Assembly (NCBI GenBank): GCA_907165135.1 | Contig: OU015568.1 | Span: forward strand, 13,888,001-13,952,000 | Length of the DNA stretch: 64,000 nt | From: Oikopleura dioica | Taxonomy: Eukaryota; Animalia; Chordata | Direction: 5' to 3' | Part shown: positions 1-64,000 of the stretch, piece after piece | How the letters are laid out: each line of letters opens with the position of its first letter | Position numbering within the stretch: position 1 is the first letter of the stretch | Notes under the pieces: model-generated | Database searches by the model: none | Seen by the model: only the letters and a program-made list of their open reading frames with translations | Told to the model about the DNA's origin: nothing | Translations under genes and position numbers: made by a program

Positions 1-735
1 AGCAATGCACCATACATGGTGCATGCAGTAATTATCAAAATAAGCGTATTTCCGAACCCTAACCCTAACCAAGAGTAGTCGAAAGTTGACCTAAGGGTAG
101 CTTATCGATAAATAGCCCTACAGTTTCTTCAGTTTTTCGAAACTCAAAATCACTTCGGTTGGAGACCTAATTCTTTGACCCCTGTTCCATAGATGGTGCA
201 CCCTGGCCGGCTAAGGTTAAGTCGAGAATCTTCAGGTTTCGAGTCGAATTTCCGACTTCTTAAGTTACTTGTACTTATAAAACAATTATAAACAATATAT
301 GAGTCTTTAGTAATTGAACCGCGGTAGAACCGGAAGGTTTTTTTTCAATTTCATTTCGGGTTCCTGTCGAAAAATACCCATATTCTCACCTTCTTTGACC
401 ACTAGAGGCCGCTAGACCGAAGGGCAGCTAGATTTTATGGGCTCTACAGAAAGCTCAGAGTCTGAGCTTCCTATTCCAGCCGTTCCTAAAGGCTCAGGAG
501 TTCCTAAACGTATCGAAAAAATTGATTGAAGACTTCTAGTGCCTATATTGAGACTTCCGGTCCCATAAATTGCCTTGGGGGCATGACTAAGACCCCTTTA
601 TTCTGTGCCCAAATGAAAGCTCAGGACATGGGCTTTCTAAATATATGTTACATGACCCCCAAATTTAGCTAGAAAAATGTGCCGAAATTTAGTCCGGTAA
701 GCCTAAAAATGGATTAACGTCACAGTAATTATTGC
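1..735. repeat. Probable non-coding interspersed repeat or transposon remnant
   Basis: No ORF; short (AACCCT)n tract at 55-70; related hairpin motifs AAGCTCAGA-G-TCTGAGCTT (~451-469) and GAAAGCTCA..TGGGCTTTC (~615-637). Confidence 0.35.
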
Positions 736-755
736 AGGCCCATGAAAAAGCAGAT

Positions 756-3700
756 TTACTCCTCGTCGGAGTCGGTCTCGTACTCGGAGCTGGAGGGTTC
801 TTCGGAGTCGGAATCGGTTACGAAGCCGCCTGAAAAAATATATTTTTTTTATGTATATACAGTTTTATTTATACAGTTTATTTTATGTATATACAGTTGG
901 TTCAAGAAGCTAGTAGCATTGATTTCAAAAAATATGAAAAGAAAAGTGTTTTTAGACATCTAAGAATATCTAAGTAAACATCTCTAACTAAGAGTCTAAG
1001 TTGCCGAGCCAAGATCTCGAAATACATTATGTTTCTATTAAAAACATCTGTAAATGTTCGAAGAAGTGTTTTACCGTCAACGTCAGATTCAGCTTCTGAG
1101 TCCCACATTTCCGGAACGATTTCTTCCTCAACCCTCTCTTCGACAGTGATGGTGAACTCGTGCTTCATGTCGATGTCGATGTAGCTGTCGGAGCGGACGT
1201 AGACGACGAAGTTGTACATTCCTGGGCGGCCAGGGGCGGGGAAGCGGATGTCTACTTCTTTCACGTCGACTAGTAAAGAAAGGTTGAAGAAAAATGAGTT
1301 TGAAGAGGGGCTTACCGAGGTTTTGAACTTGAACGGGTTCGCAGAGAAGTCGCTCGGAAAGCTTCTCGCGCTTGGGATTCGTCATGCAGAGATATACCCA
1401 CCACCACTCTTGCTTCTCAACCGGGAAGCGCGGCGCATGGACTGTGTGCGTCAATCGCGAATTGTCTTGAGTTAGTACGTTTTTCCGCTTGTCTGAAACA
1501 GAAGGATAAAAAGGGGGTGAGGAAGAGGGCTTACTTTTCTTTTGGAGTTTTTTCCAGCTCTTTTCTTCGGCATCTTCGTTGTCGGAATCGTTTTCGGGTG
1601 CTAGATTGCGGATTATTCAATGTGTTTTGATGTCTTATAGCTGGCCAAAATGTTTTAGAAGCCACTTACTTTCATCTTCATCCTCGTCTTCCTGTTCATC
1701 TTCTACAGCGGGTGCATCACCAGCGCCTTTTTCAGCGGCTTCACGAGCAGCTGAAGGAAATCACGTTTTACGGAAGAAACATTTACACGAGACAAAACGA
1801 GAAGAACAATTACCTTTGGCAGCTCGTTTAGCAGCGGCGGCTTGAGGACCTTTCTTTGATTTGACCTTTTTCGCTTGATTGGCAGTTTCTTTTTCCTCCG
1901 CAGTGGGGGCGATTTTGACCTCGCCCATGTCTCCATCATTGTAGACGATTTCCTGAAGGATTAGAGTTAGAGAAGTGATTTAGGGTGGGGGAAAAGAGGA
2001 GTATTCAAATAGAAGACTAAATCTGGGCTTAAAAGCGAAACAAGAAGTGCAAGAAAGTGCTAGGAATGAGGTAAAAGTACCTCTCCGTTGGTGGCGGCTT
2101 GGGAGATATCTTCCATATTGTGGCGGGTGAGTTCAGTGCTGACAGTGACAATCGAGCCAGTAGTGATCTTGTGGTCATCATCGTCGTCCTCCACTTTGAC
2201 GTCGACCTTCACTTGCAGCGCTGGAATGTCGCGGAAGACTTCGTACAGCTCGTTGAACTCCTTTTCTGGAAGCTGAAAAAGGGGATGAAGAGAAGAAAGA
2301 TGAGATTTGAAAACGCATTTAATGCCGCATATGATATAGCACGCTGTGAAGAAACCTTCTCAAATCAAATTCTGAAGAGTCTAGCAGCTAAACTCTAGCT
2401 GAAGGAATTTTTAACTTACAGATTTGAAGATGGCTCTGATTTCTTCGACTGGTCTTGCGGCCAACTGCTTGAGAGATCGAGCCTTCTTCGCGTTGAGGAA
2501 TCGGATAAAATCCTCTTTGAAATGGGGCAGCTGCATAAAAGCGACGGATCTTTGATTCAAAGGAAGACCTTGGACGAGATTCTGCATGTTTCGGATGATG
2601 TTATCCAGAGTTTCGACTTTGGGGACTTTTGGCATTTGCCCCTGCTGGAGCATCGCTTGGGTGAGGAAGAATACTTTGGACACCAACTCGGCGTGGAGAT
2701 CGGGCACTTTTTTGAGGATCATGTCGAGGTCTTCCTGCAGTTCGGGGCTCAGCTTGATGTCGTACATGTGCGCAAAGTAGAGGAGGCGAACCTGAATGAA
2801 AAAATTGGCTTTGGTTCAAAGTTATCCTATTTAGGGACATTGAGAGCAGGGATCTAAATCTTTTCGCGAAAATCTCAATTTGCACATATTTAGCGATTCC
2901 GAAGCGAAACTTCGCAGATAATTCGCAATTGACATAATGTCAAATTTTTACCTTCATAGAATAGCCCTGATCAAAAGGCTTGTCAGTTGGTGGCTTGGAG
3001 ACATTTCGCTCGTATTCCTCGATTTCGCGCATCAAAACCGGAAGTTGTTCCGCATCTTCCGGCCGTTCCTTTATGTCTTTATTATGATTGGGATTGAACT
3101 CAAACGCGCCGGAAAAGACCATCATCGCGCGACGGCGATTCATCAGCGGCGTCCTGTAAACGTAGAACTCGAACAGCTTCGTCGTCTTGATCAGAACGGC
3201 TTCGGAAGTGTACTGGATCGACTTGTACCACCAGTTTCCGACGATGGCGGGAAGCATGATGCCGAAGAGGAGGCCGTAAACACCCAGGACGTACATGTGG
3301 TTGTCTTCTTCGACCAGCCAAGCGGGCAGGGCCACTCCGTATTTTGTCTAATCAGGGCTTTCACTTTGCATGCCAAAGCTCTGCAACCTGTGTAGAAAAC
3401 CTGAGTCAGGTTCTGGACGATCTAAAATGAAAAGGCCTGCTTCAATCTGAGTCAGGCTTAGAAGATAGAAATCTGAAAGCCTATTCCTGAAGCATTCCAT
3501 CGGGGTTTCCATACTTGACCCAGTTTTCGAACATATGCTCATCCGTCAGCGTCTCGTAGGCCTTGTTGATTTTTCCCCAGGCTTCGTTATTAGCTGTTTC
3601 GACATCATCCGGAATCTCAGCGCCGTCGTTCGCTTTCAAATACTCATTTCGGAGCTTGTCTGGATGCTGAGTTCGCGAAAGAGTTCTGTACACCTTCTTG

Positions 3701-4125
3701 ATAGCTTTTTTGCCGCTTTCGAAGTCTTGGAACTGCGGATCGTTTTGGGAAACTCCCAGAATCTCGAAAGGATCGAAGGCTACGGTAATGACTTCTTCGG
3801 TTTGTGAAGCATTGTAGCCGATGAAAGCGAGAAGGGCCCAGCAGAGAAGGATAATCAAACGGGTGATCCAAGGACTGGCGCCGACTTTTTTCAATTCAGA
3901 TTCTTTATTTTTGAACCATTTCGAGTTTCCATGTTTCGCCTTTCTTTCCCTCATTCTTTCTTCCTCTTTCTTATTCGCTGAAGATCGGAATTTCTTCATG
4001 GTTAGTGGCGCTAAAAGCGGTTTTAGGCAAAACCAAATGAGTCGAAGCTTACTGAGAACGAGAGCTCCAAAAGCGACGACATAATAAGCGAAAAAATCGC
4101 CGACGTACTCTAAGTTCATCGGCAT
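756..4125 (-). CDS. SEC63: Translocation protein SEC63 (multi-exon)
   Basis: N-terminal TM segments; J-domain with FDPFEILG and HPDK; YGNPDG..ALPAWLV; Sec63/Brl domain (HAPRFPVEKQEWWWVY, VRSDSYIDID); acidic C-terminus; stop TAA at 756-758. Confidence 0.95.
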
Positions 4126-4448
4126 CTTGCCGTCTCGATTCGATTACTTTTTCTAAAAATGAGGGAAATTAATTGATTGAACAATGGGAGTTCTTTTCAA
4201 TGAAAAATCTTGCGCTTGGCTTGAGGACCTTAGCAAAAACCTTACTCAGGATACTGAATACGTTGGAAAATTAACAAGTAATGCCCTGCTACGAGTCGAT
4301 AAAAAAACAAGCGAAATTTTGATAGTGATTTAATTATATTTCCATTTTGTGATAGAACTTTTTTAATGGTAAAGGAGGCAGTGAGTGCTAAATGAGTGAT
4401 GTGACTTTTTTCTAAAACATGGTTCATGTAAGGGCTCGTGCAAAAATT

Positions 4449-5829
4449 TTAACGCTTGAGCTTCTTGGCTGTGTTGCCTTTTTGCTTTCCAGCTTTTCGT
4501 TTCGCGTCTTTCTTTGGGGTCGGTTTGGAGGTGGAGACGACTTTGGAGATTTTGAAAAAGTCGTCCATTCGTCCCTGGTTGATTTTCCCTAAAGTTATCG
4601 AAAAGCTGAGTTTTTTCAAACGAAGATCTCTTTACCTTTGGACTTTTCAAGTCGTTTGAGACCGCTGCGAATTCGCTCTTCGTTGAATCCATTCTTTACG
4701 CACATGAATTCGATCATTCCTTCGATATCGGGCGATTTCCACTTCGGTGGGTCGATATTCTATCGCGTTTTATCATGTAAACTGTTGTTTGACAAATTCC
4801 ATACCTTGTACACTTCAGGCTCGACGAACAATCGCCTGGCATCCTTGTACTGCCAGTCGTCGACAACCTTGTACTTTTCCAAATCAATGTTTTGGAGGAT
4901 CGTCTCAATGTTGTCGTGTTTTTTGATGAGCTCGAACGCTTTCTTCGGACCAATGCCCTTGATGTTTGGCACGTAGTCGCAGCCCATGAGGATGCAGAGA
5001 TCGACGAATTGAGCGTGAGTTAGTCCAAGAACCGACATGATCTTTTCGTAGTGGAGCTCTTGAACAGGCAGCTTTCGAGATTCGGGCATCGTCAATCGTC
5101 GGAGAAGAACGGGGGTCTTGAAGCACAAGGAATCTTTTGAAAGGATTGAAGAGTGTTCAATAAGATTTGCTTAAAAATAATAGTTCTTTTTCAGCCCTTT
5201 CCCATATCCTCCGTGGCGATGGAATTGACAAGACCCTCGATGCACATTTGCGCACACTGCGCTTCCGCCTCACAGAGTGCCTCGACGTAAGGAACTCCCA
5301 AGAGTTCTAGCACCTTCTTCGCGTCCCTGACGTGATCTTTTGTAACTTTCACGAGTCGCCTCTCCTGCTTATCGATTTCTTGCGCAGTTCCAGTTTCTTT
5401 TGCCTCTTCGAGCTCGTCCTTTGCTTTTTCGCGGCCTTCCGCTCGTTTCTTCAATTCGTGCGACTTCATCTCAGGTGGCTTGCCGTCGAAAACGTACACT
5501 GGCTTGAGCCCGTTCTCGATCATCCTAACCGTTCTACGACAAGTTTAGGGATGATCTATTTCATCCAAAATTACCGGTAGAACATTCCGCTCAAATGAGA
5601 AGTAATCTCTCCAGCTTCATTCGTCAGTTGAGCACCGTCTTGACGCACCGCAATCAGAAATTGATACAAACTTAACGAAATGCATAGAAATCAGAAAATA
5701 AAAATTTCCGACGTACCACATAGAAGCATCGACGGCAATTTTCCTCCCGAAATAATTCTTCATTTCGCCTTCTTTTACGCAGGAGGGAGCCTCATCGCCG
5801 ATCAGTTTCATCAACCCTTTTATTCCCAT
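4449..5829 (-). CDS. FEN1: Flap endonuclease 1 (multi-exon)
   Basis: [20 protein letters not shown]; VFDGKPP; EAEAQCA; [17 protein letters not shown]; C-terminal PIP box QGRMDDFF and basic tail. Confidence 0.97.
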
Positions 5830-6441
5830 CTTGACTCAATCTAAAAACGGTAATGGTTTAGGATGGTTTTAACATTTCTTTTAATTTTATTCGTATGATA
5901 ACCGGTTTAGTCTGAAAATGGGAGTCGTATTCATTTTAGGATTCACATACACATCGTAATAATATCTGAATGGAAGCCTGCAGCAGTAACGCTAGGTCGA
6001 TTTGTTCTTCATTTTATTTATTCGTATTTCGTCCTTGAATGTTTTCCTTTATGACAGACTGTCTCTTTTTTATTGTTACCTGTAAGAGGAAAAATCCTAC
6101 AATAGGCGCCCATAAAAAGGCTCATGTCAAAAAAGTCAAAATTGGCAGGATTGGCGCGGCGCGGCCAATCGCTGGTCCGTGGAAAACGCGCTCTTTTGTG
6201 AGAGTTCTTTGCCAGGGTCTTTTTGAGCTAACAAACAAAATTCTCTGGAAAGAGGAAATTCAAGAAAGAAAATACGAAAAAGCGCTAATCTTTTTCAATA
6301 GGACAATTTCCTCATGAAAAAAAAATGTTAATTTGAGTATTCAAATGTGAATTTTACTGGCCAAGATGAAGAGACAATTCCGATTTTTCCTACGAAAATA
6401 ACTGTTTTTAACACATTACTATCAGAAATATCATTTTCAGA

Positions 6442-8299
6442 ATGTTGCTTAAACTGGCACTACTCGGATCAGCCCTGGCAGTGCTCGGCGAGGCGGAAAA
6501 TGATTACACGGTACGAAGAACATCTTATTCTCTTATCTTCAATCAAATATCTAAAGAAAGTAATATGTACTCAATGTATTCTGTAGATTATTGTCGGAGC
6601 TGGCAAACGGGACTGCTACTACGAGGCGTTCAAAAAGGACGTTGAATTCGAAATCGAATACCAGGTTCTTTTTACTCCTTCCTTTCAAGTTCTCAAAATT
6701 CTCAAAGGTTGTTGATGGCGGCGATCTAGACATAAGTTTCCAGGCTTTCGATCCCAAAGGAAAGCAACTCTTCACAGATCACAGACAAGAAGATGGCCTC
6801 CATTCTGTCTCAGCTGAGAAGAACCCTGGCGGAGATTTCCAAATTTGCTTTGACAACAGACACTCGCGTTTTCAAGCAAAGGTTTGAAGATGTTTTGTTT
6901 TCCATTTTATTTCATTCATTTTTGGACAGATGAATATTAGAAAAATTGACCACCGTCCTGTTGTTTTGGAGTTTTTTGAGTCTATCGTTTCATTTTAAAA
7001 TCGAATCGGAATTATTCTGGAGCTTTTAACATCTGATAAAGCTTAGCGCAGCAACAATGCTCTGATCCTTTCGAGCAGCTTGTAGAAATTCCTCTCTGGA
7101 AAGTTCTCCGTTTCCGTCAGCGTCCATGATTTGGAAGATTTTTTCCACTCGATCTTCCGCTTTTTCACACGAATTTACGCCAGTAGAACCAGCCATAGAG
7201 ATCATCGCATTGATGATTTTGACCATTTCTTGCTTGTCGATCGTGCCCGAATCGTCCAAATCGTAAATTCTACGTAAAAAGTTACTTTTGAAGAACGTAG
7301 GAAAGCTTACCGGAAAGCCCATTCTAGTTTCTCCTCCATCGAGCCTTTTGAAGTTATCGACAAGGCGTTCAAAAACTCATCGAATTGAATAGTCCCATCT
7401 CCGTTCACATCAAAAACCGAGAAAACCATTGACGCAAACTCGTGCGAGTTTCCATCGGGAAAGAAGCCCCGGTAAATTTCTGCGAATTCGTTGAGCTTCA
7501 GCTCGCCATCGGGACAGTCTTGGATGAATCCTCTGTACCAGACTTTGATCTCTGCTTTGGTGAATTTCGTCGTCGTCTCAAGCCTCTTGATTTCTTCTTT
7601 CGAAAGTCGAGATTTATTCTGGCCCATCTTTGTTGCTTCCTTTTTTTTGATATTTAGCTTTGTTTTGATGTCCTTTCAACCCATATTTTCGCTTATATAC
7701 TCCCCATATTAGCTCTTTAGCGCTCTTTTCCGCACATATGAGCATGATAAGGTGTAACTACCGCTCATTTACGAGCGTAAGTCTAATTTGGCTCTTCCGG
7801 GAAAATGATCACAAAGCTGATTTCGATCTACGCCAATATCCCTAATCACCGATTCAATTTGACCTACATTATTGCAAAGTTCAAACTGTACTTTTCAGAC
7901 GGTGTTCTTCGAATTCTTCATCATGGACGATGACTACGAATACGACGATTACGATTCCGAAGAATACCTCGACTTCAAGAAGACGCTCAAAGAAGACGAC
8001 TACGAAGAAGACACGCTCAAGTCACTCACCGATCGACTTCACAAAATCAAGCAAAACCACGGAAAAACGATGCAATACCAGGCCTACATCAGAGCGCACG
8101 AGGCAAAAGACAGAAATATTATTGAACACAACTACGAGCGCGTCAATTTCTGGTCTGCAGTTCATCTTCTTGCTATGATCTGTACTGCCGTTTTCCAGGT
8201 AACAAACAGGCCTCTAGCCATCTTGTTTTACCCATATTCTAGGTCTACTTCCTGAGATCTCTGTTTGCCAATACTGCAACAAAAGGCCAGCGTGCATAA
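6442..8299 (+). CDS. p24/TMED family cargo receptor (TMED1/TMED5-like, GOLD domain)
   Basis: Signal peptide; CYYE..EIEYQVVDGGDLDI..QICFDN; coiled coil EAKDRNIIEHNYERVNFWS; TM segment ending QVYFLRSLF. A ~1-kb intron spans ~6882-7898. Confidence 0.9.
7026..7627 (-). CDS. Neuronal calcium sensor family EF-hand protein (neurocalcin/frequenin-like), nested in the TMED intron
   Basis: MGQNKS myristoylation start; WYRGFIQDCPDG; EF-hands DVNGDGTIQFDE, DLDDSGTIDKQE and DADGNGELSREE; one 41-nt GT-AG intron at 7270-7310. Confidence 0.93.
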
Positions 8300-8712
8300 A
8301 GAATTCCATTCCTGTTTTCATTATTCTCTAGGAAAATTATGATTTGCCTTGACCAAGAAAATTTTTACGAAATCGTTGCTCATAATACCTTATCTTCAAA
8401 CAGAACCTGTATAAAACTACAATCCTGCAATAAGCTTTCTTTGAATAGTGTTTTTATTTCTACTTCCTCCTGTATTAACATTACACATCCACCAATCATG
8501 CCTTATTAATAAAATAAAAATGCATACAAATGAATCAAACGAAATTCGCAAAAAAGGTCTCGTTGAAAGAGGCGTTTTTTGCGACCGCGATTTAAATTAT
8601 TGTTAAATACATATTGGCGAAAATGATAAGAAATTATGAAAAGAAAGATGTACAGGGGATGATCTCAAGGTACAGAATGATAGGATGCGCTACAGGTAGA
8701 GTTGTTGCTTTT

Positions 8713-9200
8713 TTATTTATTTGAACTAGCAAAGGTCCCGTTTTGTTGAAAGTAGACCGTGAGCATCAAGGCAAGAAGAATTTGAATCGGCATCGTCATG
8801 GATTTGTTGACCAAAGGGACGAGTAATGGTGCGCCAATCGCGAATTTTAATGGATCCCCTAAACAACCGAAGTTTCTCATCTTGCCTTCGTCGAATGGAT
8901 ACAGTACCTTTTGGCGAGAATATGATCTTTCTACTGGCAAGTTGTTGAAGCCTAAAAGTGAGCGCCACAGGTCTCGTGCTGGCGATAGAAAGAACAGGAA
9001 AACCAAACGAGGCGTATTGAAGGAATGATCTTTTACGAGTAGCTCCGCTGGAATCGTATACGGCAAGCGAAAGGGCTTCTTTCCTTTCAGCGCGAAATAA
9101 AGCATCGTTGAGGATATTGGTAGGGTAAGATAGTCGGCGATGATGAACGAAGTCGCCAGGGAGAGGCCGAAGTCTCCGAAATCTTTAGTAAGGATTGTTA
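8713..9200 (-). CDS. Hypothetical hydrophobic/membrane protein, 5' end unresolved
   Basis: Open frame of more than 130 aa with hydrophobic segments; no family recognised. Confidence 0.35.
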
Positions 9201-9973
9201 ATTTGATGGATTACTTTTATAATTTTTACGCAGAAGTGAGTTATTTTGTCAACTATCCTGGCATTTTCAAATCACAAAAAGGTGTAAAAATTTCTCTCGC
9301 CGGGTGTTTATATCGAAAAAAATTTCAAAATCGATTGGCTGGAAAGTTTTTGTACTGCGTTCTGTTCAGTCACACGCGACCCACCACGCTTCTGTAGTTT
9401 GACTGTCTCATGATGTGCCCCTCTGACGCGCTTTCTTCTTCAGATTTCAAATTTCAGTGTACTCAATTTGACGCCGTGCAAGGTCCAAATCGTTCGTCAG
9501 TTCGGTGTATCTTGTTTGCAGAATGAGTTCTTAGCTGCCTGAAAAAATGTGTATACGACTGAGAAGCGGTAACCGCCTTAGATTCTGAATCTGTTAAAGC
9601 GGCGTCTCGTGATAAGTCTGATTATGCAATAAATTAACAGTGGCGCCATATTGTTGTTTCAGGGGCGGGTCTTATTGTTTCTAGTGCCAATGAAATACCA
9701 AGTTGAATGTTCAAGTTTTTCATCCCTAACTCTGACTACCTTGGATTATATTTAATGAAAAGCACATGAAAATAACTGAATTCAATTATTTGGTCAACAT
9801 TTTTAATATAAACATCTAAAGATATAATAATAAATAAACAAATATTCCTGTACAACGCAGCGTAGTATCTCTCTCATAAGGTAGTATCGAACATATGAAA
9901 CATAGATGTCGCTAGAGCGACGTAATTATAAAAACTCAACGCTTTCAAGCGTTTCCAGATTAGCAACAGAAAA

Positions 9974-10640
9974 ATGGACCAAAAGCCGATTAATTACGTT
10001 TTTGAGGAGACACCACTAGCTTCAACGGTCGAAGAACAGCCCTACGTTCAGCCAGAGATCATGAAGGTAGCAAGATTAATTATTTGCAGGACGATTGTTA
10101 GCCATTCTAGAAAAATTTCATACTGTTAGAATGTCATGTTCTAAAGCAGCGTAAATTGCAGATTTTAAAATTCTATGAGGTCGATTTCACTAATTTTTTT
10201 GCCCTGACTTTTACTTTTTCTATAGAAATACAACATCACTAGCGAAGATCTAAAATGCACCAAGCCAAAAACCAAGAAGAAACGCAACTTTGTCAATGAA
10301 AACGAAAAGAACGAGGCGTACTGGAAAAAGGTCAGAAATAGAAACGTTTCTTTGTAAAATTTGACATATCGATTATGAAGCGTCAAAAGAATAATTTGGC
10401 AGCGAAGAGGTCAAGAGAGTCGAAAAGAGCGAGGGATAACAAGATCGTGGATACAGCGAATCTACTGGAGAAAGAGAACTCATTCTTGAAAGAGCAAATC
10501 TTTCGCGTCCGGTAGAAACTCTTCCAAAGAATCTTGTCTTTCATTTTCAATAATTTAGATCTCAAGTTTTGGACGTTCGCGAGCAGCTTCAGCGATTGAC
10601 GCAAATTTATGGAACGCCACCTTTTCTCGGCGATTTCTGA
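9974..10640 (+). CDS. Small PAR/NFIL3-type bZIP transcription factor
   Basis: Spliced reading KKKRNFVNENEKNEAYWKK|RQKNNLAAKRSRESKRARDNKIVDTANLLEKENSFLKEQI matches the PAR-bZIP basic region and zipper. Not present in the ORF track because the exons are short. Confidence 0.85.
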
Positions 10641-10853
10641 TGCTTCTGCGCAGTTTTATGATTGCAAGAATAAATTCAAAGAAATGAATAAATCGTCATT
10701 TCTTGCAGGGGATAAGTTATCATTATAAATTTATTAATAAATACTAAATAGACTATCTCAGCAGGGACGGCTCAGAATTATCTATCGAAATAGACGGAAA
10801 AGACAGAATAATCATAGTTTGTTTACTCGAAGTACATGTTTTTGAGGCAGATA

Positions 10854-11907
10854 TTAGCTGATGTCAGATTCTTTTAGATAAGTGTAACATTTGTGGTAGA
10901 ACCAGGTTGTAATGCCCCAGCTCATCGATGTGCGCAAAATGGCAAAGCGGAATCCGCGATACAATGCGTGGATTTCTTGATTTCGCTCTTTGTAAATTGA
11001 CTTCAGCGTGAATAAGGTACTGAAAGATGAGTTCGTCAACAATGCAGTAAAAACCTTTTACCTTCTGTATAACTTTGATTCGCTAGAATTGAGAATAGAC
11101 TGTTGTCTAGCTCTGACAACATTGAAGATATAGGCGTAACAAGTAGCTACGATGCCTCCAAAGGCTCCTCGAATGAATAAGTTGTCCGTAATCTGCGACA
11201 TTTGATCGTAGACTTGGAAATAAATAAAAGTCGAAATTCCATTTCGCAGGATGATCGGCCTGATTCCACGGTAATATTCTCTCATCGGGAGGCTAAAAAG
11301 AAATCATCAGATTAGGTAAGCTTTCATAAGGAAGATTGCGTTATGCTTACGTTTTCACTAAGTGCCAGGTATTCTGATAGCGTCTATTGCTTTTATCATC
11401 TTGCAAAATGGTCTGTAGGCGTTCAAATGGACAGCAGAATATACTTTCTATTGTTCCTAAAGATCTCCTTTTTCAAACTTTATACCGGAAGCAAGACTTA
11501 CCTGAGGTTAGAGCGGCGAAAAGCTTGGCAATATTAACATGGTTTTGCATACAGTCGTATTTTGAGTAAATTTCTATACAGTTGTAATATCCTCCGAATG
11601 TGAACATGCGCGCGAGGCATCTGTTGAAGGTGGGCGGAATAAGACCTCTGTACAGATGAGCCACATTTCTGGGGAAAGGAAGAGGCTTCAGCTCGTCTTT
11701 TATGATAAATGATTTACTGTTTCATGACAAAGACTTACTTTTGAGTGAATGAATTGCTTGGGAAGGTGTGTAGCCATTTAGCTGCTGGCGGAACATGAGC
11801 TTATTAACAGGAAAGGTAAGCAGTATGTCCGCAGCGCCGGAGCTGAAGCCGCATAACCAGGGACGCGCCAATTCGAATACATCTTTTGTATTTTCACATC
11901 TACTCAT
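10854..11907 (-). CDS. SLC25A51: Mitochondrial carrier, SLC25A51/MCART-like
   Basis: WLCGFSSGAADILLTFPVNKLMFRQQLNG; three carrier repeats (LYRG, YYRGIRPIILRNG, LYRGFR). Confidence 0.75.
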
Positions 11908-12126
11908 CCCATATCTGAATAATTTTGTTCTGAGAGCGGTTTCTCTATTTCATAAAAGACAGACAGTGTTTTGAGAAGACAGATCGATCACCGCAATTTC
12001 GGGGTGGAGATCGCGCGGATCTCCAGGCAATCGGAGATCCAAAGAACCCGCGCACCACTCATTGGTGATTCCTCTCGAGCACCTCATTTCGGATCTCCAA
12101 CGATCACCCCCGATCCTAGACCTAGG

Positions 12127-13901
12127 CTAGAATTGCGACATTCGCGGTTGAGAGAACAGTGAAGAGTTTTGTGAGTAATCTGGGTCTGGGAATATGGCTC
12201 TTCTGTTGATGAGCACTGGTGGAGGGGGAGTGTAGTTGTTGCATACGGCTTTGTGATATTCGATGAATCTTCTCGACTGGGTGTCGTTTTCTAAGACCTG
12301 AAGGAACCAAGGGTGTCTGATGAAATCGTGAATCATAACCCGCTTTGTCAGACAGGACTGAATAATTCCAACAATAGCATCCTGAAACTCAAATTCAAAG
12401 GAATATTAAATAAAGCAAAACTCACCTTCGACAATCTGCGGTCATTCCAAACCCTTGGCTCAAAGTTAATCGAGTTGCTAATCACGTGTTGAAGGAAAAC
12501 TTGGAAGTTATCCGGTCCTTCGTAGGGGTGAACACCAGTCGACAGAAAGTACGCGACCAGTCCGACCCCGTAATTGTCTATTCGGCAATCGTAGGGCTCT
12601 CCCTTTAAAACAAACCAATGAATATCAAGATTACTCAGAGGCAATTAGTACCATAAGCATTTCTGGTGCCATGTACTGAATTGTACCGATTCGCGTCGTC
12701 CGTTCAAACGCCTTTTTCTTCTCCGAAAGCGTTGACAACCCAAAGTCGGCTAATTTAACCGTCAGCACGAAGTTCCCCATCGCATCTGCTTCAGTCTTTA
12801 TAAGCACATTCTCGGGTTTTATGTCTCTGTGGATGATTCCAGGATTCGTCTGAAGAAATTGAACCGCCGCGGCGAGCTGCAGAATGATGATGCCAACATC
12901 GAACTCGCAAAGATTACGCTTATTGATTCTTTTCAAGAATGAAATCAAATCTCCTGAAAATGAATATTTCTTTCTTAGCAATAGAATGGATATTGTACCT
13001 CCATTGCAGAATTCTGTCTCCAAGCAGACAAGAGGAGGAGAACCATCATTCCGCTCGATGTAGAAGGTTTTTTCAAATCTTAGAAGTGATCGATGCTCCC
13101 TACAGCGCTCAAGCAGCGTAATCTCTAGAAAAATGTGCGTTTGTGCTAGGTGACGAAAAATAGGATGGTCCTCACGACGTTAATCCCTCTTTTTCACACA
13201 CCTCTCAATATATTATCGAATGACTGTTTCGATTGAACATTCAGAACTTTCAGTGCCTTCAACTCCCAATTTTGATACGGCAAAAATCTGGAGCAGAGAG
13301 GAAACACGTGACCAAAACTTCCAGATCCAAGAGGGGTTGGTCCGATTATCCGTTCTCTGTTGTCTTTTGTAGCGCTCCTTTGAAGCCTTCGATTAATCTG
13401 CGTTAGAATCGGATCCACCTGTGAAAACACTAGAAGATTTCAACCCATTTGAAAGGGAAAAAGTTCGTGTACCGTTAAAATTCGCAAATGAGTTCTGGAC
13501 AAACAAGTACACTGGATATTTCCTTATCGATACAACATCCAGCATTTGCAATTCGAGCCATTCATCGTGTTTAATATCAATATTCGTGGAATTTCTTGCG
13601 ATCCGTGCGCTGTGATGCTTTTTGAATGTTCTGACACGAACACGTCCATCTTTGTAAAGAAACTCCATGTGATATCTGCCGATGAATTGGGAAGTGCCCC
13701 AGAAGACCTCCACAGTTGGCTTATGTAACGGAGCATGGGGACATTCCGGATTATTTGTCGCTCTCCCGAATGAAACTAGAACTTCTTAGAGAAGAGCAGA
13801 GGAGATTGCTTACCTTTGGTTTCAAAGGAAAATTTGGAAAAATCTATCGGAGCGTATAAGGGGCTGAAAGGAAGCAAAAAAGGCGAACTATTATTGTTCA
13901 T
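12127..13901 (-). CDS. FHA-like domain plus Ser/Thr kinase (Chk2-like architecture, divergent)
   Basis: FGRA...IGRYH FHA-like region; GSGSFG, ALK, HRDIKPEN, DFGLS, GTIQYMAPE, HPWF. Confidence 0.8.
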
Positions 13902-14524
13902 TTTCTCTCAACTCACAAAACTCTGCGGCTCTACCTGCCCGAATCAACTAACTACCGAATCAAAAGGGCCTCAGCGCTCAGAGCTACCAGATGCCACTTT
14001 TTTAGCTTCGAGAATAAAATTTTCCATGAGAACAAGACTGCGTCTGTAAGACACGATTTATATTTGATTTTTAGTTTATTCGCAACTTGGTTCTTTTTTG
14101 GATAGAAGTATAAAGGTCGGTTGTTGAGGTCTTTGAAGCGTCAGAACAGAAATATTAAAACATAACATAGTAAAAGCGTTTTTTCAACTTTGATTTGACA
14201 GATAATGAATGAAATAATAAACGAGTTTCGGATAGAATAAGGTAAATGATAGGATGCGTTTGTAAATTGCTAGAATATCCTTCCAAGAAAAATGCCGATG
14301 AAAAAACCTGCGCTGATTCCAAGTAAACACCCAGCAACAAGCCCTAGCACTAGAACGTCGACAATCGCATTCGATTGACTTTTGTTCTCGAGGTAGTTGA
14401 CGCAGATATTGGCGATTGAATTATGCGTGTAAGCGGTCGTTGAGTTCAGCTTTTTGATGAGCGCCTCTTTTGTTTGAACTTTTTAGGGGATTTTGAATGC
14501 TTCAATGTCGAGATATGAGTTCTT

Positions 14525-15417
14525 TTATGAGCAAGAGAGTGCTTTCCGATCCATTCCTGAAAGAAGACTTCCCTTCATTGAGCTGGCTATGGAACTACTA
14601 GTAGCGGTTGTCTTTGATTGCTGCGACTGTAAATACGGCGAGCCGCGATTAATCAAGAGCTCGTCAGGGGAAGAGTAGTGGCGCTCTTTTCTATGATCCG
14701 GCGGAACACACAAACGGAAGTGTCTTCTCCTTCTGAGCGTGGCTTTTCTCGACCCAAATTGTACCTCGAAGTCCCGTTCCAAAGCACTTGCCAGGATTGT
14801 ATCAGAGTAGAGCGAGGCTTCTTTCGCAATCGATCGCTAAAACTTAATTATTCACTTACATGCAATACTATTGGTTCTGATTTTAAACGAAGCGTACTCA
14901 AGCGGATACAATTTCTCAATTTCGATATAAGTACTCAGTGAGTACTACTCACCCGTAGCATAGATTTTGATCCAATCAGCTGATTGCAAAAGAAGTCGAT
15001 AACGTTTTCATCTTGGAATTGCCGATACATCTCATAAATACTCGACCCGATTTTCTCAAGGTCAGTTTCGTCGGCAAGCAAAACGACTTCTTGGAAAGTG
15101 ACGCCAGATTCAATCGCATCTTTGGCGACGGCGAAATTTCTGTAGTCAAACGAGAGGCGCAGGATTTCATGACCTTTTGAAATTGAATTTGAATACTATC
15201 GACGACATAGCAGCTTACCTAGAGCAGGATCATCAGCATTTTCAATGCATCCTCTGACTAAAGAAGGATCTGCGATGCTCAATTCAATAATTCTCCTGGC
15301 CAAATCTGTGACGACTTTGTCTCCCTTCTCCGCTGCATCAATCGACAAATCAGTGCCTCTCTTTATTTCGCTCAGAATCACGGCCGGATCGGACAGGTCA
15401 ATTGTAGGTGATCCCAT
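14525..15417 (-). CDS. Hypothetical protein (multi-exon, 3' end uncertain)
   Basis: Three consecutive co-oriented ORF blocks separated by short intron-like gaps; no family recognised. Confidence 0.45.
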
Positions 15418-15882
15418 TTGTGAGCATCTCCATTTGAGTCAGCTTCAAATTAATTCTGAAAGGATCAAGATTTTATTAGAGGCAGCGCCCTCGCGAGGAC
15501 TGTAAATATTTCCGACTCATCAATTTATATAAAAGGAAATAAACGCGATTATTATGGAACATGAACATAATGGTGCTCAGATAAGTGAGGGTGAACCACA
15601 GTTGAAAATGAAGAATGGATAATTTTGGCTACCCTTGGCTTCGAAGAATGAATTGTCTTCGCCACTTCTTAGTACGAAATTTTTAAAGCTACAATAATAA
15701 GTGGCAAAGACAAAACATCTTTCCAAAAGAAAAAAATAGAAACAGAAGGTAATTGCCCTAGTTCAAGAGCAGGTGATAAATATAAGTTTAGGTATTGCAC
15801 GGACGGAATATGCCGAATAATTATCACAACGATGCATTTTTGGTGAAACAATGAGTTTTCGTGAGGTTTTTCGAGTGGATGT

Positions 15883-17112
15883 TTACTTCATCTCGCCGAA
15901 TTTCGCTTCAGAAGACAGAATCAGCGCGAGAATGATGCCGAAGAGGCCGAGTACGGAGCCAAAGATTTCGATTACCAAGACCTGAAAAGGAAGCAAATGT
16001 TACATTTATATTTAACGACTATATTATCGATAAGATGGATTCGAAAGTTTGATGGCAACGGGTCGACGATCTGAAGGATTTATCCTCTGGGAGTTCCACA
16101 AAAGACTGTATGTTCCCTGAAAGCCCTACTGAGGAAGTTTTTTTCAGAATTTTCGAGTTGTTGTAAGCTAAGCCCATCAGAACGTGACATCTCCGTCCAC
16201 CATTTGGTGGTGCAGTCATCAAAGAGGCGCAAGTCCTCGGTTTCCTGCTCAAGAGACGCCACCCTGTCACATCATCGGGTGTTAGTGGGTGTCAAGGTTA
16301 GTTGACATTTTGTAGACGCATACTATAGAAATGATCCCTAAAAGTATGATCTTGACTTCAAACGGTCACAAAAAAGACCCAATTCTCCCGATGGGGTGGG
16401 TGATTATGGTTTTCAAAAATAGCCAACCAGGGACGGAGTGGTTACGTAATCACCTTGACGAAGAGTTTATCGTTTGCTGCATCCGCTAATGCCGCCGAAG
16501 AACCGATGATTCCGACACAGATGCCACAGAAAAGGTTGCAAAAGCCTGAAACATCAAGTTACGACAATATCTTCTGCGTTATTTGAGAATTTTCTTTTAC
16601 AAAATTGTCCGGAAGCGCTATTTCTCTCTATTAGACGTTACCAGTGATCATTCCAGCACCAAAAACACGGTAGCCAGATTCATAATTCATCGCCAGGGTA
16701 GCAGGATCGTCTCCATTGTAAGGCTTGAGGCCTGTGGCCATGATGATCGAAACGATGATTCCATAAATGGCGACAGCTTCACAGAAAATGATCGAGACGA
16801 GGTTTTTGGAGTAGATCCTTGGGACGATAACACCACCCCCCATTACGGAGGCACCGGTCGACCAGATTCCCCAGGCAGCGCCCATAACGGATAATCCCAT
16901 TGCGAGGCCGATTCCTATAAAATTCTTTTAACCGCGTGTTAGCAGAAGCGCTCCTCACCTAAGGAAGCCCAGTAAATAGGTCCAAAAGCAGTGAGAAGCC
17001 ATCCGATGTCCAGTAGGAAAAGTTGATTTGTCAGCAGCGCGTACACAACATAAAAGCTAATTACAGTGCCAAGCAGCGTTAGTGCAGACACAATCCCAGT
17101 TTTTATCGACAT
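15883..17112 (-). CDS. ATP6V0B: V-ATPase 21-kDa proteolipid subunit c''
   Basis: [44 protein letters not shown]; [22 protein letters not shown]; [15 protein letters not shown]. Confidence 0.95.
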
Positions 17113-17288
17113 GATTTATTTTAATCTAAAATTCATTTTCATCAAAAATTTTAATGAAGGTTTGTATTTCATTTTTCTCTTTGCTAAAGGCAGTTGGTCA
17201 AAAACGGGAGGTATATGAGAAGTAAAAATAGAGTGTTGAGCGAAAATGTACAGTCATTTTGAAAAGCGCTCAGGTACGAATTGAAAAG

Positions 17289-18095
17289 TCAGAGGTCAGC
17301 AACAATTTTCAAGTCATTGGAGATGTTTTGAAGGGGATCAGGTTTGGGAATCGATTTCTGCTGCAGCGATGAGTCAAGCGAAATGGAACCAGCATTCAAA
17401 TCGATTTTCAGTGACTTTTCAGCAGTTGGAGGCTCGAACTTGCTAATTTCAACACCAGCTAAAATTATTCCCGGAAATAAGCAGCAGCTAGTATTGTGAA
17501 AAACGCACCCATTCGGAGGAGTCGCTCAGAAGCGTCAAAGGCAGGAATTGAACCAGGTTTCTTCTAAAAATATCTTTTTGAACAAGTGCTTCGCTGCATT
17601 TTTACATGTTATTTTTTCTCAGAGAGGATTGAATTGAGCGTTGTTTGCGTAAATACTCACTTTGGCGTAGACAACCCCGGTGATTCCAGATTGAATTATG
17701 AGTTTGGCGCATTCGTTGCAGGGATATAAAGTTGTGAAGATGGTCCCGCCATCGATATCCGCTTGGTTTTTGTTGAGAATAGCGTTCATTTCTGCGTGGC
17801 AAACTAAACCTCGCCGTTTTTATACTGTTTCGGGTATTTTTCTTCACACTGTCAGCGAAATATTACCATATGGATATTTTGTATCCATCCAATCACCAGT
17901 CTTCCCCCATGGAAGTTCCTGATCAGAGCATCCGTGCGGAAAGCCATTGTAACCAATTCCAACGATCCGCTGTTTCTTATTAATAATACAGGCTCCTACT
18001 TGCGTGGCGGGGTCTTTCGAGCGTTGGGAGCTCAGCAACGCGATAGACATAAAATACTCATCCCAAGAAAGGTAATTTTCCCTGGGCGTGCTCAT
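17289..18095 (-). CDS. DCTD: dCMP deaminase
   Basis: [30 protein letters not shown]; [10 protein letters not shown]; [15 protein letters not shown]. Confidence 0.96.
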
Positions 18096-18409
18096 ACTAA
18101 AGAAAGAAGATAGAGTCTTGGCTGTTTTTTATACTTTAATCGCAGAAGAAAGTATCTTTTTCATGAGGTCAGTGCAGTTATCATGTCTTTGAAACAGGAA
18201 AATGTCGGGTTCTACAGGAAAGTAGGGAAAGGTTTCTCATGCCCTGAGAAGCAGGTTTTAATTCTACGCTTTTTTATTAATCTAAGGTTTCTAGAAATTA
18301 AACCCCTTTTTAGCTGAAATGGAACTTTTTGGAATAACAAAAATGGAACATTTTTTGAACTTTTAAGAAAAGAAAAATGAATAGAAGTTGGTTTGAAAAG
18401 CGATTTTCA

Positions 18410-20525
18410 TCACGGATTCAAGTTTTGAAGCTGTTTTCTTGATAAAAGTCGGAGAAGTCGAAGTTTTTCACATTCGCGTGTAGTGGGCAGACAGGTCTTT
18501 GATTTTTCGATAGATTTGACGAGCGTCTGGTCGGTAGGCCCCGTCCGACGCCCAGCAATCGCGGATTACGTCGAATAGCGGCGACGACCCGCAACGAGGG
18601 CGCAGGTTTTCTTCGTTGACAATCTAAGGAATATGTTTATCATAGTCTATGATTCATAGATCAATTCTATTTTTGGGAATTTCTTCGTGCACTTTGATTT
18701 CAAAAACAAATAACTACCTTGTGCATCAGCTTTTCCTTTTCTGCTAAGCTGCGCAAGTTTATTTTCGTTAGATCTATTTTCGACTGCGAGGAGAATTCGT
18801 GGAATAGAAAGTCATCAACGTTGGAATCAAGCTTGTGATCCGGCACAAGGAATCCGTCGCATTGAGAGAGAATAATCCACGCGATCAGGCCGAAGCTGTA
18901 GATGTCTACCGAGCAGTAGCGATTCACCATGTCCGAATTGGTCGGTACCATGTCGCCTGTATCAAACATCGAGAGCGACAGTACTTCGGGAGCCATGTAT
19001 AGCCATGTTCCATCTGGGCATTCTGAAATTAATTAAGGAAAGAGACTTAGATTAAGCCTACTTTGGTAGAAAACGCGTTCCCTTACGTCATCCAGCTTTT
19101 GAAGTATTTTTCTATTCGGGCATCCAGGTCTGTCATGCGATTCAAGTTTGAGCAATGTAAGCGGCTCAAAAGGTCTACATGGTCCGTTGCGATCATCAGG
19201 CTTGGAGAAACAATCGCACTGATGGGGCAACTCGCGGATAAGCGGTATCGAAGAGTTGAAATCGCAAATGACAGCTTCGAATCTGTCCGAAATTAGAACG
19301 TTGGCGGGCTTCAGATCGCGATGGGCGATTCTCGGCATAGGATTATCGATCCCCTCGCTAGCGCGATGCAGCTCATACAACCCACAAGCGAGAGTTCGCA
19401 TTAACTATTATCGAGGGTCGTTTGAGTTCGGACATTGAACTTTATTATTTGAACATTGCTTGAATATGCAAATTGACTTTTAAATATGATCTTTAAAGAA
19501 TTGTTTGACCCATTCCTGAATGGCCAACTCTTCACTGATGCCGCCTTCTGTATCAAACTTTCGCTTGAGGAAAGAACCGATATCACCCTAGAATGAATAA
19601 GTAAACAGCAGGCAATGAGACGCAATCGGACTAGTTCCAAGTTAGAAGGATCAGCTATTGAACTTGAGCAATTGCTCAATGAGCAATATCTAAATTACCT
19701 GCAGATATGCCGGTAGGAGTAAGACAGAAGTCGGACGGTCATTCGGGTCGCAATGCTTGGAGACATATGCCGTAAGCCGTAGAAGATTGTCGCTTCTTGA
19801 TCCGATCAGGTCAAACATGATTTTTTCGTGTTCTGCCTTCTCTTCTCGATCTATACATTTGACAGCGATGCATTGTTCTTCATAATTAGCCTAGATTTCG
19901 AATATTTATAAAAAAGCAAACAAAATAAAGTGTACTTTGTAGACGAATCCGTATCTTCCTTCGCCCAAGACGACTGGCCGTTTGTTTTTATAGCAATACT
20001 GAATGTCGGAAGTCAATTTTGGGTGGGCGAGCTTGATTTCGTGCGATGCTGGAGGCTTGATTTCATTCGAGTTTCTTGAAAAATAGAATTATGAACAGTA
20101 AAGTATTCAAATTGTACCGTTCGTTGTTGACTAATGACTGAGCTGCGTTTCCGTGGACATACAAGTTGTTCTTCTTGAGCCATTCGGGACACAAATGCAT
20201 CATATGAATCCGGTCATAGTAGAAGAAGAAAATGCTCAGTACGAACATGAAGAAGAAGCCAACGATGATGCCCTAGAATCCTTTATAAACGAAACGTCAA
20301 TTAAATGTTCCCTACCCATAAGGGAAATTTGTCGCAGCCAGTTGTTTGATAGAGCGACGGAATGAACATCATGACTCTGTAAGACTGCGTCCCTAGGTCA
20401 GTTACTTTGCACCACTTTTCTACCGACTCGTGCCAATCGACAATCCTCATCGAGTGCTCGTCTTGGGTCATGTTCTCTCGGTAATGCCAGCGGAATCCAC
20501 AGCAGAAAATATGATTTTTGCCTAA
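18410..20525 (-). CDS. Divergent TGF-beta/activin type II-like receptor Ser/Thr kinase (5' end unresolved)
   Basis: Cys-containing ectodomain; TM GIIVGFFFMFVLSIFFFYY; GEGRYGFVYK; IAVK; IAHRDLKPANVLI; GTWLYMAPEVL; VDIYSFGLIAW; DCWASDGAYRP; no GS box seen. Confidence 0.75.
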
Positions 20526-22816
20526 AGATGATAATAAAACCAGACACGGAAACCATAAGAGTTCTAAATTAACCAATTAATAATCATAATTTTTGATTGT
20601 AAATTAATAAGTTCTTGGTGTCTGGAATCCAGTGACACTTCATCTATGACAATGTCATAATGACATGTATAAACACCAAAGAAAGCTTAGTAAATCATCG
20701 AAACAAGGAAAAATAAAGCAGGGAAAACATTTTTACAAAAACAAAAAACGACATCATTTCATTTGGACAGTTCTTGTTCTGATGAAATGTATAAACAAGT
20801 TCGATCATAAGTACAATTAAATTTCTGATACCAAATACAGTAAGTATCTGGGTCACAGCGTGTTATTGGATTAGTAATCAAGCTAAACACCAATTTACCT
20901 TCATTGTTACTATGCGCTAAAAAGGAATAAATGTTAGGGTCAATCATATCAGGTTGTTAGAACAATGAAGACATTAAAAAATTTCCATCAAGCTTCAAGC
21001 TTTTTGTTTCACCTCGACGGAAATCACTTACTCTGGCAGTTGATCATTGGGAAATCATGGTCCACTTTTTAGGCTGATCATTTTTTTGAGGTAATGCCCT
21101 TTATAAACGGAGTGTCGGAAATATATATTCATAACTAAGTTAAGCCTTTGCCTGTTAAACTTTCAAATGAGACCTGTTCTTCATCATCGCTTATTGTCAT
21201 CATACACATAACCTGTTGCGGATACTCGATGTTTTCATGATGCAGAAGCTCTGTGGTTTCATATTCCAGATCCTCTTGGTCGTAAGAACATCCAAGCTAC
21301 ACCTGGGTTGAGTTTAGACAATTGCAGAATTTCCACAAAAGAAAAGTGGAGCTCGGGGCGCCGGACTTAGTCAACCACTTAGTAAACTATTTGAATAAGC
21401 ATAAACAGATGAGTGAAGGAAATTTGTTTCCACAACAAACAAGTTACTCTCTCAACCCTGGTCCTTGTAGGTCCCTTTGGGGCATTGGTAGACAAGGTCT
21501 GTCACATAGTCTCTACCCGTCGAATTCGTCTCTACTTCATCTCGCACTGTTACCACCATCGCCTGTTGCGCGGTTGAGAGTTCTCATGTGCCTCTCACAA
21601 TCATTTCCGGTCCATGGAAATAATTGGATCGCCTCCCTTATCTTGCCAACAGTTTTCAATACTCAACTCAGTCCAAATAAAGTAAAGCTTTGATGCACAT
21701 TAATTTTTATCTTTCTTCCAACATTCGTTAATTCAGAAGTGCGAAGAAATGCGTATCCAACTCATTCAGCAGACTTCTTATTAAATTTATAAAGAAAATA
21801 CTCATTAGCGACATGGAATATTCAAAGATTAACAGATCAATATTCTGAGGCTAAATTATTCAGCTATATTTCAAGTAAAAATGGTTAGTTTTGCAATCGA
21901 TTAGCTTGTAAAACTGAATTTACGCTTCCATATTTACACTCAGTACAAGTCTATTTTTGTTAACGACGAATTTATTGAGCCTGAATCAAATTTGTAAGCT
22001 TATTGAAAGGAAATTACGCTGTTTTTTAACTTAATAATTTTAAAATTATAATTGGTTTATTGAAAACATCCCTATTTTGAAGGAAAATGAACCTTCTTTC
22101 TCGAAATCTTCGATAAATTCTTCCAAATTGCTTCTTTTTTAAAATCTCTCCGTAGAAAAATCTTCGAAAATCTCTATTTGTCACAAAAGTATGAAAAAAT
22201 TAACAGATTTAGTTGTGTTTATGGGATTTTCTGCATGGAGCACCGGGATCGTTTTTCTCCGCGGCCTGTTCTTTTGGGAAACGCAGCTCGGACGGGCCCA
22301 ATCAAAAGGCGTTGAGCGCCAGAGAGCTCAGCCGCGATTGAGCCGAAGGACACATCAGAGATCCGAGTTCTACGGATATTCAGGACTTCTGAAGGACTAC
22401 TGTCCACAGATTCTATCGGATACTGACGTCTTATTTTCAATCAAATAATTAACGGTTGTTGGATGTCAAATATTTTCTAATGAATACAAATTTAAATTGC
22501 AATTAAAAGTTCTATCCAGCAAACAGACTAACTAAACCACATCAATCATGTGAAATCGTCAATGAAACTTCTTTGTACCCGCCAGTTAAACAACTAATTT
22601 GATACCCTTTTAAAAATAATCAATAGATGGATGCTGCATCCAGGATGCACGAAATAAGCACGATCTGGTTAGTTAGCAACAAACATGCGGTTAAATTTAA
22701 CCGCGGTCGAAGTACATGAAAATCCTGCCTTCAAGGGACATCTTAGAAGGAATCCTTCTAAAAATCCACGTGTTCCCAGAAGTCTTCAATTAACAGTTTT
22801 CATCTCAAAATATAAT

Positions 22817-23231
22817 TGTAGTGGATTAATATATGCAAGTATGACTTCTGCAACAAAGTTGATTTCCGCCGCGCGCAATGGCCATAAAGCCATTAGCGCG
22901 CGCATTTCAAAACCACTACCACCCTCTGAATCCGCCACCACCTTCTGTCGTAAAGCGCACTCACCCGATTCCACCGCCACCCTCGGCTCGTGAGGCCCGA
23001 TGAAAACTCGCCACCCGGAACGAAATGCTATAAAAAGAAGCACCCTTTTTACTCTGTGCCAGTCTGTACCAATCTGCGCCAACATCTATACCACAAATTT
23101 CTGAAAAACGAATACTGCTCCTACTGACTGTTCTGTCAGTACAATAAACGCTCCGTAGTTGTTTTCAACTACCCCCACAACAAAACGCCTTAGTCTCCAA
23201 CATTTGTTATTGCATATATAAAAGCACTACA
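22817..23231 (+). repeat. 5' LTR
   Basis: TG...CA ends with a 7-bp terminal inverted repeat; TATAAAA near 23028; AATAAA at 23143-23148; matches 30683-31097 by eye. Confidence 0.97.
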
Positions 23232-23236
23232 AATTT

Positions 23237-23250
23237 TGGTGACTGAAGAA
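23237..23250 (+). promoter_or_regulatory. Primer-binding site (TGGTGAC..., possibly tRNA-Trp)
   Basis: TGG begins 5 nt after the LTR. TGGTGAC is complementary to the usual tRNA-Trp 3' end, but the match is short. Confidence 0.6.
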
Positions 23251-23562
23251 CGGCGAGGAACTTTAAGACTAGAGTCCATCGCTTAAAGTTCGAAGACCCC
23301 CGAAGCCTACTTTACCGACAACGATACGAAAAGAGCTGCTGCCTACGATCTCCGAAAAAAAGAAAACTTCAACAAAGGTTAGTACCCGGTTCAAAGGTCC
23401 CTAGATATTTCTCAAAAGTCCAGAGCGAGTCCCACTGAGCGGAGTGTTATCCTTAAGAGGCACCACCGACAGGCAAGCTTTTAGGACTTATAGGATCGGA
23501 CCTTTAAGAAAAAGGCACCAAATCAACAGCTCTCACCAAATTTTCGCTCATCTCTTTGAAAA

Positions 23563-24906
23563 CATGTCCGAAATGTATTTCAAGCACGTACAAGACCTTA
23601 ACAAAGGGGAACTACTAGTTATTTACGATAACCTCGAGGGAAAAACTTATCCACCGAAAATCCCCATAAGCGATAAAGAATCCATTTGCCACAATATTCT
23701 AGCCTTGGATAGAGATTTTTTCGATAAAAATCGAAAATATGTTTTTGAAAAAAGTACTGATGGACAATTCGTTCGATATTTTCCCCAGTACCAGGAGGAC
23801 TGCCAAAACCAAAAATTCGCGCAAGCTCGTCATAAAATTGACACAGAAAAGATTTTGGCGTCCCGAAATGTAGAAAATCTAGATGCTTTGATCACATCGC
23901 TCAAAATAGAAACTGAATCTGTTTCAGGCTCAGAGCTTTCAAATGATTCGTCAGTTGATTCAGCTGATGAAACGGTCATTCAAGACGGCCAGGAAGCTCT
24001 GAAGCCACGAAAACAAAAGGTGAAAACTGAAAAGCCGGAATCAAAAGATGTGCCGCGTTTCAAGAAAGAATCGAAATCGACACACATTCCAAAGCAACAG
24101 TTTGAACCAAAAATTTCGCGTTCTTCAAATCTAAAAGTAAAACCCCCACGTTATGACGCATCGATCCCGATCCCAGCTTGGCTTAAAATCTTGAAATCTA
24201 TGCACGATGTTCAAATCTTTCTAGCAGCGAAATTATAACCGTTGCACTAACATCGTTGCTCAATGAGTCCGAAGGATCTCATATAATTCAATCTCTGGAG
24301 TCGGAAGACATGCAAGACTGGGGCAGATTTAAAGATCGATTAACAAGTATGCTTGGGAAGGATAAAGAGTTCTTTAAACATCAATTTAAAGATTACCAAA
24401 GAGGTAGTGACAGTTTCGGACTAGCCCTCTCAAAGATCACATCATACTATAAACAGGGCTACGACCTCACTCACCTCAATGAAAATGATCGTTCTATAAT
24501 TATAGAAAGATTTTGCGAAAGCCAGTATCAAAAAATGAAAGAACTTTTGATGCGAGAAAAGTCACAGCTCACTCTTGAGAACATAGCGAAGCGAGCAGCG
24601 GAAATTGAGGCCTCCATTCCAAAAAAGGAGATCAACTTCAGTATCCAAGCTGAAGATGATGAAAAAGCTCGTTTCCGCGAACTCGTTAACAAGCTCTACC
24701 AAAAACTTGACTCTTCCCAAAGCACACACTCCAAATCGGGCAGCAAACGATCAAAAAGGTCGAAAATCGACATTGAAAAACTGAAAGGGCACTGTTTTTC
24801 GTACACAAAGTACAACAGATGTAAATATGCAGAAAACTGCAAATATATTCACTCTGACAAAGTTCCAGCAGATGTTTTGGACTACGTGAAAAACAGGAGT
24901 GACTAG
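23563..24906 (+). CDS. gag: Gag (one -1 frameshift near 24186), C-terminal CCCH finger
   Basis: Position before pol; capsid-like KPPRYD..PAWLK; CFSYTKYNRCKYAENCKYIH. Confidence 0.85.
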
Positions 24907-27900
24907 ACGGCCATAAACATGCCATTTTCAACTTTTGTCCAAACTATAGATCCGCTTCTTCAGACCTAAAATTCATCAACGTCATTGTCGAAAACTTTCA
25001 GTATCCAGCCTTGATCGATAGCGGCTGCACCCGAACTTGCATTAAAAACACCCTCCCTTTTGTTCGTAAAACAAGAAGTTCTGATGTTGAACTCTTGGTC
25101 GCAAATGATGAAATAGTGCGCCCAAGAGTAATGTGCTCACCGGTCAAAATCACGGTCCCTTCTGATAATGGTAAATTTACCCTAGACCCCTTACCTTTGG
25201 TTGTTTCGAACCTATCCTGTCCAATAATTCTAGGACTTGACGTCCTTAAAAACGTCTCATTTTGCGATGGTGAGAACTTTATCACCCTTGAAAAACATCG
25301 GGTAAAAACAATTAACCCATCAATCTTCTCGAAACAATCAACGAAAGTCTCAGCAATTATCGAGGTTGACCTAAACTCTGACCTTGAATCAAAATCGCTT
25401 GAGAACTTTCAATCAGTGCGTGAAGCACAAGCGAAAAGGGCGAATTTCGTACCTGAAATTGGGAATTACGGGGATGCTTCTCGAAATGAAAACTTTCACT
25501 CCAGGGTCTAACCGAAAAATATAAACTTGCGTTTTCTATGTCACCAGATGATCTTGGCAAGTTACATGGATTCAGATTCGCGCTTCCAACGCATGACGAA
25601 TCTCTGTCAAGCCACCAACCTCCGAGACCGATCCCAGTTCACTTGCGTGATCAAGTTGAAACCGAAATCAACAACTGGAAAAATCTTGGAATCATAGAAG
25701 AGACCCAGTCTGATTTTAACATCCCCCTCATTATTCTCAAAAGCCCGATAAAACAATTCGAATTTCGCTTGATGCTCGTGGGTTAAACAAGCTTCTAAAG
25801 CTAGATCGGTTCCCACTTCCCCACATGCTATCAGTAATGACTAGAATAGGTGAAAACTCACAAAAGGAGATGCATGTTACATAAGTAGTCTTGATTACCA
25901 CCGTGGCTACTGGCAAGTACAGTGCGCTTCATCTGACTCGCATAAACTTGCCTTCAGCTTTGGTAACAAGCACTACCAAGCAAACAGAATGCTTTATGGA
26001 ACAGCAACAGCTCCGAGTGCGTTTTCAAGAATTATGTCAAAACTCATGAACCATCCCTCGATCATCATTTATTTGTATGATTTGATTGTTATTGACAATT
26101 CTTTCGAAAATCACCTCAAAACACTCGAATTCATTTTCAAACAGTGCCAAAATCACGGACTTCTACTAAGCGCAAAAAGTGCAATTTATGCATGCGTGAA
26201 ACAGATTTCCTTGGGCACAGAATTTCGAGACAGGGAATCCAACCATCAGATAAGCACATTGCAGCAATACAGAAAATTACTGTACCAACATCTAGAAAAG
26301 AACTTAAACGCTACTTGGGAATGGTCACTTTCAATGCAAAATATGTCAAAGACGCATCCATAATTCTTGCGCCTTTGTATGAGCTCACAAGCCTGAAAAA
26401 GAATTCAACTGGACGAGTAAACACCAGCAGGCTTTCGAAAACATGAATCAAAAGCTCAAAGAAAACCAACACTTGGCCATTTTAAACTCGGCGCGAAGCT
26501 TCTTCTCGTGACCGACAGCTCAGGGCGAAGTGTTGGCGGGACCCTCTACCAATATCAAAATGAAAAACTAGTTGTTATTGGTTATTTTTCAAAAGCTCTC
26601 ACGGGTCCTGATCTGAAAAGAAGCATGCGGGTAAAGGAACTCTTTGCGTTAACTTGGGGAATCAAATATTTCGAGTTTTACCTCCTCAATACAGAGTTCG
26701 ATTGTGTTGTAGACCACAAAAGCCTGCTCTTTCTTTTCAAGGAACAACAACAGTCCAATTTGGATATCAAACTCACCAATATCCACTGCTATCTCCAGCA
26801 GTTTGATTTCACAATCATCCACAAGCCGGAAACAGCCCGATCATGGCAAGTGCGGATTACTTTTCTCGCCTTCCAAGATCAAAAAGCTCCGACTTAGAGG
26901 ACGATTCGGTGAACTTTGAGCTCCTTCCAGAACGCGTCTGTATGTTCCATCTCATCAAAAATGATGAAAATGAGGTTATTTTCTCTTTCGGTTCCGAGAA
27001 AATAACAAAAACAAAAATGAGGGAGTTGCAAAAAGAGTGCAACCTCACCAAAAATAAGCTCATTAAAGTGGAGAAATACAAAAAATCAAGATTCTCGCTC
27101 AAAGACGGAATCTTGTTCTCCAAAAATAAACTTGTTATCCCAGACCAACTTGCAAATGAATTCATACAGTACCTGCACTGTATAACGGGACATGCTGGTG
27201 CGCAGCAATTAAACCAAATGTGCCAAAAATTTTTCATAAGTAATATCCAAATGAAACTTAGAGCCGTAACGAGCTCTTGCCCCACTTGCATTCAATTTAA
27301 ACCGATCAAAAAGCTCAAACCATCAATGATCGAGCGACGCAACTTCGAGTCAGTTCCTTTTGAGAAAACTTTTCTCGACCTTGTCGACTATGGAAGAGTT
27401 GACTCATCAAACAAAAGGTATCTGCTGACTTGTTGCGACTCGCTTACCGGGTTTCTAGACGGTTTACCATTGGGAACAAAAAGTGACAAAACTGTCGCGC
27501 AAGCGATCCTCACTCTTGTTCTCAGACACGGGATCACCGAGGTTGTTGTTACTGACAACGGGCGTGAATTTGGACCGCTTTGCAAGCAAATTTTCGAGCG
27601 ATTCCAAATCCGCCACGTTACAACAACTGCATACCGATCCTGTTCAAATGGGAAAGTTGAAAGAATCCATCGCGAAATTCACATTCAACTCAAACAATTG
27701 AATGCAAATGATCGCAATTGGTCACAAAAATGGGAGCAAGCTAAATACTATCTCAATAACCTACCAAAAGCAACACTAGACGGGCTCTCAAGTAATGAAG
27801 CTCTCTACGGTAGGCCTTTTCATGTTCCTTACAAAATTGGAACATCAAATGATGGTGCCAAAGAACCATTTATCAAAGCCCTCAATGGTTATATTAAACA

Positions 27901-28408
27901 ACTGCACCCTGCGATCCAAGCGTTCCAGGTACAGAGGTACCAAAAACTCCTCCGAAAAGATAAAAATAATTGCCCAGTTCTTGAACTTGGTACCCAAGTG
28001 CTAGTCTGGAAACCAAATCTTTTTGACGGAAAATTAGGTACAAACTGGAGCGGCCCATTTTATGTTCATAAAAGAATCTCAAAAGATTCTTACATTCTAA
28101 AATGTTCACTCACACAACGTGAGTATCGCCGACACATAAGCCTGATCCGACCTCTAAAAATAAGACCGGCGACTCAACAAAATTCGTCTCGATCAATGAC
28201 GAAAACGATCAATCATCCATTCGCGATAAAAACTCAATTGTGTCTCAAAAGAAATCAAGGAAGACACCCAAATAAAAATTTCCCGCTCAACTGCGTCAAA
28301 AAGAATGCAGAAACTAAAGAGGATCCGAAAAATGAAAATAATGATCCTGTTGCGCCCCTCAAAAATGATCCTGCAAATTGGTCAAAAAGATTACGACCCC
28401 GAAAATAA
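24903..28408 (+). CDS. pol: Pol polyprotein (PR-RT-RNase H-IN), broken by several single-base frameshifts
   Basis: ALIDSGC and IILGLDVL protease; LDARGLN, SLDYHRGYWQ, MLYGTATAPSAF, YLYD and FLGH in RT; TDSS, KELFAL, VDHKSL and ADYFSR in RNase H; HHCC, D-D-E (FLDLVD, TDNGREF, SNGKVERIH) and WSGPF in integrase. Confidence 0.93.
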
Positions 28409-28414
28409 GTTCCT

Positions 28415-28438
28415 AAAAGAGGAGGGGAAGGGGAGAGA
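28415..28438 (+). promoter_or_regulatory. Internal (second) polypurine tract
   Basis: 24-nt pure purine run AAAAGAGGAGGGGAAGGGGAGAGA, 6 nt after the integrase stop and followed by TG. Confidence 0.7.
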
Positions 28439-29068
28439 TGCATTGTTGGTTTGCACTCTCATGAGCCCACTGTGAAGAGAGAGCTTGTTCTTGCTCTAAG
28501 TTTACATTTTTGAAAATCTAAATTTAGCGCCATCTCAAAAGCACTAAAACTATTTTCAAAAATAGCGTGGAATGAGATATCTTGCTCTTGATATGTCTAC
28601 GCACCCGTTCCATTCTAGATCCCTGATCGATCTCTAGAATTCGTTTACTAAGGGGAGAAGTTATTACCGCCGGGACAACGATGCACTGAGTTAACCAACA
28701 CCGTACCCTAGGAATGTAAAACGATTATCTTCTTGGACCTTCGATAAGAATTTCGACTGTATGCTGGAAGTCCATCACCACCCGCTATAGCAACGTTCAA
28801 GTTCAAGTGCCATGAGCCCGCATCAGCTCATGAAAAATATCCGTGGTAAGTCAGCTTAGTCAGCAGAAGGAACCTGCTTATCAAACCCTGCCACAGCCCG
28901 CACAGCACAATTTGATGGCTACTGGACGCGTTGACCTCTACAACTGTTGGAGTCTGCTCCCAATGGGCCCAAACGGGTTCAGATTTACCTTCAGAAGCAA
29001 GTTACACGACTACAGTAGAAGCGAAAATTGCCCGCTTCGCATGCAGCTTAGTACTCGAACCCTGAGTG

Positions 29069-29461
29069 TCATCTGGTTCAGCTCGTGTGGAGAAGAACTG
29101 ATGAAAGAGACTCGAATGCTCACAAAAGAAGCAATAAAAACTCAAAAATTATGTACTCGACAGCTTATCATCAAACGAGTCTTCTCGTGTGGAGAAGAAT
29201 TGATGACTGCGATTCAAATGCTCACAGAAGATGCACCAAAATTATCATCAAACGAGTCTTCTCGTGTGGAGAAGAATTGATGACTACGATTCAAATGCTC
29301 ACAGAAGAAGCACCAAAAATTATCATCAAACGAGTCTTCTCGTGTGGAGAAGAATTGATGACTGCGATTCAAATGCTCACAGAAGAAGCATCTAAGCATC
29401 CGATTCTGCTCGTGTGGAGTAGAACTGGTGACAAAACTCAAATGCTCACAGAAGAAGCATC
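29069..29461 (+). repeat. Array of five ~77-78-nt repeats, each with two hairpins
   Basis: Core CTCGTGTGGAG(A/T)AGAA(C/T)TG(A/G)TGA...AATGCTCACA(G/A)AAGA(A/T)GCA occurs five times. Copies 2-4 are near-identical; copies 1 and 5 are diverged. Confidence 0.92.
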
Positions 29462-29547
29462 AAATATACACACAAACCAAATATCAACCGTGGGAAAATA
29501 ATTAGGCGCGGCACAGTTCGCCTTGGGGCGGCCAATAAGCACCGCGC

Positions 29548-30642
29548 ATGGCTTTGAAACGAGACTCCCTTGCCCAGTCTCAAAATACACAAGCCAAACG
29601 CAAGTTCAAGAAATTTAAAATGCCTTCCCAGGGAGCAACTACCAACCTTGACTGCCACTTCTTCCGAATGAATGACAGTGGCAAGGTAATGTTCCAACGG
29701 TATGTACTACCGTCAATCTTTGGAATTCACGTGCCAACAATCTTCCTTGACCCGAAATGGTCTCGACTACTCGATTTAACAGGAAGTATCCGGTATGCAA
29801 AAGAACGAGCCCTTGATCGACTGCAAAATCGGGCATTTCCTGAAGAAGCATTCGAAAGTATTATAGACTTTTGGAAAAACGAGTGCATGAAAGGGGAGTC
29901 CCTTCTTCGCTGGCAGACAAAGACGGCAGCTGTGGTTGAATTACTAAAGTCATTTAGGCCGATCCCGCAGTTTGCGAATGTGGTCATCAACAACTACGAA
30001 GAACACTTTTTAGCACGTCGAAAAGTCTGGCGGGAATTAGCTAACTATCCAAACTTTCAAATTGAACTTAAAGAAGCTAATTCCCTATTGGAGACTTTCC
30101 TGTCAGACTTACTCGCTAAGTTCGCCCTGCCTACCCAGTCCCAGAACCAACAAGATGAAGCCTTCTATAACGACTTAGATGACCAAGCGCAAGCAACGAT
30201 GACAACCGAGCGCAACCAGCCTGAGATGCCAGCTGCCCCACAGAATGATATGACTGAGCACCTGTCCAGACCCTTTGTGCCGATCTCGCCGACAACATCA
30301 GCCGCAACGTCTCTGTCGATGATGGAACATCCAAGAGCCCCGGATCCACAGCAACTGCCACCGACGACGTTCCCTACTAGCTCCAAAAAAGACATGGTCA
30401 CTCAGACTCAGTTGACAACTGATACCTCCCGGACGGCTAAGGCACCAGCCCAACCTCCAACGTCAGTTCCAGCGCTGAGTTATGGCCCGATGAGCTCCGC
30501 CCCGGACGTCCTTGGCAACCAAACACCTGGCGATCCGCCTCTTGACGACCCCTTTCCTTCAGCTCAATCTTCCAGCAACACTGACAGCGGCAACATGGTT
30601 GAAATGCTAGATGACAACTGGCGTGATCTGCTCTTTGGTTAA
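29548..30642 (+). CDS. Retrotransposon accessory ORF3, 364 aa, unknown function (not Env-like)
   Basis: Uninterrupted ATG-started ORF between the repeat array and the PPT; no signal peptide or clear TM segment. Confidence 0.8.
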   Translation: MALKRDSLAQSQNTQAKRKFKKFKMPSQGATTNLDCHFFRMNDSGKVMFQRYVLPSIFGIHVPTIFLDPKWSRLLDLTGSIRYAKERALDRLQNRAFPEEAFESIIDFWKNECMKGESLLRWQTKTAAVVELLKSFRPIPQFANVVINNYEEHFLARRKVWRELANYPNFQIELKEANSLLETFLSDLLAKFALPTQSQNQQDEAFYNDLDDQAQATMTTERNQPEMPAAPQNDMTEHLSRPFVPISPTTSAATSLSMMEHPRAPDPQQLPPTTFPTSSKKDMVTQTQLTTDTSRTAKAPAQPPTSVPALSYGPMSSAPDVLGNQTPGDPPLDDPFPSAQSSSNTDSGNMVEMLDDNWRDLLFG

Positions 30643-30668
30643 AATCAGGTGCAAAAGTCATAAATTCT

Positions 30669-30680
30669 AGGAGGGAGGGA
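30669..30680 (+). promoter_or_regulatory. Terminal polypurine tract
   Basis: AGGAGGGAGGGA, 2 nt before the 3' LTR. Confidence 0.9.
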
Positions 30681-30682
30681 TT

Positions 30683-31097
30683 TGTAGTGGATTAATATAT
30701 GCAAGTATGACTTCTGCAACAAAGTTGATTTCCGCCGCGCGCAATGGCCATAAAGCCATTAGCGCGCGCATTTCAAAACCACTACCACCCTCTGAATCCG
30801 CCACCACCTTCTGTCGTAAAGCGCACTCACCCGATTCCACCGCCACCCTCGGCTCGTGAGGCCCGATGAAAACTCGCCACCCGGAACGAAATGCTATAAA
30901 AAGAAGCACCCTTTTTACTCTGTGCCAGTCTGTACCAATCTGCGCCAACATCTATACCACAAATTTCTGAAAAACGAATACTGCTCCTACTGACTGTTCT
31001 GTCAGTACAATAAACGCTCCGTAGTTGTTTTCAACTACCCCCACAACAAAACGCCTTAGTCTCCAACATTTGTTATTGCATATATAAAAGCACTACA
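30683..31097 (+). repeat. 3' LTR
   Basis: Direct repeat of 22817-23231, followed by the TSD TAAT. Confidence 0.97.
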
Positions 31098-31326
31098 TAA
31101 TTCTAGTTATACACATGTTCCTGACCTTGAATGATCACGTGGCTAATTTATCTATTCTCAAGATGATTTGAAAAGGCTTAGCTCCTTATCAGAGTCATCT
31201 GACGCAAGGCGCTCTGTCCCAAATACAGACAGTACAAAGCAGCAACTCCCCGAGCATCAAAATATACTTTTCGAGTACTTTTTCAACCATTAGAAACTAA
31301 AGAGATTGCGCGTTTAAAGAAGTTCT

Positions 31327-34145
31327 ATGGATAACAGCGGCCTTCCAGAAGACATAGAGCGACTGCTGTCGTGTCCTGTCTGCTTGGATGTTTTTACTCA
31401 GCCAGTTGTGATTCTTCCTTGCCAGCACAACTTGTGCCGAAAGTGTGCGGAAGACTGCTACGACCGTCGAGGACGCGTGGTTGGTCTAAGGTAGACTTTT
31501 TCTCTGGGAAATTGATTTCATCGAGTTCAGCGGTGGAAAGTTTCAATGTCCAACATGCCGTTACGAAGTTATGGTCGATCGGCATGGTGTCTATTCTCTC
31601 CCGCGTAATTTACTTGTTGAAAACTTGATCGAAATGTACGCGGTATGTCGAACTAGAAGTGTTTTGCGATAAAATAAACACAGTTTTTGCTTAGACTCAA
31701 ATCGCCAAGAAACAACAAGCGCCGCCAGAACCGCCAAAGCCAGAGCCTGTGCGCGAGCCGACTCCTCCTCCTGCGAACAGAGTGCCCCTTTGTGAGGACC
31801 ACGAGGATGAACGAATCAACGTCTTTTGTTTGTCCTGTCAGAAACCGACATGTTCAATGTGCAAAGTCTTCGGAAAACATCAGAATTGCGATGTTATTCC
31901 AATCAAAAAGGCCTACGACGACCAAAAGAATGAACTTCGAGAACATATGGCTCGACTTGGCTCTGGAATCGAACAGATTCAGACGGTCCAAGCTGATACA
32001 GATCATTTGCGTCAGAGTGTGGAAGCTGCATCTAAACGAGCCAAGCAAGAAGTCAACCAAGCTTTCCAGCAACTTTGCGCTCTACTTGAGAAGCGGAAAA
32101 CTGCGATGATCGCGAGAATTCAGGTATAATACCAGTATATATTCAGGTATATAAAATATATTTTAATGAGTTTTTTATTATGAAAATGTTAATAGGAAGA
32201 CGTTAACGAGCGAATTGGAATTTTATCCGACATGTCGACGAGCTACAAAAAGCAACGGGACGAAATCCAGAAAGTCATGAATGATGGCTTAAAGTTGACC
32301 GAAGAGCAAGAGGCGACTGTCTTCTTGACAAAGTCTCGAACGATGATCAACAAAGTTGTGAACCAAGCTCGTGCGATGACTGAGATTCGTCCACCACAGT
32401 CAATCGTTCCAGAGCTGAAGCCATATAAAATCGATTTTGCTCGTTATCATCAGGTGCTAATAAAAATAAAACAATTTTAATGAGGATATGAAATTAAAGA
32501 TCTGCAGCCAAATCGACTTCGATAACGGGCAACGACCAGCCCAGCGCCCTGATTCCGCTCGATCTCGACTTCCATCAAATCACTCCAACAGTGACTTGAG
32601 CTGCATCCCTGGTCTTGCCCGACCACCACCGATTCCAGCGCCTACGGACGACGAGCTCTCAAATTTCCGTGCCATGGCCGACGCTTTAAAGCAGGCTGAA
32701 GACGGCTCTGGCGTATGATCCCTCACTCCGTACAGTAACATCCTACTCATCTTTACTAACCCTTTTTCATAACCCATCTCACAATGAACGGAATTTATTA
32801 TTTATTCTTACTAGAATTTAGAAACCAAACAATTCATCATCGAAATCTATTATTCAAAAGAAGATCCAATAGTCAAAAATCCAAGTGCAATTCAAAATAT
32901 CCCCATTGTCGCCCAAACAGAAGCTCAGAAGCTAGCCGAGGAGCAAGAGTCAGCGAAGTCGAATGAAGATGAGTACACTTACGAAGAAGTTGAAGTTGAG
33001 GAACTTGTCACTGACTCTGAAGGTCTTTATTGATTTTCAAAGAATATATTCAACTTGATTAGGTGAAGACAACGAAGAACCACCTAGTACAGCTCCGATA
33101 TCAGAGCATCCAATAACGGAAACAGACGATCAAATACCGGATTATGTTTTGGAATCGAGTCAAGCATCACGAATTTCTCTTCCTCGACCGCAGCAAAATG
33201 AAGATGAACGAGCATCTGTTGACTCTGGTGCAGTACAAGAAGCAATCGAAGCCTCCATTGAGGCCATTAATGAAGCTCGTAAGATAAGATTGCATTGATT
33301 TGAGTGTGATTTTAAATTAAGATCGGGATGGAAATCAAAGTTCCCGGGCTGATATGGCTGATGATGAAAATACTGAGTCAGATAGGTTGATAAACACTTA
33401 TTTTTACAGATCTGAATGAGAAAATTAAGCGCTTCGACAGAATACGAAGAAATAGAAATTGAAGTCACTGACTCAGAATACGAATCCGAATCGAATCCGG
33501 AATCTGAAGCTTCTGACTTTCAAAGCGCCAAGTCCAAGCTCGAAGAATCTCAAACTAATAATCTTGCCAAAGATTCAGAAGAAAATGACTCGGCGAATAA
33601 AGATGCCACCGACTCAACGTCAGATTCGAATTCAAAACCGTCGATTATTTACCACCCTGCTCAAAACGATGCTCGTAGTGGTATGTAAATAATTTCTTAT
33701 TAATTATTCTTAAATAACGTTTGAGAATCTTCTGGTGAATACGAAGAAATTGAGCTTGAAATCGAAGTAACCGATTCTGAAGCCTCTGATTCCGAAGACG
33801 CAGCTCAACTCGAAGACGAGGTTAAGTTTACATTCGCTTTTTCATTATTAAATCATAGAATAGGAATCGAACGATGTGAGTCTCGCTTCAGTTTCGCTCT
33901 GCCACGATACAAGCAAAGACGAAGCCAGCGACGAAGAGTTTCCACAATCAGCGCCAGCTCCAAAAGCCTCCGCCCCAATACCAATTTCAATGTCGAAAGC
34001 AAGCTCTACTTCAAATTTAGCCTCCTCATCTCCTCGTCTCCGCGGCTGGCTTTCCTCCGCTTCTCCCGGGCGATTAGACGGTGACATATACGAAAAGCGA
34101 GTTCACCCTGTCAAAACAAGAAAAAGAACCAACACTGGGCCTTAA
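31327..34145 (+). CDS. MuRF-type TRIM E3 ligase (TRIM54/55/63-like) with long acidic tail
   Basis: [55 protein letters not shown]; B-box [30 protein letters not shown]; coiled coil. The 3' acidic exons are less certain. Confidence 0.9.
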
Positions 34146-34996
34146 CCTTATTGAATCTTCTTTTTGAATAAAATATTTCATGCTGTATTGAACTCAAATA
34201 AAATATAATTTACGATTTGGGTCAGCTAATTAGATCAGTGAACTGCATATAATAAGATGAAAACCGCCTTACAAGCAGTTCAATACCTGTAACAGAAAAT
34301 GAACATTTCATTCCTACAAATATAAAGAACACGTATTGAGCACAAATATATTATTTACTGCCATGAAACGAGATGACTAAAAAGCATTCTGATAGAATTA
34401 CATCAGTGCAATATAATTTTTCTGATTTACAGGGAACACGAAATAAAAGCTCTTTTTGTCTTCAAACGTGTTTTCTGACTGCAAGATAAAGGCTTTTCAA
34501 GATGTATGGAGAACTTTGAAGCTTCTTGAAAGAGACGGGATTATAAACGAAAAACTGAATTTAAAAGTAAGGAAAAATAAAATGCATCTTATTTCGCTTT
34601 GGACGAATACTTAAGTCTTAATCGTCTCTCTTCTTTGACAGATAGGCAGCTTAATATTCAGTTCATTTATGAAGTCGAAAGCGCCGTGATTTATGTTTTC
34701 CATAATTCGAACCCTAGATGGCGTGATGTCGTCTTATGTGGCCAAGGCTACGCGCGGCTGGTGACGAGCAAGAAACCCAAGATTATAATTTCTCGCGAAT
34801 TCGGAATCTGCCTAATTTATTCGGAGAAGTGAAGGGTGTTCGCCTTGTTGATATCGCCTGTCATTCTTTTCAATATTTTTTGATCGGTCCAGCCACCAAA
34901 GAGAAAGAAGGCGAGAGCCACTATTGAGAAGAAATATTGGAATAAAGAACTGTCGTTTCTCAAAGAAGTGCTCTAATCAGGCTTAGAAATAGAGAG

Positions 34997-37420
34997 ATGG
35001 AACAAGATACGTTTTTTGAAATGAAGGTGGGAGTTATTATTTTGATGCAAATTTTATTAAAAGTTGAATGTAAGAAACAAATTTACTGCAAATTTATCAC
35101 AACTAAGGGGATAAGGTTGCATTATTTTTAATGCGGTCGATCCAGCTTGACTTTGAAGTGACAAAGCAGCATAAAATAAATCCTCCATAGATATTAAAGT
35201 CGTTAATTATTTAAAAGATTTGGACATAATAAGACATAAATTGACTATTGAGAATGGTTTTCCATGGTTTTAGAATACGACCCTTGAAGAAAATGGAGCT
35301 GATATTGTTGTTGGAGACCTATCGTTTATGAATAATGGAGGACAGAATTTTTCGGATATTCTTGTCGGTGGCTTTCCTTTCGAAAATCAGACTGATCTGT
35401 TGGAGAAGTTATATTCAAGTCAAGAAATTGTGAGTTTCGAAGAGTTTGTTTACTCCAAGCTTAATGATATTAAATGGCAGCATATAAAATTAACCCCTAG
35501 CGACAACTGAATTTGTCTGTTACCCTTTATTCAATCGTCTACTCTGTCATCTTTGTTTTTGGAATAATACTAAATGGTCTCGCTGTCTACCGTCTTATAA
35601 GCGCAAAACAGTTTTCAATGCTCAGCCAGGTAAGAGCATAATTAGTCTTAGACTTTTTGCGACTAAGAGAGTCTCATTCCTAATTTACAGTTTATTCCGC
35701 TCAACTTGGCCATTGGGGACGGAATTATGCTACTGTTTCTTCCATTCGAGATAAGCCGGATAAGAATGGAAAACGTATGGCTTTTCGGGGATTTCTTTTG
35801 TCGGGCGTTTAATATGGTGAGGATTAGTGCCGATTTTGTGTCTTCTTTAATCATGTGTGATTAAATCATTGTTTTTCCATTTGAATCACGGTATTAATTA
35901 AAAAATATAGAAGTTCAAAAATGAAACGATCAACGGATAGTGACTCTTTTAACCTTTTAGATGCCCCATATTATCATGTTTGTTTCGATTTATCTGCTGA
36001 CTTTATTAGCATTTGATTGCGGGTGCGTAAATAAGTCAGTCCTAATATGAGCTTCATTTCTATAACTTGCGGTAATTAACATGCAAGAGAGTGGTCGACT
36101 TTTGCACCCTGATTTACAGATCGATATGCAACGATGATGAACAACAGTATTACCCGCGTTGTGCGAGGGTGGAAGCAGGACAAGAAATTCTGCCTCACGG
36201 TAACCTTGTTGGCTTGGTGCGCTGGATTCTGCACCTCACTGCCTGTTATTTTCAACAGTACCTATGTGCCAGCACAAAATGGGACTCACGCTGTTTGTGG
36301 GGTTCAATGGGTAGGTTGCTTAACATAAACAAGTTTCGAGTAAAATTTTCAGAGAGCATCAGAAGAAACTTTTAGTGGAGACGAATGCATGATGATTAAT
36401 GGCCATAAAATCTCTCCCAGTGCTGCCTTCTGTCGATGTGGTCTAACTGTAAGATCAAAGGAAGATTTTTCAAGCTCAGTGATTTTTAGGGAACTGAAGA
36501 GATGTTTCGGATATTCACGTTTATCCTCACATTCGTCATTCCCCTCATTTCGATATCGTTCTTTTACATGTCCATCTGGAGAACAGTGTTTATTTCTGAG
36601 CGCAATATTTCAGCCCGCAGCATCAAATCTGCATCCAGCTCCGTCAAGCACACCTATAATCTGGGATTTCATAATATCCTCTATTGCTCGTTAATTTGCT
36701 ACGCAACATAATTGCATGAGAAAATTGCCTAGTTTTAGATTAATCCCAGCGATCAGAAAATCACTAAATGTTTTATTTGTGACGATTTTGCTTGTTTTGG
36801 CTTATCTTATTTGTTGGAGTCCTTATCATTTTACTTATATTTCTATCGTTTTAGGAGACGGCTAAAAACTTATATTTTTTAAATCAAGATGGGAAATCTT
36901 CTAGCCCTTCTTAGGACTCATGAAAAATACATCGCCAAACTTGTGCACAAGACTTCAAAACACTCATCAAATGTATGCGATGCTTCATTTCAATTCGCTC
37001 TATCAAAATTCTAGGCTTCTTTGGTCGAATCGATTAATCAATCCTATTCTTTATACCTTTTTTACGAACGACGTAAGAAAACGTTTACGACAAAACTTTG
37101 CTGGATTCCTCAGGACAGGGTCTTAATATCAGTAATTAATCTGTTTTACAGTTAGGTATGGCGATTCGGCTCAAAATATCTAAATAAGCGCCCTAAAATC
37201 GTACAAATCTGCTTTTCGGTTTCAGCAGAAAATAACCTAAATTTGTGGACCCCAAATTACCCCCTAACTGTGATTTTATTTTGGCTAAAAATATAAAAAG
37301 AGCCTTGCTAAGAAGAGCTATACCGAAGGTAAGCGCATGTCTGTTATTTCTTTGAGTTGTCCAGAATTTTTAGAAATCAAAAAGTTCAATGTCGTTACTG
37401 ACCGACGCGGGCAGTACTCG
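34997..37420 (+). CDS. Rhodopsin-class peptide GPCR (somatostatin/opioid/allatostatin-receptor-like), many exons; ends approximate
   Basis: NLAIGD in TM2; WLFGDFFCR; DRY; FVIPLISISFFY; CWSPY; INPILY. Confidence 0.8.
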
Positions 37421-38819
37421 TATCACATGTGGGACATAAACTGTGTCATAAGACTTGATTCGATACTCGGCGAGAGTATGAGCTTCATCTCATTCTAGTG
37501 CATGGAAATGTTATAGAGCTCATTTCTGCAGCAGTATCTCGTCATCAAATCGCGCCGCAAAGTAACTAATCCAGGCTTCTTCAGATTTGTTCACGCAAAT
37601 CTAGTGAAATCAAAATGCCTCCATCGCCAAACATCACCGCCAACACTTACATTTAATTCTATCAGAGACGCTTTCGCTCTAGAATTTATTCAATCCACCT
37701 TCAAACTAACATGTGACAAAACAGCTTATTTATTTTAGTCTTCTGCTTCGGAAGATAACAGTTTCTGAGAGTCAGTTCATCATTTAATTCTAATACGGAC
37801 TCCTGAAGTTTATCTTTGAAGTATTTTGAGTTCAATTTTATTCATTCGTCGTAGCATTGCTTGAATAATAATTGAGAAAATACTTAACTAACACGACTAA
37901 TACTAATGTACTATTGTCGGTTTAAAACTACGTTTTTCAATAGCATTTCGAGGAGGATCAGTCAGAGCCACCGATTGTTAGAGAAATGAACTCAAAAGCT
38001 TCACGAGACACAGATTTGGATTACATTCAGTAGTAAAATATTGCTAGAGAAAATGACTCAACTTTATGTTACAATTATTTTTCCCTTCTTACCGAGTTCA
38101 CGTTGCCTTATGTGCAGACACAAAAAAGGCAGAATAAATTGATTCCTTGTTTATTTAATTTCTCCTTCGAACTACAACGGAAGTTTATTATAAGAGCCTC
38201 GATCTTGAAGTCAATAGCTCACTCCCATTTGGAAGTTCCATGGAAGTACTTTTCTCTCGACCCGAGAGGGCCTTGGGCCGGCAGGAGATGCTCAAAAACC
38301 AAAAGAATTTGCATTTGTTTCTTAGTAAAACATTTCGTCTTTTCAGGAGCCCTTGTTCATGCTCCCGCAAATTCACGTTCTACCGTTGGTACCGTATTGG
38401 CAGTGTTTTTGGCATTCTGGAAAGTGAGCAGTCTAACAACACCCGATTTTCGTAAGGGAGCTGGGAATAATTAAATCATAATTTATCTTGGTTACGTCAA
38501 CCATTGAATGAAGCATAATATTCCTTTGGAAGCAAGTTGTTTCGGAAAAAACAAATGATCAAACGATCGTGTTGGTCTTTAAATTGTGAAACAAAGATAA
38601 AATTAAAAGATTGGAATTCTGATCGTAACCAATGTTTTAATTCGGAACATGGACCACGTTGACGTGAGGCGCGCCCACTGCCTTAATCTCCGACAACAAG
38701 TACTGAAAAGGGTCAACGTGCGCACCCCCCCACCTAGTGCCCAGCGACTCCATGACCCACATAAAAGAAGGGTTGGAAAGATTTGAGATTATAGATAGAA
38801 AAGCACGGCGATAAGAAAG

Positions 38820-41800
38820 ATGAAGCTTTCAGTAGCTGTCCTTTCTGCTGTTTACGCTAAGAGAGAACCAGAGTAAGTTTATCAAGCTTGTTATAATTAA
38901 TCGATTATATTTCGTACTTTATTTTTTTTCAATATCAAGGACTAAGTCATAAGCATTTTTTTCATGACAAATTTCGAGTAAATACTAATGATAAATATAT
39001 CAAGAAATTATCTTAGTGCCGATCGTCGCCTCGAGAAAATCAGAGGAAAAGCGGCTGACTTCAAATCTTTCGCAGAAAACAATCATTTCGTAAGCGCAAA
39101 GCGTCTCGTCGCTCTCAACGATCGAGTTGATCGACTAATCGCCGACGTCGAATCCATCAATGTCTCTGCTTGCCCCGTTCCCGGAGTAGAAGAGGGCAAA
39201 TTCGCCGATGAAGAGGACTTCAGCGAGCTCTGTGATGCTTCGGGCAAGTTTCCGTCGATGGTCCGCTCCTATGCTCGCACGTTCGGCTGCCAAGATGGTT
39301 TCAAAAGGAAGAACTTCCTAAATAGACTCGTCAATCGAACTCACAAGTTGAAGAAAAAAACGAGAAAAGCTGCTAGATGCGAGGCTCCTGCCCCAGTCAC
39401 AACAGCAACTACCATCGTCACCGGCACTCCACACACCGAAGCTCCAATGCTTGAAATGTGCGACAAAGACCACCACGCTGTTTGCGAGCCACTGACCAAT
39501 TCCGAAATCTACTTCGAGAATCAGTGGACCTGCAGAAACTGCTTCCGAGTACGAGCGACTTACGGCCAAAACTCAGGCTTCAAATTCAACCCGGCAAAAG
39601 GCGATTTCGTAAGCGTTCGATTTACCGAACCGGTCATTTGGCAAACATTCAACCATCCAGTCGAAAAGGTGACCGAAGTTGGTGATGATAACACATGGAA
39701 GATCGATTTTAAACATGACGGAAATTTCATGAGCGGAATGATCTTCGAGGGAAATCTGCAAACCTCAGATGACGATCTTCACGTTGACGGAAACTGGATC
39801 ATTGAGGCGGCTGAGCAATGCAAATGCAAAGAAGGTCCCCCACCACCACCTCCATGCTCACTTTCAGATCCCTGCGAAGGCAAACCTGACTGTGAGACCT
39901 TCATCAACGCCTGCGCCGTTACTCCATCGCGAAATAACCGTATCGCCACGATAGACGGTTCGGCTGGATATGTCGTATCCGCGGAAGTCCAGTGTGGCGA
40001 AAGCTCTGGTGCTTGGGGCGGTATTGTCCATATCAACACAGGCACGAGCAGAGAAGTGTTTGGTGACAGATATTTCACGTTGTGGGCCCGACCTGATGGT
40101 GGAATTAAATTTAATGCTCCTCTGAAGGTATGTTTGTTGCTAATTTTTTCGTAAAATATTTTGCGTAAGAGTAAGATCAGTCCGCTAAGCAAATATTTAA
40201 GGATAACGGTGAGTTCCACGAGGTTGAATACAATCCGTCCTGCACTCCAGGAGAATGGAATACATACACTGTCGCTCAAGAATACGTCGACAACGTGCTC
40301 GAGCTTTCCATCTCCGTCAACGGAGAAGTTCTTGGAACACACGTTGTTCCAGCTGATAATGCTTTCGAAGGAGAACTTTTCGTCGAAGTCGCAGGCGATT
40401 ACCATCCTGCTGCTGATACTTTCAAAGTGCGAAATTTCTACCATCAGAAACTTCAAGAGCCAACTGGCCGCTGCGACGCACCAGTTGATCCATGCGATGG
40501 TGACGATTCCTGCGACGCACTCGTTGATAACTGCCCGATTAGACCCATGTGGTCTAATCTTCTCGGAGAAGTCGATGGTGATGCTGTTTACTCAGCATCC
40601 GTTGATGTTTTCTGCAAGAAAACTTCTGGACACGGCTGGCAGAACGTCGTACATATGACGCAGGGCACCAACCGGGATCAATTCGGTGATCGATATTTGA
40701 CGATTTGGCAACACGCTGATGGACGACTCAAACTCAACGGTCCACTCAAGGGCAACACTGAATTCCACGAAGTTGAATACTATGTCGACTGCGATGACAA
40801 CTCGTGGACAAACATTGCTATTGCTCAGACTCAACTTGAAGGCGGTCTTTTGGAATTGAGCATGTATCAGGACGGCGATCTTCTTGGCTCGCACCGTCTT
40901 CATTCCAGAGATGCATACTCTGGTCCAATCAAGGTGTATGCTTCGAATCCGTTCATGCCTCCCGCCGAATTTTTCAAGATTCGAAATTTCGTCCATCGAT
41001 CTGCTCCATATGAAGATAACTGCGTAGGCTCTGATCCATGCGACGGCATTGCTGATTGCGAAACTTTCGTTGATTCTTGCGCGATCGCTCCGTGGCGAGG
41101 AACCCGACTCGCGGACACCTCGGCCCACGAGCAGTACAAGATCTCCGCTGAAGTCTTCTGCACTGACCGAGTTGCATCTAATTGGGAAAACGTTCTCCAT
41201 GTTCACACTGGAACCAACCGAGAAAACTTCGGCGATCGATACTTCACCATTTGGAAGCAAGGAGGACATGCAGACAAAATTAGAATTGTCGCACCTGCCT
41301 TTGACAATCCGAATTATGAGCTCAATGCTTACGTTGACTGCGCTCCAGGATGGCACACATTCACTGTCCAGCAATCAAAACTCGACCAACACCAAATGAA
41401 TCTCGAGATCATTTTCGATGGAGAAGTTGTCGAATCTCAAGCTGTTCACAAAAATGATCTTTACGACGGTCAAATTTTCGTTGATGTCTCTAACGAATTT
41501 GCTTGGCCAGCTGCATACGATCATCTTGTTAGAAATTTCTACCATCAAGACATTGCTTGTGCAGATCCCTGCTTTGGAAAAGAGAATTGCGAGACGATTG
41601 TTAACGAATGCGAGATCTTCCCGGCCCGAAACCAGCAGCTTACAACAGTTGAAGCGTCTTTGAACTTTAAGACTTCAGCTGATGTTCTTTGCGACCATGA
41701 TGTAATTAGTGGCCAATACACAAATATTCTTCATATTACCGGCGGTGGTAATGTTGGCGAAGTTGGTGATCGAACATTTGGTATCTGGCGACGACCAAAC

Positions 41801-44353
41801 GAAAATAAACTGCACCTAACTGTCAATGATCCAGCTCATGGAAGTCATCAGAAGACAATTAATGTAGATTGCAGGCAAGGTGATTGGAATACATACTCAG
41901 TTGAAGTTCGTCAGCTCGAAATCAATCCATCAGTACTCAAGTACGTTCTCAGCATCGACGACGAACAGATTCTTGAAGGTTTTTATGAGAAATCTGCAAC
42001 CTTGTCAGAAGGTGCTCTTCAAGTTTGGGCTGCCGATAATTTCTATGATGCAGCTACATCTTATGCAGTTCGAAATTTCTACTACCAAACTTTTGAAGAA
42101 GTGCCCGATATTGCTTGCGATGATGCTACTGATCCTTGTGATGAACTTGAAAACTGTAACACTATCGTTGACAGCTGTGCGGCTTCTCCACTAAGAGACA
42201 CACAAGTTTCAACCGTCAGCTCTTCTCTCAATTACAAGTTCTCTGCTGATGTTCTCTGCAGTCATGCTATCTCTCCTGATGGTCAGTACAAGAATATTCT
42301 TCACGTAACAGGTGGTGGCAATGTTGGAGAATCCGGGGATCGAACTTTCGGTATTTGGCGAACACCAAACGAAAACAAACTTCACCTCACCGTCGACGAC
42401 CCAGGAAAAGGTAGCCATCAAAGTACTGTCAATGTCGACTGCACTGATGGAGAGTGGAACACATACTCCGTTGAAGTTCGTCAGCTCGAAATTGACCCGT
42501 CTCTCGTCCAATATGTTCTCGCTGTTGACGGCGTCCAAGTCGACCAAGGAATCTACACCGCCGATAACGTCTTTACAGAGGGTGATCTGGAGGTTTTCAT
42601 TTCTGATGATTTCTATGATTCCGCAACACTTTATTCTGTTCGAAATTTCTATCATCAGACTTTCGATGAGCTCGAACCTCTTCCCTGCGATTCTACTGAT
42701 CCCTGTGATCTGCTTGATAAGTGTACTACAATCGTCGATAGCTGCGCAGTTTCTCCAGTCCGCAATACTGAAAAAGCTACTTTGACCGCTTCCCTAAATT
42801 ACAGAATCTCAGCAGATGTTCTCTGCAATAGCGTCTCAGAACTTGATGGGCAGTATAAGAACATTCTTCACGTCACTGGCGGAGGAAATGTTGGGGCAGC
42901 TGGAGATAGAACATTCGGAATCTGGCGACGACCTAATGAGCACAAGCTTCACCTTACTGTCAATGATCCAAACTCTGGAGGTCACCAGAAAACGAAAAAT
43001 GTTAACTGCATCAACGGAGAGTGGAACACCTATTCAGTCGAGGTTCGACAGGTTGAGGATGCCCCAGAGACACTTCGATACGTCCTTAGCGTTGATGGTA
43101 ATAAAATAATGGATGGAACTTACGAATCAAGCGGTGCCCTGAGTGAAGGAAATCTTCAAGCTTTCGTTGCTGACGAGTGGTACGGCGCTGCTACTCCTTA
43201 CTCTGTCCGAAATTTCTACTACCAAGACCTTACCTGCCCTAGTCCATGCGATGGTAAAGCCAATTGCGAGACTTTTGTCAATGAATGCGAAGTCTTCCCT
43301 GCACGAAATCAGCAGTTAGCAACAGTTGAAGCCGCTTTGAATTTTAAAGCTTCCGCTGAAGTTTACTGTGATCATGCCATGCCTCTCGATGGTCGATGGA
43401 AAAATGTTCTCCGCATTGGTGGTGGTGGCGATCTCGGCCGAATCGGAGATCGAGTATTCGCTATCTGGCGAAGACCAAATCAGAATAGGCTTTACATCTC
43501 CATCAACGATCCTACAAGGAGTCACATGGAGCGAGTAACTACTGCCGAGTGCATTCAGGGTGAATGGAACACCTATTCTGTTGAAGTTCGCCAACTCGAA
43601 TCAAACCCATCCATTCTCAAATATGTTCTCACCTTTGATGATGAAGAGATCTTTGAAGGATCTTACGATAAATCAGGCACCTTGTCCGAGGGCGCTCTTC
43701 AAGTTTCGGCTTCAGATGATTTCTACGAGTCAGCTTCAACCTATGCCGTTCGAAATTTCTACTACCAAACTTTTGATGAAGTTGCGGAAGTCGCTTGCAC
43801 AGATGGCACTGATCCTTGCGATGGACTCGAGAATTGTAACACTTTCGTTGATAGCTGTGCAGTCCGCCCATCAAGAAATAACCAGGTTTCCGCTGTCGCC
43901 CCTGCTACCAGCTACAAACTATCTGCAGATGTTCTTTGCAATAAGGACCTCTCTACCGATGGTCAGTGGAGAAACATTCTTCGTGTTGGTAATGGCAGTG
44001 GCGATCTCGGCGAGTCTGGCAATCGAGTATTCGCACTTTGGCGACGACCAAATCAAAACAGGATTTACATCTCTGTTGACAACCCAACTACAAGCCACCA
44101 TGAACATGTAACTACGTTCGCCTGTACCGACGGAGAGTGGAACACGTATTCTGTCGAAGTCAATCAGCGCGAATCAGATCCATCCGTAACCGAGTATTCT
44201 GTAACAGTCGATGGCGAGGAAGTCATTGCTGGATCCTACAGCACTAGCGATTTTTTCACTGACAGCGATCTTCAAGTTTTCATCTCTGACGATTACTATG
44301 AACCAGCTTCTGTTTACTCTGTCCGAAACTTCTTCTACCAGACTTTTGAATAA
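38820..44353 (+). CDS. Large secreted protein (~1770 aa) with eight tandem ~180-aa Cys-linked beta-rich repeats; oikosin (house protein)-like
   Basis: Signal peptide MKLSVAVLSAVYA; introns at ~38873-39016 and ~40128-40201; repeats C..DPC....C.T.V..C...P.RN / GDR.F.IW / VRNFY.Q; no TM segment. Confidence 0.85.
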
Positions 44354-44528
44354 GCTGGACGTGATTTTACTGTACTGTACGTTTCAAATTCTCTATCTTT
44401 ATGATACTTTTATTATGAATAAATCAACAAATTTACCTTTTGATAGACTGAATCTTTCTGGCAATTGGGAACGTAGAAAGCAGCCAATAGGAGCTCTCGT
44501 AGAATCAAAAAGAGAAAAAAGGGTAAAA

Positions 44529-45737
44529 ATGCTTTCTAGGGCAATTTTTCAGAGAGAAATTGTAACTCTTTCCTACCGAAGAATTTCAACGTGTTCAGTT
44601 CATTTTTCTTCTAGGCTTGCGAAGGTAAACAATTAATAATTGTCAATTATCTACCTAATTAAACGTAATAATCTGAAATTATTATTATATATTTTCAATA
44701 AGAAAGCGAATAGTTGAAAATAATTCACCTTACGATATGCTTAGACAGATTTTGCGGAATGCCACCATTCTTCAATTTGGGCCTCAACTTTCCTTCCATT
44801 CGAAAAGACGGCCGTTCCTATCGACCGAACGCTTGAACGCGCCGTCGAATCCAACCCAAAAATGACCCCTGAGAAGGTGGCGGATCAACTCGAAGCTGAG
44901 CCGATTATTCGCCCAAAACTTCAATTTCTTCAGCCGCTGATGTTCGCTGTCCTGTTTTATCTCTTTGCTGTCAGAATTCAACAACTCAAACATCTAAGCA
45001 GACTCGAACAAGAAAATCAAGAATTTAATGCACTGACAGGTTTGGAAACGAATAAATTCTGTATCTTTACCTTATTTAAAGACGACGAGAAACGATCTTT
45101 ATTCGAAACAGATGAAAACTACACTTTCTACCGAAGCATTTTGGATCTTTATTTTGGAACTTGCTTCACTGCTCTTGTTTTCTTTCGTCTTGCTGCTCTT
45201 AGGCGCTTCACAATTGCTAAGCAAGCCTGGTTCTGGTAGACCTAAAATTTATAAAGCAGTTTTCAGGTAATTCTTTTAGTGGAAAAACGGGAGTGACCAC
45301 AGTTCGAGTTCAATCAGTATCCATCGCTGGCAACGCACCAACTTACATCAACATCCCTCCCCATTCGACCGACTTCGTCATCACTGCCGACCTCAATGAG
45401 ATCCAAAATATTCCTGCTCTGAAGCAAGAGCCAGAAAATACTGTTGATAAGATTTTGCAAAAACTTATTCCAAACAACAAGGTTCCGTTTTTAAGATCGT
45501 GAGGATTCTAAACTGCTTTCAGATAAGCAGCTCTGCAATCGGAGACAATGGAGGACTAGCGCTAGTTTTTCCATCTTGCTATCTTGATATGGGCGCTGCT
45601 TTCGGCTCGTTGGAGAACTTGACAGTTATCATAAACGGGGAAGTGGCCCAGACGATGCATGAAAAGGCTACGGAAACTAAGCGTTTTTCTGAAACTGCGT
45701 TTGGTGCTAAATTTATTCGGGAGACAGCAAAACTGTG
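44529..45737 (+). CDS. Hypothetical membrane protein with mitochondrial presequence-like N-terminus
   Basis: MLSRAIFQR start; two hydrophobic segments; consecutive spliceable ORFs. Confidence 0.5.
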
Positions 45738-46074
45738 ACTAAAATAGTAATAAAGCGTTTATTTCGTCAATGAAAACAGTCAAATTCGTCATATTTACAA
45801 AAATAGCAGTCGATTTTTATCAAATCTTTGTTTTTCCAGGACATTTCACAATTTGTCCTCTTCGTTGTTCTCCATTTGAATACCTATTTACAGGGCGATA
45901 TATAAAAAAACTCAAGATTCTGGTTATGAGATCGTTAGTAGTGTTAAATTTAAATAAGTGATAATATCAAGTCCATTGACGGCAGGCCATTTGCAATCTT
46001 CAGTGATAGTTATTCTTTTTTAAATTTAAAAACTCATTTGTTGAAGACAACCGGCATAAAAATACTTTAAAAAG

Positions 46075-47953
46075 TTAAGACTCGCAGGTCGGAACAGGAT
46101 TCGACCACTTGCATTTGTTCCCTCTTTTGTTGCAAGAGCAATAGATGGAACTAGCGCCATCGAGTTTCAGTCCCTTTTGCACCTAAAACGGCAACTATCG
46201 CCAGCATTTTGTCCTGTGCAATTGGCACTCTCGAGCCCGGCGGATCGTTCAATCGCATCGCAAGACGTCACTTTTTGGGGTCGGCCAGGCATACTCAAGC
46301 TCCTTGCTTGTAGTAATCCAGTACCTGGTCTGTTTTTTCTGTTGGGTCTCCCCGAGCGAGCCGTGATGAGAGACTCACTCTGTCGCATCCTAAAAATATT
46401 TTAGATGTGTGCCAAAATGGCAATAGAAAAACCTGTAAAGTGTGATTTCTTGTTCTTTTCCTCCAAGTGCCTGTCTAGCGAACTCAATTTGACGGCGAGG
46501 ATCGCCTATATTCGCCCATGTGTCGTAAACGCCGAACGCGCGTAAAACTCCCTCGTCAGGCTCGCAGTTGACTTTGTCATCATTGCGCCAGAAGCAGTTA
46601 TCTTTTCGGCAGAAGCACTCTTTCTCCGAACGCCCGGTTGTTAATCTTTGCGGGTTCTTTAATACTTTTCTATCGACTACAATCTGTCAGAGAACAACTT
46701 ATCGAACCCTTCCTGTAACCGGGAAAACATGTGAGATCACAGACTTCTTCTTTCAAGAAAATACTCACCCCATCAACAGTGATCGCCATGTCGCAAGTAA
46801 AAAAGCCTGGATAGCTGTCAATAGCGGATCCTCTTGGGTCGGAACAAGTTCCAATGTCGTAGCCAGCTTGGTGCTCTTCGAAATCCGCTGAAAGATCCAG
46901 GCAAACGAAATCGAGTGGGTTTTTGCGCCATTGGTACACTCCGCGTGATACTTCTCCGCATTTTAGTCGCTAATTACATTCAGGCTCATTTACTTTCACA
47001 AAAAAACTTACATTTTTATCGCCGTATCCAGCCTCCAAGAATCCCTCAGAACAGGTCAATTTGCAAATTGTGTCCTCTCTGGTTCCTTGAGTGCAGAGAA
47101 AGTTTCCATTTTCAGGTTGAACGAGATCTGGACAGAAGTTGAATTCAGTAACCGTGTTGTCAAATGCGTTGTATGTTTCTCTTTGAATTGGGACGCATTG
47201 TGGGAAGATCGCTGAGGCATCTCTGAAGATATTCGTGTTCCAACCGGTGGAAGACTGTGTGAACGATCTTGGAGCGATTCCGACTGGCTGACGTCCAAGG
47301 ACAAAAGCCGATCGCTGACGCAGGGCGAGCTCTAGCACTGCTCCTCGCTGACTCCAAAGGCAATCCTCGCCCTGGCAGTCGCAGTCGTATTGAATAGCAC
47401 GCAAATTTGTCTCTGTCAAAGCGTAACCGTCATTGCAGGTGCTATAGCAAACATCGCCGTCTTGGGAGTCAGCGCGAGTCCGTTCACAGACCCATTTTCC
47501 ATTTTCAATGTCTGGCAAAGTCGGGCAAATCGGAACAGTTAGGCCCGACTTTATCGTGCAGGCATCAAAAGCTTCGCCATCCCAAGTACACTGCTTTGGA
47601 AATTCGATTGGGCCAAATGTTGTGAAGCAATTGCATTTCCGCGAGACCTCACCGACTGAATTCTCGAAGTTTTCAAGGCAACTCAAGGTGCAAACAGAGT
47701 TGTGCTCTAGTTTGTCTTCTGTGTCGTCGCATTTGTACTCGGCATTTTCAACATGTGGGAAAGCAGGGCAGATTGTTGTCGGCGATCTTTGAATGTAAGT
47801 ACTCGACGCTGCATACTCGCCTTTATCAGGTTCAATCAAGTCACCAAGCTCAATTATTGAGAATTGATTTAGAAGTCACGTGAAACGTGAACCTTTTCCT
47901 GAGATAGCTGACGCCTTCCCAAGTACAGTTACGACCAGCGGGAATTTTTTCAT
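46075..47953 (-). CDS. Secreted Sushi/CCP-repeat protein
   Basis: Signal-like MKKFPLVVTVLG; repeated CP...ENG...C.....C...C..G/F...C.C.....W....C motifs. Confidence 0.8.
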
Positions 47954-48409
47954 TCTCCTCTGTTGATCTCTTTATTCCTCCTCTTGTTCTTGAAGTAGTC
48001 TTCGACTTTTCGAGAAAAGGGTTTTTTGAAAAAATGAGATCTGTGATAATTGCTCGTTCTGGATCTGATAAGGTATTTAAGAGTATTACGCCACCTAGAA
48101 GTTGATAGCTAGTTCTAAATCAGCGCAATAATATAATCTGCGTGGCAGGATCGCCGTCGCTGACGAAGAAAAATATAGTAGCGCGAGGAACGGTCGGACA
48201 AATAAGCGAAGACGACGCGCAGGGGAAAGTGAACGAAAATCATTTCTAATTCGTAGACTTCTTGAATCAGTGATTTCACGACTTTGATCAACGCAGACTT
48301 CGAAATTTATCGTGTCATCGAACACGTTTTTGTGGAAACTTGTCAAAACAGAAGAATGATTTAAAATCCAGGGCTTCAAGTTTTGAATAGAAGGTCATTT
48401 ATTTTTACG

Positions 48410-50995
48410 CTAACGGTAGGAAGTGTATCTTCTTGAAGAAGAAAAGGAAGAAGACGGCGTGTAACTGCTTGTCGTAGATGATGAATATGGCCTCGAAGAG
48501 TAGGATCCAGTTGAAGAGGATGACAAAGGCGTCTGGCTTTTGTATGAGGAGTAGCTCGAATAAGAAGAAGGAGTGTAGGATGAACTGTATCGTGAAGAAC
48601 TGGAGCTGAGACTGTCGAACGTGCTGTTATTGTTGCTCCGCCCAATCGAGCTTGTGTAACCTCGAGAGTAAGCACCAGAAGTCGAAGAACTCGTAGTGCT
48701 TCTATACTTGGGTGTATATGTGGAAAATCTGTCTTGGTCGGTGAATGAAGATCTAGGTCGGTAACTGACGCTTTCATCCCTTCAAGAATAGTTAGAACGC
48801 ATAAAAATGCGCAGCGAAAACCTGCTTTTCAGTAACGACTCTCGCGCATCCTTTGCTCTTTTCTCAGATTCTGCACACTTTTCATCAATTTCTTTCAGTC
48901 TTTCGCTTAATTTTTTTCTCTGCCTTGTTCTGAACATACTGGCTGATCTTGTTGAAAGACCCATCTTTTCGAATAGCTTTAGTTGATCCTTCTTTTCTAA
49001 GTGAAGAAAGTCCATTTCTTCAACCAGTCCCTTTTCAGTGCTAAAATTTTTGGCGTCAAAAGCCGTTAGAAATGTCCAGCTTACTTGAAGAGAAGAATAG
49101 AATTGTCAATACATGTTAGGTTCGGGGTGCGAGCATCCTCCAAAAATGCGATGCTTTCGATGTTCAGCTTGTCCTCGTTTCGGTAATGAAGAAGTTCCTT
49201 GAAGGAAAGCGACACCAGTCGAACTGGCTCATCTTTTGCAGAGAAGCCGAGAATGACGCTATCCTGCGCTTAAAAGTTTTCCATGATGCTGAAAAGGAGG
49301 CCTTACGTTAGTCACATGTCCTTTAACGTCAGAAATTTGAAGTTTTTCGCCTTGACTGTCTATCGGGCGTATGCGGTTGCAAAAGTAGACTTTTTCGAAT
49401 TCGACTTCGCAGAAGAATTTGACGACGCGGTAAACTTCGATAATTTTATGTACAACGATAAGAAACTGCTCTTCATTGAACATAAACCATTTCGACCAAA
49501 CTGGAACTTTGGGGTCATTATCTTCGATCTGGATTTCTGATATTTCAGCGCCAGTTTTTGTCGAATAAACCCACAACTCTCTATTCCTGTCGCGCAAGTT
49601 GTTACCGACGGTGTTCCATTCAACAACTGCGTATTCGCCAAACACGTTTATATTCGGCTTCCAAGTGAACATGCCAAAGTTCATCGGCTCGAATTCAAAT
49701 TCGTAGAAAAACTCGTGTTCGCCAAACTCAGCATCAAAAAGGGGCCGTTCCAAAGCATCAGAGAGATTGTAACTGACGATTTGATCATTCGAGTTTGCGC
49801 TAAGATGAAATTTTATGACGACTTTGAGATTAGTTATGTAACATAACTTATGTTCACCTGATAAAAAGCTGATTAGGATTAGATGGGTTGAGATGAAGTT
49901 CGCCTGAAGGAAGAATTTGCTGTGAAAGAGTTTCCATGTGATATGTTCAATAGCCTATTGACAATAGGAAAAAAAATATCAAGTCTTTTCCTGAAGCTCG
50001 CTCTCATAGTTGAAGATCTTGGTGCTCCAGGTGTTCCCTGACCAAATAGAACTACACGAGAATTATCATCTGTCTCATATAATTTCTAGCGCTAGAAAAC
50101 ATTCGTTTTAAATAATCCCCTTTTCAAATGATAAAAGACTCAGTAGCGACCACGCCAAGCCAAACTGTGAAAGAAGCCCTCTCGTAAGCACAAAACTGCT
50201 CTCTTCATACGCAAGTTTTTAAACTTGAACACGTTTGCCGAAAAGAAGATCTTGCATAATTTCCTAAGCGTCCACGTTCCGGTGTCAATTACAGAGATCC
50301 AACCATAAGGCTCCAGAACGACAAGTTTATCTTCGAAAATCGTGTAGTGCTGATAATGATATTTTGCAGGCATTTCTTTATCAAGGCTTTAAATCAATAT
50401 AAACATTGCTTTTTGAAAACAACCGAAACACTTCTTCAAAAGGCTAAGAAAGCCTACCCTAATTGCTCATCAATGCTGGTAATATCCTTGATTCTGTGAA
50501 TTTTCCGCTGAAAATTGCCTTTCTTTGTTTTTATTCCAGCTTTTCGCTTTTCTCAGATGTTATTACGCCCTAACGCGAGCTGTCTCTTCCGAGAATTAAT
50601 GAAAATGAAATTTTAAAGCAGTTCTTTTCAACTAAAAACATGAGGGAAAAGGGTAAATCTGTTCCTGTTGTCGATAGAGGAAGCGAGAAATAGAGTCTGT
50701 GACGGTCATAAACTTATTTGAGCAAAATCGTAATTCTTTTAAAAATTTCTTAATCGGCGAATTTCATAAAATAGGAACCTTTGTCGATTTGATCCTCGAA
50801 ATCATCGTTGACAATTGACTCATCTTCTTCTTGCGAAAGAGAAAAGGGGAGAAGTTCGAAGTTTTCGACGAGACTTCGATGATGACGAGATGTGTGTGCT
50901 AAGCTCAAGATATCCTTTGGTTTTAACGTCCAAAATATTTCTTCTATGATGTGATCGAGATTTCTCTCAGCAATTTTTGAAATAATATCATTCAT
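48410..50995 (-). CDS. F-box protein with beta-rich middle and Ser/Tyr-rich tail (multi-exon; could be two genes)
   Basis: LDHIIEEIFWTLKPKDILSLAHTSRHHRSLV is F-box-like; co-oriented exons run down to a S/Y/R-rich final exon with TAG at 48410-48412. Confidence 0.6.
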
Positions 50996-51357
50996 GCTAT
51001 TTTTTCTCAAGAATAGATTTTTCCCAAAATAGGCAACACACCTACACGGGTTCACACGCGTCAGCTGTGATCCAGACTTGATCATCCAGAAGACTCTCCA
51101 ACATTGGAGAATAAACGAGCTTTGGCATAAGCAAAATTAAGATGCAGTTGAAAAGCTCAGTAAGAAAATCGCGTGCAGTATCCTATTAACTTACTGTAAT
51201 TGAACTTCACTTGGTGTCTTGTTATGCAATTTTATTTCGTTTTAATCAGACCCCAAAACGTCAAATGCGGTCGCAACCTTATTTTCCCTTGAATCGCTGC
51301 ATAAAAGAACCATTAACGCTGTTCTCTACTGCAGAATAGAATAGAGTCTTTTTCACC

Positions 51358-52958
51358 ATGGGTGAGGACAAAAAAGAAGACTTTTTTGATATAAGTGGGA
51401 GCTCGTGCGGCTGGTTAAAGTATATTTTTGCGAATAAGATCAGTATTCCGAGAAGGCTTATGTGGGCGATGGTTTTCATAAGTGGCAATTATGTCGCTTT
51501 CTACCACATCTGGCGAATCGGAGTCAAATACTATCAGGTTCGATTATTGTTGTAACTACTCTAGTAAATGTTCAGTACCCACATTCAATAAAAGATCGAG
51601 CAAAATACGAAGTCGACTCTTTTCCCGTGATAACTGTTTGTCTAAACTCCATGCACTCGCGAAAAAAATTGATGAAACTTCACCCAGAGTTGGGAATTCA
51701 ACATCGTGGTAATGAGATCAAAGACAATTGCTCCCTCTGGGATTTCTACGGGCACAACCACGACGGGTACAAACATGATCTGTCGCTTTTTGACCACATC
51801 GATCTTGAAACTTTCTACAACGAAACCTATTCTGCCTTTCTTATGATCTCATGCAAGTACAAAAAAGACGACTGCACCAAGTGGTGGAAGGTAAACGAAG
51901 CATTCGATCATCTTTTAAAATTTTCTAGCGTACATTGACTCTGTATGGAAACTGTCAAGTTCTGGATCTTGCCGCCGTGCCGGACATAAAGTCGAAATCG
52001 CCCGATGGATTTCGTTCATTGCAGATGGTTCTAGCGTACAATCAAAGTGACTGGACATATGGTTGGAACTCGTTCATGGATGGATTCTCAATATTTTACA
52101 ACCCAGAAGGAGAGACTGTTCTCGATCCCATGAGAAGGTAATTCTTGATAAGAATGTTTAGGATATTCAATTTACTAGCATTACCGTCAATTCCCGAATC
52201 GTTCCAATCATGTTTCTCCAGCAACATCGTAACATCAAACTTGGGCAGCCCTACACCGAGTGCATCAAAAACGGATCTCTTGCCTATTTCGACCACTACA
52301 GCAAATATAATTGCAACTACGAGTGCTTGATCAAAGAAGTCTACAAAAAGTGCAGATGTTGGGTTCCATATTTTCCGAAGACTACTGACTATCCTGTTTG
52401 TATGTACCACGAGCACACGAGATGCGTCGCACATATTCTCAAGGAGTTCATGTATTCAAACTGCACTTGCCCGGTTCCTTGCTCGGAGCTCTTTTATAAG
52501 AAAACAGTTTATTACACTGAGATGCATCAGAACTTCCGGAATAAAACAGCGGAAATGCTCAAACGATTCCCAGATATTGCGTTGGCTTCAGTACGAATCT
52601 CGCTTCCAGAAAACTACGAAATGCAACACGAAGAACAAGCTGACTACGAAATAAGCCAGCTTTTCTCAGGTCTAAACTATTTTCATTTAGACATTGAATT
52701 TTGACTTTAGATGTTGGTGGAGCAATGAGCCTCATTCTTGGGATTTCTCTTGTATCCCTTCTCGAGCTTTGTGAGCTCTTCTGCATTGGATCCCGAATGG
52801 GCTGGTTGAATAGAAAATTAATCGCCGCCAAGTCAAGAAGTAGCTTCCAACAAATCGGTCCCGCAATGGTCGGTCTTGCAAACTCGATGAAAGGCTCCGT
52901 TGGTATTATTGCAAACTCGGATGCGAGAGGTAATGAGTTACCTGAAGCGCGTACTTAA
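51358..52958 (+). CDS. DEG/ENaC/ASIC family ion channel subunit
   Basis: RRLMW before TM1; FPVITVC; TLYGNC; Cys-rich thumb (YSKYNCNYEC..CRC..CTCPVPC); DVGGAMSLILGISLVSLLEL in TM2. Confidence 0.93.
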
Positions 52959-53371
52959 ATACTACCTACTTCAAGACTGTCCTTCAAAAACGAATTTACC
53001 TGAGAATTCGGAAATTAATAGAAGCAAAAAGGACACGTTTGGTAAAAAATTTATAAAGATAAATCATCGTAGACAAAAATTCAGTTGAAATAAAAGAAGA
53101 ATCGGACAATGAAACAGTGTTGTCACCGGACTCCCCATATCTAAGGTAAATATTAAAAATCTTGCAGCATTTTTTCCGTCTTTCAGATTTTTCAAAAGAG
53201 TTTATCCGATGAATAATGATGGTTTCATTTTCTCAAACTCCAGCCTGGAAGAACCTGAGTATTTTTATGTCCCAAAAGAAAACTCCCGAAAAACGAACTA
53301 GTCCGTCAAACGGATACGATGTGCGATATAAACGTTACTGTTGTGAAAAAACTATCTTTTATTCAAATAAT

Positions 53372-55636
53372 CTAAGCGAAATATGCATGCAAAAACACAC
53401 ATGAAACAGCAAGAAAAACAGCGGCAACGTTCGCTGCAATGTTCCACGATTTTTCCTCCTTGAGAATTTTACAGGGATCCTCTTCGACATCATGTTCCTC
53501 GTTCGGTTGTTCTTCTGCGATGGAAATTTCTTCAGAGGAAGTTTTATTTTCACGAACAAGGCATTTCAGCCATTTGGGCACTTCTTGAGCAGAAATTAGA
53601 ATTCGTAAATTTTGAGCTATTTTACCTGCTTGAGAGATTTCCTCCTTAGGTTTCAAATCGCTAATAGATTTGCGTTTTTTATTAGAAAACCGAGTCCAGT
53701 ATGTCATTCGTGGAAGATATCTGAGAATTATTATCACCAGCCGTTTTTACTTCCTTACCTTGGATCGAGTGGCGGAGTCAAAAGTGAAACGACAATTGCG
53801 ATGATCACCGTTAAAAATGCCAATAAAATCGCAAAATGTAAATAATGCATCTTCGACAAGACCAAAGGTTTTGGAAGCGTATCGCCACATAGTCCTGTTG
53901 GTTGTGTGAATTCAAGTAGCATTTTAGTCAGACCGATAATTAGTCCACATAGAAGCCCCCAAAAAGCTCCTGGCTCGTTGCAACGCGGCCAGAATATGCC
54001 AAGAACGAAAATTGTTACAACTGGTGGGCCGAGATACGATGTGATTGCTTGAATGTAGTCAAAGAGCTGTCCGTCAGATGAATTTTGAACGATAGGTAGC
54101 CAAAGAATTGAAATACCGCAGAGAGCAAGCATTGTTAGTCTTGAGATAATTAGCAGTTCTGCTTGCGAAGCATTTTTGCGAATTTTCGCATAGATATCTA
54201 CAAAAATCACAAAAAGATCGAATGAATAGAAGTACCTAATGTAAATAAAGTAGCACCAGAATTGAACGTTGAGGTGAGAGAACTCATGAGTGCGGCAAGC
54301 ATGACGGCCATGAGCATTCCTCGTAATCCTGCTGGTAAGAGACGAAGAATAAGTGTTGGATAAGCGATATTAGAGCAGCCAATATTAGAGTTGCAGTAAG
54401 ACTTGCAATTGTCAGGATCAACGCAAGCAACTTTTGAAAAGTTATTTTATGTTTTCAATATGAATTTTTTCATTTATAAATATACGATGCTTTGATTCAA
54501 TAACTGATTCCTTCATCGGTAAATAAGATGCGAGAGATCATTCCTGGAAACACCATCAGAAACACTGGTGTTACTTTGATAAGTCCGGCAATTACACATC
54601 CCAACTTCACATGGGACAAGTTTTTCGCAGCTAAACAGCGTTGAACAAGCACTTGATCAGTACACCAATACCACGTTGCAATTACAGTCAAGCCGAAAAT
54701 TGCACCTGGCCAGGGTAGATCGGCGTCGGGTGCTCGCAGAACATGATCGAAATCATCTCTAACGGCACCACATGCGTCGCCATTCTGCGTTTCTAGAGGC
54801 GAAAGGTAGTCGGAAGGAATCGAACAGTTGTACTTGGCCCAGAGACTGTCCCATGCAGACTCATTCTCGCTTCCAATCTCATTGAACGCATAAACCGCCA
54901 TAATGACTGAACCGATAACCATGATCACAGTTTGAAGAGCTTCAACGTAAATGACAGCCTTCAATCCACCGGCGACAGAATACGCAGCTGTGATAGCAAG
55001 GAGGATGATGATAGCCACATATAAATTCAGTGATGGAATCGCAAGAGAAATGAATAACGAGCCAGAGAATAAATCTGCGCTAATCTTCGTAAAAATATAA
55101 ATGAAGAGAGATAAAACTGCTAAATAAAGCTGAATTCGCTCTCCAGGAAATCGACGTTGGAGGAACTCGGGCATAGTCTTGATTCCAGATGCAAGATAGA
55201 CTGGAACGAAAAGCCATCCAAGCATCAGCAAGCAAATCATTGCATTCCACTCAAACACGCCAACTGCGATGCCAGCAGCGGCTCCTGATCCAGCCAAGCC
55301 AATGAAGGAAGAGCTTCCAATATTCGAGCTGTATAGGGAAAACGCGACAGGTAAAAACCACATGGATCGGCCTGCAAGAAGAAAGTCTGTTGCAGCTGAC
55401 GAAGAAGCCTTCTTCTTTCCGATGAGAGAAATGCCAAGACCTGCTCCAAGGACAATGACGAAATAAACGCCAATAACTAGCCAGTCTCCCCACTCAAGAA
55501 CAAGTCGAGCATTTCCTGCGTCGTCGACTGGTCGATCGTAGCAAGACTGTGGTTTAACATCGCTTCCATAGGGGATATTTCGTAGCCGGAAATTGCAGTA
55601 TTCTTGGATAGTCGGATTGCGACTATCACAAGACAT
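53372..55636 (-). CDS. Sodium/glucose cotransporter family (SLC5A, SGLT-like)
   Basis: [23 protein letters not shown]; [18 protein letters not shown]; [11 protein letters not shown]; [15 protein letters not shown]; [10 protein letters not shown]. Confidence 0.95.
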
Positions 55637-55951
55637 GACTCTTTCTCTTGAATCTTTTTCGGTTATCTTCAAGAAGAATGAAGAACATTTGGTACTTTCA
55701 CTTGAGCAAATTTGACGGAGAGACCGATGAAAAGAATGGCTGTTTTATAGGCAAATTTATCTTATGTGTATATGAACTGAGAATATTTATTCTGAATTGA
55801 ACTTCTTCTAAATTAAAATATGTCAAACTATTCTTAACATATAGAAATATAATCATGAGTCAATTAACTGACTCCAGGGCAAGGTGATCGTCATCATAAA
55901 AGTTCTTTTATTATACTAGTGCGATGATAATCCGACTCGTTTGGCTCACTC

Positions 55952-57053
55952 ATGAAACAAAGGAACAATGAGAGGAATTTCAACAACATCGCTTTTTCTG
56001 TTAATTTTTCTTATGCACAAGAAATAACTGTAGTGGACAAGATCTTCTCCAGCGATGTTAATTGTGAAGCGACAGAAGGCTGCGATCCCGAAAATGGTAG
56101 TATAAGAACCACTAGCTTTTTCAATTCAATAACAATCCGATAGACCCTAAACATCCACAGAGAGTAGCAATATGTAAAGCATATGTTCCTCACGAAGAGT
56201 CCACTGACTTGACGTTTTATTTCGATGGACAACGAAGAAACAGCGCCGCTGATATGGTCTGTGAAAATAACAATAATCGAACTGTTTGCGAAGTTTCATT
56301 GACTTTGACTGAGCCAATTACCCGGGACATGCATCAATCAGAAGTAAAATGTGTCTATGCAGACGAGCGGGACGACATTGAAAGAGGTAAGGCTAACTCC
56401 GAAGACCTGGATTCACCAGCTACTAAAATTCTTTTCAGAATCGACGGCGAAATTGAATGTTCTTCATCCTCCAACAGTTTTAATGACAGGAGATCAGGAA
56501 AGGGTTACAAATTAAAAAAAATAATATCGACTAATCGTAGTAAAGCCTGACTGAAGAGAATGTTCAAAGACGAGAATGTGCTCAACTGTACTGCATCTGG
56601 GTATCCAACGCCGATAATTGGGGTCAATAGCTTGGTTCAAAAGGAAATCTCCAAAAGCTACAAAGGCGAGAGTTTGGATGTTACGGACGGAATCGCAATC
56701 ATCCCTAAAGAAACAAAATGGGATCAAGTGATTGTCTGCTACGCTCAGAATGGAATTAACGCAGTTGCCGAAAAAAGAAAAGAATCTATCGTCAGGTTTG
56801 TTCAACAACACCTACCCTGCTAATAGCTCAATGTCCTTTCTCATAAGGAACTTCATTTTCTTTATTTAGCGCGACATATTCGGATCTCTTCCTGCCTCAC
56901 TTTTTCGTAAGATACATGCTCATCATGTATTTTTTCTTCTTCGGTGCAAGTGCTATCATCCTGATTTACTGCTACTACGAAATGCAACGCCCTGATAAAC
57001 GATTCGGCACTGTCGCACGAGGCGGACTAAGTACCAAACCTCTGATCAACTAA
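55952..57053 (+). CDS. Single-pass membrane protein with Ig-like domains (start uncertain)
   Basis: LNCTASGYPTP..CYAQNG Ig motif; VSLTL..VKCVY; C-terminal TM YMLIMYFFFFGASAIILIYCYY. Confidence 0.6.
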
Positions 57054-57317
57054 CATGCAAATAAACTATCAAAAATACGCTCAAATGATTTCTGGGTATA
57101 ATTTGAGCACTGTGAATCAACAGATTATATATATTTAAAGGAAGGCACAGAAAAGAAACAGAAATTTAAACCGTGAATATGCTGTTTGATATTCAAGGGA
57201 GGATTGAAAGAAGAAGGTGTATATTGCAGAAATCCCATATAAAGGCGAAGGTGTCAAGTTTTAAAGGAAAGCGTAATTGTTAACTTAAAGGAGATAGTAA
57301 AATCGATTCGATAGTGT

Positions 57318-58404
57318 TTAGCTCGATGGAGTTTCAGCAGCAGGCTTTGATAGGTCTTGAGCAGGTTGATCTCTTGAGATTTCTTGAGGCGTCGGAGAGG
57401 CAGCAGGTGCCGCCTCTTCAGTGTTTTCAGAAGGTGCTTCAGTGCTCTGTGAATTTTTCTCAGCTTCTTCAGCTGCTTTTTTCTTTGCTTCAGCGATTGC
57501 GTTTTCCTTCGCCTCTTGTTCCAGTCGGAGTTTCTCCGCAGCTTCTGCCTCTCGTTTCGCCACGATTTCTGGGTCCATGCTCAGCTTGAATGTCAACTCT
57601 TCGAGCTTTTTCTGTTTTCGCTCTTCGTTCATCTGGATCAGATCCATGAGATGCTCGGTCAGGTTGTCCTTCAATAATGATTTGACTGACTCCCAATTTT
57701 CCACTACCTTTGTCTCAGTTTTTTGCTGGAGATCGAACTTAGCATCGACGTACTCTTTCTCTGCTGTTTGAAATCGACGATTTGCTTCGCTAAACTCTAC
57801 GCAAGCCTTGTCGATTTGATCGCGGATTACGGCAACGTCCGCATTAAGTAGGTTATCCAATTTAACTAAATTCAAATTTCGAAAACGAAAGCATATTGAA
57901 TCATACCTAATTCATCCTGAATCGTCGCGAGCATTTTGCTTTCCAATGCAGCTTTCTTTTGCCGAGAGATGACTTCTTGAGCTAGAGCGGCTCTTCGCCT
58001 TTTATTCTTCTCCTCCATCTCTTTTTGAATCTTCTCGACTTCTTGGATCTCCATCTTTTTCTTTTGCTCGGCAACTTCTTCTTCAATAAAATCCGGCTAA
58101 ATTCAATCAAAAACAGTCAGCTGATTCGCAAACTTACCACTTCAGGTTGATTTGATGAGGTGTCAACTTTGTTCACTTGGATCTCTTCTTTGGGTTCCAG
58201 TTTAGCTGGTTCAGCGTTTGTACTAGTAGGGAGGAGGGCTTCATCAGGTAATTTTTTCGGCGGTTTTGGCTTTGAGGTCTTTTTAGCGGCGAGTGCCTTT
58301 TTCGGCGATTTCGACGAGGCTGGTTTAGCTTTGGTCGCTGTTGAATCGCCGCCACTTCGGAGGTGGCGAAGTTCTGCGTCCGAAAACCCACCCCAATCTG
58401 ACAT
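57318..58404 (-). CDS. GORAB: RAB6-interacting golgin
   Basis: MSDWGGFSDAELRHLR N-terminus; coiled coil LDNLLNADVAVIRDQID..AEKEYVDAK..LTEHL..NEERKQKKLEEL. Confidence 0.88.
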
Positions 58405-58502
58405 TCTAAAAAGAGCGATTCAATCTTTTCTACGAAAATATAATTTATAAAATATAAAGAAAAATAAGAGAGCAAGCATCAATGGGCACTTTGGGTAAAT
58501 AC

Positions 58503-60068
58503 TTAAAGTCGCATATTGCGAACACGGAAATTTATCAAGGGAATCGGGTTGATTTCCTCGATATCGTCGGTAAGCAACTGCGAAGAGGATCCAGCGACAC
58601 GAATAGGTGTTGTAACGAGCAGATCCGACATGTTTGGCGAGATCAAGTTTGCTTCTGATTTTCTTCGTCGTTCCAGAAGCTTAGCAGCTGGCCGACGTGG
58701 AGCGAAGGCAGAGCGTTGTCGGGTCTCAAGAATGTCGATATTGGTTTTTGTTCTTCTGGGCTTCTTTTGTCGTAGTCTGATCTTCTTGCCATCAATTGGA
58801 CACTCTGAAAGAATAATCAGATAAAATTGCGTCTTATAATAAAAACCTGTATGATTTTGACACCAAGTATCGATACAATCACGGTGAAAGTAGTGACTAC
58901 AAGAGTCCAATCGTTTGACATAATGCGCCGGGTCGAACGCTTGTAAACATATTCGACACTGCATACCATCTTTTAGTAGCCGCTGATTAGCACCCACTTT
59001 GTGGCAAGGCAGTAAGTTCAAAACATGATCTGGAACCCCAGGTCTATCAGGAGAAGCGGGTCGGTCTAGCTCAAGGAGTCGTTCGTAGTCTTCTTCTTGG
59101 ATTTCGCGGCCTTGGAGCTCAAGCGTTAGTTGGTGATTCGCCAAGTTTCGTTTTGCTGGTTTTAGACTTTGTCCCGGTCGCTCACGGACATTGAATCGAA
59201 CATGTGGCCTTGCTCCATTACGATAGCATTGACCGCATAAATTCACAGCATCTCCGATTCCTATGTAGAGTTTTCCCTTTATCGGCGTCATCGAACAATC
59301 GGCACAAACGCTGCCGCTATGAATGACATCCTTGTGCTTTTTCCTCTCCCAAGTGTTGGTGAATTCACGCCGTAGCTGCTCTTTTGGTGCAAATGTTTGC
59401 CTGCAATAAGGGCATTGAATGTCACCACCATCGCCGCGTTGCATTGTGTCTTGATGCTCGGCCCAGACCTTCATACACCGAATATGAGCAGCGTTATTGC
59501 AGCATCGACACCAAGTGATAGGCATGCGGACTTCAAGAAGCTCTTCTTGGCAAATAGGGCAAACATCGTCAGCATTGAGTGCTCTTCCAGGAGTAGGGCC
59601 ACTTTCAGGTGGTTGTTCAGAATCGCCAGATTGCTCCACCGGCTTCGTTTCTTTTCGAGCATGATCCCCGCGGAGAAGCTCATCGAATTCGCGGGGGACA
59701 AAGCCTCCTTGCCAGATCAGTGGATTTGTTTTAGCCATTCGAAAGCGCTTCAGCAGCACCCAGCAAATATGCTTGCAGATAGTGCGCTCGCGCTTGAAAG
59801 CTATACAACTGCAACTATGAATTGCGCCAAGAGTGACTTTATAGACTCGCTAAAATCATTGATAAACAGGGTTTATACGGTAGCATACCTTCGCGCTTGA
59901 ACCTCCGTTTCCGTCAGCTTGCTGCTCTCGTACAGATGAGCCGTCTTTCAAAGTGAAAGAGGTTGGGCCATGAGTTCTTAGGATAAAAAATGAACTTTGG
60001 TCCGCCCTTTGTAATGCCGCCTTCGTGATATCCGAGGGCGACGAAACCCATCCCACTGCTCGAGACAT
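58503..60068 (-). CDS. ZSWIM2: E3 ligase ZSWIM2 (SWIM-RING-ZZ-RING)
   Basis: ILRTHGPTSFTLK; SWIM CSC..CKHICWVLLKRF; RING CPICQEE..HIRCMKVWAEH..CPYCR; second RING CRICL..CSHYFHRDCIDTW. Confidence 0.9.
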
Positions 60069-60190
60069 GTCTAAATCAGAATGATTTACATGGCAATCTT
60101 CGTGAAATTCAAGTTTTGAGTGGTAATTTATTCTAAAGTCGTCAGGCAGATGGCCAGCGAAGGCAATTTCGAACAACAGAAATAAATAAT

Positions 60191-60817
60191 TTAGTCAAGT
60201 TCGTCTTCCTTGAGCTCGCCACAGTCGGCAATAGTGAAGTTCGCTCTAGGTCGGCCACTTTGGCTGCCGTACTTATTCATGATATCAACGATTTCTTTGC
60301 CATCGACAACTTCACCAAAGACGGTATGCTTGCCGTCTAGCCATGGGCAGGGAATAAAAGTGATGAAGAACTGCGAGCCGTTAGTGTTAGGACCGGCATT
60401 GGCCATCGAAAGGAGGTAGGGCTGCTCGTGCCGGATGTTAAAGTTTTCGTCGGCAAAGGTTCGGCCGTAGATACTCTTGAATCAACTATAAGAGCAAGCA
60501 TGTTATTGTTTGGGTACCTTTCCGCCAGTGCCATTGCCAGCAGTAAAGTCCCCGCCCTGAGCCATAAAGTCGTTGATTATTCTGTGGAAGCTGGATCCTT
60601 TGTATCCAAAGCCAGCTTCTCCAGTACACAGCTGACGGAAATTCTCGGCAGTTTTTGGCACAACATCATCATAAAGCTACTCAATATATAAGAAATAGAA
60701 TCGACTATCAAAAACCTTGAAGGTGATACGCTGGGTACCTTCTCCACCAGCGTTGATGTCAAAGAAGACTTTGGTAGAGGCAAATCGGTTGATCAATGAT
60801 CGAGAGCTTCGCAACAT
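60191..60817 (-). CDS. Cyclophilin-type PPIase with presequence-like N-terminus (CypD/PPIF-like)
   Basis: [13 protein letters not shown]; [15 protein letters not shown]; [14 protein letters not shown]; [29 protein letters not shown]. Confidence 0.95.
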
Positions 60818-60870
60818 GATCAAGTCTAAAAGAAAATAATAAGAGGAGTGATGTTTATTTATTATTATGT

Positions 60871-62208
60871 TTACGAAGACCTTGAAAGTAACAGTGAAAG
60901 AATTACAGCTAAGATAGCGACCAAGAGCGCCATTATTATATTTTTGTTGGGCGAGTTGTTACTCGAGGGGTTGCTATTAGAAATTTTAGTTGATGATTGT
61001 TCTTCATCGCGAAGTCTGTCTATATCGGTCGTATTTTTTACTTCTGGTTCCGCATACTAAAAAGAAACATAATAAAAGATAAAGATTCTCGAGCACTAAC
61101 CTCGAAGGGTTCCGTGGATTCTGATATGTTGAAGATAAACTCGAGGTCGTCGCCTGCTTTTGTTTGAAAATTCTCGTACAACGAGATTGGAAAGCCACCA
61201 TTGATTGATGTGAATACTCGTCTAGCCAGTATTCCATTTGTCATAAGAGGGTTGTCTTCATCAAGCTCTAGGATGAGATCCTCGGTGAAAATCTCAAATC
61301 TTTTCGATAACGAGCGCTGTACATCCATTCTAGTTGAGTTTTAGGAGTGAAGATAAAACGAAGGATTACCTGATTAGTTCTTTCAAATCACTTATGGAAG
61401 ATTTTCTAGTGATAGCAGCTCTTACTGCAATAGAGATTTGTAAATTCATAGAGGGACTATCGGCTAATTGAATCGGCGCATCATGACCTTCATGATAGAT
61501 ATCAGCCATCAGAAATTCAGGAACTGTTGACGCATTTTTTGGAATAACAAGCTCGCCATTTTCGCTGAATCTATTATTGACGAAGAGTTCGAAACTGGAT
61601 AATTTTTCGACTGCGAAGTTCGTTATTTGCTTCCCGACTTCTGAGGCGTAGAGTTTTTGCGATTTGGAAAGGATGGGAAGTGAAAATTGAAAGGATGCTT
61701 GGGAGCGGATCTGTGTCAGGGGGAATTTTGATGAAGACACAGTCTTTACTTCTACTTTTTGAACATCTCCAGAGTCTCGAATACGTTTGGCCCGAATACT
61801 TCCATCTAAAATGCCGGGTTATTTTTAATAGACTACAGATTTTTTACCTTCGATGTACGCAAAGATGGTCTCGTTTGCTATATGTCCCTCCCGTCTTAAT
61901 TTCTTCGTACTTTTTAGCCAGTCACTATTTTCTTTCTCATCAACAAAGAAGCCTCCAAGAACGTTTATTCCACCGCTTAGCCGAGCGATGACTTCTCTTG
62001 TGTGATTGTAAATATGCTCATACAAGGCACACTCAGATTCTTTATCTTGAGAAGGAGTTTCCACAAAATTTTGTATTAACAATTTTCCTAGAGAGAAATA
62101 ACCAGATTGTTTTTAATTGTTATTATTACCAGGCGAATACAGGGCGCCTACAATAAGACCATTTCCATTCGATGGAAGAGACAGATTGCTCGGAAGCAAA
62201 AGGTCCAT
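60871..62208 (-). CDS. ODR4: ODR-4 homolog (GPCR trafficking factor)
   Basis: GLIVG..ETP; HTREVIARLSGGINVLGGF; LARRVF..GFPISLYEN; C-terminal TM anchor. Confidence 0.8.
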
Positions 62209-62333
62209 TCTTAATGAAAAAATATGTATATTGGGAATCGTGATATGCCTTTTATTTGAACTTGATGGCACGTGGCAGTTGTAATGTGAAAAGTTGATAA
62301 AGGGAATGTGAAAAGTAAAACGTAGGTGATCGG

Positions 62334-63838
62334 CTAGGCTTCCATCTTCGTGTTTTCATCTAAATAAATAGTGATTGAAAGAAAATAGAGTTATTTTTAC
62401 CAGAAAGATGCCTTCTCTCAACCTTGTCGCTTTCGATGGCTTTTTGGACAGCGTTAAGATAGTTGTCAAGAGTGACCTGTTGAGCTCCAGCGCAGTACTT
62501 CATCAAGGCCAGGAATGGTATCTTTCGAAGCGTGCGTCCGCTGATTCCTTGAGCACTGTCGGCGATCGCAATAAGGCTTCTCTCGCAGTCAGTTGGACTT
62601 AAAAAATATTCACCGAGCATGAAAACCGCTCTTACTTTGGCAGGTCGTATCCTTCTGATCGTAAGGAATATTTGCCTGTAATCATGCCTTTATGATATAA
62701 CTCGTTGAACGCAGACTCGAGGATAGTGTAGATAGCTTTGGGCTCTGGTGGTCCAACGAAAATCTTCATGTCGGCGCGATCGATGAATGCCAGATCAATT
62801 TTGCCAGTGATGTTCGATGTGCAAACAACAAGAACGTTCGGGTACTTTTTCAGCGAGTCCAGTTGCGTGAGAACAGCGTTGACTACTCTTACGGCATCTG
62901 CTGGCTCATTCGCGGAACCCGATCTAGCAGAGGTTAAGCTCTCTACTTCGTCGATGAGGATGATTGTCATGATCGACTTGTCATCTTAAAAATAGTTGTA
63001 GTCGTGATCTGAAAGCGTCAACTTACCCGCATAGTCTCTTATTTTAGAAAACATTTTCTGAACAAGTTTGCCTGACTCCGAAAACCACTTTGAGAAGAGA
63101 GAATGTGAGTTGATTTCCACAAGTGCCGTATTTTGATAGCCGCCTATTTGTCGAATCGCTAATTTTTGAGCAAATGCCTGGAAAAATGATTCTTTTTGAA
63201 CATTTAAATGTTTCTACCTGAGCGATGGAAGTCTTTCCAGTGCCAGGAGGGCCATGAAAAAGAATGACTTTGTTCCAGCTAATGAGCGTGTTGCTGACTC
63301 CTAGTTGCGATAGCCGAAAAGATGTTTCCGCGAATTGAATGAGATCGGTTTTGAGCGGTGATGAGTAGTGCAGCGACTCCCACAGTCCGTAAAAGGCCTT
63401 GTTCGGTAACATCCATGTCTGGCAAGCAGCGATTTCGCCATCTTTAGAAGATAAATTAGTTTTGAAATAAGGCGAGAGTATGTTACCTTCTTCCTCATCG
63501 ATGTGCTCTTCTTCTCCCTCAGCTTTGTCCATGGTGTACAAATAGAACTTCCCGAGGGCAGTATTAGGAATATCACTGTACTTTTCGCTCTCTTCGCAAA
63601 TCATAACCTCAGAAACGCACTCTTCCACGACGTTCAACGCTTCCAGCAGATCTTTCGTCTCAGTTTCGTCCATAATCTCGTTAATCGCCTTCATGATCTT
63701 TTCCTTGTCTTGTTTCGGAATTAAGCTTTTAACTCCATCGTCGAATAGTTCGAAAATGCTCCGAAGACTCTCCTCTATTTCTGTCATTTGATATTTTGCG
63801 TTGCTTTTTAGCCTGACCTCGTAATTGATTTGCACCAT
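62334..63838 (-). CDS. TRIP13: Pachytene checkpoint AAA+ ATPase
   Basis: WMLPNKAFYGLWESL; SWNKVILFHGPPGTGKTS; EINSHSLFSKWFSESGKLV; LIDEVESL; DAVRVVNAVLTQLD; DLAFIDRAD; GISGRTLRKIPF. Confidence 0.96.
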
Positions 63839-64000
63839 TTTTATACTAAACAAGAGATCTTAGCTATAAGTTAAATAAATATGGTACGAGAGGATTCCTC
63901 TCGATTCAGTTTATTGCACATGCAGTAACTTCGATAAACAGTACAATCTAGTGGATTGACAGACAGAACGAGCAGATAGCGAGTTGAAGAAGCAATGAAG

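Follow-up and report, generated by a model that had tools for sequence, protein, structure and literature searches.

A conserved non-Env accessory gene and a candidate structured RNA family in a Tor-type Ty3/gypsy retrotransposon of Oikopleura dioica

A stretch of 64,000 nucleotides from contig OU015568.1 of Oikopleura dioica (hereafter, the window) contains a complete LTR retrotransposon (positions 22817 to 31097), in which the slot usually taken by env is occupied by a different gene, ORF3. Judging from its relatives, ORF3 is a conserved gene family under purifying selection, and its domain is predicted to fold as a Bcl-2-like helical bundle. The ORF3 protein family and a candidate new RNA family located between pol and ORF3 are the new elements described here. 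The initial annotation of this region had named a second PPT, a spacer, structured repeats, a leader and an ORF, all of which are present where it placed them; it did not include the predicted Bcl-2-like fold or the conserved structured element inside the spacer, which are the two strongest features.

The element and its relatives

The element has the LTRs, TSD, PBS, PPT, gag and PR-RT-RH-IN order of Ty3/gypsy retrotransposons (coordinates are those of the window, and all features of the element are on its forward strand). The 5' LTR (22817 to 23231) is 415 bp long, starts with TG, ends with CA and carries 22-nt imperfect terminal inverted repeats; the 3' LTR (30683 to 31097) is identical to it at 415 of 415 positions, and both are flanked by the TSD TAAT (22813 to 22816 and 31098 to 31101). 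The primer-binding site (TGGTGACTGAA, 23237 to 23247) is shared with L002, one of the metagenomic relatives (see below), and the 3' PPT is at 30669 to 30680. Pfam domains place gag, with a C-terminal CCCH finger, at 23564 to 24906 in two frames and pol (PR-RT-RNase H-IN, the gypsy order) at 24903 to 28408 in several, with the integrase stop at 28408. Near these frame breaks, the short-read contigs of four DNA runs have, among the matches listed, lengths other than that of the window. The breaks therefore probably arose in the assembly, and the family itself is probably young and intact. The gag-pol junction reads TGA-CTAG in both the window (24897 to 24909) and L002 (2009 to 2015), in the latter in frame with pol. 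We take this to be a stop-codon read-through motif, and on that sequence the stop is likely read through. A stop lying at such a distance from the 3' end could require shielding from decay, which the RNA domains described below might provide.

The closest named relatives of pol are the O. dioica proteins CBY42119.1 and CBY08090.1, and identity falls to 24 to 31% outside the O. dioica gypsy clade. The integrase core is 80% identical to CBY42119.1, and a quick tree that used all 38 rows groups the two and separates them from other gypsy lineages. By these comparisons the element is a Tor-type Ty3/gypsy retrotransposon, a placement at the level of the clade and not of the Tor1, 2, 3a, 3b, 4a or 4b subgroup. 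Like Tor4b (Henriet et al. 2015, PMC4402516), it has a gypsy gag-pol, LTRs that are almost identical, a TSD of 4 bp, a gap without coding sequence behind pol and a third ORF ahead of the 3' LTR. In Tor3b and Tor4b the third gene (env) is transcribed from an internal promoter, which in Tor4b lies inside the gap after pol (PMC4402516). A sister family (P0077, P0084 and P0085) has ORFs of 1376 to 1618 aa, probably gag-pol without an intervening stop, and the ORF3-like domain is absent from them.

ORF3, a gene in the env slot

Counted from Met1, ORF3 (29548 to 30642) has 364 aa; counted from Met25 (29620), it has 340. It was originally noted as intact, and its length far exceeds chance: among 500 shuffles of the region, no ATG ORF was longer than 218 aa. 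A helical domain (residues ~40 to 195) is followed by a low-complexity tail rich in Pro, Ser, Thr and acidic residues and, at the end, by a short acidic-hydrophobic motif. A full HMMER scan of 1.84 billion representatives retrieved four homologues (E values of 1e-23 to 2e-13), none with an assigned name, and 4 of 75 candidate stretches were confirmed as ORF3-bearing in a metagenome scan. All four metagenomic loci (L001 to L004) are relatives of the window element with ORF3 located ~1.05 kb past the pol stop, and L001 and L003 extend to the PPT and LTR. Since L002 and L003 belong to a single family and L001 is close to L004, these loci and the window together make up three independent DNA lineages. 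Core identity among the five protein lineages is 21 to 46%, with W, F and R positions conserved and frames open. Over 132 codons, L001 and L004 differ by 18 synonymous and 10 non-synonymous changes (dN/dS of 0.13), so that the neutrality check that had been proposed came out in favor of purifying selection; dS between the window and L001 was saturated.

Other searches returned little. A word-index search found no ORF3 homologue, a profile search with alignment A1 recovered only one of the homologues (P0002), and Pfam, NCBIfam and PDB sequence searches gave no credible match. Viral contigs contained no match to ORF3, the integrase or two spacer motifs, and a prokaryote scan gave two matches versus ~5 estimated by chance. 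Four RNA runs yielded 0, 0, 1 and 0 reads, the flanking host DNA included, and hence they are uninformative on expression.

Tor Env is a furin-cleaved glycoprotein with a C-terminal TM segment, seven conserved cysteines and F-X-G and N-[L/V]-G motifs (PMC4402516). The TM segment and the cysteine set are both absent from ORF3 in the five lineages, where the maximum 19-residue hydropathy is 1.07 to 1.57 and each protein has 0 to 3 Cys. By its sequence, ORF3 is a non-Env accessory gene in the env slot, as the initial annotation had proposed, and it differs in this from the third ORF of Tor elements, a TM glycoprotein with seven cysteines and a fusion tripeptide. The main text of PMC4402516 reports neither a non-Env third ORF nor a structured RNA for Tor elements. 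The literature searched, incomplete in its coverage, contained no non-Env third ORF in Tor elements and no Bcl-2-fold protein in a retroelement (Volff et al. 2004 may mention ORF3), and there is no such report in the accessible portions of PMC13524379 and PMC2774666 either.

Two properties vary among the relatives. The basic patch first noted is indeed present (KRKFKKFK, residues 17 to 24), but it lies upstream of Met25 and is missing in two of the four homologue types (P0001 and P0002 as called). Because the start context of Met25 is A-rich, as in the relatives, and two of the four types have their first Met aligned to it, the patch may fall outside the translated protein. The tail also varies, being only ~50 residues long in P0003.

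There are signs that ORF3 moves. Between L001 and L004, dS is 0.016 in the N-terminal part of the integrase versus 0.25 in ORF3, a contrast that points to recombination between pol and ORF3, and a contig of run X1 joins 29424 to 30636, placing DNA like that of the hairpin array (see below) beside a different sequence in the ORF3 slot. From these two observations, ORF3 seems to have been exchanged between element backbones. The same run has an 89% ORF3 variant without gaps, a contig of run X6 covers ORF3 with 16 substitutions and no gap, and run X7 covers pol, the spacer and the array start but not most of ORF3, a coverage hole that proves nothing.

Structural searches with residues ~40 to 195 matched the Bcl-2 fold at middling Z. 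The best match was full-length BAX including helix 9, and the last predicted helix would sit where helix 9 of BAX fills the BH3 groove. A model made from the single sequence was poor (pLDDT of 41.6) and its fold search returned only short helix-pair matches and no Bcl-2 rows, which is no test of the prediction. The ESM Atlas gave 0.77 for the window ORF3 and MULE leads at 0.88 for P0005, both under the 0.9 line. The BH1 motif of the Bcl-2 family is NWGR with a conserved Gly (PMC8998228). NWGR is absent from ORF3, whose central helix (mean hydropathy of 0.63) starts with S/T-L/I-L/M-x-W, without Gly, in all five lineages. The BH3 signature (Leu, Asp after four residues, Gly before it) is not conserved in helix 2 (alignment A1, by eye), and there is no C-terminal membrane anchor, the helix at 170 to 192 being amphipathic with a mean hydropathy of 0.36. 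The pattern of BH4 helix 1 is two hydrophobic-x-x-aromatic-hydrophobic; helix 1 of ORF3 ([VM]F[NQ][KR]Y[VCI]L) fits it, as any amphipathic helix might.

With BAX and the viral Bcl-2-fold proteins (herpesvirus BALF1 and KsBcl-2, ASFV A179L and poxviral A49, A52, F1L and M11L), ORF3 would share, if the prediction holds, an all-helical bundle with the central helix in the same order, and for A49, as for ORF3, sequence similarity is undetectable (PMC4358236). However, the viral proteins are carried by large DNA viruses, whereas ORF3 is borne by a retroelement, lacks NWGR, BH3 and TM anchor and has a long acidic tail. Oikopleura has been reported to have lost the Bcl-2 family. It is quite possible, if somewhat short of probable, that a true Bcl-2-family gene has been kept by this retrotransposon clade, perhaps as the only member remaining in a chordate lineage from which the family was lost, and was turned into a fast-swapping accessory protein with an internal promoter beside an undescribed structured RNA family of ~300 nt. 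If true, this would be the first Bcl-2-fold protein from a reverse-transcribing element within the literature searched. Bcl-2-fold mimics have been described from large DNA viruses, and a case in an LTR retrotransposon would show that simple retroelements also capture and retool this scaffold. A Bcl-2-like gene in a lineage reported to be without Bcl-2 also raises the questions of what its target is and whether a lost host gene was preserved by the element.

The region between pol and ORF3

Directly after the pol stop, the window and all the relatives have an internal purine tract (28415 to 28438, 24 nt) that resembles the element's own 3' PPT (30669 to 30680 in the window; in L001, 3490 to 3511 versus 5262 to 5273). 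It may prime plus-strand synthesis at a second site, or it may be the former PPT of a two-gene ancestor that gained the module later. The following 624 nt (28439 to 29062), first taken for a mere spacer, turned out to be the best-conserved non-coding part of the region; since its conserved blocks carry frame-breaking indels, it is considered non-coding. We distinguished two domains. D1 (28434 to 28709; ~280 to 340 nt) has conserved complementary ends, which would form a long closing helix, and a variable interior, and its support comes mainly from invariant complementary pairs with little covariation. D2 (28756 to 29048) is a conserved non-coding element of ~300 nt, predicted to form a multi-helix RNA with compensatory changes.

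In global alignments D2 is 56 to 57% identical to its relatives (shuffled control of 43%, maximum of 47.5%), and L001 and L002 share 86% identity in it. We chose a structure of 50 pairs by hand, derived from the same three lineages on which the pairing was scored; it is 97.5% paired, versus at most 38.5% in slid controls. Eight of its pairs changed on both sides versus a shuffled mean of 2.2 (1 of 500 shuffles was as high), and an extra hairpin with an invariant 7-nt loop adds one more double change read in register. G-U cells exceed A-C cells by 9 to 1 and, therefore, a sense-strand RNA is favored. When the window was left out of the structure prediction, 11 of 19 double changes and 6 of 16 single ones were retained, four of these pairs being misregistered by one column, and free-energy z-scores were not significant. 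Taken from its alignment, D2 is likely a structured, multi-helix RNA. Rfam 15 returned only weak rows (E values of 1.6 to 9.5), far below gathering scores, and we regard D2 as a candidate new cis RNA family.

Between positions 28770 to 28777 and 28914 to 28920 there is a helix of 7 bp, invariant and with a bulged U that follows a purine run, which is reminiscent of the P4 helix of RNase P. The identification of D2 as RNase P was rejected, the other helices of this RNA being absent and Rfam giving no match; group II intron domain V, twister and dicistrovirus IRES were discarded on the same grounds, with other required helices missing.

Downstream of D2 is an array of CTC-N(5-7)-GAG hairpins or inverted repeats (29054 to 29466), made of five units of 70 to 102 nt and one upstream hairpin. 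The five copies (29063 to 29466) have a period of 77 to 78 except for the outermost gaps, 102 at the start and 70 at the end, and their core CTCGTGTGGAG occurs five times, always inside the array, versus 0.52 expected in the window. The repeats had been described as structured, and each does form a hairpin, though one only modestly better than shuffles (z of -1.1 to -2.0 for single copies and -1.6 for the array taken together); one compensatory pair was found across copies. The 78-bp unit is absent from the relatives, which have 3 or 4 short CTC-GAG hairpins with different loops in the same slot. Together with D1 and D2, a hairpin row is found beside ORF3 in all three DNA lineages, bearing out the co-occurrence initially suggested, yet D2 tracks pol and the hairpins differ in period, loops and spacing.

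The segment between the array and ORF3 (29489 to 29547) had been called a GC-clamped leader. Its folding is no better than that of shuffles (z of +0.35), and a motif scan found in it a GC box (29526) and a CCAAT box (29532). At an equal distance, the relatives carry a CRE (TGACGTCA/TGACGTC); the boxes of either kind lie 75 to 140 nt upstream of the ORF3 start. From these motifs, we infer an internal promoter. Between the pol stop and ORF3 there are 19 to 23 ATGs, which rules out simple scanning from the genomic RNA to ORF3.

Possible roles of ORF3 and the RNA domains

The reading that we prefer, tentatively and at slightly under an even chance, is that ORF3 is expressed from the internal promoter as a Bcl-2-like bundle that blunts a host defense or silencing protein, the upstream RNA domains acting separately in cis. 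A short ORF3 mRNA would be produced as the env of Tor3b and Tor4b is, with the CTC-GAG array and the GC, CCAAT or CRE boxes as its control region. If folded as predicted, the protein would likely bind its host target in the manner of the A49-type poxviral Bcl-2-fold proteins, in which BH3-peptide binding has been lost, and would serve as an adaptor with the acidic tail as effector arm. D1 and D2 might serve export, stability or packaging of the unspliced RNA via host factors or Gag, as the MusD transport element (MTE) does. This separation of roles is suggested because D2 changes at the rate of pol, the array and ORF3 much faster, and ORF3 seems to have been exchanged. According to the accessible part of PMC5767303, MTE and the HIV RRE are likewise multi-helix elements of a few hundred nt with long-range pairing, located after pol in an LTR element; D1 and D2 differ in having no sequence or Rfam similarity to them, a putative function, and a hairpin row and accessory gene behind.

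The main alternative, which we find rather doubtful, develops the original idea that ORF3 binds the array. ORF3 would be the trans-activator of the element. It would recognize the CTC-GAG array either in the DNA, where the inverted repeats would be comparable to those of foamy-virus Tas or HTLV Tax, or in the nascent RNA, whose hairpins would be comparable to Tat/TAR, and its tail would recruit the transcription machinery. The row is in the same slot in the three lineages (3 to 5 stems of at least 4 bp versus 0.2 to 1.0 in shuffles, with optimistic P values, as the motif was chosen after seeing the data and the copies are non-independent), and the array slot and ORF3 diverge jointly (58% and 55%) versus 86 to 88% for pol and D2. 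Acidic Pro/Ser-rich tails with acidic-hydrophobic ends in the window ORF3, P0001 and P0002, the short basic N-termini of three of the five lineages and the conserved RR before helix 7 would also suit this role. However, the top structural matches include no DNA- or RNA-binding fold, the best one being a protein-interaction fold, and the basic patch precedes the likely start and is not general. The differing loops and spacing, the short tail of P0003 and the X1 contig, which couples array-like DNA to a different ORF3-slot sequence, argue in the same direction, and binding to the array is so far unsupported. A Rev- or CERV-like export factor that targets D1 and D2 instead of the array is improbable. 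The closing helix of D1 recalls RRE stem I, D2 would be absent from a subgenomic ORF3 mRNA, and CERV of Cer1 in Caenorhabditis elegans offers a gypsy-class precedent, already Rev-like: as far as the accessible part of PMC10309623 goes, it is a non-Env accessory protein required for RNA export, made from a spliced mRNA and with G-protein-like and Cys-loop domains, nothing similar to which was seen in ORF3. Nevertheless, D2 is 86% identical where the ORF3 core drops to 42% amino acid identity, without co-variation, and the arginine-rich RNA-binding motif conserved in Tat/TAR and Rev/RRE is missing from the ORF3 domain, outside of which the Lys-rich patch lies.

The resemblance to full-length BAX and the location in the env slot would also fit a membrane-active protein, either an Env substitute for cell-to-cell spread (env-less elements that spread between cells are reported in what is accessible of bioRxiv 10.1101/2025.03.14.642691) or a cell-killing or addiction factor. 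The lack of any hydrophobic segment, even in the central helix, and of a BH3 signature, and the long acidic tail, make this quite unlikely. There is a similarly slim chance that the Bcl-2 likeness is that of a generic helical bundle, ORF3 a passenger or decaying captured gene and the repeats neutral tandem expansions. The middling Z and the absence of sequence matches to any family are compatible with it, and some gypsy lineages commonly have tandem arrays in the segment from pol to the 3' LTR, Retand among them with about half of its elements (from the portion of PMC11963269 available). Neutrality is already disfavored by the dN/dS value, and frames open down to 21% identity, conserved W, F and R positions and a fixed place in the element also oppose decay. 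Extra ORFs and tandem arrays after pol are already known; in that portion, plant Retand shares with our element a lengthy stretch from pol to the 3' LTR, tandem arrays and an additional ORF with a suggested regulatory function, but its ORFs are antisense and encode TRP28, whereas ORF3 is sense and unrelated. The clade provides a non-Env accessory system that can be put to the test in a chordate embryo amenable to experiment.

Two neighboring loci lie downstream. Directly after the element (31100 to 32130) is a host RING/B-box/coiled-coil gene (TRIM, MuRF-like) with very short introns, its B-box detected by Pfam. Farther on, a single ORF of 1268 aa (40547 to 44353) consists of repeated cysteine-containing units of ~180 aa and is preceded by a related ORF of 388 aa (38988 to 40154); both are possibly secreted house proteins.

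Follow-up and report, generated by a model that had tools for sequence, protein, structure and literature searches.

A short tandem array in the genome of the appendicularian Oikopleura dioica raises the question of what its hairpin-forming units represent: an RNA structure maintained by selection, a reiterated sequence motif, or a by-product of replication. The first-pass annotation of the window, i.e. of the whole stretch of 64,000 nucleotides analysed here, had described five double hairpins whose two loops might pair with each other, and had judged them to be selected RNA rather than a plain minisatellite. Our data place the array within a complete LTR retroelement (Table 1), and a reiterated sequence motif with a secondary hairpin fits its units better than a structure-selected RNA.

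The array and its units

The presence of a five-copy array is confirmed by TRF, repeat search and motif counts. TRF reports a period-78 array at 29165-29464 (4.0 copies, 87% matches), and the repeat search adds a diverged first copy that extends the array start to 29063. From start to start the units are spaced by 102, 77, 78 and 77 nt; the difference between 77 and 78 nt is that of a homopolymer (A4 vs A5). The three central copies are 95-97% identical, the edge copies 73-80%. Both core motifs occur five times each in the 64-kb window, always inside the array, against a chance expectation of at most 0.06. Eight AGAAGA motifs lie on the sense strand of the array, which has a purine fraction of 0.58 vs 0.52 for the whole element and bears GAR motifs as do purine-rich splicing enhancer arrays; it also contains 11 ATGs, with uORFs terminating at 29280 and 29501. 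A derivation of the unit from the TATA region of the element's own LTR (AAATGCT..AGAAGCACC) was nominally significant in comparison with shuffles, and was dropped because real-window tiles score equally well or better elsewhere.

The host element

The array resides in a young Tor-like Ty3/gypsy LTR retroelement. The element is flanked by a TAAT target-site duplication and shows the order gag-PR-RT-RH-IN, followed by a 1.1-kb spacer and a third open reading frame, ORF3. In a word search the closest named relatives of its integrase (46-65% identity) all belong to Oikopleura dioica, the others being marine-metagenome contigs, and on this sequence comparison the element is taken as Tor-like. Its pol is collinear with that of the related element L029 (54-74% identity at the protein level).

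Table 1. Position of the retroelement, its array and associated features in the window
Feature	Position	Strand	Basis or remark
Complete LTR retroelement holding the array	22817-31097	+	LTRs, TSD, PBS, PPT
5' LTR	22817-23231	+	415 bp, TG..CA
PBS TGGTGACTGAAG, tRNA-type	23237-23248	+	after 5' LTR
Candidate 5' splice donor AG/GTTAGT (slash, cut)	23376-23383	+	inferred; leader before gag
Integrase ORF	26843-28408	+	H2C2 and rve domains (Pfam, word search); last pol domain before spacer
pol-ORF3 spacer	28409-29547		array is its last third
Conserved non-coding spacer adjoining array	28617-29058	+	blastn, alignment, RNAalifold; ends 5 nt before array
Spacer long-range helix	28757-28763 with 29040-29046	+
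Spacer hairpin, 6 bp	28811-28832	+	three double compensatory changes
Spacer hairpin	29018-29038	+	one compensatory change (A-U to G-C)
Candidate 3' splice acceptor GCTTCSCATRCAG/CT (slash, cut)	29034-29048	+	inferred; pyrimidine tract and CAG, cut after 29046
Tandem array, five units of ~70-78 nt	29063-29466	+	TRF, repeat search, motif counts, alignment
Array unit u1	29063-29164	+	carries 25-nt insert at 29140-29164
Hairpin 1, u1	29069-29104	+
Block b, u1	29113-29133	+
Array unit u2	29165-29241	+
Hairpin 1, u2	29168-29206	+
Block b, u2	29215-29235	+
Array unit u3	29242-29319	+
Hairpin 1, u3	29245-29283	+	RNAfold; 5'-arm shuffle test
Block b, u3	29292-29312	+	purine-rich, TCAC and AAGAAG; proposed hairpin 2
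Array unit u4	29320-29396	+
Hairpin 1, u4	29323-29361	+
Block b, u4	29370-29390	+
Hairpin 1, u5	29396-29431	+
Array unit u5	29397-29466	+	last unit, ~70 nt
Block b, u5	29439-29459	+
ORF3, 364 aa	29548-30642	+	starts 81 nt after array; ends 40 nt before 3' LTR
Polypurine tract	~30669-30680	+	just before 3' LTR
3' LTR	30683-31097	+	415 bp; 415/415 identical to 5' LTR

Several further observations concern the element and its surroundings. Reading-frame changes near 24166-24193, 25490, 25740-25771, 25854 and 26828 distinguish it from the uninterrupted genes of L027 (described below) and L029; given the identical LTRs, this copy is either a defective one mobilised in trans or is affected by indel errors of the assembly. 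In Gag (ORF 24256-24906, residues 175-199) a C-X8-C-X5-C-X3-H (CCCH) finger replaces the usual retroviral CCHC knuckle, and weak Pfam CCCH matches are found in the window element and in L001 (395-1444). Both U3 regions carry a near-perfect GC-rich inverted repeat, GCGCGCAATGGC .. GCCATTAGCGCGC, detected by eye (22868-22903 and 30734-30769). Outside the element, a B-box/TRIM-like ORF (31749-32129) lies about 650 nt past the 3' LTR, and a 1352-aa ORF at 40295-44353 has a C-terminal LamG-like match (PF06439); both may be host genes or parts of other mobile elements.

The N-terminus of the protein encoded by ORF3 is basic; a helical core (residues 45-192, AlphaFold pLDDT 70-90) and a disordered tail rich in P, S, T and Q follow, and there is no membrane segment (maximum Kyte-Doolittle 19-residue score 1.07). 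Pfam and PDB contain no match to it, a word search with ORF3 alone found none, and the family alignment as query retrieved only P0028. HMMER, run against 1.84 billion representatives, recovered four related proteins (P0027-P0030; 27-38% identity), all metagenomic, which have a conserved N-terminal domain in common. Integrase- and ORF3-guided scans of viral contigs gave no match, and no similarity was detectable to the ORF3 of an O. dioica element. A Bcl-2-like fold is no more than a lead, the best Foldseek matches, including viral ones, being non-significant (E of at least 0.3, TM of at most 0.46). Judged by its amino acid sequence, ORF3 founds a new small protein family.

Folding of the array units

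The bulged stem-loop that had been noted in copies 2-4 (hairpin 1) is real: RNAfold recovers it in 5/5 units, and it outperforms versions with a shuffled 5' arm (p = 0.008-0.011). In unit 3 two stems of 7 bp each, outer and inner, are separated by an asymmetric internal loop, and GTGTG forms the terminal loop. Taken alone, hairpin 1 reaches -14.3 to -14.7 kcal/mol in the five window units (z = -2.8 to -3.8 vs shuffles), and the folding of whole units is unremarkable (z = -1.1 to -2.4 for the five units). Six substitutions and a length change of 3 nt separate copies 1 and 5 from copy 3, yet the energy of hairpin 1 is the same. That these diverged copies keep their stem is unusual when their energy is compared with random substitutions (p = 0.03 and 0.016; the nulls are random variants of a 36-nt non-coding piece) but less so when the substituted positions are fixed and only the bases varied (p = 0.17 and 0.08). 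The double change from T-A to G-U reported for copy 5 was a misreading: over eight units, those of the sister array described below included, the pair is UA in four, GA in three and GU in one, and copy 1 and the L027 units uB and uC have the same G, mismatched there with an A.

The second stem and the loop-loop contact fare less well. Hairpin 2 (TGCT/AGCA) has a 4-bp stem of -2.4 to -3.6 kcal/mol that 3-13% of shuffles match, so that it is no better than chance; in L027, two of three homologous units have it disrupted. The proposed kissing loop, TGTG with CACA, amounts to 4 bp at -2.6 kcal/mol, with a probability of arising by chance of 4% for those two loops and of 23% anywhere in the unit remainder. 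In units 2-4 this match belongs to a longer pairing, UCUUCU-C-GUG/CAC-AGAAGA, which competes with hairpin 1, comes within 1-2 kcal/mol of the MFE and is lost in copies 1 and 5. As the GUGUG loop has 5 nt and is not palindromic, hence without self-complementarity, it is unlike a dimerisation loop; and since the GTGTG and CACA motifs are both invariant, covariation between the loops is impossible. Neither a self-complementary loop nor a covarying loop-loop duplex of about 6 bp, either of which would mark a kissing loop, is found. What stands of the claim about the loops is that GTGTG and CAC are invariant in eight units; their complementarity is at chance level. The suggested Rfam comparison identified no family: at permissive thresholds there is no Rfam 15 match at E of at most 1 in positions 20000-36000 of the window or in L027, L029 and L031. 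A miRNA-type precursor was likewise discarded, since miRNA-type processing needs a stem of about 30 bp or more and hairpin 1, with 10-14 pairs, is too short.

The sister array and the eight-unit comparison

An ENA metagenome contig (L027), one of those that encode the ORF3 relatives, carries a sister element in which 2.6 kb of gag/PR match the window element at 90.7% nucleotide identity. Its ORF3 is immediately preceded by a homologous array of at least three units at 70-nt spacing, a count that is a lower bound, as the contig ends inside the array. The array units of the two elements are 82-93% identical, their spacers between array and ATG barely align, their ORF3 proteins are 36-38% identical, and their U3 regions are 65-79% identical in those parts that align. 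A search with L027 gag retrieved two further contigs, both ending before the array. Scans of public metagenome, genome and viral contigs with array patterns returned single matches or none, the first pattern being too strict for L027-type units; the matches of the first two such scans are unrelated by blastn, and 11 single matches in genome contigs are close to the number expected by chance (about nine by our own estimate).

Conservation between the two elements is thus a mosaic, high in gag/PR and array and low in U3 and ORF3, which indicates either a 3' module that evolves very fast or a recombinational exchange whose breakpoint lay immediately 3' of the array. Because gag of L027 is much less diverged than its ORF3 and U3, a breakpoint at this place could mimic an array-specific conservation.

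The five window units and the three L027 units can be aligned as eight units of two lineages. Their invariant columns are clustered, with 14/16 in one stretch (p = 0.01), and comprise the GTGTG loop, GAG-AGAA..G-TGA of the 3' arm and TCAC..AAGA of block b. The two arms of hairpin 1 differ in this respect: 3/19 columns are invariant in the 5' arm vs 11/15 in loop plus 3' arm (Fisher p = 0.0013). A hairpin is present in every one of the eight units, in differing register and at -9.2 to -14.7 kcal/mol, the values for the L027 units uB (-10.8 kcal/mol) and uC (-9.2 kcal/mol) being weaker than those of the window. RNAalifold on the eight units retains an apical CUC/GAG helix and a weak second stem only (consensus -3.9 kcal/mol), and its covariation term is a penalty, i.e. 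column-wise covariation is absent over eight units of two lineages. A strand bias of hairpin 1 through G-U pairs was not found either: the plus strand is favoured in u1 and u5, the minus strand in uC.

With loop and 3' arm invariant and the 5' arm varying, the constraint appears to act mainly on a sequence motif, and complementarity is a weaker, secondary feature of the unit. The assertion that the array is selected RNA and not a plain minisatellite is thereby upheld in part. The homologous array and the clustered invariance (p = 0.01) speak against a plain minisatellite, and each unit keeps a stem-loop, but selection on pairing does not find support, with a 5' arm that is free to vary (p = 0.0013) and a covariation term that is a penalty in the eight-unit alignment.

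The upstream spacer and repeats at the same position in relatives

Blastn matches the conserved spacer that precedes the array to those of L029 and L030-L040 at 61-67% identity; the ORF3 proteins of these elements are just 27-31% identical to that of the window. No reading frames common to the family occur in the spacer alignment. The consensus fold of the spacer contains 15 compensated pairs (RNAalifold). Column-shuffled alignments of four lineages served as the null: for the plus strand the consensus energy reaches z = -4.8, with 14 compensated pairs where shuffles average 7.8 (p ~0.02); for the minus strand the values are z = -4.1 and 16 pairs, the shuffled mean being 11.7 (p ~0.12).

At the position of the array, L029-L040 possess about four short repeats of 25-27 nt, which fold as CTCG-(7-8 nt, A/T-rich)-CGAG or as TCTCA-loop-TGAGA. 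Monomers at this one position therefore measure 78 nt in the window (five copies), 70 nt in L027 (at least three) and 25-27 nt in L029-L040 (four). In the O. dioica element L003, palindromic tandem repeats of 9/18/36 nt (TTCCGAA/TTCGGAA, 12490-12750) lie about 0.9-1.1 kb downstream of the integrase; their sequence is unrelated to the array, and they are a candidate part of the L003 element. Taken together, the window, L027, L029-L040 and L003 indicate that hairpin-prone tandem repeats recur after pol, fixed in position and variable in sequence.

Relatives of the L031 type have, past the short hairpin repeats and ahead of the ORF3 ATG, a perfect, CRE-like TGACGTCA palindrome and GC-rich inverted repeats (L031 at ~4130-4160, L036 at 1317-1334); at the counterpart in the window (29520-29535), GC-box-like and CCAAT-like motifs are visible by eye. 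The similarity of the region upstream of ORF3 to the LTR U3 is not above background.

Candidate splice signals

Tor elements of O. dioica produce env mRNA by one of two routes, splicing of the LTR transcript (Tor3a) or initiation at an internal promoter, Penv, in the pol-env spacer (Tor4b) (PMC4402516). On either route the array would regulate the expression of ORF3. A putative donor lies in the leader: AGGT[AT]AGT has one match in the 8.3-kb element, at 23376, and exactly one in each of six relatives, always in the leader. The candidate acceptor motif is conserved in L029, L030, L031 and L036. Its AG falls into the long-range helix of the spacer and its pyrimidine tract forms the 3' arm of the hairpin at 29018-29038; the array starts 17 nt downstream. 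L027 has a better-looking acceptor directly before the ORF3 ATG, and with that acceptor the array would fall in an intron. The 81 nt between array and ORF3 ATG in the window contain no ATG.

Possible roles of the array

Our preferred reading, held tentatively and at somewhat less than an even chance, is that the array is an amplified cis-acting module, a set of protein-binding sites in the sense RNA beside the candidate splice acceptor of ORF3. A lineage-specific tandem amplification at the 3' end of the conserved pol-ORF3 spacer would have multiplied two sense-strand blocks, GTGTGGAG-AGAA..G-TGA, displayed on the loop and 3' arm of a stem-loop of moderate stability, and TCAC..AAGAAG. The units would act as reiterated binding sites in the sense transcript, purine-rich and similar to GAR-type enhancers, some of them presented by a hairpin. 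Situated directly 3' of the candidate acceptor, with the array putatively in an exon, they may set the level of the mRNA spliced from leader to ORF3 vs full-length genomic RNA.

Several lines of evidence are consistent with such a module: array units are conserved between the window and L027 while the adjoining spacer aligns poorly; invariance is clustered (p = 0.01), the arms are asymmetric (p = 0.0013) and hairpin 1 occurs in every unit; hairpin repeats take the same position in the distant relatives L029-L040; the spacer shows a structure signal (z = -4.8, 14 compensatory pairs, one hairpin with three double changes); and a unique, conserved donor motif in the leader is accompanied by a conserved acceptor-like motif and by eight AGAAGA in the array. 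The expression of Tor env from a spliced or spacer-started mRNA provides a precedent (PMC4402516). Against this stand the status of the splice sites as motifs alone, the 11 ATGs and uORFs, which would hinder ORF3 translation if the array were in the 5' UTR, the acceptor next to the ATG in L027, which would make the array intronic, and the missing strand asymmetry of hairpin 1. Furthermore, the homologous unit occurs in two lineages only, and a recombination breakpoint could mimic its conservation.

An extended version, which we regard as possible if rather improbable, sees in the whole pol-ORF3 interval a dedicated RNA control region undescribed for Tor or other Ty3/gypsy elements. A folded domain of ~300 nt and an array of hairpin-presented sites would together switch between genomic RNA and ORF3 mRNA, with ORF3 perhaps binding the repeats; the closing helix of the domain would pair with the 3' splice site.

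Alternatively, the repeats could act at the DNA level as enhancer or promoter elements, i.e. as transcription-factor sites upstream of an internal ORF3 promoter like Penv of Tor4b; the hairpin potential of the repeats would then be a simple consequence of sites that are partly palindromic. Retroviral enhancer repeats typically have units of this size (70-78 bp), and the array, 81-485 nt ahead of the ORF3 ATG, is followed by 81 nt that are ATG-free and include GC-box-like and CCAAT-like motifs seen by eye. The conservation of sequence blocks rather than of pairing, without strand bias, is also what such sites would produce, and Tor4b always has a pol-env spacer, inside which capped env transcripts begin (PMC4402516). 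However, the strong and conserved leader donor motif, unique in the element, favours splicing in this clade; the compensatory stem changes upstream would not be needed by a promoter; 5'-arm complementarity is kept by means of different sequences; and similarity to the LTR promoter does not exceed the genomic background. We consider a transcriptional role unlikely, if well within reason.

On a par with this we place, as an unlikely but serious contender, a neutral origin in which pausing of the reverse transcriptase at a hairpin followed by strand transfer generates hypervariable repeats, so that the hairpin is their cause and has no selected function. The homogenised central copies (95-97%) between diverged edge copies agree with this, as do monomers of differing length and sequence at the same position of related elements (78, 70 and 25-27 nt), the unrelated palindromic repeats of L003 downstream of its integrase and the weaker hairpin 1 of L027 uB and uC; a like pattern, with a like proposed origin, is known from Ogre elements (PMC7004042). 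It accounts less readily for invariant columns in two blocks across eight units, for an array whose conservation between the window and L027 exceeds that of the spacer next to it, and for diverged window copies that retain the full hairpin energy.

Highly improbable is an RNA selected for its structure, each unit of which would form two hairpins with a loop-loop contact serving, for example, dimerisation, packaging or catalysis. Hairpin 1 is real, GTGTG and CAC are invariant in eight units, and the extended alternative pairing of units 2-4 lies within 1-2 kcal/mol of the MFE; but hairpin 2 is at chance and broken in L027, the loop match of 4 bp has a chance of 4-23%, the loop does not resemble that of a dimerisation hairpin, copies 1 and 5 have lost the alternative pairing, and there is neither covariation over eight units nor an Rfam match. 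A repeat coding for a 26-residue peptide, suggested by 2/3 sense frames that are open across the array and by a period of 78 nt, or 26 codons, in part of it, is practically ruled out since the 70-nt spacing in L027 is not a multiple of three, the 77-nt spacing in the window likewise breaks the frame, copy 5 is read in two different unit frames, ~29% of 26-codon frames would be open by chance (own estimate, 61/64 sense codons) and no gene is called over the array at the start of L027.

Comparison with known systems

The array is an internal tandem-repeat region of a Ty3/gypsy element, and as such of a known kind: it is non-coding, follows gag-pol within an element bounded by LTRs and a TSD, and its monomers vary among relatives. 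Plant Tat/Ogre elements contain hypervariable short tandem repeats downstream of gag-pol (PMC7004042; Macas et al. 2009 as cited there), for which an origin by RT pausing and strand transfer has been proposed (PMC7004042). As in Tat/Ogre, a head-to-tail array with variable monomers and copy number occupies a fixed position in the non-coding region after pol. In contrast to Tat/Ogre, this is an animal element, its array separates pol from a third ORF instead of occupying a terminal 3' UTR, and the array units combine two invariant blocks with a stem-loop and follow a conserved spacer with a structure signal.

With Tor the element shares a Ty3/gypsy pol whose nearest named relatives are from O. 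dioica, a spacer between pol and the third ORF, and young copies with near-identical LTRs and TSDs of 4-5 bp. Unlike the third ORF of env-bearing Tor elements, ORF3 is not Env-like and has no membrane segment; an Env-like third ORF is not universal in Tor. The donor motif is a canonical GT, whereas GA was reported for Tor3a (PMC4402516). Tandem or hairpin repeats in the Tor spacer are not mentioned in that account (PMC4402516).

Two further comparisons bear on a possible role in RNA. The AGAAGA/GAAGAAG reiterations of the sense strand, which follow closely on a candidate weak 3' splice site for a subgenomic mRNA, recall purine-rich (GAR) exonic splicing enhancers, of which the GAR ESE of HIV-1 exon 5 and the repeat enhancer of Drosophila doublesex are examples; the array units, however, are much longer and include a hairpin, and SR binding and exon location are putative here. 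Simple retroviruses possess direct-repeat or CTE-type RNA elements, namely the RSV DR and the MPMV CTE. Like these, the array repeats a stem-loop-bearing sequence within the 3' portion of a retroelement RNA and could influence the fate of unspliced RNA, but it has no sequence or Rfam similarity to them and consists of five tandem units, in contrast to two dispersed or internally symmetric ones.

Significance

Tor-like elements are retrovirus-like elements that persist in the highly compacted genomes of appendicularians, and the expression of their third gene is unusual in that it depends on splicing in some and on an internal promoter in others. The ORF3 described here indicates a previously unseen family of accessory genes. 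The conserved spacer, the motifs resembling splice sites and the array together constitute a concrete and testable cis-regulatory region for the choice between splicing and promoter use. If, on the other hand, the array is a by-product of replication only, the hypervariable repeat region of plant Ty3/gypsy elements would extend to animals.
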